DNA of 64,000 nucleotides, taken from Eledone cirrhosa. Taxonomy: Eukaryota. Under the pieces are notes generated by a model. That model saw only the letters and a list, made by a program, of their open reading frames with translations. It had not been told where the DNA came from and searched no databases. The translations under genes were made by a program, and so were the position numbers. This document shows, one piece after another, positions 1 through 64,000 of the stretch (positions are counted from its first letter, which is position 1; every line of letters begins with the position of its first letter). Where the stretch lies: assembly GCA_964016885.1 (NCBI GenBank), contig OZ024743.1:351168001-351232000 (forward strand), written 5' to 3'.

Positions 1-502
1 GATTCCTTTATGGGTGGGGTGTAAGTATATCACAATTAAATTAGCTTTTAAAATTCTGAACTTAGACAACAGTAGATAGTTTTCTTTGTTGTTGTTGTTG
101 TTGTTGTTATTGTTGTTGCAGCTATTGTTACTTTGTTGTTGTTATTTTCCTAGCTAGGCTCTTCAAGTCATTTATCATCCAACTGTAGTTTATGACTGAG
201 ATAGCTAGTATGTTTATAACTATTATCTTATTTCTGGGAATACCTTCTATTTTTTAACTATTAACTCATTAATAATGCTATTCGTGGTGAGTGGAGAAAT
301 CAGTAAAACCATTGTCGTTTTTTATGTTCTGAATTCAAATACGATTGAGCTCTACTTTGTCTTTCACCCTCCCAATAGAATAATTAACAGTCAACTACTG
401 ACACCGATAAAATCTTGTATAACCACTCACCAAATTATTATTATCACCAGATCAGTAAATATCAGAACAGGATAAAATACTTTCTACTATTTACTTATTT
501 CA

Positions 503-712
503 GGGCGGTAGATTGGCAGTATCGGTAGAGCGTCAGGTACCATTCTTCGTGGCACTGAGTTACGGCCCTTTACGCTCTGAGTTCAAATCCCGCCGAGGTT
601 CGCTTTGCCTTTCATCCTTACGGTGTCGATAAAATAAAGCACCAGTAATACGCTGGTTCGATTTTCCCGTTCCCTTCAAATTGCTGGCCTTGTGCCTGAA
701 GTAGAAACAATT
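503..712 (+). mobile_element. tRNA-derived SINE (Nin/Deu-domain type, octopod OR-like), single copy
   Basis: Pol III A-box-like TGGCAGTATCGGTAG, B-box GAGTTCAAATCCC, core GCCTTTCATCCTTACGG.GTCGATAAAATAAAG.ACCAG and tail GGCCTTGTGCC..AAGTAGAAACAATTATT. Repeated more than 10 times in the window. Confidence 0.85.
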
Positions 713-1276
713 ATTTACATAGTTTTCTTCACGTTCTGAGTTCAATCTCACCCACAAGGCTCAAGTTTGTTTTCCTTTCTTCTGTGGTTATTAAACTAAT
801 GCAAATTAAGTATTGATGTCGATCAAATCCTCTGCGCCCTGTCAGCTAAGCCAGCTAATTTGTGACCCAATCACAATTATTATTCTTCAATTTTGTTTTG
901 TTCCTAGTATTTCGTGGTATCTTTCTGCAAATTCACCATTCTGCTGAACCGAATGGTGAATTTGTGATGAAAAGACTAATCAAAATAAAACAAAATATAA
1001 TTGGCGGAAGAAAAGACCGAAGGTAAAATGAGGAGCATTAGAAAAGTATACAAAATTACAAAGAAAAAAACAATTTTTTTTTTTAAGCAATAATCCACTA
1101 ATTACCGAAATGAAATAAAAGAAAATGCTACTATAAAATATTATAAGCTTGAGATTCGTTTCCACAAATAGCATAAACTTTTTGTTCTTATTTCAAATGG
1201 GGTGCTTTATTGTTTCTTTCGCCTCGTTGTTGTTGTTATTATTGAGTAGGAGGATACTAGAAATCATTATTATGAG

Positions 1277-1890
1277 TCGGTAGAGGGTCGGGCGTCATCT
1301 TTGACGCATTGAGTTACGGTCCTTGCGATTCTGAGTTCAAATCCCGCCGAGGTTAACTTTGTCTTTCACCCTTACTGGGTCGATAAAATAAAGTACCAGT
1401 AATACACTGGGGTAATAGCTGGCTTTGTGCCAAAAGTAGAAACAATTATTATGAGTAGGAGGGCGGTGGATTGGCAGTATCGGTAGAAGGTCGGACGCCA
1501 TGCTTTGCAGCAGCAAAGAGTTACGGCCCTTTATGGTATGAGTTCAAATCTTGCTGAGGTTAACTTTGGCTTTCATCCTTACGGGGTCGATAAAATAAAG
1601 TACCAGTAACATACTGGGGACGATTTAATCGACTTTCCCCTCCCCCCAAAAAAGAAATCGCTGGCCTTTTGCCTATATAAGAAACCATTATAGGGCTGTG
1701 GATTGGCAGTATCGGTAGAGGGTCGGACGCCATGCTTTGCAGCAGAGATTTACGGCTCTTTACGGTCTGATCTGAGTTCAAATCCCGCCGAGGTTAACTC
1801 TGCCTTTCATCCTTACGGGATCGATAAAATAAAGTACCAGTAATACACTGGAATAATTGCTGGCCTTGTGCCAAATAGAAACAATTATTA
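1277..1890 (+). mobile_element. Tandem array of three SINE copies (about 1277-1450, 1460-1690, 1693-1890)
   Basis: Head-to-tail copies of the same ~190-230 bp SINE, each ending in an ATTAT tail. Confidence 0.85.
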
Positions 1891-2209
1891 CTATTGTTGT
1901 TGTTGTTGTTGTTCATGATACTGATGATGGTTTTGTCATTTTCGGTTTTCTTTCAACTAGATTGTTCCTTGAAATAGATTAACTTTTGGAAAGGGTGCAA
2001 AGAAAGTTCTGGAGTAAAAGATGAATGGTTCAGCTGAGACTCATAGATTCGTAGACTCCATCACCAAGGATGGGTCAAAGACGGTTGACTTGGATAACAC
2101 TGATATTTTGCCGTTGCTAAGCAGCAAGACTATTTTATTGAACACCAAAAGAATCGATGGAAATACTTCTTTTTAGAACTCAGATATTGATTTGTATCTA
2201 AGTTTAACG

Positions 2210-2213
<4 letters not shown>

Positions 2214-2264
<51 letters not shown>

Positions 2265-2410
2265 ATATATACATATCTACACAAATATATATATTATATA
2301 TGTGTGTGTGTGTATGTATGTGTGTGTGTGTGTATATATATATATTTATACATATACGTATACATACATATACGTATAAATATACATACTTATATTTATA
2401 TATATACATA

Positions 2411-2454
<44 letters not shown>

Positions 2455-2525
2455 TATGTGTGTGTGTGTGTGTGTGTGCGCGTGTGTGAATATATATATA
2501 TATATATGTGTGTATGTATATGTGG
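2214..2525. repeat. (TA)n/(TG)n compound microsatellite
   Basis: Directly visible. Source of the spurious YIYI/CVCV ORFs. Confidence 0.95.
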
Positions 2526-3440
2526 ACATAAATACGCATTTATTTATTTATATTTATACATCTCCGTGTGTCTAAGTGTTTGTGAGAGAATATACTTATA
2601 TATACAAATGCACATACATAAATATATAGATGTGTATGCATGTTTGGTGTGTGTGAGTGTGTGTGTGTTTGTGTGTAACCATACTTACTTGTATAACTTG
2701 TATAGGTAGATACACAGAAATCTATGTCTATATATTTTGGCAAAGATTTTGTGAATGGAGTGTAATCAATAGAGCTGCAGGATCTAAAAGTAGTTGTGCC
2801 AAGTTCAATCTCAGATTGCAGCTCGCTTTACCTTGATCTCACTGAGTTCGCTTTAGCTTAATGTCATTGACAACGAATAGGAACGGAAATGGTTCCAACT
2901 AAGAAACGAAACTCGGTCATAAACTTGGCACTCTGAGAAGTACGTCGTTCTGTATGGAAATGTTTAATAACAAAATTTCAGTTTGTTTGAAGGCTGTAAA
3001 ATAATAGAATTAATGAGAAACAAGTAATATTCATGTCTTCCCAATTGATGCTAACAGAAGATATTAACATGAATTAAATTTATCTTAGTGTTAAAATATT
3101 CCAGTATTTCTGAAATAGCCACTACCTCGGCCATACATATCGTCAGCGCATAATGGCAGCCATATCATTAGTGAATACATTTAGTCACAGGTGGTGACAT
3201 GTTAATACAATATTGACACCTTTTTGATTGCTGCAATTGTTTCTTTGACGGTTATGGATTATGTATGGATGTGATATATGAATGAACAAAAATACATATA
3301 TGTATATGTATGCACATTGATGTTTTTGTGTCTGTGTTTGATGGTGTGCATTAATACATACGCAAATACATATACCTACTCACACTGACACACATGCACA
3401 TACGCGTATATATACACGAACACATACAAACATATATACG

Positions 3441-3444
<4 letters not shown>

Positions 3445-3494
<50 letters not shown>

Positions 3495-3513
3495 TTAATA
3501 ATAATAATAATAA
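3445..3513. repeat. (TAA)n microsatellite
   Basis: Directly visible. Abuts the SINE tail. Confidence 0.95.
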
Positions 3514-3683
3514 TTGTTTCTACTTTTTGGCACAAGGCCAGCAATTACCCAGTGCATTACTGGTACTTTATTTTATCGATCCCGTAAGGATGAAAGGCAA
3601 AGTCAACCTCGGCGGGATTTGAACTCAGATCGTAAAGGGACGTAACTATGCTGGAAAGCATGGCGTCCGACCCTCTACCGATA
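3512..3683 (-). mobile_element. SINE copy, head interrupted by a Dong-like fragment
   Basis: Reverse complement of the SINE consensus up to ...CTCTACCGATA. Confidence 0.85.
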
Positions 3684-3973
3684 AACCGATACCAGGACTT
3701 AAAGTGGGAGGTAAAAAAGCTTTGGAATTGCCATGACGTCAAAGTGGTCCTGATTGTCATAGGCGCACTAGGTACTATCCCAAAGAGTTTCCAAGGATGG
3801 TTAAAGAAAATTGGTCCCGCCACGCTTTTTAGAACACTTCAAACGGCATGCTTGCTGGGAACAGCAAGAACTCTCCGATACGTCCTGAATAGCTGAGGCT
3901 GCAGGTAGTGGCTTGATATTCATTTCAACAAACTTTCCAGTTAAATAACATCAATGACTGAGACTCAAAGAAC

Positions 3974-3974
<1 letters not shown>
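3684..3974 (+). mobile_element. 5'-truncated R4/Dong-like element, family 2 (RLE C-terminus + 3'UTR)
   Basis: NRYQDLKWEVKKLW...VVLIVIGALG...LLGTARTLRYVL. Near-identical to 8443-8733. Ends in (TAA)n. Confidence 0.85.
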
Positions 3975-4032
<58 letters not shown>

Positions 4033-4034
<2 letters not shown>

Positions 4035-7000
4035 CCCCGTGACCAAGAAATACCGGGATGGCGGCCGGCGGGGAATAGCCGTGTCTCTAGGGGAGAACGA
4101 CCCCTCTAGTCTTGGTTGACACTCGTTCTAGAAGTGGTAACACGAAATGATTACCCCTTGGCGGATAAGGATAAAACGCGAAAAAATAAAGTAAATGTCT
4201 AATGATAAAATCTCATACCGGATCGGCCGTCACCCGGGTAAAAAAGGGCCGCGTCCCTCAGAGAGGAACCAGACTGGGGTCGAAAAATCAGCTAATGGTT
4301 CAAACCTTCCCATCACTTCGGAGCTGGAGACCTCCCATAACCGGAATACTCCTACTGTTGGCCCTCCATGCTCACCACCAAGAAATCCAAAGAAAAAGAG
4401 AGAAAAATGGTCAAGGGAAGATAATAAAGAAGTCCTTGAGGCTTTCTACACTGCCATGTACTACCCATCAAATACATCGAATACAGAACAGACATATATC
4501 AACTGGAAAAAGAAACATCCCGAAAACAGAGGCTATATTGACAGTAACAAACTAGCCAATATACGAAGAAATATTGTAAGAAAAAAGTTACTAACTGATA
4601 TAGAAATTGATCAGATCAAGCTATTAGCACAAAGTCAGCGAAGGGAAAATGAAACATGTGTCAGTGAAAACGAGGTAAACTGTAACACTTCGAATCCCAG
4701 GGTTGGGACGGAATCACTAGCAACAGAACAAATTAAAGAAAGGATCGAAAAAGTGGAGGGAGTGCATGCTCAGGATGAAACTCCAAATGAAAATAATGAG
4801 ATCGTAAGTGATAAAGAAATGAATGAGAATGAACTTGCCAACTTGAAGGATGAAATTATGATCGAATGGATGAAAATGAAAGAATCTGACATGGGGCAAC
4901 GAGACACTCTCCCTAAGATCCAGAACTCCAAACACAACCAAAAGATAATACACAAGACTAACATAATTCTCAAAAACATTATCATCACAAACAAACTAAA
5001 CATTACTGATTTAAATCATCTCTATTATGCATCGGCTAAAGTCACCACTCACTTATGTGGAGTGAAGATGAAAAAACAAAAGGAATTCCCACAAGAAATC
5101 TACTTGGCAAGAGAACATCAATCGCCAAATAAACCTTCTCCGATCTGACATAGAAATTTTAACAAACTATAAAGTAGGTGAACATGTTAAACAAACTAAA
5201 CTTAGAAAATTGAAAAAAAAGTACAGTATAAAATCAACATGTGACATAGAATGCTGATAGAAATAATCAAGCAAAAAGTGTCGGCCAAAGCTGCTCGTAT
5301 AAGGCGCTTTGAAAAACGATCTAGATTCTATAAGGACAATAATATGTTCAAAAACAACCAAAGAAACTTCTACAGAAAAATTGGTAAGTCAACAATAACT
5401 GCTAAATCAATACCACCCAAGGAGGAAGTGCAAGAATTCTGGGAAAAGAACTGGGCCGAAGAAAAAGTTCATAACATACATGCCCCATGGATAGACAGAC
5501 AAATGAAAGATACAGCTCACCTTGAGGAACAAATATGGGAAAATATAACAGTTGAACAGTTGCGCTTGGCTCTAAGAAAAACCAGCAAATGAAAATCCCC
5601 AGGAAAAGACAAAATACAAAACTTTTGGATAAATGCCTTCACAGAGTCTCATGAGCTGTTAGCCCAACTTTACAATGAAATAGTTAAGGAGCCAGAAAAG
5701 ATACCTTCATGGCTAGTTAACGGCATTACATTCCTGCTTCCGAAGAATGATGAGACAAACAATCCCCAAAATTACAGACCGATAACTTGCTTGACCACAA
5801 TGTATAACATTTTAACATCAGTCCTAACTGAATACACATATGACCACCTGATAACAAATGACCTATTTCCCATTGAGCAGAAAGGGTGTAAACGAGGTTC
5901 ATATGGCTGTAAGGATCAGCTTCTGGTTAACAAAATGATACTGGAAGATTGTCATAATAGACACAAAAATCTATCGATTGCTTGGATAGATTATAAAAAA
6001 GCATTTGATAGTTTGCCACACAGTTGGATTGAAAAATGTTTAGAGATTTTCAAAGTATCCCCCGTTGTCAGGAGGTTTTTGTCATTCAGTATGAAGACAT
6101 GGAAAACGACACTCCTTTTGAATAGTGAAACAAAATCACTGGAAGCTGGAGAAGTTAATATTAATTGTGGAATTTTTCAGGGTGACTCTTTATCACCGCT
6201 TTTATTCTGCATCGCACTTATACCATTAAGTAAAATGCTCAATGAAACAAAACATGGATATAGAGTCTATGACAAAACCATTAATCACCTGTTCTACATG
6301 GATGACCTGAAACTATTTGCAAAAAATGATGAACAATTGCAAGGGCTATTATCCACTGTGGAGCAGTTCAGTGATGACATTAAAATGGAGTTTGGACTAG
6401 ATAAATGCGACAAAGCAACGTTCACCAGAGGAAAGCTGCTGAAGAGTTCAGACATTAATCTTGATCGGGGGAACGTGATAAGAGAACTTGATCAAGAAAA
6501 AACTTACAACTATCTAGGTGTTTGTGAAGGAGACGGAATCAAGCACTCGACAATGAGGGAAAGGATAAGGAAGGAATGTTACCGCAGAGTAAGAGCAATC
6601 TTAAGAACGGAATTGAATGCAAGGAATAGGATCGATGCCATAAACACGCTTGCCATACCAGTAGTAACCTACAGTTACAATGTCATCAACTGGTCAAGTA
6701 CAGAGATCCGTAGGCTCGATACAAAAATTCGAAAATTCTTAACCATGCACAGAATGCATCACCCTAAGGCAGATATAGATAGAATATATCTCCCTAGGAA
6801 AGAAGGAGGACGTGGGTTAATCCAGTTAGACATTGCGTTGAAAACTGCAACAATTGGATTATCTACATATCTAAGGGAATCACATGATTGGATGATCAAA
6901 CTCGTTTTGAAACACGAAAGCATCAAAAGATCATATTCCATTACAAAAGTTGCACAAAGATACAGTAATGGACTACAAATTTCAGAAGTCCCATTTACTG

Positions 7001-7989
7001 CTGAAATGGAAAACACAGAAAAAGCAAAGCAGGTAAAAGTAACTGCAAAGAAAGAACTGCTACAGAAACTGGCTAAGAAATGGCAAGAAAAGCCTCTGTA
7101 TGGAAAATACCCAGAGCGAGCTAACAATCTTGATGTTGACAAAATTTTAACCCATCAGTGGTTGGCATCCTCTGGACTGAAATCGGAGACTGAAGGACTG
7201 ATTATATCGGCACAAGATCAGTCTCTGCCAACAAAAAATTACCAAGCCAACATAATAAAAAATGGGTGCAGCCCATTATGCCGTGTATGCAAAAAACAAC
7301 CAGAGACCATTGACCATATAATTTCAATGTGCAGTCCTATAGCTCCAACCGAATACCTAAACAGGCATGACAGAGCTGCACAATACATACACTGGATAAT
7401 GTGTAAGCATTTTGACCTGCCCCATCAAAAGAATTGGTGGGAGCATCAACCACCTCCCATACTTGAAAAAGATCACATCTCAATCTTGTGGAACTTTAGC
7501 ATCCAAACAGACCGAAAAATAGATGCAAACAGACCTGATATAATATTGAAAGACTTTCAAAAGAGGGTATGCCTGCTAATTGATATGTCTGTTCCAATAG
7601 ACAAGAATGTATCTATAAAAACATTTGAAAAATTGAGCAAGTATAAGGACCTGGAGATAGAAATTGGAAAAATGTGGAAATTGAGAACTAAAACAATACC
7701 AGTGGTTGTAGGCGCTCTGGGAATGATACCTAAGGGGTCTAATGATTACATATCGCAAATCCCAGGAAACCCGCGTATAGGAGAAATACAAAAGATAGTA
7801 CTAATGGGAACTGCCCATATACTAAGGAAGATTCTGTCAATATAAGTACATCACAAGTCTAAACACTAAAGATGCATGTGTGAATATGTGTGTTCTTTCT
7901 TGAACATGGCGGACCTTGTTGTCTCTTGAGGTCACTGGTTGTGACTTGGTGATAACTCGTATGAACATAAAGCAAGATAAATGCAACTG
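4033..7989 (+). mobile_element. Full-length R4/Dong-clade non-LTR retrotransposon (RT + restriction-like endonuclease), family 1
   Basis: Flanked by (TAA)n on both sides (3975-4032, 7990-8013). Has a 5'UTR, a single ORF and a short 3'UTR. Confidence 0.9.
4195..7845 (+). pseudogene. R4/Dong ORF: Myb-like N-terminus, RT, CCHC zinc knuckle, PD-(D/E)xK endonuclease; disrupted
   Basis: ORF pieces 4195-5148, 5251-5592 and 5791-7845 share one frame. Apparent compensating shifts at ~5075-5220 and a TGA at 5590 where Trp is expected (RKTSK*KSPGKD). Motifs: DYKKAFDS, GIFQGDSLSPLLF, YMDD, CRVC..ETIDHIISMC, RHD, RPDII..D, KLSKY. Confidence 0.9.
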
Positions 7990-8013
7990 TAATAATAATA
8001 ATAATAATAATAA

Positions 8014-8733
8014 GGCTACAGAGCAGGCCCTCAAAACGAAGTGGTTGAAACACCATATTTACAAGGAGGAGGCTAGCCCACTGTGCAGGATCTGTGGAGA
8101 GAGAGAGGAGACTGGGGCTCACATTGTATCCGAGTGTAAACACCTATCCCAGACTCACTATAAAGGCTGGAGACATGATGTGATGGGCAGGGTGATCCAC
8201 TGGCACCTATGCAAAGTAAACAATTTACCACATTCTGAGAAGTGGTATGAGCATAAGCCAGATTCGGTGATAGAAAACGATCAGGTGAAGGTGCTGTGGG
8301 ATTTTAGGATACAGACGGACAAGAAACTGAAACACAATAGACCTGACATGGTGGTTTTGGACAAGGAAAAAAGATCGTGTCTGATTGTGGATGTGGCCTG
8401 CCCATTCGACACGAGAGTGCAGGAGAAGGAGAGGGAGAAAATTAACCGATACCAGGACTTAAAGTGGGAGGTAAAAAGGATTTGGAACTGCCATGAAGTC
8501 AAAGTGGTCCCGATTGTCATAGGCGCACTAGGTACTATCTCAAAATGTTTCCAGGGTTGGTTAAAGAAATTTGGCCCCGCCACGCTTTTTGGAACGCTTC
8601 AAAAGGCATGCTTGCTGGGAACAGCAGGAACCTTCCGATACGTCCTGAATATCTGAGGCTGCAGGTAGTGGCTTGATATTCATTTCAACAAACTTTCCAG
8701 TTAACTAACATCAATGAATGAGACTCAAAGAAC
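8014..8733 (+). mobile_element. 5'-truncated R4/Dong-like element, family 2 (CCHC + RLE + 3'UTR)
   Basis: CRICGEREETGAHIVSEC, RHD, RPDMVVLD..DVACPFD..KINRY. (TAA)n on both sides. Confidence 0.9.
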
Positions 8734-8737
8734 AATG

Positions 8738-8785
<48 letters not shown>

Positions 8786-9027
8786 TTTTCTTTATTAACC
8801 ACAAGGGTTCACATAAAGTAGACATTAAGGACAGTACAGGACAACACAGGACGGTACAAATGGGCATTTCTGCGTGTAAAAAAACAGAGGTTGAAATAAA
8901 ATAACAAAGAAAAATTCCCCAATAGGGGGGAGACTTCCAAGGGACATTTGTGGAGAAAGCCCATTAAAAGACCACAGTGGCCCTGACCACCAGGGCAAGT
9001 GCCCTCTCCCAGTTTTCCACCTTTAAT

Positions 9028-12000
9028 TTACAGACACATACTCAGAGAAGGCCCATTCATTCGGGCCATACTTGCTTCTCTCACCCATCTTTCAACAAAA
9101 TGCTGGGAAGAGAGCACTTCCCTCTCTACCCTGATTTTCCTTTTCAAATGAAATTTGAAAAAGTTAATCAGGGCATCACCGAAGAGGCTCGTCTTCAGCC
9201 CTTTCAAACGTGTCCACCATACTATCTCTTTCGCCATGGCCACCAGACAGATAAAAACTGCCTGCCCTTCCAGGCTAAAGGAAGGGGGCGGGGCAATCCT
9301 CACGATGGACTCAGCTGATAGCTGGATCCGTCCTACACGTGACAGCAGGTGTTCGACATAAACCCACAAGTCAGCAATGCTCGGACACTGGACGAGTGCG
9401 TGCAGGACGGTTTCGTCGCCCTGCGCGCATCTCGGACATGCCCGGCTGACGGCACCTCCATGCCTGTAGAGTTTATCCCGAACTGGCAAAGCTCCTCGGT
9501 AGCACTGCCAGGCCAGGGATTTCTGGAAGTTGTCCATAGGCCCCGGCCCGAAAGTCCTTCCGAAGAGATTGGCTAGTTGATTTTCGTCGACGCCTAGAGT
9601 TTCTCCAAGTACGTCGTCGCTCTTCCCCTCCACTAATCCCCTATAGAACGCCAAGGTGGAGTTTCCACCGATCACATTGCCCGATTGGTCGAGGGCTGTG
9701 AGCGCCTGAAGACATTCCAGTCTCCAAGCGCTCCCTCTCGGTCTTCGCTTGACCCAGGACTGCAGCTCCGTCAAGGAGACGAGCTGGGGAAAAACGTGTC
9801 TTGCAAACGGCGACCACACCTGATCACCGTCGAGGAAGAGGTGGAGATGTCGTAGCCTGAGCGCGCGTCTGCGCATCATCAGCCACGGCATGCCCAGCCC
9901 TCCACGTAGCGGGTGTTGACAGCAGATGGACCGCCTGACCATCGGAGCGCGTCCCTTCCACAAGAAGCGAAAGAGCAAACGCTCCAGCGCAGTCAGGCGG
10001 GGCTTAGGACAAGGTACGACGGTCAGGCGGTAGTAGATGACGGATGCGATGTACGCATTCGCCACCTCCGCTCGACCTTTCAGGGATAGCTTCCTCTCGG
10101 CCCATTTCTGGGTGAGAGAAGCCACCCTGCTCGTCACCTCATCCCAGTTTTTGTCCGTCTGGAGGTCTGGACCGAACCAGACCCCTAGCAATTTAACCGG
10201 TCCGTCCGTCCAGTGCCCGACGACGCTGTTGGACGGCATGGACCTGCCTCTCCAGGTGCCGAGCTGCAGGCCCACTGACTTTTCCTGGTTGATCATTGCT
10301 CCTGTCACCGCTTCGTATTCTCTTAGTGTAGTGCCGATCGCCTCGATGTGTTTGGCGTTCGACACCACTACGGTGACATCGTCCGCATATGCTGACACGG
10401 ATCTTCCGCATCCTAGTTCGCGCGGGACCCCCCTCAACGTCTCCAGTTTGTGCAGTAATGGCTCGAGAGTCAATACGTACAATAGGGACGAGAGGGGACA
10501 TCCTTGGCGGACCGAGCGCATGATGTTGAACGGTTCCGAAAGGTGACCGTTCACTCTCACTACAGAGCAGATGTCGCTGTGCATGGCAGCGATCCAGCCT
10601 CTGAAGACGGGCCCAAAGCCAGCCGCCCTCAGGACTGCCGTTAGGTAACGATGGTCGACCCTATCGAAGGCTTTCGACTGATCTAAATTGATCAAAGACC
10701 CACCCGTGCCAGGTTCCCTAGCTACCTTCTCTACGATGTATCGCATGAGGTGGAGGTTGTCGTGGATGGATCTGTCGGGAATGGCGCATGTCTGTGCCTC
10801 TCCCACCAGACCACCAACGACAAGCGCCAACCTCTTTGCTAGCACCTTGGCCAAAATCTTGAACTCTGTGTTTAGCAGAGTTATGGGCCTAAAATTATCA
10901 ATGTTATCCCCCTTGTTCGGATCCTTTCTCAGCAGCGCCACCGCTCCTCGGCTCACAGAGCTGGGAATTCTCCCGTTCTGTTGCCAGTTGCAGTAGACGT
11001 CCGCCAAGAGGCCTCCGAACAAGTTTGGCATTTGTACGTAAAGTTCATAGGGCAGACCATCCAAACCAGGCGATTTACCCCTTGTGCAACTAGTCATTGC
11101 ATCCCGTACTTCAGCGGTTGTTATCGGCTTTTCGCAACACTCCGCCTCAGTGGCCGAAAGCCGCGGCAGTCCGTCGAGGTAGACACTAAAGTCCATCCCT
11201 CGATCCGGCCCGCCACTGCCCCCGAACAGTTGAGCGAAGTGTCGCTGAAAAGCTTCAGACATTTGCCCGGGATCGAGTAGCATGCGCCCGTCGTGGTCCA
11301 CCAAAGACCGGATCGTGGCTTTGTTGCCACGACGCGCCTCCGCCACTCGGGCCCATTGAACGGCTTTCGTCCCCTCGTGTCTGAGAGCACGCACCCTAGC
11401 TCTGACAACGCAGCCTTCGTGCTTTGCATTGAAGAATTGGTCAAGGGCCAATTTCGCCGCAAGTACGTCGGTCGCGATGCCTTTGCTAAGCGCCTCATCT
11501 AATTTTCTAACTAATTCTCCCTCTGCTCTATTTTTCTCTATTGCTAAAGTCTTACTAAACCTAATGGACTCTATTCTAATTGCTCTTTACAGAGCAAACC
11601 ACCACTTGTTGTTGACGATGGCCCCCGTCAACGCCCGCTTAACTAGTTCGCTAATCCGGTCTCTGTAGGCCTTGCGCGCTGGTAAGGACGCGTTTAACTT
11701 CCAGTAGCCGGGTCCTCGTCTATGAAGCCTATCTAAGTCAAGCATACAGATCACGAATTTGTGGTCCGTGTAGCTGACTATCTTGAATTGTGGACAGCCT
11801 ATGCTAGTCCTATCTATTTCCCTACAAAATACTCTATCTAGATATGATCTGGATGACCCTATGCGATTTGTCCAAGTCCACATTGGTACATTCGGGAAAT
11901 CCATTCGGTACCTGTCAGACAGTTCAAAACGTCTGAGCAGGTTGGTGAGACTCTTGCACCCTCCTTCCCTATCCACTAATCCCACACAATCCCAGCGTGC

Positions 12001-12441
12001 ATCTAAGATCCCGTTCCAGTCGCCCACTAACACTAAAGAGCGGGACGTTCCAAGAAAGGTCTCCAGACTCCGGAAGAAATCAGGCCGCCCTGCTCCTGTC
12101 GGGGCATAGACGGCCACTAACCTGAAAGCTTGCCCGTCTCCGCTGGTCACCTCCAGCACCACCAACTTACCTTCTGGGTCCAGGAAGATGGCCCGTATGG
12201 CAAGATCCAAACCTCTCCGAAAAAGCACAGCAACTCCTCCCCCCGATCCCGGACGGCTGGGAGATGCGTACACATCGTAGCCGCCGAAGATCGGTGCGAA
12301 AGCCTGTGCTTCGGAGATTCTGGTCTCGCTGATGGCCACTACATCTATGTTTAGTGACCTGAGGTCGTTGAGCAGGTGGCCCTGCTTCCATGACGACCCC
12401 AAGCCACGCGGATTTATGCTGCCTATTCTGAGTGAGGTCAT
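9028..12441 (-). pseudogene. Tx1 copy A ORF2 (APE endonuclease-RT-CCHC) with one in-frame stop
   Basis: 11587..12441 and 9028..11451 are in the same frame, separated by TAA at 11587-11589. Motifs: SINPRGL, SETR, GDWN, SYLDR, TDH, GPGYWKLN, DQSKAFDRV, RQGCPLS, YADD, CPRC..ETVLHALVQC. Confidence 0.9.
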
Positions 12442-12475
12442 GTTGAAAAGGAGTGGAAAAGATGGGAAAGACCAC

Positions 12476-14460
12476 TTACCTTACTTCTCGTAGGGGAAGG
12501 ACGGCTTTTCCATCCTTTTCACTGCTTGTGGCCTCCTCAGGAAGGATGTCCTTATAAATCCTCCTGGAGAGTGCTTGTCGGAAGTCTCCGATGTCTTTGG
12601 GGAATTTTTGTTTTAGTGTCATGTACGTTTTCTGTGTGATGCGAGTGATTTGTATGTGTGGAGGTGGTGTGAATTTTGGGGTTGTTGTGTAGTCTTTTTC
12701 TGTGATGCTAGTGTTGTGTTGGATGTAGTGTAATAATTGCTTGTTGTTCAAATTTAATGCTGTGTAGTGTGTATCGTTTTGGTTGTTTTGTTTTGTTTGC
12801 GTTTGTTGTGGGTTTGTTTCTGTTTCGCATTTTGGTGACTTTTGTGGTGTAGGTGATGGTGGTGCTGGGGATAATGATGGTGATGGTGTTGGTGTTTGGG
12901 TTGATGGGGTTGGTGATGCTGGTGTGGATGGTGGCATATCTGTCCTAACTTTTTTGTTTCTTAGTTTATTTGTTTCCCTCTGTATTTTGTTTTTGGAGGG
13001 GGAAGGAAGAGAATTTTTTCTTTTTTGGTTTCTTTTTTTTTTCCGGATATCGTTTCCCACTCCTCGTCGTCACAATCTGTCTCCAGTTGTGATAGGCCGG
13101 GGAGTGGAAAATCCTCCACAGCCGTCAGTTTTGGTTGTGGTGTGGTGGATGGTGTAGGCGCTGGTGCTAGTTCTGAAGCGTTGGGTGGTGGTGGTGTTGG
13201 TTTTGCTGGTGGTGGTAGTGGTATTGGTTTTGCTACTGTTGCTGGGGTTGTTGCTGTTATAGTTGCTTCTGTTGTTGCTGCTACAGTTGTTGCTGCCATC
13301 TCTGCTACTGGTGGTGTTGATGGTTGTGTCACTGGGGTGGGTAGGAGAGGTGGCCTCAACCTTTTAGCCTGAGGGCAGAAAGCCCTTAGGTGGGTTCCTT
13401 CACCACAAACGACACACCTAGGTCTTCTGCCCTCGACAATTACCGTGAGGTGGCTGCCGTCAGTGAGGTCTATTACCTCTGGGATCTCCTCAATGCTTTT
13501 TTGGTCCGCTTGGATCAAGAGCTCCATCCCAGATCCGGACCAGTTTTCCTGCTTTTCTTTTGCTACTGCTATTATTTTCGTGTTGGCTTCGATGCCGGCG
13601 AGGACAGCCGCTATTAGCCAGGGAATTTCGATGGCCGGTGGAACGAGGGTCACCCTGATCTTTACGAGTCGCTGGCCACAATAGCTTGGGACGAGTGTGA
13701 GGTCGTCACTTTTTAATGGGGCCATGGAGTGTTCTCTAGCCTCCTCTGGTGTTTCAAAGAACACATCCACGGTTCCATACTTTTGCCCACGTCTGATGTG
13801 GGTTTTTCTTGCCCACACATGTCCCAAAGCTTTTTGGATTTGGGACTCGGATGCCCGTTCCACTCGGCGCGATTTTACATTTATTGTTCTATACGACACG
13901 GTGCACAGGCGCCGATGCTCCATTTTATTAGGTGGGGGGGTGAGGCTGACCCTGTACCCATCTTTCTTTACCATTTGTTTGGCATTTTCTAAATCTTCTT
14001 GAGTTACCGTGAACGCTTCGAATTGTTTTGCTACGATGGTGAAACTGAGGGTCGGTTTTATAATGTCATTGTTGTTGTTGTTGCTATCGTTAATATTAAT
14101 TTTAGTTTCAGTTGTGGTGTTGGTGACGTCAGTCGTCTTTGGTGCGGAAGAGTCCATTTTGCTTGATTTCATTTCGACATCACGAGTTAATTTATTTTTT
14201 TCTTCTTTTGTTTCTGTTGTCGCGGTGGTGGTGGGGGTGGTGGTTGTCGCGGTGGTGGTGGTGGTGGAGGCTTTAACACCTGCAGTCATTGGTAATGGCG
14301 GGAAATGAATGTCTGCCTGAGACAAATTTAAAATATTGCTACTGCTTATATTTTTTTTTGTGTTGGCAAACGTAGTAACATTTACAATGGTGGTGTCGGT
14401 GTGAGGTGTTATTTTGTGAGGAAGGCTTTCAGCTGCTTCGTGCAGAGGGGAATTAGCCAT
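12476..14460 (-). pseudogene. Tx1 copy A ORF1 (Gag-like, CCHC knuckle), one frameshift in an A-run
   Basis: 12961..14460 and 12476..13060 overlap at A-runs around 13015-13042. Knuckle CVVCGEGTHLRAFC. Pro/Thr-rich linkers. Confidence 0.8.
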
Positions 14461-14669
14461 TTTTTTTTCAAAGAAATTTTTGGATAATAATAAAAGTTAA
14501 AATTTTGGGCACAAGGCCCCAATCTTTTTGGGTGTCCTTTTCGGAAAACAATGTATGTGTGCTTATAAACAGTTAACAATAAAATTTTCCATAAATGGCA
14601 ATTTTTAACAAACGGAAATAACAAACCTTTGCGGAGCTCACGATAATACGATTTCCTACGTAGGTCGCC

Positions 14670-14717
<48 letters not shown>

Positions 14718-14719
<2 letters not shown>

Positions 14720-17700
14720 CTTCTTTATTGGCCACAAGGGCTGACATCAAGAGAAACATTACAGACGGCACAGGACGGTTCAGGACGGTTCGATGTGGGT
14801 TTTGTGCGTGCAAAGATTTTTATTATTTATATAAAAAAGATTAAAAAAGACATAGAAACATATATATATATATAAACAATAAAAATGAAAATTGAAACAA
14901 TGAAAAATTCCCCAATAGGGGGGAAACCTCTGAGGGTTACTCGTGGCGAAAACCGCACAAAAGACCACGGCCACCCTGACCACCAGGGCAAGTGCCCTCT
15001 CTCAATTTTTCCATTTCTCAAACTACAGGCGTATATTCAGAGCGGTCCCGTTCACTCAGACCACTCTCGCTACATTCACCCACCTTTCAACAAACTTGCT
15101 AGAAGGCAGCACTTGCCTCTCCACCCTGATTTTCCTCTTCAAGTGAAACTTGAAAAAGTTAATTAGGGATTCGCCGAAGAGGAAAGTATCTGTCTTTAAC
15201 CCTTTCAACCTTGTCCACCACACAATCTCTTTCGCCATGGCCACCAGGTAGATGAAAGCCGCCGGCCCTTCCTCCTCGAAGGAAGATGGCGAGACCATCA
15301 GCTCAATGGACTCAGTCGATAACCGGATCAGTCCTACACGCGACAGCAACTGTTCGACATAGCTCCACAAGTCAGCAATGCTCGGGCACTGAACGAGAGC
15401 GTGCACGACGGTTTCGTCGCTCTGCGTGCATCTCGGACAGGCTCGGCTGACGGCACTTCCGTGCCTGTAGAACTTATCTCGAACCGGCAACGCTCCCCGG
15501 TAGCACTGCCAGGCCAAGAATTTTTGGAAGTTATCCATAGGCCCTGGGCTGAAAGTTCTCCGGAAGAGAGCAAACAGCTGATCTTCTTCGACGCCCAGGA
15601 TCTCTTCGAGAATGTCGTCGCTCTTCCCCTCCACTAGTCCTCTATAGAACGCCGAGGTGGATGTTCCACCGATACTGGTGCCCAGCTGGCAGAAGGCAGT
15701 GAGCGCCTGGAGACATTCCAGTTTCCAAGCGCTATCCCTCGGTCTTTTCCTGACCCAGGACTGCAGCTCCGTCAAGGAGACGAGCTGTGGGAGAACGTGC
15801 CTGGCGAACGGCGACCACACCTGTTCACGGTCAAGGAAGCACCAGAGATGTCGCAGCCTCAGCGCATGTTTGCGCATCATCAGCCATGGCATGCCCAGTC
15901 CTCAACGCAACGGGTGTTGACAGCAGATGGATCGTCTGACCATGGGAGCGCGTCCCTTCCACAAAAAGCTCCAATGGCGAGAGTTGGGCCGGGGCAAGGG
16001 ACGACGGTGAGGCGGTAGCAGATGACGGATGCGATGTACTCATTCGCCACCTCCGCCCGGCCTTTCAGGGACAGCTTCCTCTGGGTGATGGACGTCACCT
16101 CTTTCCAGTTTTTCTCCATCTGGAGGTCCGGTCCAGACCCCGAGCAATTTAACCGGTCTGTCCGTCCAACGCCCACGACGCTGTCGGACGGCATGAACTT
16201 GCCTCTCCAGGTGCCGAGCTGCAAGCCCACCGACTTTTCCTGGTTTATCTTTGCTCCTGTCACCCCTTCGTATTCCTTGAGAGCGGTGCCGAGCATCTGG
16301 ACGTGTCTGGTACTCGACACCACTGCGCTGACGTCGTCGGCGTAAGCCGGTTCGGATTTCCCGCATCCTAGTTCGCGTGGGGCGCCCCTATTCGCCCCCA
16401 GTTTGTGCAGTAACGGCTCGAGAGCCAATACGTACAAAAGGGACGAGAGGGACAACCCTGGCGGACCGAACGCATGATGCAACGGCTGCAACGTGTGACC
16501 GTTCACGCTCACAACTGAGCAGATGTCGTTGTACATCGCAGCGATCCAACCCCTGAAAACGGGCCCGAAACCGGCTGCCTCAAGGAACGCTGCCAGGTAC
16601 CGATGGTCGACTCTATCGAATGCTTTGGATTGATCCAGGTTGATCAGGGCCCCACCCGTGACAAGTTCCTTCACCACCCTCTCTATTATGTATCGCATGA
16701 GGTGGAGGTTGTCGTGTATGGATCTGTCCGGAATAGCACATGTCTGCGCCTCTCCCACCAGACCCTTGACGACAAGCGCCAACCTCGTTGCTAACACCTC
16801 GGCCAAAATCTTGATCTCTGCGTTTAGCAGCGTTATGGGCCTGAAGTTATCGATAACATCCCCCTTGTTCGGGTATTTTCTCAGCATCGCCACCGCTCCC
16901 CGGTTCACAAAACTGGGAATGCTCCCGTTCTTCTGCCAGTTGCAGTAGAAGTCTGCCAAGAGGTCACCGAACAAGTCTGGCATAAATGCATAAAGCTCGT
17001 AGGGCAGACCATCCAAACCTGGCGAGTTACCCTTCGTGCAGTTAGCCATCGCTTCCCGTATTTCACCGGCTGTTATTGGCTTTTCGCAGCACTGCACTGT
17101 GATCATCGAGAGCCGCGGCAGTCCGTCGGGGGTATGCACCTAAGTTCGTACTCCGATCCGCCGCTCCCGAGCAATTGAGCAAAGTGCTGTTGAAAAGCCG
17201 CACACACCTGCTCCAGTTCGAGCAACATGCGCCCGTTTTGATCAGGAAAAGACTGAATTGTGGATTTGTTGCCACGTCGCGCCTCCACCACCTGGGCCCA
17301 TTGAACGGCTTTCGTCCCCTCATGTCTCAGAGCACGCGCGCTCTAGCTCTGACAACGCATCCTTCATGCTTTGCGTTGAATAATTGGTTGAGTGCCAATC
17401 TCGCCGCAAGTATGTCGGTTGCGATGCCTGTCCTAAACGCCCCTTCCGGCTTTCTAACTAGCTCTCCCTCTACTCTATTTTCCTCAATCACTACTCCTTA
17501 GCTAAACCTTATCGATTCTACTCTAATAGCCCTTTTCAGGATAAACCACCACCTGTTGTTGATGATCGCACCTGTCAACACACGCTTAACTAATTCGTTA
17601 ATGCGGTCTCTGTAAGCTTTGCTCGCCGTGAACGATGTGTTCAGCTTCCAGTAACCGGGCCCATGCCTATGGAGTCTATCTAAGTCTATTTCACAGATCA

Positions 17701-20621
17701 CAAATGTGTGGTCTGTGTTGTTGACTACTATAAATTGTGGACAACCTACACTAGCCTTATCTGTTTCCCTACAGAATACCCTATCTAAATACGATCTGGA
17801 TGACCCGATGCGGTTTGCCCATGTCCACATTGACACATTCGGATAATCCAGTCAATACCTGTCAGACAGTTCAACAGGTTGTTGAGGCTTTTACACCCTC
17901 CTCCTCTGTCTACTAACCCCACATAATCTCAGTGGGCATATAAGATACCGTTCCAGTCGCCCATTAACACTAAAGAGCGGGACGGTCCAAGAAAGGTCTC
18001 TAGACGTCTGAAGAAATCTGGCCGTCCTGCCCCAGTTGGGGCGTAGACGGTACTAGCTTGGAAGCATTGCCATCGCTGCCGGTCACCTCCAGCACCACCG
18101 ACATTCCTTCTGGGTCCAGGTAGATGGCCCGTATGGTGAGACCCAAGCCTCTCCAAAAAAGCACAGCAACTCCCCCCCCCCTCTCCCGGACGGCTGGGAG
18201 ATGCGTATACATCGTAGCCGCCGAAGATCGGTGCAAAGGCTCGCGCTTCGGAGATTCTGGTCTCGCTGATGGCCACCACATCTACGTTTAGTGACCTGAG
18301 GTCGTTGTGCAGGTGACCCTGCTTCCAAGATGACCCCAGACCACGTACATTTATACTGCCTATTCTAAGTACGGCCATGCTGTGTGAGGAACGGGGTAAG
18401 TGAGAAAGGATCACTTACTTTGACCGTGTGGGGAAGGGACAGTAGAACCGTCCCTTCGGCTGGTGATGGGTGTCTCCAAGACGATATATTTGTATATTCT
18501 CTTAGAGAGTGACCCCTGAAATCCCCAACTGCGTTGGTGAATTTTTGTTTTAATTGTGTGTAATCTTCGAGTTCGATTTCCACAATGTTAATATCTTTTG
18601 GTAATTTCTTGGTGTTGGTGGGGTGTGGTAATTTACATCTGAAATATCTGTGTGCTGTTTTATATGTTCCACTAGTCCTTGGTGTGCAATGTTTATGGTT
18701 GTGTACTTTGGGGAGGGAGGGGTGGTTTTGTTGCTGTTTTCTTGTTGTTGCTGTTATGTGTGTGTGCTTTGTTGTGTTTGCGATGTTGCTGTTTGTGGTG
18801 ATGCTGGTGGTGGTGGTGTGGTTGTTGTTGGTAGTGATGCTTGTGGTAGTGATGGTGGTGGCGTTGCTGAAAGTCACCTTGCAGCCTTTACCCTTCTTTG
18901 TTTGTCCTCGCTTTTGGAGGGCAAAGCTAAGTGGTTCTTTCGTTTTTGTTTTTTGTGGCAGACCTTTTGCCACTTCACTCCCGCCTCATACTCCATGTCG
19001 GATTCCGTGGCATCTGGGAGGGGTATGTGCTCCATGGCTGTTGGTGGTGGTAGTATAGCACTCTCCGGCGATTTTGTTGCTGGTGCAGCTACTGCAAATG
19101 TAGCTACTGGTGTTTCCGCCACTGATGCTGTTGCTTTAGTTGTCCGTGGCCTTGGTATGGGTGCCACGGACGTTGCCCTCCTACTCACCGTGGAAGGGTC
19201 TTCTGCCTCTGTTGGCTGCCCTGCTCTTGGTAGCAGGGGATCAGGCGTTGGAAGGAGGGCGGGGGGGGGGACTCTTCTTGTTTGTCTTCTGCGGGCAAAA
19301 GGCCCTGAGGTGACCCTTTTGCCCACAGAGATAACTTTTGGGCGCCTTCCTTCCACGCGTATAGGGAGTTGGAGTCCTTCCTCGAGGTCTATGATATCTG
19401 GGATAGCCTCGATACACTCCTGGTCAGTTTGTATTAGCATTTGCATGCCTATACCTGACCAATTCTCTCTTCTCATTCTCTGTATTTGCAGTATGGAAGT
19501 CCTGTCCTCGATTCCAGCAAGGACAGACGCGGCCAGCCAAGGTATAGGCATGTGCGGCGGGACCTGGGTCACTTTGACCCTCACAATTTTCTGCCCGCAG
19601 TAGGAGGGCACCAAGACTATCTCCTCACTCTTTAGGGTTTCCAAAGAATGAGACTTCGCCTCTTGGGGGTGGCGAAAAGTACGTCTACTGTGGCATACAT
19701 TTTACCTCGGGTGATGTGGGTTTTGCGCGCCCAGACGCACCCCAAGGCCTTTTGGATTTTAGCCTCCGTGGCTCTCTCCACCCGATGTGACATTTTGCTT
19801 ACAGTGCGGTAAGTCACCGTCCGTAGCAGCTGGTCCTTGAAAAAATCGGGTGGATGTTTCAGGGAAACTCTATTGTCATTTCTTGTCACCATGGCCCCTG
19901 CGACTGCCATCTCTTCCTCCGTGACTAGCACTTTTTCTATATTTTGGGCCACACCTGCGAAAGAAATGGCCCCTTTTTCAGCGGCCTCACCATTATTGCT
20001 GCCGATACTGCTGCTACTGGTCTTGTTGTTGGTGCTGTTGATACTGCTACAAACGGTATTGTTGCTGTTATCACTGTTGTAGTTGGTTCTGTTTTTGTTG
20101 CCACCGTTGTTGCTGTTCTCGGAGCAATTTGTATTGTTGCTGTTGGTGTTGTCGTTGTTTATTTTCTTGTTAGTGGTTTTAATATCATTATTGCATTTGT
20201 TGTCATTTGTTTCTGTTGTCTGTATTTTGGTTGTCGCTGTTATTGTTGTAGTTGGTGTGGTAATTCTTTTTAAAATAGTGTTCTCAGTGTTGTTGTCATT
20301 GCTGTCTTTGTTCACATTGTTTGTGGTGGTGTTAGTTGTATCAATTTCTGTAACCATAATCCCAACTTTTACGCCGTTGTCACGCGACAGGAGACATATT
20401 GCTGGGGGGCGTGGCTAAGCCATGTGATGTTTTTTATAATTTTTAAAAGTAAAATGTTCAAATATTTGGGCCAAGAGGCCCAAATATTATACTTTCCCCC
20501 TCACAGGGCAAAGTCCAAGGGCTTATATCCCTTACACAACAAGAAAAGTTTAACAACAAATAATTATAACGGTAAATAAAGCGACTTACTGGGAGCGAGC
20601 AAAAGGACGTCCGATCAGACC
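14718..20621 (-). mobile_element. Full-length but decayed Tx1 element, copy B, in (ATT)n
   Basis: ORF1 pieces 19632..20357, 18874..19644 and 18365..18973. ORF2 pieces from 18378 down to ~15023 are homologous to copy A but carry many frameshifts. (AAT)n at both ends. Confidence 0.9.
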
Positions 20622-20648
20622 AATAATAATGAGAAGAAGAAGAAGAAT

Positions 20649-22280
20649 GGCTTCTCTATTAGCCTTATAGAGCTTACATTGAGAGGACAATAAGGGCGGT
20701 ACAATGTGCGTGTGTTTTTAATGAGGTAAAGGTTTATAAAGAAGACTAACATAAGCATTTAAAATAAAACCATAACAAATTCCATGGTGAAGATACCTCA
20801 GAGGGCCACTCATGCAGAAAGCCCACAAAAAGCCATGGCCCACTAAGGAAAGTGCTTTCTCTCAGATGTTCTCTTCCAATTTACCGGCACATACTCTGAG
20901 AAAGCCTATTCACTCGGACCTTGCTAACTTTCACATCCACCTTTCAACAAATTGGTTGAAAGGTAGCGTTAAACTCCCCACCCTGATTTTTCTCTTCAGG
21001 TGAAATCTGAAAAAGTTCATTAGAACTTTGCCGAAGAGGAAAGAGCTAGTCTTCAAGCCTTTCAGGCGCGTCCACCACGCGACCGCTTTTGCTATGACCA
21101 GCAGGCAGATACAATCTGTTTGCCCTTCCTCTCTAAAGGAAGATGACGGGGGCGATCTTCACAATGGACTCAATTGATAGTAAGATCACACGTCAGCAAT
21201 ACACAGGTCAGGAATACATGGACACTCGATGTGTCCGTGCTGGACGGTTTCGTCAGCCAGTGCACATCTCCGACAGGCCCGGCATACGGCACTTGCAAGC
21301 TTGTAGAGTTTATCTCGAAGTGGCAAACCTCCTCTCTAGCACTGCCAGTTTCAGATACCATTTGCAAGTGTCCCTCTTTCATTCATACCGTCTAGCCTAT
21401 AGGTGAATGTTTGAGGCAGGTTCATTCACTGAGGCTACACCCTTTTCGCTACACCTCTTTAACATTTCTACCCATCTTTTATGAAATATACTCCCTCACC
21501 TTCCTTTCCAAGTGAAACTTTAACAAAAGTCGATGAGGGTCTGAACGAAGTGTAATATGTCTATTTTCAGTCCTTTCAGCCAAATAAAATGGTTCAACTT
21601 TCATGATGGTGTCGGCTGATAGCCGGATGCGTCCTACATGCGACAACAACTGTTCGACAAAGATTCCACAAGTCTAATAATGTGCTACAATACATGATCA
21701 CCGCCAAGGAATGTTTGCAAATATGGCAGCTTCAGCACAGATTTTCGCAACAACAGCCATGGCATGCCCTGCCCTCTGCAGAAAAGGTGCTGGCAAGAAA
21801 TGGACGACATTTCGAGTGGAATGTGTCATTTGCGCAAGAAATATTTCCTCCTGCTAACGTTTCGTATTACTTTAAGAATGTGCCGATTATCTCGATTACC
21901 GATATGTTCGAGGACATCATGGTGACGTCGTCACCATATGCCAATAGTGCTCTTCCGCATTCCAGTTCGAGCGAAATGCCCTTCAACGGCTCCAGTTTCC
22001 ACAGTAATGGATCGTGAGTCAGTTCATACAAAAAGGAGTAAAGAGGGAACTCTTCACAGATAATGTGCAGGATTTGAAACGATTTAATAGATAGCCCTTT
22101 AGTCTGAGCACCAAAGATATCTCACTGTGCATTGAAGTGATCCAGCCTCTGAAGATGGGACCGAAACCGGCTGTCTTGAGTACAGTGTTCAAGAATTGGT
22201 GGACGACATTATCGAAAGCTTTCTGTTGATCTGAGTTGGTCAGAGCCCCACCGAAGTCAAGTTTACTCTCCACCCCCGTT
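20649..22280 (-). mobile_element. Highly degenerate, internally deleted Tx1 3' fragment, copy C
   Basis: FGGALTNSDQQKAFD..GFGPIFRGWI (22019..22273), AYGDDV, plus a C-terminal and 3'UTR region homologous to copy A. Confidence 0.75.
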
Positions 22281-22439
22281 CGGCAGCTGAATGAGAGTGG
22301 CCTATTCCATGTGTTCCTGTTTGACTTGGAGTGGGATCTCTAGACTGACCCCTTGCTAATTCTCCCACCGAGTGTTCTTCAAGTCTAGGAGGGTATCAGC
22401 TCCACCGAGAAGGATGCAAACTAAGATCCGTCAGATGTA

Positions 22440-23550
22440 CAAAACATACTAAAGGAGAAATGAATTGAAAATCTACTCCACAGCCAATACCCAGAAAGTC
22501 TCGACAGAGATGTAAGCCAAAGTTAAATTCAACAATGGCTCAGATCTTTAGTCTAAAATCAGAAACTGAAGGACTAATTCTTGCTGCACAATATTTGGCC
22601 AGAAATAACTATAAGAACAAAATAATTGTTTCTACTTTAGGCACAAGGCCAGCAATTATCCAGTGCATTACTGGTACTTTATTTTATCGACCCCGTAAGG
22701 ATGAAAGGCAAAGTCAACCTCGTGAAAATGGGTCATCACATAATATGTAACTAGCATTATGACAAGGTTGACCACATCATCTCCTGCTGCCTAGTCCTTG
22801 CCAAGTCTGAATATATACATAGGCATGGTCGATTTGGCAGCTATTTCCACTGGACAAAATGCCAATACTTCGACATGAAAACTGGTAAGAAGTTGTATAA
22901 ACATGTAACAAACATGGCCACTATTATCAGGGATATGTTTATCCAAACTGATAAATAAATCAAGGTACACCATCCAGACATTAATAATCAACGACTAGGC
23001 AAACACACACATACTCGCTGATAGACACTGCAACCCTCTCTGGCCAAAACATTACCCGGAAAGAAGCAAGAAGCGGAATACCGTAAAAAAAGAAGGATCT
23101 TGAAATTGAAATCTTATAAAGTGTAGACCATGAAAGTAAAAACAGTGTTAGTAATAATCAATGCATAGGTTTCATAAAAGAAATATAAACAAAAACATAG
23201 AAGCCATACAATGGTTTATAACGCTACACATTGTCAAAAAATAGCTTTGCTAGGAAGAGCCCACATCGTGCGCAAGACATTATTGATTCAATAGCTCAGT
23301 TCAAATATAACAATCTCCATACACGACACACACTCTATAGAATAAGAACCTAATAAAATAAACCAACACAACTCATATAAAATGTACTCTTCAAGAAAAT
23401 ATATAAAATAACACAAATCACATCACATGCACTAACAGGAGGGGGTCTATACTATCTCAATATACACAATGGTATACACATCTCGGGAACAAAAAGGTGC
23501 ATCATGTGATGCATTAGAAGCTCGCATGAATCTACCAAAAAAATAATAAA
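22440..23550 (+). mobile_element. Old R4/Dong-like 3' fragment with a nested SINE piece (22622-22722, -)
   Basis: LKSETEGLILAAQ, VDHIISCC..EYIHRH and LLGRAHIVRKTL remnants are colinear with the C-terminus of the 4195-7845 ORF. Confidence 0.7.
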
Positions 23551-24033
23551 TTCCATTATGTGCCACAAGGGCGATGGTGAGAAATTTCTTGCCAGTTTCA
23601 CTCATCTATCAATAAATATACAGAAGACTAGTACTTCCCTTTCTACTCCGATCTTCTACTCCACGGGGAAGGTGAATATGTCATTAAATTAATGACTGAA
23701 GATGAAATTGTGTCTTCGATCCTTTCAGTTTTGTCTGTTCATATCTAAGTTTAATGGAAATCTCCAGCTTTCGAATGTTGAAAATTTTTTTTTTTCGAGC
23801 TGAAAGTTAACACAGGTGTCCAACTCTAATCCCATCATTCAATGTAACGGTGGGGTCATACAGAGAAGGGAGTAATTTAATAAGACTTGAGCTAGCACGC
23901 AGCCTTGTCTAATTCCTGTTTTTACACCTAAGAGCTCGGATTTCTGCTCTCCATTAACATCTTGGACCATCAACTCCTGTGGACGGTATTTGGACGGGAT
24001 TTAGACGGGAAACCAAATTTTCGAAGAACACCA

Positions 24034-24086
<53 letters not shown>

Positions 24087-24393
24087 GTGTGTGTGTGTGT
24101 ATATATATATACATGTATATACTGGGGAGGGGGTATATGTGTGTGTGTTTGTGTCTATCACGACTAGTTGTGATGTGGTGCCATATATATAGAATGTTAA
24201 CAACAAATTGAAATAAGGGATAATGTTCGTCGTTGGATAAGTCACATTAGTAGCCACCATATATATATATATAGTAATAATGGTTTCTTATATAGGCACA
24301 AGGCCAGCAATTTTGGGGAAGGGGAAATTTGCGTGACTGGGGAAGGGGAAAGTCGATTAAATCGAACCCAGTGCGTGAGTGGTACTTTATTTC

Positions 24394-25137
<744 letters not shown>

Positions 25138-25140
25138 TAA

Positions 25141-25175
<35 letters not shown>

Positions 25176-25181
<6 letters not shown>

Positions 25182-26545
25182 AAATTTCGAGGTCCTGCTA
25201 TGGCCATCTCCTCAGATTGCACAAGATGGTACATAATACGTGATGGAGCGATCAAAATTGTGACCTATTCATCGGGCGCTGAGACGAATTTGCAAATACC
25301 GTTAAAAGTATAGTGTTTAGCGTTGCTTTATAGAATATTTATTTATTTATTTCCGTACTATAACAAAAAGAAATAACACATGGTGTGAAATTGAAACGTA
25401 TATGTTTGTGTCTGTGTATTCCGTATTGTAAGTGTAATGCATAGAAATTTCTATTTAAATGTGGCGGCTTGTTCAGTATGGAAAGTGTATGGTGCTGTGT
25501 GGTGTTATATAATAAAGGTACTTGTATTCATGTGTAAGAATTGAGAAGTATAGGAAATATGCGGTGTTATGTGGTGGTATGTAAGTTTGGAAAACAGAAA
25601 CAGTTAGGTATAAAGTATAGAAATCAATGTCAAGGTCGTTGAAGATCTAGTATAATGTATTGAATATTTTCACTTAGACAGCAATTGGCCTTGCGATGTA
25701 GGTATTTTTAAAAAACCTCATTCTTAGAATTCAGGTATTTATTTACCGAGGACAAACCTTATAATAGCCTTAAGTTTTCACTGAGGTAGAGATAACATCT
25801 CTTAGTACCGATGATATACGATCTGGACAGCTCAAGTATCTTTTATGTTATTTTATGTGGGACTCCTTTATCATTTAATCACCAGACTCTTTCTGCCACG
25901 GCCATGATGGATCTTATATGAGGGTGTCTACAGTAGTGAAGACGCGAGTAGAATCGTTGTATAAAACGTTCTTGTGCCATACCCACATGTCTTTCACCAG
26001 TTTGAGAATTTTCTATGGTGGTATGTGTAAACTTTGCCTCATATGCGATGGCTTTTATATTACATTTCTGTTGCAAAGATCAACCTCGGTTTATGTCGGG
26101 TTTGTTCTCTACAGTAATTTTTATCTCATAGGTGCGTTGCAAGAATTTGTAATTCCGATTGAATATTTTACTATATTTATGTTAAGGTGGGGAAATGTAT
26201 ATCATTTATATCTAAGAATATCTTACGTACGTTAGACTTTACGTTAAGAGAATAAGGGAGGGTTCGAATCAGAGAATTCTCCTTTTTCTGTTGGCATTCT
26301 TTGTATTGTTGGGTTAGGATTGATATGGTGTTTACTTAATCTCGTCTTTGAAGTCTCTATCTAGGAGGGTTAGTTTGTAGTATAGTGCAGCCTTATCGAA
26401 TATCTCGTTGGAGTCTGATAGATTTGAGATTCTACGAGAAACAAGGTATTTAAAACAAGGTATTTAAAAACAGCAGGGGGTGACATGACCCTTTGTTAAT
26501 ATATTTCAATTGTTCTTTAGGTTTATGGCATGGTTTATACTAAGG
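25176..26545 (-). mobile_element. Decayed Penelope-like element (RT C-terminus, GIY-YIG endonuclease, 3' region)
   Basis: Minus-strand remnants VSRRISNLSDSNEIFDKAALYY and CNIKAIAYEAKF...HVGMAQERFIQRFY (25879..26076), similar to the 58.6-59.1 kb ORF. Confidence 0.7.
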
Positions 26546-26557
26546 GAGAAGAATCGG

Positions 26558-26650
26558 GACCCCGACGGGTGAGCTCTGGCCGTTTCGACAGCTAGATCCG
26601 AACTGTTCGGATCTAGCTGTCGAAACGGCGAGAGCTCACCCGTCGGGGTC
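26558..26650. repeat. Near-perfect 93-bp palindrome (half-hammerhead family)
   Basis: 46-nt arms around T26604, one mismatch. Confidence 0.9.
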
Positions 26651-26658
26651 TTGACTCT

Positions 26659-26690
<32 letters not shown>

Positions 26691-26700
26691 CATATACATA

Positions 26701-26778
<78 letters not shown>

Positions 26779-27230
26779 CATGTATATATCAAATGTATTT
26801 GTGTACGTGTGTATGTGTTTCATTAAATATGTACGTATGACATAAGCTGAGCGTTTCTTAAGAGCAAACAAAAAATAGTTTAGCAAGATGGGATGTAAAA
26901 ATGGGAATTTATACTATGCCCTACTGATCTTTTTTTCTTCCTTTCGTTTTCTATTTATTTCTTACTCCCTTTCTGTCAACCCTTCTGTCTACGTATCTAT
27001 TTATCTTTTACTCTTTTTGCTTAAGCTAGTTATCTATTTGTATATTTATTTCTGTCTATTTTCGTCATAAAATTGTTGCAATAAATAGGAAATCTGTGGA
27101 TGTGTGTGAAAAGATACTTCAAGTTTGAGAAGGAAAAAAACTCTGTAAAATGTCTAACTTCCCACTACCTCTCTCTCTCTCTCTCTCTTTCTTTATTCAT
27201 TATCCCCCAATATGTTTTATTCACACAACC

Positions 27231-27273
<43 letters not shown>

Positions 27274-27404
27274 CGTGTGTTTATACGTGCGTACGAATGT
27301 ATATGTATACAAATCAATATATGTGAGTGTATGTATATATAAATATGTATGTATGTATATATATATGTGTGTGTGTGTGTGTATGTATGTATATATATAT
27401 GTGA

Positions 27405-27440
<36 letters not shown>

Positions 27441-27449
27441 TAATATATG

Positions 27450-27499
<50 letters not shown>

Positions 27500-27584
27500 A
27501 AGACGATGGGCAGGGTTTGTAATAACAAAATATGATCTGGAATAAACAGAGTTGCCCTATCGTATGGAATATAATGTAAATATA

Positions 27585-27772
27585 ATTGTTTATACTTTTG
27601 ACACAAGGCCAGTAATTACCCAGTACATTACTGGTACTTTATCTTATCGACCCCGTAAGGATGAAAGGCAAAGTTAACCTCGGCGGGATTTGAACTCAGA
27701 TCGTAAAGAGACGTAACTATGCTGCAAAGCATGGCGTCCGACTCTCTACCGATACTGCCAATCCACCGCCCC
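27585..27772 (-). mobile_element. SINE copy
   Basis: Reverse complement of the SINE consensus. Confidence 0.85.
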
Positions 27773-27948
27773 TGTAAATATAATGGGAATATAACTGAAT
27801 AGAAAGGTAGTTATATAAATTGATTGATTGATTGGTTGATTGATTGACTGACTCACTGACTCACTGACAAGCATACAAACAGACAGACATACAGACAGGC
27901 AGACATACAGACATACAGACATACAGACATACAGATAGACATATAGGC

Positions 27949-27984
<36 letters not shown>

Positions 27985-28198
27985 TTCTTTATTTACCATA
28001 AAGGCATAAAAAGAAGGGACAAATACAAAGGGGGAGTTTACATATAATCGAGTAAAAAGGGTGTAACATGAAAATAATCGAAAATAACCTCAAAAGGGAG
28101 GGGACGTGATGGGGGTTGCACACACCCCCGAAAAAGTGTGCAATCCTTTGCCCGGGGAGCACATGGAGAAGGTGTTCCCCTCTCCTTTACTTCTTTAC

Positions 28199-31100
28199 CT
28201 ACAGGATGGTATACAGAGAAGGCCCATTTACACGAGCCATTCTCGCCACTATCACCCACCTTTCATAAAACTGCCTGTGGCCAAGCACCTCTCTCTCCAT
28301 TCTTATCCTTCTTCCGAAGTGATATCGGAAGAAGTAGACCAGACTATGGCCAGAGAGGAAGTTGCCTGACCTCAGACCTTTCAATCGTGTCCACCAAACA
28401 ACCTCTTTCAACATGGCTATTACGCACAGAAAAACCGCCTTTGCTTCCTTTGTGAAGAGGGGAGGCGGTTTGATTGTCATCACGGACTCGGCGGTCAATT
28501 TAATCGGCGCCACCCGCGACAGCAGTTGTTCGGCGTAGCCCCACAGATCAGCCACGCCCGGACATTGCACCAATGCGTGCGCCACGGTTTCTTCGTGACG
28601 CACGCATCTAGGGCAAATCTTTTTTGAGGGATCCCTGCCCGGGCGCCCGTGTCTGTAGAGCCTCTCTCGAACGGGTAGAGCCCCTCGGTAGCACTGCCAG
28701 GCCAGTGACTTCTGGAAGTTGTCCATTGGTCCTGGGCCGAAAGTCCTACCGAACAGGCTGGCCAGTTCGTCTTCTTCCATGTCCAGCGACTCTCCAAGGG
28801 TGTCATCGCCCCTGCTAGCCACCAGCCCTCTATAGAATGATGAGGTGGATTCTCCACCGATGGCCCGGCCCGCTTGCCAGAGAGCCCTGAGCGCCTGAGC
28901 ACACTCAGTGTGCCAGTCTCCCAGTTTTCCGGATCTTTGCTTGACCCAGGACTGTAGCTCGGTGAGTGAGACGAGTCTCGGAAAGGCTCGTTTCACGAAC
29001 GGAGCCCACACCGGTTGACCAGTGAGGAATACCTGTAGGTGCCGTAGCCTTAATGCGTGCCTACGCATCATCAACCACGGCATCCCCAGCCCTCCTTTCG
29101 AAGGTTGTTGGCAGCAGATGGATCTTCTCACCATAGGAGGACGCTTCTTCCAAAGAAATTGGAAGAGCATGCGTTCCATGGTGGTGAGTGTTTCCTTAGG
29201 GCAAGGCACGACAGTCAGGCGGTAGTAAGTGACGGACGCTATGTAAATGTTCGCCACCTCCGCCCGGCCTTTTAGGGACAGCTTACACTTGGCCCATTTC
29301 TGGGTTAGTGCAAACACCTTGTTCGTAACCTCGTTCCAGTTCTTTTCCACCTGGAGGTCCGGTCCAAACCAGACCCCAAGCAACTTTACCGGGCCCTCCG
29401 TCCAGTGTCCGACGACACCGTCAGGAGGCATCGGTTTGCCTCTCCACGTTCCGAGTTGCAGCCCGATGGATTTTTCCCGGTTCAGTTTCGCTCCTGACAA
29501 CCTTTCGTACTCCTCCAGTAAGGTACCGATCGCCTCGATCTCCGAGTCGGTTGATACCATTACTGTTACGTCATCGGCGTAGGCCGACACCGCTTTGCTC
29601 AATCCTGGTTCCAGGGGGATACCCTGCAACAACTCCAACTTCCTCAGTAAAGGCTCGAGAGTCAATACGTACAGAAGGGAGGAGAGAGGGCACCCCTGTC
29701 GAATGGATCGTGTGATTTCGAACGGCTTCGAAAGGTAGCCGTTCACCTTGATCCTAGAACAGATGTGGTTGCTATGTAGGGCAGTGATCCAGCCTCTGAA
29801 AACAGGACCGAACCCAGCCGCCGCTAGCACCGCATCCAGGTAACCATGGTCGACCCTATCGAAGGCCTTAGACTGATCCAAGTTGATCAGGGCCCCACCG
29901 AAGCCGGGTTTGTTGCCAACCCTCTCTATGATGTATCGCATGAGGTGGAGGTTATCGTGAATGGACCTGGATGGGATAGCACATGTCTGCGCATCTCCCA
30001 CCAGGCCACCCACGACAAGCGCCAACCTCTTTGCTAACACCTTGGCCAAAATCTTTAACTCTGTGTTTAGCAGGGTTATGGGCCGAAAATTATTTATACT
30101 ATCCCCCTTGTTCTCGTCCTTCCTCACCAGCGTGACTACGCCCTTGGCTACAGAACAAGGAATTCTCCCGTTCTGCTGCCAATTGCAGTAGACCGCTTCG
30201 AGGAGTTCGGAGAAGAAGACCGGCATTGCTAAATAAAGTTCGTAAGGTATACCATCGAGACCTGGAGATTTGCGTCTGCTGCATTGGCTCAGCGCATCTC
30301 CGATCTCATCAGCCGAGATTGGTCCCTCGCAGGACTCTGCCTCTTTGTTCGAGAGACGCGGCAGGCCGTCGAGGTATGGACCGAAATCCACGCCCCGGCC
30401 CGGACCCTCGCCTCCCCCGAACAATCGGGCAAAGTGCTTTTGAAAGGCCTCGCACATCTGCTTAGGCTCCCGGATCACTCGTCCATCTTCGTCTTGCAAC
30501 GACCGGATGGTGGATCGATTTCCACTTTTAGCTTCTGTCACGCGGGCCCATCCAACGGCTTTGGCCCCCTCATTACCTAGAGCACGTATTTTACTTCGAA
30601 TGACGCAGCCTTCATGCTTTGCATCGAAAAACTGGTTCAAGGCCGTCCTCGATGCCAGCACTCTGGCCACATCTTCGCTCTTGATTGCCTCTTCTAATTT
30701 ACCTGTTAATTCTTTCTCGTTTCTATTCCTATTGGCAGCTAACATCTTGCTATAACTTATTGATTCTGTTCTAATCTCTCTTTTGAGAGATGCCCACCAT
30801 CGGTTGTTGACGATTGCACCCGTCAACCTCTCCTTAACTAATCTGCTAATCCGGTTTCTGTAAGTCTCTTTTGCCGGTAAAGACAAATTAAGTTTCCAGT
30901 AACCGGGACCCTGTCTATGTGTTTTCTCGAGATTGACCACGCAGGTCACTAATTTGTGATCCGTGTAGCCAACCGTGCGCATTTCTGGACAGCTTAATAT
31001 GTCCCTATCCTTACTTCTAACTAAGAATCTATCTAAGTACGATCTAGATTGACCACTGTGGTTTCTCCAAGTCCAGGTAGGCACAGTTGGAAAATCTAGT

Positions 31101-31636
31101 CGATATCTATCGACCAAGTTAAAACGGTCGAGTAACCCCTTGAGGCTGTTACACCCCCCTCTATTAGGACATGCTCCTGCATAGTCCCAACGTGCATCTA
31201 GGATGTCATTCCAATCCCCCGCTAGAAGCAGGGAACGCGACGTTCCCAGAAAAGTCTCCAAACGCTGGAAGAAGTCGGGCCGTTCAGCTCCGAAAGGGGA
31301 GTAGACGGCGACCAGTCTCAAGGCCGCACTTTCACTACTGCCAACGTCTAGCACCAACAAACGACCCTCCGGGTCCGAGTGCACAACCTGTACGGCAAGA
31401 CCCAGGTGTTTTTGCAGCAGCACGACAACCCCACCCCCACCTCCAGGTTGACAGAGAGATGCATGCACCTCAAAGTCATCGAAGGTGGGGGCCAGCTGCC
31501 GCATGACGCTGATTCGAGTCTCACAGATAACCATTACATTTATACTACATGACCTGAGGTCATTTAGAAGCTTTGCTTGCTTCCAAGTTGAGCCCAGGCC
31601 ACGTGCATTCAAACATCCTACTCTTAACACATCCAT
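28199..31636 (-). CDS. Tx1 ORF2 protein, 1145 aa: APE endonuclease, reverse transcriptase, CCHC domain
   Basis: Uninterrupted ORF. Motifs: CLNARGL, CETR, GDWN, SYLDRF, TDH, DQSKAFDRV, RQGCPLS, YADD, CPRC..ETVAHALVQC. Confidence 0.92.
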   Translation of the reverse strand: MDVLRVGCLNARGLGSTWKQAKLLNDLRSCSINVMVICETRISVMRQLAPTFDDFEVHASLCQPGGGGGVVVLLQKHLGLAVQVVHSDPEGRLLVLDVGSSESAALRLVAVYSPFGAERPDFFQRLETFLGTSRSLLLAGDWNDILDARWDYAGACPNRGGCNSLKGLLDRFNLVDRYRLDFPTVPTWTWRNHSGQSRSYLDRFLVRSKDRDILSCPEMRTVGYTDHKLVTCVVNLEKTHRQGPGYWKLNLSLPAKETYRNRISRLVKERLTGAIVNNRWWASLKREIRTESISYSKMLAANRNRNEKELTGKLEEAIKSEDVARVLASRTALNQFFDAKHEGCVIRSKIRALGNEGAKAVGWARVTEAKSGNRSTIRSLQDEDGRVIREPKQMCEAFQKHFARLFGGGEGPGRGVDFGPYLDGLPRLSNKEAESCEGPISADEIGDALSQCSRRKSPGLDGIPYELYLAMPVFFSELLEAVYCNWQQNGRIPCSVAKGVVTLVRKDENKGDSINNFRPITLLNTELKILAKVLAKRLALVVGGLVGDAQTCAIPSRSIHDNLHLMRYIIERVGNKPGFGGALINLDQSKAFDRVDHGYLDAVLAAAGFGPVFRGWITALHSNHICSRIKVNGYLSKPFEITRSIRQGCPLSSLLYVLTLEPLLRKLELLQGIPLEPGLSKAVSAYADDVTVMVSTDSEIEAIGTLLEEYERLSGAKLNREKSIGLQLGTWRGKPMPPDGVVGHWTEGPVKLLGVWFGPDLQVEKNWNEVTNKVFALTQKWAKCKLSLKGRAEVANIYIASVTYYRLTVVPCPKETLTTMERMLFQFLWKKRPPMVRRSICCQQPSKGGLGMPWLMMRRHALRLRHLQVFLTGQPVWAPFVKRAFPRLVSLTELQSWVKQRSGKLGDWHTECAQALRALWQAGRAIGGESTSSFYRGLVASRGDDTLGESLDMEEDELASLFGRTFGPGPMDNFQKSLAWQCYRGALPVRERLYRHGRPGRDPSKKICPRCVRHEETVAHALVQCPGVADLWGYAEQLLSRVAPIKLTAESVMTIKPPPLFTKEAKAVFLCVIAMLKEVVWWTRLKGLRSGNFLSGHSLVYFFRYHFGRRIRMEREVLGHRQFYERWVIVARMARVNGPSLYTIL

Positions 31637-31669
31637 GTGGGCGGCAGAGCCAAAGGAGAGTGTAGAGAC

Positions 31670-33551
31670 CTACCTTTCCGCTTCCCGGGGTTCGGGTTGC
31701 ACGACTTCCATGGGGTCGGGGGTGTTGGGTGAAGGGGTGTCTTGTGGTGGTGTGGGGTCGTCGGTGTGTGGTGGGGTTGGGGTGTTTGGAGTTGTGTTGG
31801 GGAGGGGAAGGGGAGGGGGAAAGCTTTTTAGTAGGACGCGGTTTATGGGTTTGACAGAGGGTGGTCCTACGTCCTCCTTAAAATCCTTTTTTAGTTTTTG
31901 GTAGAGGTTCATTGGGATTTTTATTAGTTTTAAATGTGGGTGGTTTTCTGATGAAACAAAGTTTACACCTTCGGTTTGTACCGAAGGATTATTGTATATG
32001 AGTTCATTTAATTTATTATTGTTTCTGTTGATGTAAGTATAGTGTAATGTCTTTTTTTCCGATGGTGTGAGTGTTTCGAAGAGGGGAGGGGCAGGTTTGG
32101 TTTTGTTTGTTGCTGGAGGGGTGTTTTCTGTTTTGTTAGATTGTGTTGCGATTTGGGTGGGGGTTGTTTGTCCTTGTGTGTTTTGCACATGTTTTCTTTT
32201 TTTCCTTTTAATCTGTCTGAAGGACTCCGTTTCTTCCTCCGAATTCGTTGGGTTATCTTCAGTGTTGGAGGGAAGAGGTATGTTTGCTGGTAATGTTTCC
32301 GTGTTGGTTTTCTTTGTGGGGGAGATGGATGTCACTATGTTAGACTGTGTTGTGTGTTGTGTCTGCGGTGGTTGTGTTGTTTTATTGAGTGAGAGGTTGG
32401 GTGGGCCTGTATTTTGTTTTGGGGTAATGTGTTGTGACTGTTTGTGTTGTGGTGGTGTTGTGGTGTTACTGAGGGACGGGTTGGGTGGGACTGAGTTTTG
32501 TTGTTTGTTTATCTGTTGTGGTGGTGGTGGTGGAGCTGGTGTTGGTAGCAGGGTTTTCTTTTTGTTGAGTTGGGGACAAGCGGCCTTCAGGTGCCCTCTG
32601 CCTGCACAGATATGGCAGGACGGCCTTCTCCCCTCCACGCTAATGTTTATATACCCGTGGTCCTCTAATAGGATTCTGTCGGGTATTTGGGCGATGCGTT
32701 CAGGCTTCATTTGTACTACCAGCTCTATACCTGTTCCACTGAACGCATTGCCTGTGGTTTTCCCAATGGAAATCACGTTGTCATTCACTGGATCGATGAA
32801 GCCAGCTATGAGCCAGCAGTAGTCCACATCTGGCATCATTGCATCCAGCCATATGCGTTGAGTTTTTTTCCCCATATAAGATGGATAAAAGGTGAAATTT
32901 TTCGAACGAATCGGTGACAAAGCACATTTTTTTGCCGCCGATTCGTTCTTCATGATAATTGCTAGGCTTCCATACAGTCTGTCTTTTCTTATGAAAGTTG
33001 TTTCATTCAGTACTTCTGCGAGTACTGTTTTGATATCTGCTTGAGAAGGCTGTTCAGGTTTTTTTTGTACTGTTGTTGATGGTCCGAAACTTGACCGTTC
33101 GGCTTTCAATGTCTTTCGTGAATTCTTGAGGCATTTTTACCAATAAAATACCATTCTCACCTTCACTTATGTATTGTTTTGCGTCCGTGATTCTTCGTAC
33201 CACATCTGAAATGTTTTCCGCTATATAAGTCAAAGATTTCTTTGTTTTCTGTGCAAAAGAGATCTTGTCGTCTGCTTTGTTTTCTGATATTATGTTATTT
33301 TCAACTGTTATTTTTTTGTTTGTTGTGTCTTTGTTTGTGTTATTAGTATTGTCATGCAATTTTTCAAATTTTTTTTTTTCGTTGTTTTCGTCATTTAATT
33401 TTTTTTCCTCCGCAGATTCGTCCGTTTTTATTTTCATTTTTCCTTCCTTCTCTATGACGTTAGTTGGGAAGGAAGGGAGGACTAAAGCGTGCGAGCTTAC
33501 AACTCTTACCGCTGTCCCCCCACCACTATTTTCGTTCGCTGCGTTTAACAT
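31670..33551 (-). pseudogene. Tx1 copy D ORF1 (CCHC knuckle), split by one frameshift at an A9 run
   Basis: 33054..33551 and 31670..33109 overlap at the T-run 33059-33067. Knuckle CHICAGRGHLKAAC. The shift may be a sequencing error. Confidence 0.75.
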
Positions 33552-33782
33552 TTCTGTTAGACGATTGAAATTTTTTACACAAAATTTTTTAAAACAGGTT
33601 TTTCACCTCTAGGAGGGGTAAAGATGAGCTGACCCACCGCCTGACAGTTCAGACGGAGGGTCAAGCTACACAATTGTATCAAAATTAAGTTTGAACTCAC
33701 AAAATTTCCTCAATAAATTTGAACAAAACTTCTGTGCGAAGTGAATGACATCCACACTGTAGAACAGACGACAGCTAGATTA

Positions 33783-33813
<31 letters not shown>

Positions 33814-33849
33814 TATTTCTAGATAGATAGATAGATAGATAGATAGATA

Positions 33850-34410
33850 TGTTTCTTTTATTTGCCACTAGGGCATCAAAAGTGGGACAAGTACAAAGGG
33901 GGAGTTTACACAAAAAGGCGTCCTCAATAAGGAGGAGGCAATAACAAAATATAAAAATAAAATAAGATATAACAAAAAATAAAATTTATAACAAAATCCT
34001 CAATAGAGAGGAGGCGCCTTGGAGGGTCGCACACACCCCCGAAAAACGTGTGCAACCCTTCTCCTCAGGAGCACAGAGAAGGGGTGCTCCCTTGGTCTTT
34101 CATCTTCCTCACCTATAGTCTGATGTAGAGTGAAGGCCCATTCACACGGGCCATTCTCGCCACTTTCACCCATCTTTCATAGAAACGGCTGGGGTGCAGC
34201 ACCTCTCTCTCCATCCTGATCCTTCTTCCGAAATGATATCGGAAGAAACGGACCAGTTGTTGGCCAGAGAGAAAGGTGCCTGACCTCAGTCCTTTCAGAC
34301 GCGTCCACCATACAACCTCTTTCGCCATGGCTATTACGCACAGAAACACCGCCTCTGCTTCATCTTTGAAGGGGGGAGGCGGCTTGATCATTACAATAGA
34401 CTCGGTGGTC
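33850..34410 (-). mobile_element. 5'-truncated Tx1 copy E in (GATA)n
   Basis: ORF2 C-terminus (34113..34391) plus 3'UTR. (GATA)n on both sides. Confidence 0.9.
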
Positions 34411-34439
34411 AGATAGATAGATAGATAGATAGATAGATA

Positions 34440-37400
34440 AATTTCTATTTATTTGCCACGAGGTCACAAAAGAAGGGGACATTTACACAGTGGGGGAGTT
34501 TACATAAATCGAGTAAAGAAAAAAGGAATAACAATAATAATATAACAATAAAAAGTCCTCAAAAGGGAGGGGGCGTGTTGGGGATTGCACATACCCCCGA
34601 AAAGTGTGCAACTCTTTTCGCGGGGGAAGCCCAGAGAGGAGGCGCTCCCTCTTTCCTCTTCACTTCTTCACCTATAGAACAATGTAGAGAGAAGGCCCAT
34701 TTACACGGGCCATTCTCGCTTCTTTCACCCACCTTTCATAAAACTGTCTGGGACCAAGCACTTCTCTCTCCATCCTGATTCTTCTTCCGAAGTGGTATCG
34801 GAAGAAGTAAACCAGGTGATGGCCGGAGAGAAAGTCACCCGACCTCAGACCTTTCAGGCGCGTCCACCACACAACCTCTTTCATCATGGCTATTACGCAC
34901 AGAAAGACCGCCTCTGCTTCATTTCTGAAGGGAGGAGGCGGCTTGATGTTCACCACAGACTCGGCGGTTAATCGAATCGGCGCCACACGCGACAGCAGTC
35001 GTTCGACGTAGCCCCACAGATCGGCAACGCCCGGGCAGTGTACCAGTGCATGCGCAACGGTTTCCTCGTCGCGCACGCATCTGGGACAGATCTTTTTCGC
35101 GGGATCCCTGCCCGGGCGCCCGTGCCTGTAGAGCTTTTCTCGAACGGGCAGAGCCCCCCGGTAACACTGCCAGGCTAGGGACCTCTGGAAGTTGTCCATG
35201 GGTCCCGGGCCGAAAGTTCTACCGAACAGGCTGGCCAGTTCGTCCTCCTCCATGCCTAGCGACTCTCCAAGGGTGTCGTCGCCCCTGCTAGCCACCAACC
35301 CTCTATAGAATGTCGAGGTGGATTCTCCACTTACAGTCGGGTCCGCTTGCCAGATAGCCGTGAGCGCCTGGACACACTCAGTGTGCCAGTTGCCCAGTTT
35401 TCTCGGTCTTTGCTTCACCCAGGATTGCAGTTCGGTGAGCGAGACGAGCTGTGGGAAGGCTCGTCTCACAAACGGGGCCCACACCGGCTGACCGTTGAGG
35501 AATACCTGTAGATGCCGTAGCCTCAATGCGTGCCTACGCATCAACAGCCACGGCATACCCAGCCCTCCTTTCGAAGGGTGCTGGCAGCAGATGGATCTCC
35601 TCACCATGGGAGGCCGCTTCTTCCAGAGGAACTGGAAGAGCATGCGTTCCATGATGGTGAGCTTTTCCTTGGGGCAAGGCACGACGGTCAGGCGGTAGTA
35701 GATGACGGACGCTATGTAAGCGTTCGTCACCTCCGCCCGACCTTTCAGTGATAGTTTGCACTTGGCCCACTTCTGGGTCAGCGCAAACACCCTGCTCGTC
35801 ACCTCGCCCCAATTCTTCTCCACCTGGAGGTCCGGTCCGAACCAGACCCCGAGCAGCTTCACCGGGCCCTCCGTCCACCGCCCGACGACACCGTCTAACG
35901 GCATCGGTTTGCCCCTCCACGTTCCGAGTTGCAAACCGACTGACTTGTCCTGGTTCAGCTTAGCCCCCGTCAGCCTTTCGTATTCCTCGAGTAGGGTGGC
36001 GATCGCCCCGATTTCCGAGGCGTCCGCCACCATTACTGTTACGTCGTCGGCATAGGCCGAGACCGCTTTGTGCAATCCCGGTTCCAGGGGTATGCCCCGC
36101 AGCAACTCCAACTTCCGCAGCAGTGGCTCGAGAGTCAATACGTACAGAAGGGAGGAGAGGTGGCACCCCTGTCTGATGGATCGGGTGATTTGAAACGGCT
36201 CCGAGAGGTAGCCGTTTACTTTAATCCTAGAGTAGATGTTGTCACTGTGCATGGCAGAAATCCAGCCCCTGAAAACGGGTCCGAAGCCCGCCGCCGCTAG
36301 CACCGCATCCAGGTAACCATGGTCGACCCTATCGAACGCCTTAGATTGATCCAAGTTGATCAGGGCCCCACCAAAGCCGGGTTCGTAGCCAACCCTCTCT
36401 ATGATGTATCGCATGAGGTGGAGGTTGTCGTGAATGGACCTGGACGGGATAGCGCATGTCTGCGCGTCTCCCACCAAACCACCCACCACAAGCGCCAACC
36501 TCTTCGCCAACACCTTGGCCAAAATCTGTAACTCTGCATTCAGCAGAGTTATGGGCCTAAAGTTACTTAAGTCGTCCCCCTTGCTCTCGTCCTTCCTCAC
36601 TAGCGTGACCACGCCCTTGGTCACAGAACAGGGAATTCTCCCGTTCTGTTGCCAGTTGCAATAGACAGCCTCGAGGAGTTCGGAGAACAAGACCGGCATA
36701 GCTAAATAAAGTTCGTATGGTAGACCATCGAGACCCGGGGATTTGCGTCTGCTGCATTGGCTGAGCGCTTCCCCGATTTCAGTGGCTGTGATTGGCCTTT
36801 CGCAGCACTCCGCTTCGCCGCTCGAAAGACGCGGTAGACCGTCGAGGTATGGACCGAAGTCCACATCCCCGTCCGGCCCCCCGCCACCTCCGAACAGTCG
36901 AGCAAAGTGCCTTTGAAAGGTCTCGCACATTCGCTCAGGTTCAAGGATCACCCGTCCATCCTGGTCTCGCAAAGACCGAATGGTGGATTTAATCCCACTC
37001 TTGGCTTCTGTCACGCGGGCCCAGCTAACAGCTTTGGTCCCCTCGTTTCCTAAAGCACGTATTTTACTTCGGACAACGCAGCCTTCGTGCTTCGCGTCAA
37101 AGAACTGGCTCAATGCCGTTCTCGTCGCTAACACTCTGGCTACGTCTCCGCTCCTAATCGCCTCTTCTAGTTTATCTGTTAACTCCCTTTCCCTCCTATT
37201 TCTATTCGCCGCTAGTTCCTTACTGTAACCTATCGAACTTACTCTAATCTCTCTCTTTAGAGATATCCACCACCTACTGTTGACGATCGCTCCCGTCAAC
37301 CGCATCTTAACTAAGCTACTAATCCGGTTTCTGTAATCTTTCTTTGTCGGTAAGGACAAGTTCATCTTCCAGTAACCGGGACCTTGTCTATGCGTTCTAT

Positions 37401-40151
37401 CAAGGTTGACCACGCAGGTCACTAATTTGTGATCTGAATAGCCAACCATGATCAGTTCTGGACAACTAAATACGTCCCTATCCTTACTCCTAACCAAAAA
37501 CCTATCTAGGTACGATCTAGATTGTCCACTGCGGTTTGCCCAGGTCCAGGTTGGCGCAGTTGGACAATCTAGTCGAAATCTATCGACCAGGTCGAATCGA
37601 TCGAGTAACCCCTTGAGGCTGCTACACCCCCCTCTATCGGGACATGCCCCTGCATAGTCCCAACGCGCATCTAGGATTCCATTCCAGTCCCCCACTAAAA
37701 GCAGGGAACGCGACGTTCCTAGAAAAGTCTCCAGACGTTGGAAGAAGTCGGCTCTTTCCGCCCCGAAGGGAGCATAAAGACCGACCAGTCTGAAAGCCCC
37801 GCCTTCACCGCCTCCGACGTCCAGCACCAGTAATCGACCCCCCGGGTCCGAGTGAACAATCTGTACGTCGAGAGTCAGACGTTTATCCAGCAGTACGGCA
37901 ACTCCCCCCCCCCCCCCCCGCTTCCGGGTTGACAGAGAGATGCGTGCATCTCAAAGTCATCGAAGGCGGGCGCCAGCTGTCTCACGCTGCTGATCCGACT
38001 CTCGCAAACAACCATCACATCTATACTTTGTGACCTGAGGTCACTTAGAAGCTTTGCTTGCTTCCAAGCTGAGCCCAGGCCACGCGCGTTCAAACAGCCA
38101 ACTCTCAATTGATCTATTTTGGTGTTGAAAGTGAAGAAAGAAAAGCACTTACCTCTCCGGGTTGCGTAATTTCCATGGCATCAGGTGTGTTGGGTGGAGG
38201 GATGTTTTGTGGTGGTGTGGGGGTACACGTGTGTGGTGGGGTTGGGGTATTTGGAGTTGTGTCAGGGAGAGGGGCGGTTATGGGGAAATCTTTCAAGAGG
38301 ACGCGATTCAACGGTTTTAAACAGGGGGGGGCTCACGTCCCGTCTAAATTGTTCTTTTAAGGAACGATAAAGGTCCAGAGGGACCTTTATCATTTTTAAA
38401 TGGGTGAAGTTCTCTGTTGAGATAAAGTTTGGCCCTTCGGTCTGCACCATAGGGTTATTGTTTATTAATTTAACCAGTTTTTTGTTTTCTTTATTTATAT
38501 ATGTGTATTGCAACGTCTTTTTTTGTGATGCTGTCAATGTTTCGGAGAGGGGAGGCGCAGATTTATTTTTGTTTGTTGAGGGTGGGGTGTTTTTGATTGG
38601 AGTTGGTGTTTGTGTGTGGGTTATTTGTGGTGTGCTGGGTGTGTGTTTTCTTTTTTTTCTTTTAACTTGTCTGAAGGCTTCTCCTCCTTCTTCTTCAGAA
38701 GTTGGGGGAAACTCTTCAGCGCTAGGTGGGAGTGACGTGTTGTGTGGTTGTTTTTTTTTTGCGGGAGGGGTAGATTTGTTACTGTTTTTTTTATTATTTG
38801 TTTGGAATGGGTTTTGTGGTGGTGGTGGTAATGTTTGTGTCGTGCTTGTGGTTGGTGATGGTGGTGGTGATGTTTGTGTTGTGGTTGGTGGTGGTGATTT
38901 TTGTGTCGTGCTTGTGTTTGGTGCTGGTGGTGGTGATGTTTGTGTTGTGTTTGTGGTTGGTGGTGTCTGTATTTTGTTTGCTGTGTGTGGTATTAGTGTA
39001 TTTTTGGAGGTGGGTGGTGTTGGTGTACTGTTTGTGGTGGGTGTGGGCAATAGTCCTTTTTGGGGGATACGTTTCGGGCAGTTAGCCTTAACGTGTCCCC
39101 TTTCCATGCATAAATAGCATGCTGGTCTTCTCCCCTCTACAATTATGTCTATTGGGGTAAGGTCATCCAGCCAGATGCGATCCGGGATTTGTGCTATTCT
39201 TTCGGGCCTCATTTGGACTAGTATGTCGAGGCCCATTCCCAGGAACGCATCTCCAGTTGCCTTCCCCATTGACAGCATTGTGTCTTCGCCCATATCAATG
39301 AAGCCAGCAATAGCCCACCAGAAGTCCATTGTGGGCAGCATTGTTTTTACTTTTACTCTCTGTGTTCTTCTACCCATGTAGGAGGGATAGAAGCTATATG
39401 TTGTCGACGAGAGTGGGCTTAGGGAAAGCTTCTCCGCCGTTTCTTTGTCTCTTGTTAGGGCCGAAATGCTGCCATAGAGTCGGTCCTTTCGTATGAAGAG
39501 AATATTCTTCATATAGTCTTTTAGGACTAACTCTATTTCCATTTGGCTGGGCTGTGCTGGCTTTCTTGTCTGGTTCAGTATAGTTCTGTAGAGAACTGTG
39601 TTTTCTACTCTGGCTTTCTTGAATTCTGGGGGGGGAGTTAATGGAAAACATTCCGTTCTCCCCCAAAACAATGTGTTTCTTTGCTTCGGCCAGTTTTTCT
39701 CTGGCGGCAGTTAGGTCAATTGGTGTGTATGTAATGGATTGTTTTGTTTTCTGGGCGAAAGTTGCCCTGTCGTTATTTGTATTATTTTCTGTTTGTTTGT
39801 TTTCTGTTTGCTCATTTTCCTTAACATTTGTTTTTTCATTTTGTTTGTTTGTTTCAATGTCTAATTTTGTTGTAATTATTTTTTGTTCTTCAGACTTGGG
39901 GGGGCGTGGCAGAGCTAATGGCAGACATATCTGCCATCTTTTCCGCCATGCTGCCAAGAAAGAAATTTTTCGGCAAAAATAGATATTTATTTTACCCCCT
40001 AAAAAGGGGGTAAATGCAAAAATGTTTCCCTAAATAACAGGGGTTAGTGTTCCAAATGTGTTGCACTAAAAAATTTATCCGGTACTTACAATAGTAAGGG
40101 TAAATCCCGATGGAATAGCGGAGCCGATGCGAAGCGTGTCTTACTCTATCA
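34440..40151 (-). mobile_element. Full-length Tx1 element, copy F, in (GATA)n
   Basis: (GATA)n at 34411-34439 and 40152-40178. ORF1 pieces 39394..39957, 38262..39671 (CYLCMERGHVKANC) and 38114..38311. Confidence 0.92.
34672..38117 (-). pseudogene. Tx1 copy F ORF2, frameshift at a C-homopolymer (~37903-37919), start codon reads ATA
   Basis: 37875..38108 plus 34672..37827 are colinear with the copy D ORF2. Confidence 0.85.
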
Positions 40152-41084
40152 AGATAGATAGATAGATAGATAGATAGACAGGCAGGCAGGCAGACAGACA
40201 GAACAGATAGATAGTTAGGTAGGTTGGTAGGTAGGTAGGTAGGTAGGTAGGTAGGTAGGTAGGTAGGTAGGTAGGTATGAGGGTGAGAGAAAATGAGAGG
40301 AATTAAGAAAGGTGAGAAAGTATATAAATTGAGAGTGAGAAAAAGGAGAGACCATGTAAAAGAGTGTGGATGAGAGGAAGACGATGTTGGGGAGAAGGTA
40401 GAAGAGGAATAAATGTAGAGTAAGATAGTGTGTGAAGAAAAATGGAGAAGGTGAGAAGGTAAACTAAAAATGTGAATAAGGATAAGAGATGGAAGAGGAG
40501 GAAGGTAAAAGTAGAGTAAAAATATGAAATGTGACAGAAAAGGTTGGGTGGAGAATGGTGTTAGGGAGGGTGAATGAGAAAGGGAAGAAAAGGCGGAGTT
40601 AATGTGTAAGAATGAGGGAACGCAAGGGTGGGTGAGTGAAAGGCTGTATGTTAGAAAGGGAAGGGAGCTGAATAGTGTTTAGTAGGAGAAAAAGTGAGTG
40701 GTGAGTGGTAGAAAGGAAGAGAGAACAAAAATGGGGTCTAGTAGAAGGAAAGAGAGAGAGAGGGATAGTGGGGGGAGAGAGGGGGGAGAGAATGAGAGAA
40801 GAGAGACAGAGAACTCTGCATGACGGGAGAGAGGGGAATGGTGTATGGTAGACGGAAAGAGAGAGAGGAGAAATAATTTACAATAGAAGAGAGAGAGAAA
40901 GAGAGAAGGGGGTAATGGTGAATTGCTTGTTAGAAATTACGAGAAATCAAGGTAGATAGATATATAAAAAGACTACATGTACAAAAAAATTGAAATAAGC
41001 CGCAGTAAATATGGATTGGTTGTAAAGTAGTATAAATAGCAGTAACAACAATAACATCAAACTTAATAATAATAATAATAATGA

Positions 41085-41295
41085 TTTCTGATTTAGGCAC
41101 AAGGACAGCAATTTGGGGGAATGAAAGTCGATTAAATCGGCCCCAGTGCGTTACTGGTACTTTATTTTATCGACCATGTAAGGATGAAGGGCAAAGCTAA
41201 CCTCGGTGGTATTTGAACTCAGAACGTAAAGTGCCGGATTAATTGCCACACGGCATTTTACTCGATTCATTAAGTATTCTGACCATATATCACCC
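41085..41295 (-). mobile_element. Diverged SINE copy
   Basis: Same core and tail as the other SINEs, adjacent to (AAT)n. Confidence 0.7.
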
Positions 41296-41720
41296 TTAAA
41301 CATAACCATAATTAGAACAACAGCTGCAGCAGCAACAATAACATACAGCGCATCTGGAACATTTAAACCTGGCGGAGCCCATCCCTCTCCAGGTGTAGAC
41401 AGAACCGATTTCTCCCAGAGAAATAAAGAGAGAGATGGGACAGAGAAGTAAGAAGATATAAAAGCAGATTCGACCCCAGTATTGAACTGGTACTATATGT
41501 ATCAACCTCGAAATGATGAAAGGCAAAATTGACCTGGGACTTGAACTCATAGCGTAGAGAATCAGTTGAAAGATTGCAAAACCTTCTCTCAGTTGTCATG
41601 GTTTCAGTCTACTGACGCATGGTTGGGGGAGGCCAATTTCTCTACTCCAATCTTGCTACTCTCACTTAAAAATTACTAGAAAGCAGAACATCTAACTATC
41701 TATCTATCTATCTATCTATC

Positions 41721-42611
41721 AGTGGAGACTCCACTTCGACATTCTATAGAGGGTTAGTACTTTACAAGTAGGACGACGTGCTCGGGGAGACTTTAGGCGT
41801 CGAAGACGACGATCTCACCAGTCTGTTCGGTAGGACTTTCCGCCCGGGACCTATGGACAACTTCCAGAGGTCCCTGGCCTAGCAGTGCTACCGAGGAGCT
41901 CTACCCGTTCGAGATAAGATCTACAGGCACGGACGCCCCGGCAGGGATCCTTCCAAGAAGACGTGTCCAAGATGCGAGCAGGACATTGAAACCGTCTTGC
42001 ACGCAATTGTACACTGCCCGGGCGTAAGCGACCTGTGGAATTATGCAGAACAACTGCTGTCGCGTATGGGACAAATCCAGTTGACTGCCGAGTCCATAGT
42101 AAGGATCAAACCGCCAGCCTCTTTCAAAAACGAAAGAGAGGCGGTTTTCCTCTGTACAGTGGCTATGGTGAAAGAGGTTATATGGTGGACGAGATTGAGA
42201 GGACTGAGGGCAGATGCCTTTCTCTCCGGACAATTGATTCCCTTCTTTAAGTATCACTTTAGAAGGAGAATCAGAGCAGAGAGAGAGGCACTGCACCCCA
42301 GTAAATTTACTGAAAGGTGGGTGAATGAAGCGAAAATGGCCCGAGTGATTCGGCCTTCTTTGTTTATAAGCCTGTAGGTTAAAGAAAAGAGCAAAAGGAA
42401 GAAAGGAGCACTTGCACAACACGCTCCTGAAGTTGAGGGTTGTTCTATCGACGGGGTATTAAACAACCCATTTGTGGTGCCTCCCCACTATTGAGGATTT
42501 CGATTGTTATAATTGTTTGTTTCAATATTTTTACACGACTGTATTTAAAATCCCCGGCATGTGTCTTTGTATTGTCCCCTTTTCTTGTGCGCCCTTGTGG
42601 CAAATAAAGAA

Positions 42612-42612
<1 letters not shown>
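41721..42612 (+). mobile_element. 5'-truncated Tx1 copy G in (TATC)n
   Basis: ORF2 C-terminus (GPMDNFQRSLA*QCYRGALPVR, CPRC..HAIVHC) plus 3'UTR. (TATC)n on both sides. Confidence 0.9.
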
Positions 42613-42643
<31 letters not shown>

Positions 42644-43024
42644 GATTCTTTTTTTCAAATACCACTTTGGAAGAAGAATCAGGATGGAGAGAGAGGTGCT
42701 GTACCCCAGCAAGTTTTATGAAAGGTGGGTGAAAGTGGCGAGAATGGCCCGAGTGAATGGGCCTTCTCTCTATATCAGCCTGTAGGTTGAGGAAAAGGAG
42801 GAGGAGAGGAAAGGAGTACAAGCTCTTCGTACTCCTGGAGATGAGGGTTGCACATTTTTTTTCGGGGGTATGTGTTACCCATATAAACTGTCTCCCTCTA
42901 TTGGGGAAAATCGACTAACTTTTAAATTCCATCTGTGATAACATTTTACACGTTTTTATTGTATGTAAACTTCCCCCTTTGTATTTGTCCCCTTCTTTTG
43001 TGCCCCTGTGGCTAATAAAGAAAT
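42644..43024 (+). mobile_element. 5'-truncated Tx1 copy H in (TATC)n
   Basis: FFKYHFGRRIRMEREVL...VNGPSLYISL* plus 3'UTR. (TATC)n on both sides. Confidence 0.9.
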
Positions 43025-44022
43025 ATATCTATCTATCTATCTATCTATCTTTTATTTCTGTTTCTCTTTCTCTTCATCTATCCCATTCGCCTATCTCTTT
43101 CCCTCCACCCTAACTTCAAATCATATTTAAGTATATTGATGGAATATTCAAATTTAATTAAATAAATGAAAATTGTGAATGAGAATGCGGAACCATCACG
43201 AAATTTGGCAACTAAAGATTTGTCTGAGGTTAACCAGTTTTAGATAAAGCTTCGGTCATTTTCACTGTCCTACCAGAAATTATACAAATTTGAGGAAATT
43301 ATGCAAATGTAAGTATAGCACGCATATTTCAATGTTTAATAGATATGATTTAAGTTTTTATTAAAAGATTTGGTGAGCGTGGATACACTGTAGAACGTAT
43401 CCATTGTATAAAGTATTTTCTAAGAAATGTTGAACTAAAAATCAGAGCAAAGAAGGGGGTACACATTTTCAGAAATTTTGAATTAAAATTAAGGTAAAAA
43501 AAGGAGTGCACTTTTTCAGAATTTTTATTGAGCTTAAAAATAGTCATTTCAAATGGCAAGATTGCAAATACGTGTTTATAGAAATTGTTTACAAATAATA
43601 CCTGATATATCGGTAATTGGGGATCTGCGTAATTGAATGCCGTCTGTCTCAAAGGCGAGAAAAGTGGTCAAATAAATTTATAAAGGGATATATAACATTT
43701 GTCATGTTTTGATAACAGTATTATTATAACTGACTATTGTTAGGCTTGAATAATAAGGCGATACTTCCCACGCTGTGAAGCTGTTTGCTATACACATATT
43801 CCTCCATTTGTTGGCATACAATACCCGGTTTGAAAACTAGAAATTAGATACGTAAATAGCACTGACATAATTATACCGCTATATAAATAGTTTTCACTGG
43901 TACTGGTACTGGTAAATTTAAACCGCAAAATATAACGGTGGTTTCTGTAGAGATAAAAATATTTGTGTAAACCTTTTTCAATTAAACATACTTAGCAATT
44001 GAAAAACAAAAAAAAAACACAA

Positions 44023-44265
44023 ATGGGTTCAAATACAGAAACGAAACGAACTGCTTATGATGCAACATTTAGACTGAAAGCAACTGTTTATGCAGAAAAA
44101 ATATTAACTGTGCAGTAACTAGATGCTTTGGTGTTGTTGAATGTACAGTCAGGCTTTGGACAAAATCAAAAACAAACTGAAACAAATTCCTAATGCTTCA
44201 CGGGTTAATCGTGTTAGACAGACACAATACCCACTACTTTAGAAAACTCTAGTCAACCGGTGTAG
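44023..44265 (+). pseudogene. pogo/Tigger-type transposase N-terminal HTH remnant
   Basis: MGSNTETKRTAYDATFRLKATVYAEK / NCAVTRCFGVVECTVRLW resembles the Brinker-type DNA-binding domain of pogo transposases. Frameshifted. Confidence 0.55.
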
Positions 44266-44544
44266 CAAGTCAAAGGTCGTTTTAAATTCTTCACTACAAT
44301 ATAGAGTTTCTCGTAAGAGACTGAATATTGTAGTGAAATATATGTGTGAGATCGAGATTTGGATGAATAAGATGGTACAAGTATAATAAAAAAACATTTA
44401 CATATACAAAGCTGTATTCCGGAGTCGTATTATACATTTAATAAATGCGATATCTCATTGAGCATATGACGAAATTGATTTCGCATTATATCGTTCCACT
44501 TAATGTCGCTCTTCCCAAGAACCTATCAACCACATTGAGAACAG

Positions 44545-44635
<91 letters not shown>

Positions 44636-44759
44636 TTTCTTTATATATATATATATATATACGTATATCACCATTCGCTGTCTCCGCCTGCGACAGATTG
44701 CGTACTAATATGACTTAGTTCCTTCCAAGTTTCCTATTTTATGCAGCTCTTGAGAATGC

Positions 44760-45225
44760 TGGTGACCGTAGTGAGCTCTTTGCACAATTCTGTATTAGAA
44801 ACTATTTAATAATGACAAACTCCGTGTTTCAAAAGTAAAAGTTTCGCACATGGACATCTTCAGATGGCAAAACCAAAAATCGGATCAATTTCATTCTGAC
44901 TCCGTTCGTCAAAATGTTCTGTATAACAGGCATGTCAAACTGAAGGACCCCGTGGGCCACATGGGTCACATATGTGTTGTCTGGGGGTCACACATGACAA
45001 CTAATTGCGCACATTACAACTAATTTTTTTATTATTTTATATTACGAAAATAAAACATGCTCGCGCTGTAAACCTTTGTGCAGATCGCAGGTGTGCTTGT
45101 TAAGGGGCTCATGCGGCCCACGGGCTGTATGTTTGACATGCCTGCTCTATAGCATAAATCACAGCGTGCAAGACATATCAGATCATAGATTGGTTAGAGC
45201 TAAGGTTAGAATAAATTTCTCATAA
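44760..45225 (+). mobile_element. RTE-like endonuclease remnant interrupted by a MITE
   Basis: LIMTNSVFQK*KFRTWTSSDGKTKNRINFILT before the MITE and ISDHRLVRAKVRI after it. An RT piece IVVIFKKDSRLDCGNYRPISLLS lies at ~45700-45780. Confidence 0.65.
44927..45144. mobile_element. hAT (Charlie-like) MITE, 218 bp
   Basis: 14-bp perfect TIR CAGGCATGTCAAAC/GTTTGACATGCCTG. Imperfect 8-bp TSD CTGTATAA/CTCTATAG. Confidence 0.8.
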
Positions 45226-45325
45226 CCATGAATACAATTAGGGCAATCCCTAATTCAATTTTGAACAATTGAGTAACCCTACCCATGACCTGATGATTGG
45301 TTCCTCCACTAGGAAAACAAGCTTT

Positions 45326-45548
45326 GAAAACTGAGACAACTGCTTCTCAGTGATCCCTTTTCAGTCAAATAACCATTGCTGATTCTCAAATGGATCTTTG
45401 CGTAACCCTGCACGGGTGACTGCCAGATATTATGCCTTGCCAAAGGGCAAGCTGGCATTTGGCCAGGACTGCTTTGTCAATACCTTCATTTCTGAAGGTC
45501 GTTCGTCTATCTGCCACCTGGAGACCCGGTGTTATGGGAGTTATTTTG
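45326..45548. repeat. Dispersed ~220-bp repeat, copy 1 (copy 2 at ~51159-51380), probably RTE-related
   Basis: Clear similarity between the two loci. Copy 2 is followed by an RTE-like C-terminal remnant (EDDTGLEAKELQTAML). Confidence 0.55.
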
Positions 45549-47265
45549 AACAATTGAGTAACCCAGTAAGAATCCAGGATTAGATAACATCTACTTAGAA
45601 TATCTCAAAACTAGTGGAGAAACATTAGTGAACACCGTATTACATCTTTTCATTCAAATACTAATCACTGGTTCAATACCTCAAGCCTTTAAAGAAATGC
45701 TTATAGTGGTTATCTTCAAAAAGGATAGCCGACTGGATTGTGGCAATTATCGTCCAATCAGCCTCCTAAGTACTATTTAACTAGTTATTATAATCATTGC
45801 TTCACTTGTAAGGATGATCTCTTTACAGCTTTTCCTGCATCTCCAGTAGCAAATTAACTTGGAAGAGGTACTCTTGAACATAACATATATATGCGTGTGT
45901 ATGTGTATGTGTGTGAGTGTGTGTGTGTTATGTTTCGTGTATATATATTTGAATCAAATTATTAATGTTCTTATATAACATATATAAATGAACAGACCAT
46001 GGTGGTGATCATTAATATTACAATTATTATTATTATTAATAATTAATATTTTCTTCCTAATGTACAACTCCGAGAGGTATATAGTCAAGTTAAGATAATT
46101 CACAATATCATGTCCGGAGCTACATATCTCTGTATTCGAATACAACAAAAGTCAGCTTTGATTTTCATACTTTTAAAGTCAATGTCTGTAATTTATAAAT
46201 ATACATTGATCTAATAAAACGATATCAGCACCACTACCACCACCAACATCAACAATAACAATAACCGCATTATCATCATCAAAACCACTATCATCTTCAT
46301 CATCATAATCCCGACCATCACCTCTACAACTATTATCATCAATACCACCATTGTTATTCTTGAAAAAACACTCAAAATGTATGTCTACGATATTTATATA
46401 GATGTAAAAATATATTCATAAAACAGTATTAATATTGTTGCTATAATGGATTTTTTCTTTTTGTTTTATTACGCGTTTTCTTTTTTTTTTTAAGGAAATA
46501 AAGGAATATTTTTATCACCGCAATCGTTTGAATGTTTCCTTCACAGACATAAATTCGATTTATCTAATACTTCCTAACCTTCTAGTGTTGTGACTGAGAA
46601 ATATTTGCAAGTAAACGGTGAAAGCCCACCGAGTACAAAACTATTTCTCACTCAAGTTTCTATCTTCAAAGAACTGTAATAAAATCAAGCATTAAGTCGT
46701 TTTATTTTTCTTCCCTTCTACTAGCAGACGACACAAATCAGTGTTGGCGCCATTTTCTTCGTCTAATTTACCGTCAAACACGGTTATAATAATGACACTA
46801 TCGTTTTAACTTTTTGCTTATTTGTTTTTGTTTTGTTTTTTACTTTTTATTTTGGTATTTTATTATGTAATATTAGCCAATCTTCCAGCAAATTGAATTA
46901 ATAATTGATATTAACATATAAATTGGCAAAAATTATCTATATAACTATTAATCCATCTTCAGGCTTCATTTTCTCTTCCGCTCTTACTATCTATAGATGT
47001 GTACGTGCGTGTGTTTCTATGAACGGTTTTTATTTATGGGAGTGTTTGCGTTACTGCATCAGAGTATGAATATTTTACTACCTGTACAGAGATATCTCGT
47101 GTGTGTGTACATGTGTATATACATTTTATGCCATCAGTATGTATTTGAATGTGAATGAGGATATATTTAACTGATTCTACACGCGTGTATGGATGTGTGG
47201 CATCTGAACAATTTGTAAGAATTTGTGAAGTAGGCTGGTATATATATATATACACACACACACAC

Positions 47266-47335
<70 letters not shown>

Positions 47336-47419
47336 ATGTATGTAAACGGTAAACAGAAATAACAACACAATCGGTACGGTATATGGAAGGTACATATTAG
47401 GTTAACGCTTGATATAGCA

Positions 47420-47479
<60 letters not shown>

Positions 47480-47536
47480 GTGTGTGTGGACGGAGATGTT
47501 TGGGTGCATGTGTGTGTCTACATATACATATAAATT

Positions 47537-47569
<33 letters not shown>

Positions 47570-48119
47570 ATGCGCGCGCACGTGTGTGTATGAGTGTGTC
47601 TGTGTGTTTAACGTCACTTTCACTATCATTACCACCACCACCACCACCACTACCACCACCACCACCACCACTACCACCACCACCACCACCACTACCACCA
47701 CTCCTATCATCATTATTACCATATCCTGATCAGTTTCATTCGATTATAAGACACGAAAGGTATCTAGGTATTGAGACATAAAAAAATGATCTGCTTCAAA
47801 AGGCGCCAGAAAAGCCCTCATTTAAACAAATGGTTAACAAATCCTTACCGCTATTATATAATATTTCTTAGATATAATACACTAATTATAGGGAGAGAAA
47901 ATATACATTTCAAAGCGAATATGTTTCTAATCACTATGATTATTACATTACTGTTGGTTACCTTAATACTGGTTCCATGACTGACTCTGTCCTAGTAAAA
48001 ACCTATGTATTTTCATTTAATTCCATACAGCTAGTTTACAGATGGGCCGACCAGATCTTAGCCACTGTTATAATGTTATGTAATTTACCGAGAGAAGGCC
48101 GTACACTGAACACGTACGT

Positions 48120-48169
<50 letters not shown>

Positions 48170-48233
48170 GGGGGGGCGTGTGTATGTGTATTTGTATACA
48201 TTCATACATGCATACATACATACATACATACAT

Positions 48234-48642
48234 CGTGGCTGCCAACTCGTTTTCGAGTACGGCCACTACTTTATATCCATGTAGGAGAACCCCTACCGAT
48301 GCGCTGAACGAGTGTGACTTTTTAGTCCAGCCAGCGACTTGAAAACTCTGGTACAAACACTACACTTGTGACAATTATTGACACAGTGCTGGGCCCATGG
48401 TACCATGTGACGACAAGTGCAGAGAGATCTCCAGATATAAAGCAATGCCTGTGCCGTGAAGCTTTTATAGTGAGCAAAGGCACTGCACAAAGCCAGTCCC
48501 ACTCTCTTAACCGAGATGATATTTACCAAAAAGAAGAACAAGTCAACATCATTGGATACCATCAGGGTTGCAGGTGTTATATCAGAGTTTTCCTTCTCCT
48601 AGAATTCTGCCTTGACAAAGGCTAAGGGGTCATCTCTCCCGG
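48234..48642 (-). mobile_element. Non-autonomous RTE-derived element in (CATA)n, copy 1
   Basis: Nearly identical to 50070-50480. Encodes a terminal C2H2 finger CSVCTRVFKSLAGLKSHTRSAH and has the RTE 5'UTR-like motif CTAGGAGAAGGAAAACTCTGA. Confidence 0.65.
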
Positions 48643-48703
48643 ATACATACATACATACATACATACATACATACATACATACATACATACATACATACAT
48701 ACA

Positions 48704-48736
<33 letters not shown>

Positions 48737-49144
48737 GCATGATTCCACCACACCCACACCTCGTTATCGAATATGGCCATTGCATGATATAGTGTTTATT
48801 AATAGTTATCAATTAATGTTATCTTGCAATGATTGTGCGCGAAGATATTTTTTTAAGTGAGGAAAGACTGTGCAGTGAGCCAATCCCACTCTCTGAGTGA
48901 CAGTAGCTATAAACCGAAAAAAAGAAGAGATCAACATCATCGGTAACTACTGAGCCGCAGGTTTTATGTCGATGTTATCCCAGTTTCCTGAGTTAGCTTC
49001 TCCTAGAAAAATGCCCTGACAAAGGCTGGGGGTCCTTCACTCCAAGTGGTTTAACCACGCGATTGGGTATCCAGCCCGATTATTTCTATGTCCCCGAGCA
49101 TATACATACACATGCATACATGTATATACATATATCTTATGACG

Positions 49145-49755
49145 CTAAACTCCGCCAGATGCAAACTGCGCATCAACATGTGATATTTTTCTCCACAAAG
49201 TTCGATCACCAGCATTAGAGTTCAAAGAGCAAAGTCCAGTCAATAAGTTGACATTATCAAGCCATCGTTTTGGCTGCCGGCCTCTGCTTCTCTTACTAGC
49301 CAACCTTCCTTCCAGGCATAACATACTCACATCATGAATGACCGTATAGTTTGAGTACTCTTGACTTGACAATTGATGTAATTGGTCTAAGTTTGGTAAT
49401 GTTGAACAGCTCACTGATACAGATACGGTCGCTGAGCCGCTTGCCAGTCATAAGTCTCATGATATGGTTCTGGAATGTAGAGAGCTTCTGAAGTGACCTT
49501 GTCGTCCAATTAACACAGTCAAGACCATATAACACAACTGGTAGGATGTAAGTATGAAAGATCTTAGCCTTCAAATGATAGGAAACTGATTTTGATGTTA
49601 ATACTTCCTTGTTCTTGTTGAAAGCTGCTCAACCTAGAGTGATGCGATACTGTGCAGCAACCATTCCATTGTTGTTTGATGATAGTTTGTGACCGAGATA
49701 TACAAACTCCGTAACTTGAGCAATTTGCTAGTTGTAGATTGTGAGTTGGAGATTG
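49145..49755 (-). mobile_element. RTE-clade RT C-terminal fragment
   Basis: EFVYLG, KAKIFHTYILPVVLYGLDC..W, LKLYGH, LEG..KRSRGRQPKRWLDNV. Confidence 0.75.
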
Positions 49756-50069
49756 GCATATATATACATATATACACATGCATACGTGTGTATATATCTA
49801 CACATTTTTGGATGGCCGTTGATTCTTGTGAGTTCTTCGGCCCTTTGTCAGGATTTGTTTTTTGTCATGCAGGGGGTCCAAAATCACCCTCCTCGCCAAG
49901 TAAACTTGATGGGGTTGCCGGTTTAGTCGCCGACGACCTGACCATGCGACAGGTTGTACTGGGTTACATGTTACCAATGTCACTCAAGAGTGACCCGACA
50001 TACATACATACATACATACATACATACATACATACATACATACATACATACATACATACATACATACAT

Positions 50070-50676
50070 CGTGGCTGCCAACTCGTTTTCGAGTACGGCC
50101 ACTACTTTATATCCTTGTAGGAGAACCCCTACCGATGCGCTGAACGAGTGTGACTTTTTATTCCAGCCAGCGACTTGAAAACTCTGGTACAAACACTACA
50201 CTTGTGACAATTATTGATACATAGTGCTGGGCCCATGGTACCATGTGACAACAAGTGCAGAGAGCTCTCCAGATATAAAGCAATGCCTGTGCCGTGAAGC
50301 TTTTATAGTGAGCAAAGGCACTGCACAAAGCCAGTCCCACTCTCTTAACCAAGATGATATTTACGAAAAAGAAGAACAAGTCAACATCATTGGATACCAT
50401 CAGGGTTGCAGGTGTTATATCAGAGTTTTCCTTCTCCTAGAATTCTGCCTTGACAAAGGCTAAGGGGTCATCTCTCCCGGTGATTTTGGATGGCCATTGA
50501 CTCTTAAGAGCTCCTTTGCCCTTTGACAGGTTTTGTTTTTAGTCCTGCAGGATGTCCAAAGTCACCCTCCTCACCAAGAAACCTTGGTGGGGTTGCCAGT
50601 TTAGTCGCCAACGACCCGACCATGGGACAGGTTGAACTGGGATACATGTTACCAGTAGCACCAACTGGTGACCTGA
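50070..50676 (-). mobile_element. Non-autonomous RTE-derived element in (CATA)n, longer copy 2 (a further 5' piece at ~49810-49998)
   Basis: Repeat of 48234-48642 extended by ~200 bp that also recurs at 49810-49998. (CATA)n on both sides. Confidence 0.65.
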
Positions 50677-50932
50677 CATACATACATACATACATACATA
50701 CATACATACATACATACATACAAGGTTAGGCAGATAGACTGACAGACAGAGAACAGACAAACAGACAGACAGATATATATAGAGAGAGATTAGTTCTATA
50801 AATTACAACAAACATTTTCTGATGTGACTATTCCATACTTGGTAGAGTCGAAGTTATTATATGCATGTATATATAAATATAAATATGTGTCTATGCGTGT
50901 GCATGTGTACGTATATATACATATATATAAAA

Positions 50933-51012
<80 letters not shown>

Positions 51013-51618
51013 ACGTGTGTGTGCACGTGTGTGTGGGTGTGTGTGTGTGTGTGTGTGTGTGATTTGCCAGGACTCTCACAGGCGCAGTGCTCCACTGATG
51101 GAGACAGAATTCTTCCTTTGACCTGATGGTTTATTCTTAAACTAGGCGACCAAGTACTGAAAACTGAGACAGCTGTTTATCGGTGTTCGCTTTTCAGCCC
51201 AATCACCGACGTTGCTTCTCAAATAGATCTTTGCGTAACCCTGCACTTATGGCTGCCAAGTATTATGCCTCGATAAAGCGCAAGCCGGCATTTAACCAGG
51301 ACTGCTTTGTTAATACCTTCATATTTGAAGGTCGTTCGTCTATATGCCACCTGATGACCCAGTCTTATGGGAGTTATTTTCTGGAAACCAGATGTATGCA
51401 GATGAGTTGGGAAAGCAAACTTCATACTGAAAGATTTCCTTGAAGATGACACCGGGTTGGAGGCAAAGGAACTTCAGACGGCAATGCTGCAAATGGTGGG
51501 CTGAAAAAGGAATGTGTAGAAGATATCTATATATATAAACGTATATTCGAGGAGACGTGTATATTTTAACATTTATATATATATATACATATATATATAT
51601 ATGGGGGGGGGGGGGTTA

Positions 51619-51895
<277 letters not shown>

Positions 51896-52512
51896 AACAA
51901 CAAATGCCCAACAGTGTAGGTAGAGTATAAATAACTTAATTCTGTCTACCGAAACTGAAACTAGTTGTAAGTAATATCACAGGTGTCACATCCCATGGGT
52001 GATAAATCCTGACCGGGTTTCATTTCAGGCTGAAATTAGTTCTACTGAGAAGCTTTAGATATAAACACGTGATGTATTTACCTACCATAGCTGTGCCGGT
52101 GTCCCATTTAATACATGTTTGTATGTATGTATGTATGTATTTATGTGTGTATGTATGTATGTGTGTATGTATTTATGTATGTATGTATGTATTTATGTGT
52201 GTATGTATGTATGTGTGTATGTATTTATGTGTGTATGTATGTATTTGTGTGTGTATGTATGTATGTGTGTATGTATGTGAGTACGTAACGTATGTGTATA
52301 TATGGATATGCATGACATACATACATATGTATACATGGGCGAGAATGAGAGAGACTTATAAATATCTTAATGATAATATAATATTAGGTATCAAAATAGA
52401 GTACCGGTGACCTTGTGTATGTGATGTGCGACGAATAACTTTGATACTTAATAATATATATTGTTATTACAAAATAACATCTAAATTAATATAAAAATAT
52501 ATATATACATAC

Positions 52513-52544
<32 letters not shown>

Positions 52545-53498
52545 GTATATGTATGTTTGCTTAGGTATAATTATGCGTGTATGTATTTGGGCATGCTGCC
52601 ATTTCTGCCAACGTCTACGTGTCGAAATACATTGATTAAATTACTTATACATTCTATAGAATGTATTATCTCAATTGTGTGTGAAACTGGTGTAGTAAAA
52701 CAATAATTCCAGTGCGGTGCTGGAGAGGTCAGCTGTAATGAAATATTCTGCACACAAATCATTAATTAATCTCAATGTTACTTAAACAAAATAACAACAT
52801 GACAACTTCAGAAAGGAAAACCTTTCAAACAGATGATACAAACGAACATTGATGCAGAATTAATATTATGATGGATTGATAGATTCGATAACCTTACAGG
52901 TATTTATTAAAATGTGTGCCGAATTTAATGAAATTTATAAACCAAGGTTAATTCAAATTAACCCTCTTTTAATCAGGCATTCAAATATATAGTTAAACTT
53001 TTATCATGAATTATCGGAATATTTAATTTTGTTCAATTTGTATGTTTTATTTATCCCCTTTAAAAACAATTGATCGTCAGAACAATATATTAGAACCAAA
53101 ACACTTGTAAACATTTTAGTATGAAGCTTATTACTCTTTTTTTCTCTTAATATATTCTGCTGTCAGCTTTTCTATAAAATTTTAAAAAGAATAAACATTT
53201 TTGAAAGAAAGCATGAATGGTAATTTTGCATGCTAATGCAAGCTATTTTAAAAAAGAAAAAATATTTTCTGCAACGCTAAAAATTACGGCAGCCATATTT
53301 CCTTACAACAATCATATTCGTTTTATTTCTAACCAGAGGACATGATCTTATTAACAGCCAGTGTTTTGTCATATGCTCTGTGTGATATCCTCCACTCGTT
53401 GCCCTTCTGGCAATAAAAGAAAACATCATCATTATCATTATCCATATCCTCATCATCTTCATCATCAACTATTACTATTATTATCATTATTATTATTA

Positions 53499-55575
53499 AG
53501 AGGTCGTCCACAATTCAATGAGTCGACTACACAGACCACAAATGTGTGATTTGTGTGGTCGATCAAGATAAGCTTCATAGACAGAGACCCGGTTACTGAA
53601 AGCTGAACGCGTCGTTCTCGGCGCGCAAAGATTCAAAGACCGGATTAGTGAATTAAATAAGCGGGCGTTGACAGGAGCAATCGTCAATAACAAAGGACTA
53701 TTAGAGTAGAATCGATAACGTTTAGTAACGATAGAGAAAGTTAGAGGAGAGGGAGATCTAGTTAGAAACCTAGAAGAATCACTTGCTAAAGGCAGCAAAT
53801 CCAACGTGCTTGCGGTGATATTGGCCCTCGGCCACTTCTTCAATGATAAGCACAAAGGTTGCCTTGTCAGAGTTAAGGTACGTGCTCTTAGACGCGAGGC
53901 GACAAAAGCCCTTGAATGGGTTCGAGTGGTAAAGGCGAAGTATGGCAACGAAGCCACAATCTGGTCTTTGGCGAACCACGACAGGTGCATTGTGCTTGAT
54001 CCTAAGCAGATGTGCGCGGTTTTTCAGCGACACTTCGCTCAAATGTTCGGCAGTGGTGGTGGGTCGGATCGAGGGATAAACTACAAAGTCTACCTCGATG
54101 GGCTGCCGCGGATTTCGGCGAGGGAAGCAGTGTGTTATGAAAAGCCGATAACAGCAGATGAAATATGGGACGTGATGGCTAACTGCACAATCGCCTAGAT
54201 TGGATAGTCTGCCTTTCGCAAACTTGCCAGATTTGATTCAGCAACATCTTAGGCGACGTTTATGTCAACTGGCAGCAGAACGGCAGAATTCCCAGTTCTG
54301 TGATCCGAGGGATTGTCGCGGCCACTATTCAAAGTTAGAGTGGTTAGAGTGAACGGTCACCTTTCGGAACCGCTCAACATATGCGCTCCGTCTCCTCTTA
54401 TCCTTTTTTTATGTATTGACTCTCGAGCTACTACCACACAAATTAGAGATGTTGAGGGTTATCTCGCGTGAGCTAGGATGTGGGAGATCCATGTCAGTAT
54501 ATGCTGATGACGTCATCCCAATATTGTCGAACACCAAACACATTGAGATGATCGGCACCGCTCTCAGGGAGTACGAAGTGGTAACAAGAGCAAAACTTAA
54601 CCAGGAAAAGTCGAGAAGCCTGCAGTTCGGCATATAGAGAGGCTGGATGGACAGACTGGTTAAATTCCTTGGGGTTTCGTTCGGTCCAGACCTTCAAATA
54701 GACAAACGTGGTGGCCTCTCTCACCCAGAAATGCCCCGAGAGGAAGCTATACTTGAAAGGTCGGGCAGCGGTGGCGAACGTGTACATCGCGTCCATCATC
54801 TACTACCACCTGACCGTTGTGCCTTGTCCTAGTCCATGTCTGACTGCACTGGAACTTCTACTCTTTCGCTTTTTGTGGAAGGGACAGGTTCCATTGGTCA
54901 GGTAGTCCATCTGCTATCAACGCCCGCTCCGTGGAGGATTGGGCATTCCGTGGCCCATGATGCGCAAAAATGGTGATGCGCTCAGGCTACGACATCTCCA
55001 ACTTTTCCTTGATGGTGAACAGGTGTGGTCACCGTTCGCTAGACACATTTTTTTCCCTGCTCGTCTGCTTAACAGAGCTTGAATCCTGGGTCAAGCGGAA
55101 ACCGATAGGGAGCGCTTGGAAACGGGGAAAAAACGACTACGTTCTTGGAGAGACTCTGGACGTTGACGAAAATCAACTAGCCACTTTTTACCTGAGAACT
55201 TTCAGAGATGTACGGAGTGTGACGAAACTATCCTGCACGCACTCATCGAGTTTCTGAGTATTTCTGACCTGTGGGTTTATGTCGAGAACCTGCTGTCGTG
55301 TGTAGGACGGATCCGACTATCAACTGAGTCGATTGTGAAGATCGCCCGACCGTCTTCGTTTAGAGAAGAGCAGGAAGTTTTTATCTGCCTGGTGGCTATA
55401 GCGAAAGAGGCGTTTGAAAGTGTTTAAGACAAGTACTTTTCTATTCGGCGAAGCCCTGATTAACTTTTTCAGGTTTCACTTGAAGAGGAAAATCAGTGTG
55501 CGGAGGGATGGGCTGCCTTGTAACCAATTTGTTCAAAGTTGGGTGAGAGTGGCGAGGATGGTCCGTGGGAATTGG
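53499..55575 (+). mobile_element. Decayed 5'-truncated Tx1 ORF2 fragment (ATT family), copy I
   Basis: KHKGCLVRVKVRALRRE, SVYADDV, KGRAAVANVYIAS, FHLKRKI. Preceded by (ATT)n. Confidence 0.85.
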
Positions 55576-57077
55576 ATGCGATCATATGTTGGAATTTCAA
55601 TATTGTTTTAAAATTAGAATCGATGAATTAACCCTTTCGTTTCCATATTTTTAGTGAAAGACACTACTGATAATTTCTGTATAAATTTGTAGAGATTTAG
55701 TAATATAACTACTTTTTCCGTTTTTCATCTGGTGTTTGGAGCATTTCTTAAATGGAATTATAATAGATTACTATGAATAGTTTAATATAAACATAATGTA
55801 TCGTAGAACCAGGGTCAATTACTGGTGGCTTGGCATCAAAAGGTTAAATGTAAAAAGGAAGGTTCCTATGTGTATCTAAGGTGTGATGTAATGCAATCGC
55901 GAGAAACAATTTGACGAATGCTCTCCAGTTTTATAATCAATTTGGTGGCTATGATGACCGATATTACACAACGGATAAAATACCTCTATAGACAGAAAAA
56001 TGTAGCCAGCAGCTGCTGCGGAAAATCGAATACTGTATCTCTCAAATTCGGGCCAAGTGTTCAAACCATTATGCTAAGGGACCGCTGACCACAACTTGTC
56101 TGAAACAGCTTTGGGTATAAACAATATTCTGTACAGACTTTTAAAAAAATATTTATTGATTTTTATTCACGTATTTCTGAAATATGAATGCTATTGTACT
56201 GCCCGCATTTGTAACACGAAATCTATTTTATATGAAGCAAGAAATATTCTTCTTGATAACAAGTAATATATAATTACTTATTCGCGAAAAACGCCGAATA
56301 TTGAGAAAATGATGAAAAAGGATCAAGCAAAAGCATATAAGTGCCATTGAGTTGTTCTATCTAAATGGTTGATAGTAAGATTAGTACCGTTATTCTTCTA
56401 ATCCAACAAAGCAAATATGTTGAGCCCTTATGACATATACGTATGGCGAGTTTTGTATTTTCATATAGATCTCGAGACACTTGTTTTAAGGAAACATTAA
56501 ATAGTTTTCTTAATGTTCTTAATGTGAGTAGTTTTAAGAAGATCTGTATAAGAAAAGAAGTATAGACTAGATATTACTTTCAAGATATTTTTATAGATTC
56601 TTTGTGTGCTACATAATTACATCTCCTTAAATGATATTCTGGTTTTTAGTTAGAGTTATTTCTTTTGTGATTTACAGCAACTAGAATATAATTGATGTAA
56701 ATACATTCGAAGAGCAACAATTCTTGTTTAGATTAAATCTCTTAATGCTAATGTGTTGCAATGTGTTCAATAATGCAACAACCTTGCAAAATAACAGCTG
56801 TAAATGTGAATGGGGAGTGTGGGAGGTGATACGTTGCAAAGATATCTCTACTGCTCTACTTCACTGTTAAAAGAAAAAGATGTAATTCTTCCACAGAAGT
56901 TCCCAATTGCATTTGGCAGAAATCTACGTTTAAAATACTGCGGGGCTAGAACTGTATCATTCATAGGAATGAAACAGTTGACAAATTTTGAAATTCGACC
57001 ATAATTATATTATATATATAGGAACGATCGACTTTCCAATTGCTAATACTATCTATCGGTCGCAACTCCAGGTAGAA

Positions 57078-57910
<833 letters not shown>

Positions 57911-57921
57911 GTATGTATATA

Positions 57922-57973
<52 letters not shown>

Positions 57974-58586
57974 GGAAAACGAAAAATCAGTGATGCATCG
58001 GAACTCAATTTATTGTGTTACAATTGTTTCCCCGGCGGACAGCTCGAGGTGCGATCTGTGTGTGGATCTACCTGACTCTAGACTCGCAGGTTCCTCGGAC
58101 ACGTCTATTGATTTCGGAGCATATCCAATTTCTGGGGTTTTCTGGCCCTACAAGCCTATGTCGTCCACCTTCATCCGCTTTGCGCGTCCTTGGGTTGGTC
58201 ACTGGTTAGTGACGTCATCATTATTCTGACCACCGGTAGCAGCCCGTGGGCAATCAGGGCGTGAGCTGTCACTCACCTACTGTCCCGTCGACAAAATTAC
58301 TGCTGTCTGCCAGCCCCCCCCCCCCCCCCCACGCCCCCCCCACACACACACACGCACGCGCACACACACACACACACACACACACAGATACGGACAGATA
58401 CATACAGAGTAGCATGTGTGCTTACGTTCACACATGTACACCCAGAAGCATACACACATATCACACATAAATAGTCACACAAATATACGCATACATGCAC
58501 ACAGAGAGGCACGCACACACACACACACGCGCGCGTGTATATACGCACGCATATACACACACACACACATACACGCACATGTTCAT

Positions 58587-59129
58587 AATCCAACTCTAAA
58601 TCAAGAAACTATTATTCCTATTATTCCTATCGCAAACAACTTCTCCAATCCAATTCCTTCTATAGATAACACTAGATCACTCATTAATAATCTCTCTAAT
58701 TGCAACTGCCGCATTAAAAATAAATGTCCTCTCAACAACCATTGCCTCGATAAAAACTTAATTTATGAATGTAAAATTATAACTAGCACCAATTCCTTCA
58801 CCTATTTTGGCTCCACTTCCACCTCTTTTAAAGCTCGTCTCTATAATCATCATTCATCTTTCAAATACAAACTTAAAAGAACTAACACTGCTCTCTCAGA
58901 ACTCATATGGTCCTTAAAAGACAAAAACATTAAATATACCATCTTTTGGAAGAAGATTTCTTCTGCATCCTCATACTTGAACAGCTCTCTATCTAAAATC
59001 TGTAATCTCTGCCTAAATGAAAAATTTACCATTATCTCTAACCTAGATTCTATAATAAATAGACGCTCAGATTTGTTTTCTATCTGCCTGCATAAATTCC
59101 ATAGAACTTTTCACAAAGTATACAGTTAA
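58587..59129 (+). pseudogene. Penelope-like element GIY-YIG endonuclease (5'-truncated ORF)
   Basis: CNCRIKNKCPLNNHC..LIYEC..TYFGST..FKARLYNH..TALSELIW..CNLCLNEK..INRRSDLFSICLH. The upstream part of ORF 58416..59129 is microsatellite read-through. Confidence 0.85.
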
Positions 59130-59623
59130 TATTCAATTCTTTATCAATTTAGAATCTTTTCTCAAAGGCACATATACATACACCTCTTTAAAATATACCC
59201 ATCTACCTTACTTTAAAGGGCATTATACACTCTATAATACTCGTTTACTCATTACCCTCATTCTATCTTCTCGTAAAATAATAACATTTGTTTTTGACAT
59301 TTTGAATATTCATCCGCAATCATTATTATTTTTTCTCTCTATCATAAATCTTTTTAATCTCAATTTCATCCTTAATTTATTATTATTTTTTTCTCCCCAT
59401 CAACGAACTCATTATTAATACATATTAACTCTTATATGTATTATCAATTCAATATACAAACTTTAACTTCACATTATTTTTCTCAAATCCTTCTACACAC
59501 AAACCTTAACAATTTTTCTCTTCGCTAATTTTGAAATTTCCACAATACATACATTTCTTCTTTTAACGTTAGAATATTCACCCACAATTATTATTTTTTT
59601 CTCTCTATCTTCATACATAATTT

Positions 59624-60030
59624 CCCTTCGTTAATTTTCAAATTCCTTTAATTTATACATTATCTTCCAACGGTTCCCAACCTCTCTATATTAAAACAAT
59701 ATATCTTTTTCTCAGTTATAAAAACTATCTCTTTCTCTCTATCACCCACCTCTCCCTCTCCACCTTCACTCTCATCTCCTCCCCTTTTTTTCATCCTTTC
59801 CACCACCCTCCTCCCTAAATAAAATATTTTTCCTCGCACATATCCTCCCTTCGTTAATTTTCAAAATTTTTAATTTATACAGTATCTTCCAACGGTTTTC
59901 AACCCCTCTATGTAAAAAATATATCTCCTCTCAGTTATAAAAACTATCTCTTTCTCTCTATCACCCATCTCTCCCTCTCATCTCCTTCCCTTTTCATCCT
60001 TCCCCCCCCCCTCTAAATAAAATATTTTTC
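59624..60030 (+). repeat. Imperfect tandem duplication in the Penelope 3' region (~59624-59830 and ~59847-60030)
   Basis: Shared CCCTTCGTTAATTTTCAAA...CTCAGTTATAAAAACTATCTCTTTCTCTCTATCACCCA...TAAATAAAATATTTTT. Confidence 0.8.
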
Positions 60031-60126
60031 CCAATATCACACATCAATCTAAAACCACTTTTCATATGTTGATTTAAAACTGCACTATCCACAAGTGTTT
60101 TTTAGCCTTCATATCATGTTCTCCTG

Positions 60127-60193
60127 TTTTATCTGATGAAAACACAAATATTATTGCTTGATGATGTTTGTTTTTGAAATGCGCATAATAAAA
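60127..60193 (+). ncRNA. Minimal type I hammerhead ribozyme motif
   Basis: Stem I UUUUAU/AUAAAA, CUGAUGA (60133-39), stem II 60140-75, GAAA (60176-79), U-GCGC-A, UA. Predicted cleavage after 60187. Confidence 0.75.
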
Positions 60194-60324
60194 TATATAG
60201 AACTCCTTTAACCATCTTTTGATCTTATATTATATATATATATATATATATATAAACAAGGTTTAGTAAATAATGAAAAAGTTTCAAAATAAATTTTAAA
60301 AAATTGACTTTACCTACTATAGTT

Positions 60325-60408
60325 ACCTTTACCGATCGGTTTCGAATCCCAAAAATAAAACGGAGACCATACGGCCTTCGTTGCAAAGAAAGATTCTCGT
60401 CAGAAGGT
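60325..60408 (-). ncRNA. Type I hammerhead ribozyme motif (left arm)
   Basis: Reverse complement of 60766-60849. Confidence 0.8.
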
Positions 60409-60765
60409 TCTTTTCATTCAAAGAATATAAAATTCATGAATTTAAATCACAAACTAGCGCTATCAAAAACTGTTCCTGGGATGAGAGTACTTGGTTGGAC
60501 AATACATGCGTCCCTTGGCGCCTTGTGCGTGAAGGGACGTATTTCATATTACTACTACCTGCACTAACGTTGAGAACAAACCGGGTCATTCCGACTGCTG
60601 CTAGCAATAGCGGTGGCTAGTTTGACCTACCTCCTTTTGCCTCTATCTTTGCTACGGCCCTTGATAAACCTGTTCAACATCATCCACTCTCATCCCAGGA
60701 ACAGTTTTTGATAGCGCTAGTTTGTGATTTAAATTCATGAATTTTATATTCTTTGAATGAAAAGA

Positions 60766-60849
60766 ACCTTCTGACGAGAATCTTTCTTTGCAACGAAGGC
60801 CGTATGGTCTCCGTTTTATTTTGGGGATTCGAAACCGATCGGTAAAGGT
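60766..60849 (+). ncRNA. Type I hammerhead ribozyme motif (right arm)
   Basis: ACCUU-CUGACGA-GAAUCUUU...GGGGAUUC-GAAA-CC GAUC GG-UA^AAGGU. All core bases and stems I-III are present. Predicted cleavage after GUA at 60844. Confidence 0.85.
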
Positions 60850-61024
60850 AACTATAGTAGGTAAAGTCAATTTTTTAAAATTTATTTTGAAACTTTTTCA
60901 TTATTTACTAAACCTTGTTTATATTTTTGTTCTGGCTCGTTAATTTATTAACCCGCCATTGAACCACATTGGCACTTGGTTGGACAATACATGCGTCCCT
61001 TGGCGCCTTGTGCGTGAAGGGACG

Positions 61025-61181
<157 letters not shown>

Positions 61182-61320
61182 ATTATGAAGAGAGAAGAAA
61201 CATGAGATATAATTAGTAATAAGATATATCATACCCAGCTGTTTCTTCCGTCACCACTAACACAGGGATATGTGTGGATATATTCATGTATATGTATGTG
61301 TCCGCATGTATCTGTGTGTT

Positions 61321-61394
<74 letters not shown>

Positions 61395-61467
61395 TTTAAA
61401 AAATCAAGTCATTAGAGATATACTTCACTGCTTTACGATCGTTTCTAGATGATGATAATGTGTATAT

Positions 61468-61533
<66 letters not shown>

Positions 61534-62428
61534 ATGGAGTGTAACGTGAAGTTACTGTAAGTTCACCCAGGTGAACACTCGATATTTAGGTTCACGTCAG
61601 TGGCGAGGTGTATAGCTAGACAGAGTGTAATATAATAATACAAGGACGATTTGTTAGGCCTTCATTACGTTTATTGATTGGTGACGCGCGTATATATACA
61701 CCTTTAGCGACAGTAGGTAAAAATGAATATCTATTATATGTACTAAAATTACCTTATTTGTGGAAATTAATCAAAATAACTGAGATTATAATTAAAATAT
61801 GTTATATGTGGTGGCAGAGTGCTGTTCCAACTCATTGTCATGAACGATTACAGGGATGAAAGAATATAAAACATAAAATGGAAGATCGTTTTTGTTCATT
61901 TCATTTTCGATTTGAATGTAACACAGAGCTGTCAAAACTTTGCCAAATCCACTAATTAAGAGGAGTTAGATAAAAATTACATTATTTCTCTTTAGCAATC
62001 AGAGTATCTGATTTCTTGTTTGCTATTAATTAAAGTGATATATGTAAATGCTGTGCTGTGAGTGGTCAATAACTGACTGAATTTATTGCAATTTGCTGGC
62101 AATTTATTGATGATTATCTTGCCAAATGTTTAATTGGATTGGCAATTAAAACACAAACAAGCATCTCAGTTGAACAACTAGTGCTCATGATCAATGCAAC
62201 TCTAGATGAGCACAGGTCATGCAGAGACAGAAGATTTTATAGGTGAAATAGGGATTGCAGAAAAAGGGAAAGAGAGACAGGGATACAGATTCACAGACAG
62301 AAAGAGAGGAAGAAGTAGAATGGAGAGAGATTCTGTCGAACATCTATGAATAAAGTGCATTTTGTAGTTCTATTTTCACTCTTTGCCTTGCTACGTATTT
62401 ATGGCTTTGCGGTATTATTATAATAATA

Positions 62429-63030
62429 GGACGGTGGATTGGCAGTATCGGTAGAGGTTCGGACGCCTTGCTTTGACGCATAGAGTTACGGCCCTTGCCA
62501 TTCTGAGTTCAAATCCCGCCGAGGTTAACTTTGCCTTTCATCCTTACGGGTTCGATAAAATAAAGTACCAGTAATGTACTGAGTAATTGCTGGCCTTGTG
62601 CCAAAAGTAGAAACAATTATTATGATAATAGGACGATGGATTGGCAGTATCGGTAGAGGGTCAGACGCCATGCTTTGCAGCATAGAGTTACGGTCCTTTA
62701 TGATCTGAGTTCGAATCCCGCCGAGGTTAATTTGTCTTTCATCCTTACGAGGTCGATAAAATAAAGTACCAGTAATGCACTGAGTAATTGCTGGGTTTGT
62801 GCCAAATGTAGAAACAATTATTATATGATAAATAAGGGCGGTGGTTTGGCAGTATCGGTAGAGGGTCGAATGCAATGCTTTTCAGCATAGAGTTACGACT
62901 CGTTTTGGTCTAATTTCAAATCCCGCCGAGGTTAATTTTGACTTCATCCTTACGGGGTCGATAAAATAAAGTATCAGTAATACACTGGGATAATTACTGG
63001 CCTTGTGCCAAAAGTAGAAACAATTATTAT
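62429..63030 (+). mobile_element. Tandem array of three SINE copies
   Basis: About 62429-62620, 62630-62822 and 62836-63030, each ending GTAGAAACAATTATTAT. Confidence 0.88.
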
Positions 63031-63165
63031 ATGAGAAACGAGGTTATTTAAGGTATTTCTTTCGACTCTTTACGTTTATGTTCAAATCCTGCTAATGTTA
63101 ACTTTACCTTTCTTCCTTCCGGGGTTGATAAAATAAAGTACCTATTCAGCACCGGAGTCGATTAA

Positions 63166-63356
63166 AATTGTTACTACTTTTGGCACAAAGCCAGCAATTA
63201 TCTCAGTGCATTACTGGTACTTTATTTTATTGACTCCGCAAGGATCAAAGGCAAAGTTAAAACCTCGGCGGGATTTGAACTCAGAATGGCAAGGGCCGTC
63301 ACTCTATACGTTAATGCATGGTGTCCGACCCTCTACCGATACTGCCAATCCAGCGC
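63166..63356 (-). mobile_element. SINE copy (preceded by a + strand SINE fragment at ~63060-63165)
   Basis: Reverse complement of the SINE consensus. Confidence 0.8.
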
Positions 63357-63613
63357 CATTAGATCAATAATAGTAAGGGCTGTGGGTAAGCAAAATCAGT
63401 AGAATAATGCCTATGTATATAAATATATGAACTACTAATTTCCCATTGCTTTTAAAACATTCCTCAAATCGCGACGTTTATCCATCTCAAACATATTTTG
63501 AAAAATATATCTATAAATATATATATATGTGTATTACTCGAGGAGCAACTGCATAACATATACCTAATTCATATACACATTGCGTAAAGCAATTACACAC
63601 ATGCACACTCAAC

Positions 63614-63710
<97 letters not shown>

Positions 63711-64000
63711 TAGATAAAGTTGATTGACATTCAAATATGGGTCGAAAGTGGCTGACAAGTCGCTTAGCGACCTTCTGTTATTGATTTGTCTACAAATAAA
63801 GTGGGAAGAGCGTCATCGAGCTGAGAAGGATCATATCTGGTTTGGAACTTTCCCAATATACCGTAATCACTAATTTATGCCACCTCCACACAGTACACAC
63901 GTTCGATACAAGCGCGTACGTGCATTGCATGCACCCATACACAGTTGTGTATATATATATATATATATATATAAATGAAAGGTATAGAAAACATTGTAGC

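Follow-up and report, generated by a model that had tools for sequence, protein, structure and literature searches.

A conserved splice-donor-type site at the ORF1 end of LINE elements from Eledone cirrhosa, rarely spliced and possibly a U1 binding site

Introduction

The production of full-length two-gene RNA by LINEs and the expression of their ORF2 are poorly settled outside mammals. Among the closest described systems is human L1, with a conserved sense-strand donor in the 5'UTR (G98U99/SpIREs) that overlaps a RUNX3 site and is mostly unused; rare spliced RNAs were retrotransposed, and spliced copies amount to 131 of 6,609 (~2%) in the accessible part of that report (PMC5860796). [quoted passage not shown] In MLV, the donor is attenuated by structure (PMC2794156, accessible part). 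Regarding translation, ORF2 of mammalian L1 and of SART1 is accepted to be made by reinitiation, which in caliciviruses can also begin at non-AUG codons; in these systems a downstream ORF is read from an unspliced bicistronic RNA with a short spacer or a stop/start overlap, and the accessible sections of the source mention no donor at the junction (PMC5972666). Within the Tx1 clade, Kibi and Koshi are two-ORF APE-type LINEs that lie in microsatellites, (TC)n and (TTC)n tracts, and the accessible text on them describes no junction donor (PMC4494074).

Here we analyze a stretch of 64,000 nt from Eledone cirrhosa (contig OZ024743.1, positions 351,168,001 to 351,232,000), referred to as the window, and the related copies found across the genome. 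These elements resemble Kibi and Koshi in architecture, with (ATCT)n and (ATT)n as target tracts, and differ from human L1 in the placement of the donor at the ORF1 stop, in the lack of a conserved acceptor and in the share of putatively spliced copies, about 1 in 9,000. In the literature searched, which did not cover subscription papers or Repbase notes, we found no description of a donor at the ORF1 stop of Tx1 elements. The lineage-wide donor-type feature is real and, within that literature, apparently undescribed.

Results and Discussion

Elements of the window

Four full-length copies, A, B, D and F, lie on the minus strand of the window (Table 1), and only in copy D is ORF2 unbroken from its start. 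Their ORF2 matches Pfam RVT_1 and Exo_endo_phos above the cut-off and zf-RVT just below it, so that it has the endonuclease, reverse transcriptase and C-terminal zf-RVT-like region of Tx1/L1-group non-LTR elements. A PDB search with ORF2 returned a single hit, one chain, which we take to be the human L1 endonuclease, and the nearest named relatives of ORF2 are Argonauta hians proteins with 61-63% identity. ORF1 carries the CCHC knuckle seen in the ORF1 of that group; it gave no Pfam hit, and its Atlas look-alikes gave zf-CCHC at 0.91-0.92. Copies A, D and F each have AATAAA at their end and lie between tracts of (ATT)n or (ATCT)n, in line with the microsatellite targets of Tx1, and tandem copies are spaced ~5.8 kb. 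The Tx1 label fits this anatomy; it is based on architecture and on the name given in an earlier sequence-only reading of the window. No relatives of the elements were found in metagenome scans. There are two target classes within one lineage, the D, E, F and K types being found in (ATCT)n and the A, B and J types in (ATT)n (window 27949-40175 and 8740-14717, respectively), and the arrays are often head-to-tail with mixed families.

Table 1. Coordinates of the LINE copies and their junction features in the window (donor-type sites given as -3..+6, the slash marking the cut)
Feature	Position	Strand	Remarks
Copy A, full-length element	8785..14669	-	between (ATT)n tracts; ORF1 frameshifted
Copy A, ORF2	12441-9028	-	one internal stop
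Copy A, donor-type site AAG/GTAAGT	12474..12482	-	cut after AAG; ORF1 phase 2; includes ORF1 TAA stop 12478-12476
Copy A, pyrimidine-rich spacer	12442..12473	-	ends in start context of ORF2 ATG (12441)
Copy A, second AAG/GTAAGT 9-mer, within ORF2	12165..12173	-	codons of PEGKL; 9-mer can arise by coding
Copy B, degraded full-length element	14718..20620	-	5' end approximate
Copy B, donor-type site AAA/GTAAGT	18413..18421	-	family state AAG/GTAAGT; ORF1 phase 1, by homology in window copy
Copy B, ORF2 ATG	18378	-	ORF1 stop TGA at donor +6..+8
Copy D, full-length young element	27985..33784	-	between (ATCT)n tracts; AATAAA end
Copy D, donor-type site AAG/GTAGGT	31668..31676	-	phase 2; includes ORF1 TAG stop 31672-31670; ORF2 ATG 31636
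Copy D, ORF2, open	28199..31636	-	endonuclease, reverse transcriptase, zf-RVT-like region
Copy F, full-length element	34439..40151	-	between (ATCT)n tracts
Copy F, donor-type site GAG/GTAAGT	38147..38155	-	ORF1 phase 0; ORF1 continues across spacer
Copy F, ATAG	38114..38117	-	ATA instead of ORF2 ATG, overlaps ORF1 TAG stop; fixed in family

The sequence-only reading had reported a donor consensus at the end of ORF1 in the four copies, 35-40 nt before ORF2 and followed by a pyrimidine-rich spacer. We confirmed the GT at 12479 (A), 18418 (B), 31673 (D) and 38152 (F), the spacer in each copy and the distances to the ORF2 start (38, 40, 37 and 35 nt, respectively). In A and D the donor does split the last Arg codon, and the next AG is in frame, giving a segment of 52 nt in A (AG at 12428) and of 51 nt in D (AG at 31623). 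The placement of this AG in an AGA codon of ORF2 stands for A and D and fails for B and F, both of which have an earlier AG at 39 nt.

Conservation of the donor-type site

The motif proved wider than the four copies first reported. A degenerate motif of the ORF2 N-terminus has 10,588 matches in the 3.0-Gb genome, and GTARGT lies 41-69 nt upstream of it in 9,748 matches, or ~92%, a figure that is approximate because the combined pattern was one base looser than the motif-only pattern; the density of GTARGT in the window (58 sites on two strands) gives a chance expectation of ~1.3%. It is also present in 28 of 30 unselected copies. We clustered 137 distinct copies and took 17 real ones as subfamily representatives, whose ORF2 DNA is up to ~40% apart. 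The donor is kept in all 17, with positions -1, +1, +2, +3 and +6 invariant (G/GTA and T at +6), a purine at +4 in 17/17, G at +5 in 16/17 and A at -2 in 15/17, as in the U2-type 5' splice-site consensus. Of the 38 fourfold sites of ORF2, 34 vary among the same representatives and 4 do not. These figures somewhat overstate the evidence, because a motif search was used to find the donor, which makes the per-column invariance partly circular, and because the subfamilies are related to each other. Contigs of a second organism contain E- and F-type junctions, donor included. This comparison supports that a donor-type site at the ORF1 end has been maintained, probably under selection on its sequence.

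The position of the donor relative to the ORF1 frame differs among families. It is in phase 2, an Arg or Gly codon followed by the stop, in A, A2, D, E, E2, E3, G, K, I and J; A, D, G and E3 have copies with an open ORF1 that show this, and for the others it was read from the homologous frame. Family B is in phase 1 in 6/6 other copies, including one whose frame is open from the knuckle, and family H is in phase 1 at 8/8 distinct places, one with 649 open codons. Family F is in phase 0 in 25/25 copies by homologous frame; among five copies open from the knuckle, four are in phase 0 and one in phase 2. The proposal that B and F would fit the pattern of A and D with a 1-nt indel is thus not borne out, phase 1 and phase 0 being family states. 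A parsimony count requires at least three frame changes on the tree, all with the donor kept, an indication that selection acts on the nucleotides and not on the Arg codon or the stop. In family F the ORF1 stop has moved to +36, the donor is retained, and GTAAGT and GTAGGT both segregate, a Ser/Gly change.

These data bear on the idea that the site has no separate function, being an ancestral Arg-stop context kept by codon constraint and chance. It would account for the motif being an Arg/Gly codon plus stop plus GT in 11 of the 16 phased families and for the T at +6 in B and H, where the shifted stop begins with that base; in ORF2, too, some columns of Arg codons are nearly fixed, and the frame shifts may be recent. 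We consider it very unlikely, because +5/+6, which are non-coding, and the Arg codon's third base are fixed while the adjacent spacer is unalignable and 34 of 38 fourfold sites vary, and because the motif is kept after the shift in three H subfamilies and in F.

A translation signal (a stop context or a reinitiation tether) or a DNA-level factor site that merely resembles a donor deserves more attention, and we judge it unlikely but credible. In all representatives the donor sits at the ORF1 stop or no more than 36 nt away from it, and the ORF2 start follows 25-53 nt further on. A similar context, G-TAG-GT, surrounds the ORF2 stop in the K/E/F/D clade, with TAA-ATT or TAG-GC elsewhere (not in A, J and H1), and the conserved human L1 donor has been attributed to the overlapping RUNX3 site in the accessible part of that report (PMC5860796). 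However, the motif is kept where the stop moved off it (F, +36), the ORF2 stop context drifts across clades while the donor motif does not, and the variation of the motif obeys U1 pairing rules. In this sense, donor variants seem compensated as U1 sites, CAG going with GTAATT or GTAGGT and ACG with GTAAGT. The donor is the best or tied-best U1 match within ~5.5 kb in 29 of 30 rows, some of which come from the same family or place, the exception being A2 copy L239; a strict count gives 27/30, as the window copy of B (a mutated copy, 7.0 vs 7.5 for a site elsewhere) and A2 copy L238 also score lower. Against a U1 site it may be said that the same donor 9-mer occurs by coding within ORF2 of A, B and J, that the ORF2 stop of one clade has the similar context given above, and that in phase-2 families +2..+4 are set by the stop codon anyway.

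Acceptors and the proposed ORF1-ORF2 fusion

The sequence-only reading proposed that an intron of ~50 nt fuses ORF1 to ORF2 in frame, and our data do not support it. Of the 16 phased families, 8 have the first AG after the donor in frame (A, A2, G, K, E, E2, E3 and D) and 8 have it out of frame (B, J, H1-3, I1-2 and F); in F and I none of the examined AGs is in frame. Among the 17 representatives this AG is CAG/TAG in 7, AAG in 7 and GAG in 3, lies 28-61 nt from the donor and varies in position, before or after the ORF2 start, so that no conserved YAG acceptor follows the pyrimidine tract. Family I lacks an AG at the AGA-codon position because the codon there is CGA. Branch-like words were noticed by eye in I, J, K and H2 only. 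A length of 39-54 nt is probably short for an intron of this host; we found no paper on the minimum intron size of molluscs.

As a route to ORF2 activity, the removal of a 39-61 nt intron to yield an ORF1-ORF2 fusion protein is highly improbable. It agrees with the in-frame AG of half of the phased families, with a join that would rebuild the Arg codon and with the CAG acceptor of A and A2. It fails in the out-of-frame families, and acceptors are mostly AAG though Leu codons yielding CAG/TAG were free. The Leu position of the LRIG motif is hydrophobic in 90 of the 93 relatives that have the motif (of 167 proteins), and in 6 of the 8 in-frame families fusion would put E, N or D in place of this conserved residue. 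Moreover, a fusion RNA encodes ORF2 and would therefore be copied in cis, yet no fused copy was found among about 9,000 screened, compared with the 131 of 6,609 spliced copies given for human L1 in the accessible part of PMC5860796. A weak search for longer ORF1 relatives, that is, fused proteins, found none. In the fish Metynnis hypsauchen, gene models (P0074 cluster) include predicted proteins of ~1,510 aa with an ORF1-like part and ORF2 in one chain.

Two further arrangements were observed at the junction. In family J, a CAG/GTAATT donor is followed by a pyrimidine tract and a TAG acceptor 5 nt before the ORF2 ATG (L191-L220), the segment measuring 47-49 nt and not being in frame with ORF2. 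Families D, E, G and some others have an open spacer whose length is a multiple of three, with ORF2 directly following ORF1 in frame after a single stop (window 31637-31669, minus strand), which is not the case in A, F and E3. Stop-codon readthrough was rejected, as the stop-to-start distance is in frame in only some families.

Search for spliced genomic copies

An exact-join pattern was searched in the genome for A, A2, D, the E types, F and H, G was searched separately, and B, K, J and I were left out; the covered families comprise ~9,000 copies, as estimated from family shares among the first 100 of the 9,748 matches. There were 13 hits, 12 of them unspliced or truncated copies, and none in the search for family G. 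The remaining hit, L095 (= L157, G000:C3:46207668), is an old family-H copy that lacks exactly the 53-54 nt GT..AG segment, with 3 nt of microhomology at the deletion. The join removes the ORF2 ATG and stops ORF1, because family H is in phase 1. The background, 3 deletions of 30-80 nt across 111 copies with 164,306 aligned bases, predicts ~0.01 exact losses, or 0.1-0.4 allowing for microhomology bias and older copies, which makes a rare splice likelier than chance. L095 is then a possible, unproven, spliced and retrotransposed copy, and its exact GT..AG loss suggests that the spliceosome can recognise the donor. The rate is ~1 putatively spliced copy in 9,000, and that copy gives a stop.

Searches with the exon end, which gave 9 (D/E), 5 (H), 21 (A) and 1 (G) distinct places and missed partners with A at +3, found it followed by something other than the donor only where there were point changes or small indels, in L095, and in two candidate joins of family A. 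These two were discarded, one as a chance match and the other as an antisense rearranged stretch; L094 was discarded as a 5'-truncated copy. Contigs of unrecorded molecule kind on copy D run through the junction unspliced, and the matches listed include no 31622/31674 joint; rare forms are lost in contigs, and these were not counted as evidence.

A low level of regulated splicing, to a near or far acceptor, might instead yield RNA that encodes ORF1 only or has ORF2 disabled, and so set the ORF1:ORF2 ratio. L095 is what such splicing would leave, as it lost exactly the GT..AG segment together with the ORF2 ATG and ended ORF1 at once, and in family J, 28 of 30 copies have a well-formed pyrimidine tract with a TAG acceptor. 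Few genomic traces would be expected, because RNA without ORF2 would seldom be retrotransposed. Still, we find this quite unlikely: within their scope, the exon-end searches in D/E, H, A and G gave no other join, the outcome would vary by family (fusion, stop or ATG kept), and no acceptor is common to all families.

A possible U1 site on an unspliced two-gene RNA

Kept at the ORF1 end while the supposed intron is almost never lost, this donor sequence is likely a U1 binding site and not a fusion device. Of the two options left by the sequence-only reading, splicing or U1 binding alone, the latter is the best reading of the site as judged from its conservation. The explanation that we favor, at a little under an even chance, combines a conserved, rarely spliced U1-type donor at the ORF1 end with ORF2 translation by reinitiation on an unspliced two-gene RNA. 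The sequence at the ORF1 end would bind U1 snRNP and seldom be spliced, splicing being held down by a short spacer that offers no good acceptor. Bound U1 would help RNA polymerase II to complete the full-length RNA and would protect it, for instance from premature cleavage at poly(A) hexamers of the A-rich ORF1 tail, which lies just upstream; the HIV-1 major donor has such an effect. Ribosomes would then restart after ORF1 to translate ORF2. This explanation is supported by features that the comparison establishes: retention of the site in all sampled subfamilies and in three ORF1 phases, the lack of a conserved acceptor, the pyrimidine spacer and the start context.

The upstream region gives a mixed picture of the suggested role in anti-termination. 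The 800 nt before the donor contain 41-43% A in most copies, and D, F, H2 and I have several poly(A) hexamers there, at about the density predicted by that composition. In D and F the hexamers lie 250-700 nt upstream of the donor, which resembles the 195-nt spacing of HIV-1; the HIV-1 and foamy virus donors differ in being also heavily spliced and in guarding a defined LTR poly(A) site (PMC3694450, accessible part). Several B, K and E-type copies have no hexamer within 800 nt upstream, and we found no conserved upstream poly(A) site. Since the hexamers are near chance density and absent in some copies, an anti-termination role is only compatible with these data. A hairpin hiding the donor was also considered and rejected, as the spacers fold no better than shuffled ones in most families (mean z -0.49) and the folding is mostly compositional; a hairpin is specific in B, H and perhaps A2 only.

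In its broadest form, which we put forward tentatively and with less confidence, the whole LINE lineage would depend on an orphan U1 site at the ORF1/ORF2 boundary, required in cis for the two-gene RNA and kept through frame shifts next to a splice-avoiding spacer, with ORF2 restarted, in one 600-copy family from a non-AUG codon that overlaps the ORF1 stop. The 17 subfamilies constitute a natural experiment in which one U1-type site is kept while the frame, the spacer and even the start codon change. Both the recruitment of U1 by a retrotransposon without splicing and the reinitiation of ORF2 at a natural non-AUG codon are directly testable. The finding would be a minor one if the site were a stop-codon context only.

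The ORF2 start and family F

The ORF2 start context, CCAAC-ATG-G, is conserved. Family F, whose junction has 613 exact matches, carries ATA in 100 of the 100 matches listed, overlapping the ORF1 TAG, and the F copies L115-L139 and L231 have no ATG for ORF2. In one F copy with both frames open, ORF2 runs for 1,146 codons from the ATA and its first Met is residue 35, beyond the first endonuclease strand; this intact copy has no in-frame AG near the start. Having neither an ATG nor an in-frame acceptor, family F likely translates ORF2 from unspliced RNA, by non-AUG reinitiation or by a slip at the ORF1 stop. Compared with the mammalian L1, SART1 and calicivirus systems, it thus offers a natural ATA/TAG overlap.

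Outside the junction, blocks that resemble paired stems are common to the 3' UTRs of K, E, F and D, as is a conserved end before AATAAA (window 28000-28200 and 34450-34680, minus strand). A different LINE, which we presume to be RTE-like, lies on the plus strand at window 4195-8656 and matches Pfam RVT_1.

Follow-up and report, generated by a model that had tools for sequence, protein, structure and literature searches.

LINEs of the L1 group inserted in a fixed orientation at a TATC-based motif in Eledone cirrhosa, and their sister clade in ATT repeats

Introduction

Tx1L, Keno, Kibi, Koshi, Mutsu and Dewa are members of the Tx1 clade, of which a CCHC zinc knuckle in ORF1 is a feature. Target-primed reverse transcription is established for the LINEs of the L1 group, and how LINEs with an APE-type endonuclease read and change their targets is still an open question.

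Several microsatellites have been reported as targets of APE LINEs, namely ACAY, AC, TC and TTC (PMC3812793), as well as TG in the case of Togen (PMC4640811). Elements of the crocodilian Tx1-1_Crp group are found in (TTCC)n or (TTTC)n (PMC4494074). In Octopus vulgaris, Dong-R4 elements were reported along with 421 insertions from 13 L1-Tx1 families that were active recently (PMC13282606); the accessible text of that study contains neither "GATA" nor "target", and the accessible supplement contains none of "GATA", "TATC" and "target".

Here, we analysed a stretch of 64,000 nucleotides of the Eledone cirrhosa genome (GCA_964016885.1, contig OZ024743.1, positions 351,168,001 to 351,232,000), hereafter the window, together with related copies elsewhere in the genome. 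A preliminary description of the window had proposed that five LINE copies, D to H, belong to a lineage inserted with a fixed orientation into (GATA)n/(TATC)n. Kibi in (TC)n and Koshi in (TTC)n, both of teleosts, and Tx1-1_Crp resemble this lineage as APE-type LINEs of the L1 group in microsatellites, with related families occupying related repeat units, as in the TATC/ATT pair described below; they are set apart by their descriptions, where the targets listed exclude TATC and ATT. The best solved relative is human LINE-1 ORF2p (PDB 8UW3, 1VYB), whose endonuclease hairpin has the same length. Human LINE-1 is also like copy D in its short motif, in the purines 3' of the presumed nick and in the similar size of the duplication, but it combines TTTT/AA with a poly(A), whereas D combines TC|TATCTAT with the absence of poly(A) and an ORF1 that carries a CCHC knuckle. 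SART1Bm, R1Bm and R2Ol share with D a repeat- or sequence-specific insertion but belong to other clades (PMC7265360, PMC6530143), and for SART1Bm three target repeats are the minimum and a long poly(A) is required (PMC7265360), whereas one unit or two are enough for D. Dong, of the R4 clade, which targets (TAA)n (PMC3812793), is found in the same repeat as the ATT clade but has the opposite orientation and a restriction-like endonuclease, located after the RT in Dong/R4; in D, F and A, the endonuclease domain is N-terminal and of the APE type. No LINE family targeting GATA was found in the searched literature; Repbase, Dfam, Fell 2025, which spans 4,464 assemblies (via PMC13586686), Fujiwara 2015 and the supplement of PMC4494074 may list one. 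The D lineage may well be among the 13 L1-Tx1 families of Octopus vulgaris.

Results

The five copies of the window carry 6–8 TATC units on their sense strand at both ends, as had been described for each of them. Copy D (27982..33781, reverse strand) is a full-length LINE of 5.8 kb, with an AATAAA 6 bases ahead of the repeat and no poly(A). Its 3' end is followed by (TATC)8 (27950..27981, reverse strand), which comprises target and duplication. Its ORF1, with a CCHC knuckle (31670..33602, reverse strand), is split by a frameshift in the window copy; its ORF2 (28199..31636, reverse strand) is open and encodes 1145 aa comprising an APE endonuclease (residues 1-245; 30902..31636, reverse strand), an RT and a zf-RVT domain. 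Between E and D lie two (TATC)7 runs (33786..33849, reverse strand), interrupted by a 7-base fragment of an element 3' end (33814-33820). Copy E (33850..34411, reverse strand; 562 bp) is 5'-truncated, and the (TATC)7 upstream of it (34412..34439, reverse strand) is at once its 5' flank and the tail of F. Copy F (34440..40152, reverse strand) is full-length (5.7 kb), with an ORF2 broken near its start in the window copy, and is preceded by (TATC)6 (40153..40176, reverse strand). On the forward strand, (TATC)6 (41697..41720) precedes copy G (41721..42614; 894 bp), a 5'-truncated member of an older subfamily (about 95% identity to its best genomic matches). The following (TATC)7 (42615..42642, forward strand) is the tail of G and the 5' flank of H (42643..43025, forward strand; 383 bp), also 5'-truncated, which ends on (TATC)6 (43026..43049, forward strand).

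The copies are thus arranged head-to-tail, and the run that precedes D, E or H is in each case the tail of a neighbour (E, F and G, respectively). Because of this order, F and G alone provide independent 5' evidence in the window: the five 5' flanks cited in the preliminary description are all present, but those of D, E and H belong to their neighbours. The assignment of the five copies to distinct subfamilies agrees with their nucleotide identities (D-F 82%, D-E 75-77%, D-G 71%, D-H 74% and G-H 72%). Three other copies are associated with ATT, as had also been described: A (8785..14669, reverse strand), which is full-length and belongs to the ATT sister clade, and B (14718..20621, reverse strand), an older full-length member, both with ATT at their two ends, and I (53498..55590, forward strand), a decayed copy that groups with the ATT clade and whose 5' end is flanked by ATT (53486-53497). 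Dong-like copies occupy the same ATT arrays in the window.

The elements have two ORFs, 5' truncations and target-site duplications, and no LTRs, all of which are features of the L1 group. In D, F and A, the N-terminal APE domain corresponds to Pfam Exo_endo_phos, and RVT_1 and zf-RVT are also found in ORF2. A profile of the D ORF2 and its relatives matched human L1 ORF2p with 640 bits, compared with 229 bits for R2; this places D to H in the L1 group of non-LTR retrotransposons. Within this group, the lineage likely belongs to the Tx1 clade. The ORF1 of D, F and A contains a C-x2-C-x4-H-x4-C motif, which scores below the cut-off of Pfam zf-CCHC (E 0.019-0.29) and is a type of knuckle also present in other clades. 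Three protein searches and a cluster look-up with the lineage protein returned no named animal Tx1 sequence, the sole TX1 name among the protein matches being a fungal annotation at 26% identity, and the ESM Atlas returned EN/RT clusters only, none of them named. The RT has its nearest named relatives in Argonauta hians (67%) and Acanthosepion pharaonis (51%).

The genomic ends of D and H were counted with exact 3'-end sequence patterns, and 1,429 D-type and 5,846 H-type ends were found genome-wide. For flank analysis, we fetched the 40 stretches of highest identity to D, 39 of which contained a full-length copy. Since the query used for this sample contained four flank bases, a second, unbiased sample was drawn in order of position on contig C1, from its start up to the 42nd D-type end. 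ORF1 of D, 643 codons from stop to stop, is open in most near-identical copies. ORF2 is open in 34 of the 39 full-length copies of the first sample and in 8 of the 24 full-length copies of the second, and both ORFs are open in 31/39 and 6/24, respectively. Given these open frames in both samples, the D family is young.

In the first sample, each of the 39 full-length D copies has TATCTA at most 30 bases upstream, and none has it in the reverse orientation (0/39), so that the proposed orientation-specific insertion holds. In comparison, TATCTA lies at most this far upstream of 1.4% of random positions in the non-element DNA of the window and of 0.8% in the loci of B and C. Some copies were flagged as lying behind a sibling (13/39 for D, 14/30 for F and 18/30 for A); the 26 full-length D copies with no flagged sibling tail ahead all have TATCTA upstream (26/26). 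Among the 42 D ends ordered by position, TATCTAT comes next on the 3' side in 32 and TAT in 41. On the 5' side, TATCTA was found in 31, to which 3 were added after resolving internal rearrangements (34 in total); the other ends comprise 4 duplications at degenerate sites, 2 insertions in TA/TC runs and 2 with neither motif nor duplication. A lack of 5' TATC in most copies, which the preliminary description had named as evidence against its proposal, is therefore not what we observed in either sample. According to PMC4494074, a family is microsatellite-specific if the same repeat is found in more than 20% of its flanks; here, this repeat was present in 34/42 of the 5' and 32/42 of the 3' flanks of D and in 30/30 of the 5' flanks of F.

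All F copies have TATC upstream (30/30) and all A copies have ATT (30/30); by eye, B copies end in ATT-type repeats (20/20). For H, TATC was found in 11 of the 16 copies with the boundary in view (two of the 11 by eye), while 3 lack it and 2 are ambiguous. For the older G, about 9 of the 22 copies with the 5' end in view show a clear TATC, 6 a weak one and 7 none (by eye). Truncated and older copies (H, G) therefore show looser TATC flanks than full-length D, and the site specificity of the D lineage is not strict. TCTCTCT starts only 1/42 D and 2/30 H ends, and these families do not follow a (TC)n or (TTC)n target of the Kibi/Koshi type. Two further candidates were rejected. One was that copy C represents a Koshi-like family with TTC as its target; most of its relatives with a readable tail terminate in ATT. 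Likewise, GACA/TGTC was not retained as a separate target class: ends followed by TGTCTGTCTG in the register of the motif number only 10 genome-wide, compared with the D- and H-type ends counted above, and nine of these are, by eye, ordinary subfamily ends.

To define the target, we used 30 empty D sites delimited by duplications, from copies whose downstream repeat stops within about 26 bases. As they were chosen for short repeats, these sites show permitted rather than typical targets. The resulting motif is TC|TATCTAT, with T-2 in 29 sites, C-1 in 28, TAT in 30, C+4 in 29, T+5 in 30, A+6 in 28 and T+7 in 30. The duplication measures 16-21 bp in 29 of the 30 sites and 19 or 20 in 18 of them. 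One or two TATC units are sufficient at four loci (L091, L352, L366 and L380), and the duplications of two others (L368 and L382) contain no TATC. Insertion needs no more than one or two units, which makes the target a short motif and not an array: D elements prefer the nine letters TC|TATCTAT, which occur mostly in GATA repeats. The proposed (GATA)n/(TATC)n target was thus correct as to a TATC-based site and has to be narrowed to this short motif, with single units and TA-rich variants also used. The duplications also bear out that TATC is not merely a tail. In 6 of the 8 informative D copies ending in TA or TG, TC was found at -2/-1, outside the duplication and uncopied; two of these six (L352 and L382) lie outside any repeat. 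As RNA pairing cannot account for this TC, its conservation points to recognition by the protein.

Among the loci examined, ten 3' fragments of 9-47 bases were found inside TATC runs, including the one of the window at 33814-33820. The 5' joints are exact in 27/27 A and 33/34 F contexts, and 36 different joints were counted among 66 D contexts. In A, a matching duplication is absent from two copies whose 3' runs are short (L163 and L176). An apparent absence of duplication in F was dropped from the analysis, a sibling fragment being present downstream of both informative F copies.

We then compared the TATC and ATT copies, which the preliminary description had considered as close relatives and for which it had suggested RT and endonuclease phylogenies. 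In a tree from the RT to the C-terminus (42 genomic representatives at <90% identity and 13 database proteins), they form two sister clades, a TATC clade of 26 rows (SH-aLRT 98) and an ATT clade of 17 rows (95), joined at 100. The endonuclease-only tree shows the same split, with supports of 86 and 97. Both trees are quick searches without bootstrap, in which the stops of decayed copies were translated as X. The split is consistent with one target switch between TATC and ATT, in either direction, and a single switch would explain why both trees divide by target. Among the 43 lineage rows, several of which have no readable tail, no copy combines the protein of one clade with the tail of the other. 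The matches of a metagenome scan were 80 distant loci at 23-42% identity, and three units of TATC or GATA were found at none of them.

Copies with an open ORF2 exist in both clades. In the endonuclease, 18 positions are diagnostic of the clades, of which eight lie at residues 47-63 and three at residues 155-157. Residues 54-63 of D (31448..31477, reverse strand), with six of these positions, align with L1 residues of about 58-70, and residues 155-157 (31166..31174, reverse strand) are beside the position aligned with L1 R155. Diagnostic positions account for 18/240 residues in the endonuclease versus 39/905 in the rest of ORF2, an enrichment that is not significant (p = 0.064). The two endonuclease peptides quoted in the preliminary description for D and A, as a difference in the specificity loop, are both present; they align with the L1 hairpin T192-S202, which has the same length, so the loop had been correctly identified. 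In contrast, of the four D/A differences in this hairpin (D residues 188-202; 31031..31075, reverse strand), only S194, an I in the ATT clade, separates the clades across subfamilies. As the diagnostic positions are mostly at 47-63 and 155-157, with only one in the hairpin, the endonuclease domain would be a fair suspect for target choice, and the hairpin alone a weak one. In PMC1950540, the same loop, from Tx1L, was grafted on L1, and specificity was not transferred modularly.

Discussion

D to H form one LINE lineage inserted in one orientation at TC|TATCTAT, and we consider it probable that this site is chosen through an endonuclease nick combined with the pairing of a read-through UAUC tail. 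We infer the nick site and the RNA tail from patterns in the DNA alone. The endonuclease would cut the GATA strand at 5'-ATAGATA^GA-3'. The RNA would run past AATAAA into the downstream repeat, where cleavage and polyadenylation would take place after a few units; its UAUC units would then pair with the freed primer, and reverse transcription would start within this pair, in which case the poly(A) would not be copied. A second nick 16-21 bases further on would create the duplication. Every insertion would thereby copy the target to both sides, leading to head-to-tail stacks and to abortive fragments in TATC runs. For A and F, transcription may start within the repeat that precedes the element, and the RNA may anneal on the 5' side; the 5' repeats of these copies may thus be partly element-borne. 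The two clades would likely have diverged by one change in endonuclease preference plus a tail derived from the flank. In R2Ol, pairing of a read-through RNA with the target raises insertion (PMC6530143).

Alternatively, a loose and near-identical endonuclease would be shared by both clades, the site being set mainly by tail pairing and the switch resulting from flank capture, a model comparable to that proposed for RTE LINEs (PMC6007223). The best-conserved positions, +1 to +7, are indeed those that would pair with the RNA. Moreover, the hairpins of some TATC and ATT copies are only one residue apart (L259 vs. B of the window), and the endonuclease of D is nearly as far from that of G, which has the same target (65% identity), as from that of A (58%). 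However, the conserved TC lies outside the duplicated stretch that can pair, both trees split by target and the lineage rows, several of them with an unreadable tail, hold no mixture of protein and tail, and we regard site choice mainly by RNA as unlikely.

A nick alone could also set the site, with an RNA that stops at the element boundary and a 3' repeat that is simply the duplicated target. An extra TATC unit is absent at 17 of the 18 informative D junctions, meaning that copying of the RNA tail is rarely visible, and mismatched targets (TATAT, TATCTTT) are unchanged at the 3' side of D copies. Both observations agree with this explanation, as does the Tx1L endonuclease, which in vitro nicks almost solely its own target (PMC1950540). 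Against it, one junction (L094) does carry an extra unit, and no poly(A) remnant was seen by eye at 42 D and 30 H ends. The usual distance from AATAAA to cleavage is 10-30 bases, while the repeat begins 6-8 bases after AATAAA in all seven copies checked. On balance, a mechanism limited to the nick appears even less plausible. Finally, that TATC is only a tail, and that the 5' runs arose by tandem duplication or recombination or survived passively where repeats are abundant, is very improbable and largely refuted: three of the five window copies and the flagged D, F and A copies do sit behind a sibling, but stack neighbours are of different subfamilies (71-82% identical), unflagged D copies all have the motif, and duplications containing unique sequence indicate that the site predates the insertion.

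The TATC-based site adds a real and well-supported new target to a known kind of element, in the form of a preference for a short motif, and its value lies in the contrast between sister clades. One may go further and suppose that a still-active sister pair switched from or to GATA through a few endonuclease residues outside the hairpin plus a captured RNA tail, and that the lineage is also a main builder of GATA microsatellites; we hold this as a tentative extension, with rather little chance of being right as a whole. If it were true, exchanging these residues and the tail would redirect insertion, and an APE-type LINE would then be retargeted in a modular way for the first time. In addition, every insertion, even of a 9-base fragment, would copy about 19 bases of target, and GATA microsatellites would thus be built in the genome. 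Because the two sister clades are present in one genome, with different motifs, open ORF2s and 18 diagnostic positions, the question of how targets are read and changed is directly testable. As the lineage is both large (thousands of ends) and young, it is also relevant to the turnover of microsatellites and to GATA markers in octopods. The TATC and ATT sister families are a natural pair for studying how such elements choose their landing sites and switch between them.

Repeats surrounding the LINE copies

The AAT array that holds A (8785-14669, minus strand) and B (14718-20621, minus strand), the two full-length LINEs of the ATT-target clade, also houses two R4/Dong-like LINE copies in the opposite orientation (4031-7990 and 8012-8739, both on the plus strand), with a reverse transcriptase, a CCHC motif and a restriction-like endonuclease motif, the latter recognized by eye. 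A SINE-like repeat of about 200 bases, often ending in ATT, is abundant (502-715, 1277-1890, 3509-3683, 24359-24536, 27574-27784, 41077-41236 and 62414-63375) and frequently lies directly upstream of B-type copies. A pair of 239-base inverted repeats with 99.6% identity (60250-60488 and 60686-60924) is possibly a young DNA transposon.

Coding variants in subfamilies A and F

Two A copies with an open ORF2 (L164:3746-4480 and L176:3033-3767) carry W instead of G beside the diagnostic I of the endonuclease hairpin, while copy A of the window has G at this position. In subfamily F, whose full-length window copy (34440-40152, minus strand) belongs to the TATC-target clade, the ORF2 start position (about 38107-38112, minus strand) reads ATA rather than ATG in all 21 copies (the window copy and L181-L200), and the ORF1 frame extends across it. 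From these reading frames, a non-AUG start or coupled translation of ORF2 is possible.

Insertions and distribution of D

D is the other full-length TATC-target LINE of the window (27982-33781, minus strand). At L332/L378, a truncated D copy directly abuts an ATT run with a B-type copy beyond, and neither a 5' motif nor a duplication was found at the insertion; a cross-target insertion is possible. Among L078/L079 and L379/L380, one pair of D copies, 5.9 kb apart, has an identical unusual 5' joint, and the other pair, 15 kb apart, has both flanks in common. Such sharing may reflect either several insertions into the same register or a duplication that came afterwards.

Near-identical D contigs (aligned to 27982-33785) are also present in X5, X6 and X7, sequencing runs labelled as three other organisms, with for example 1 difference in 345 bases or 2 in 369. 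One X6 contig contains two copies linked via GATA-like letters. These contigs may come from close relatives, between-species transfer or mixed samples, all three being compatible with the data.
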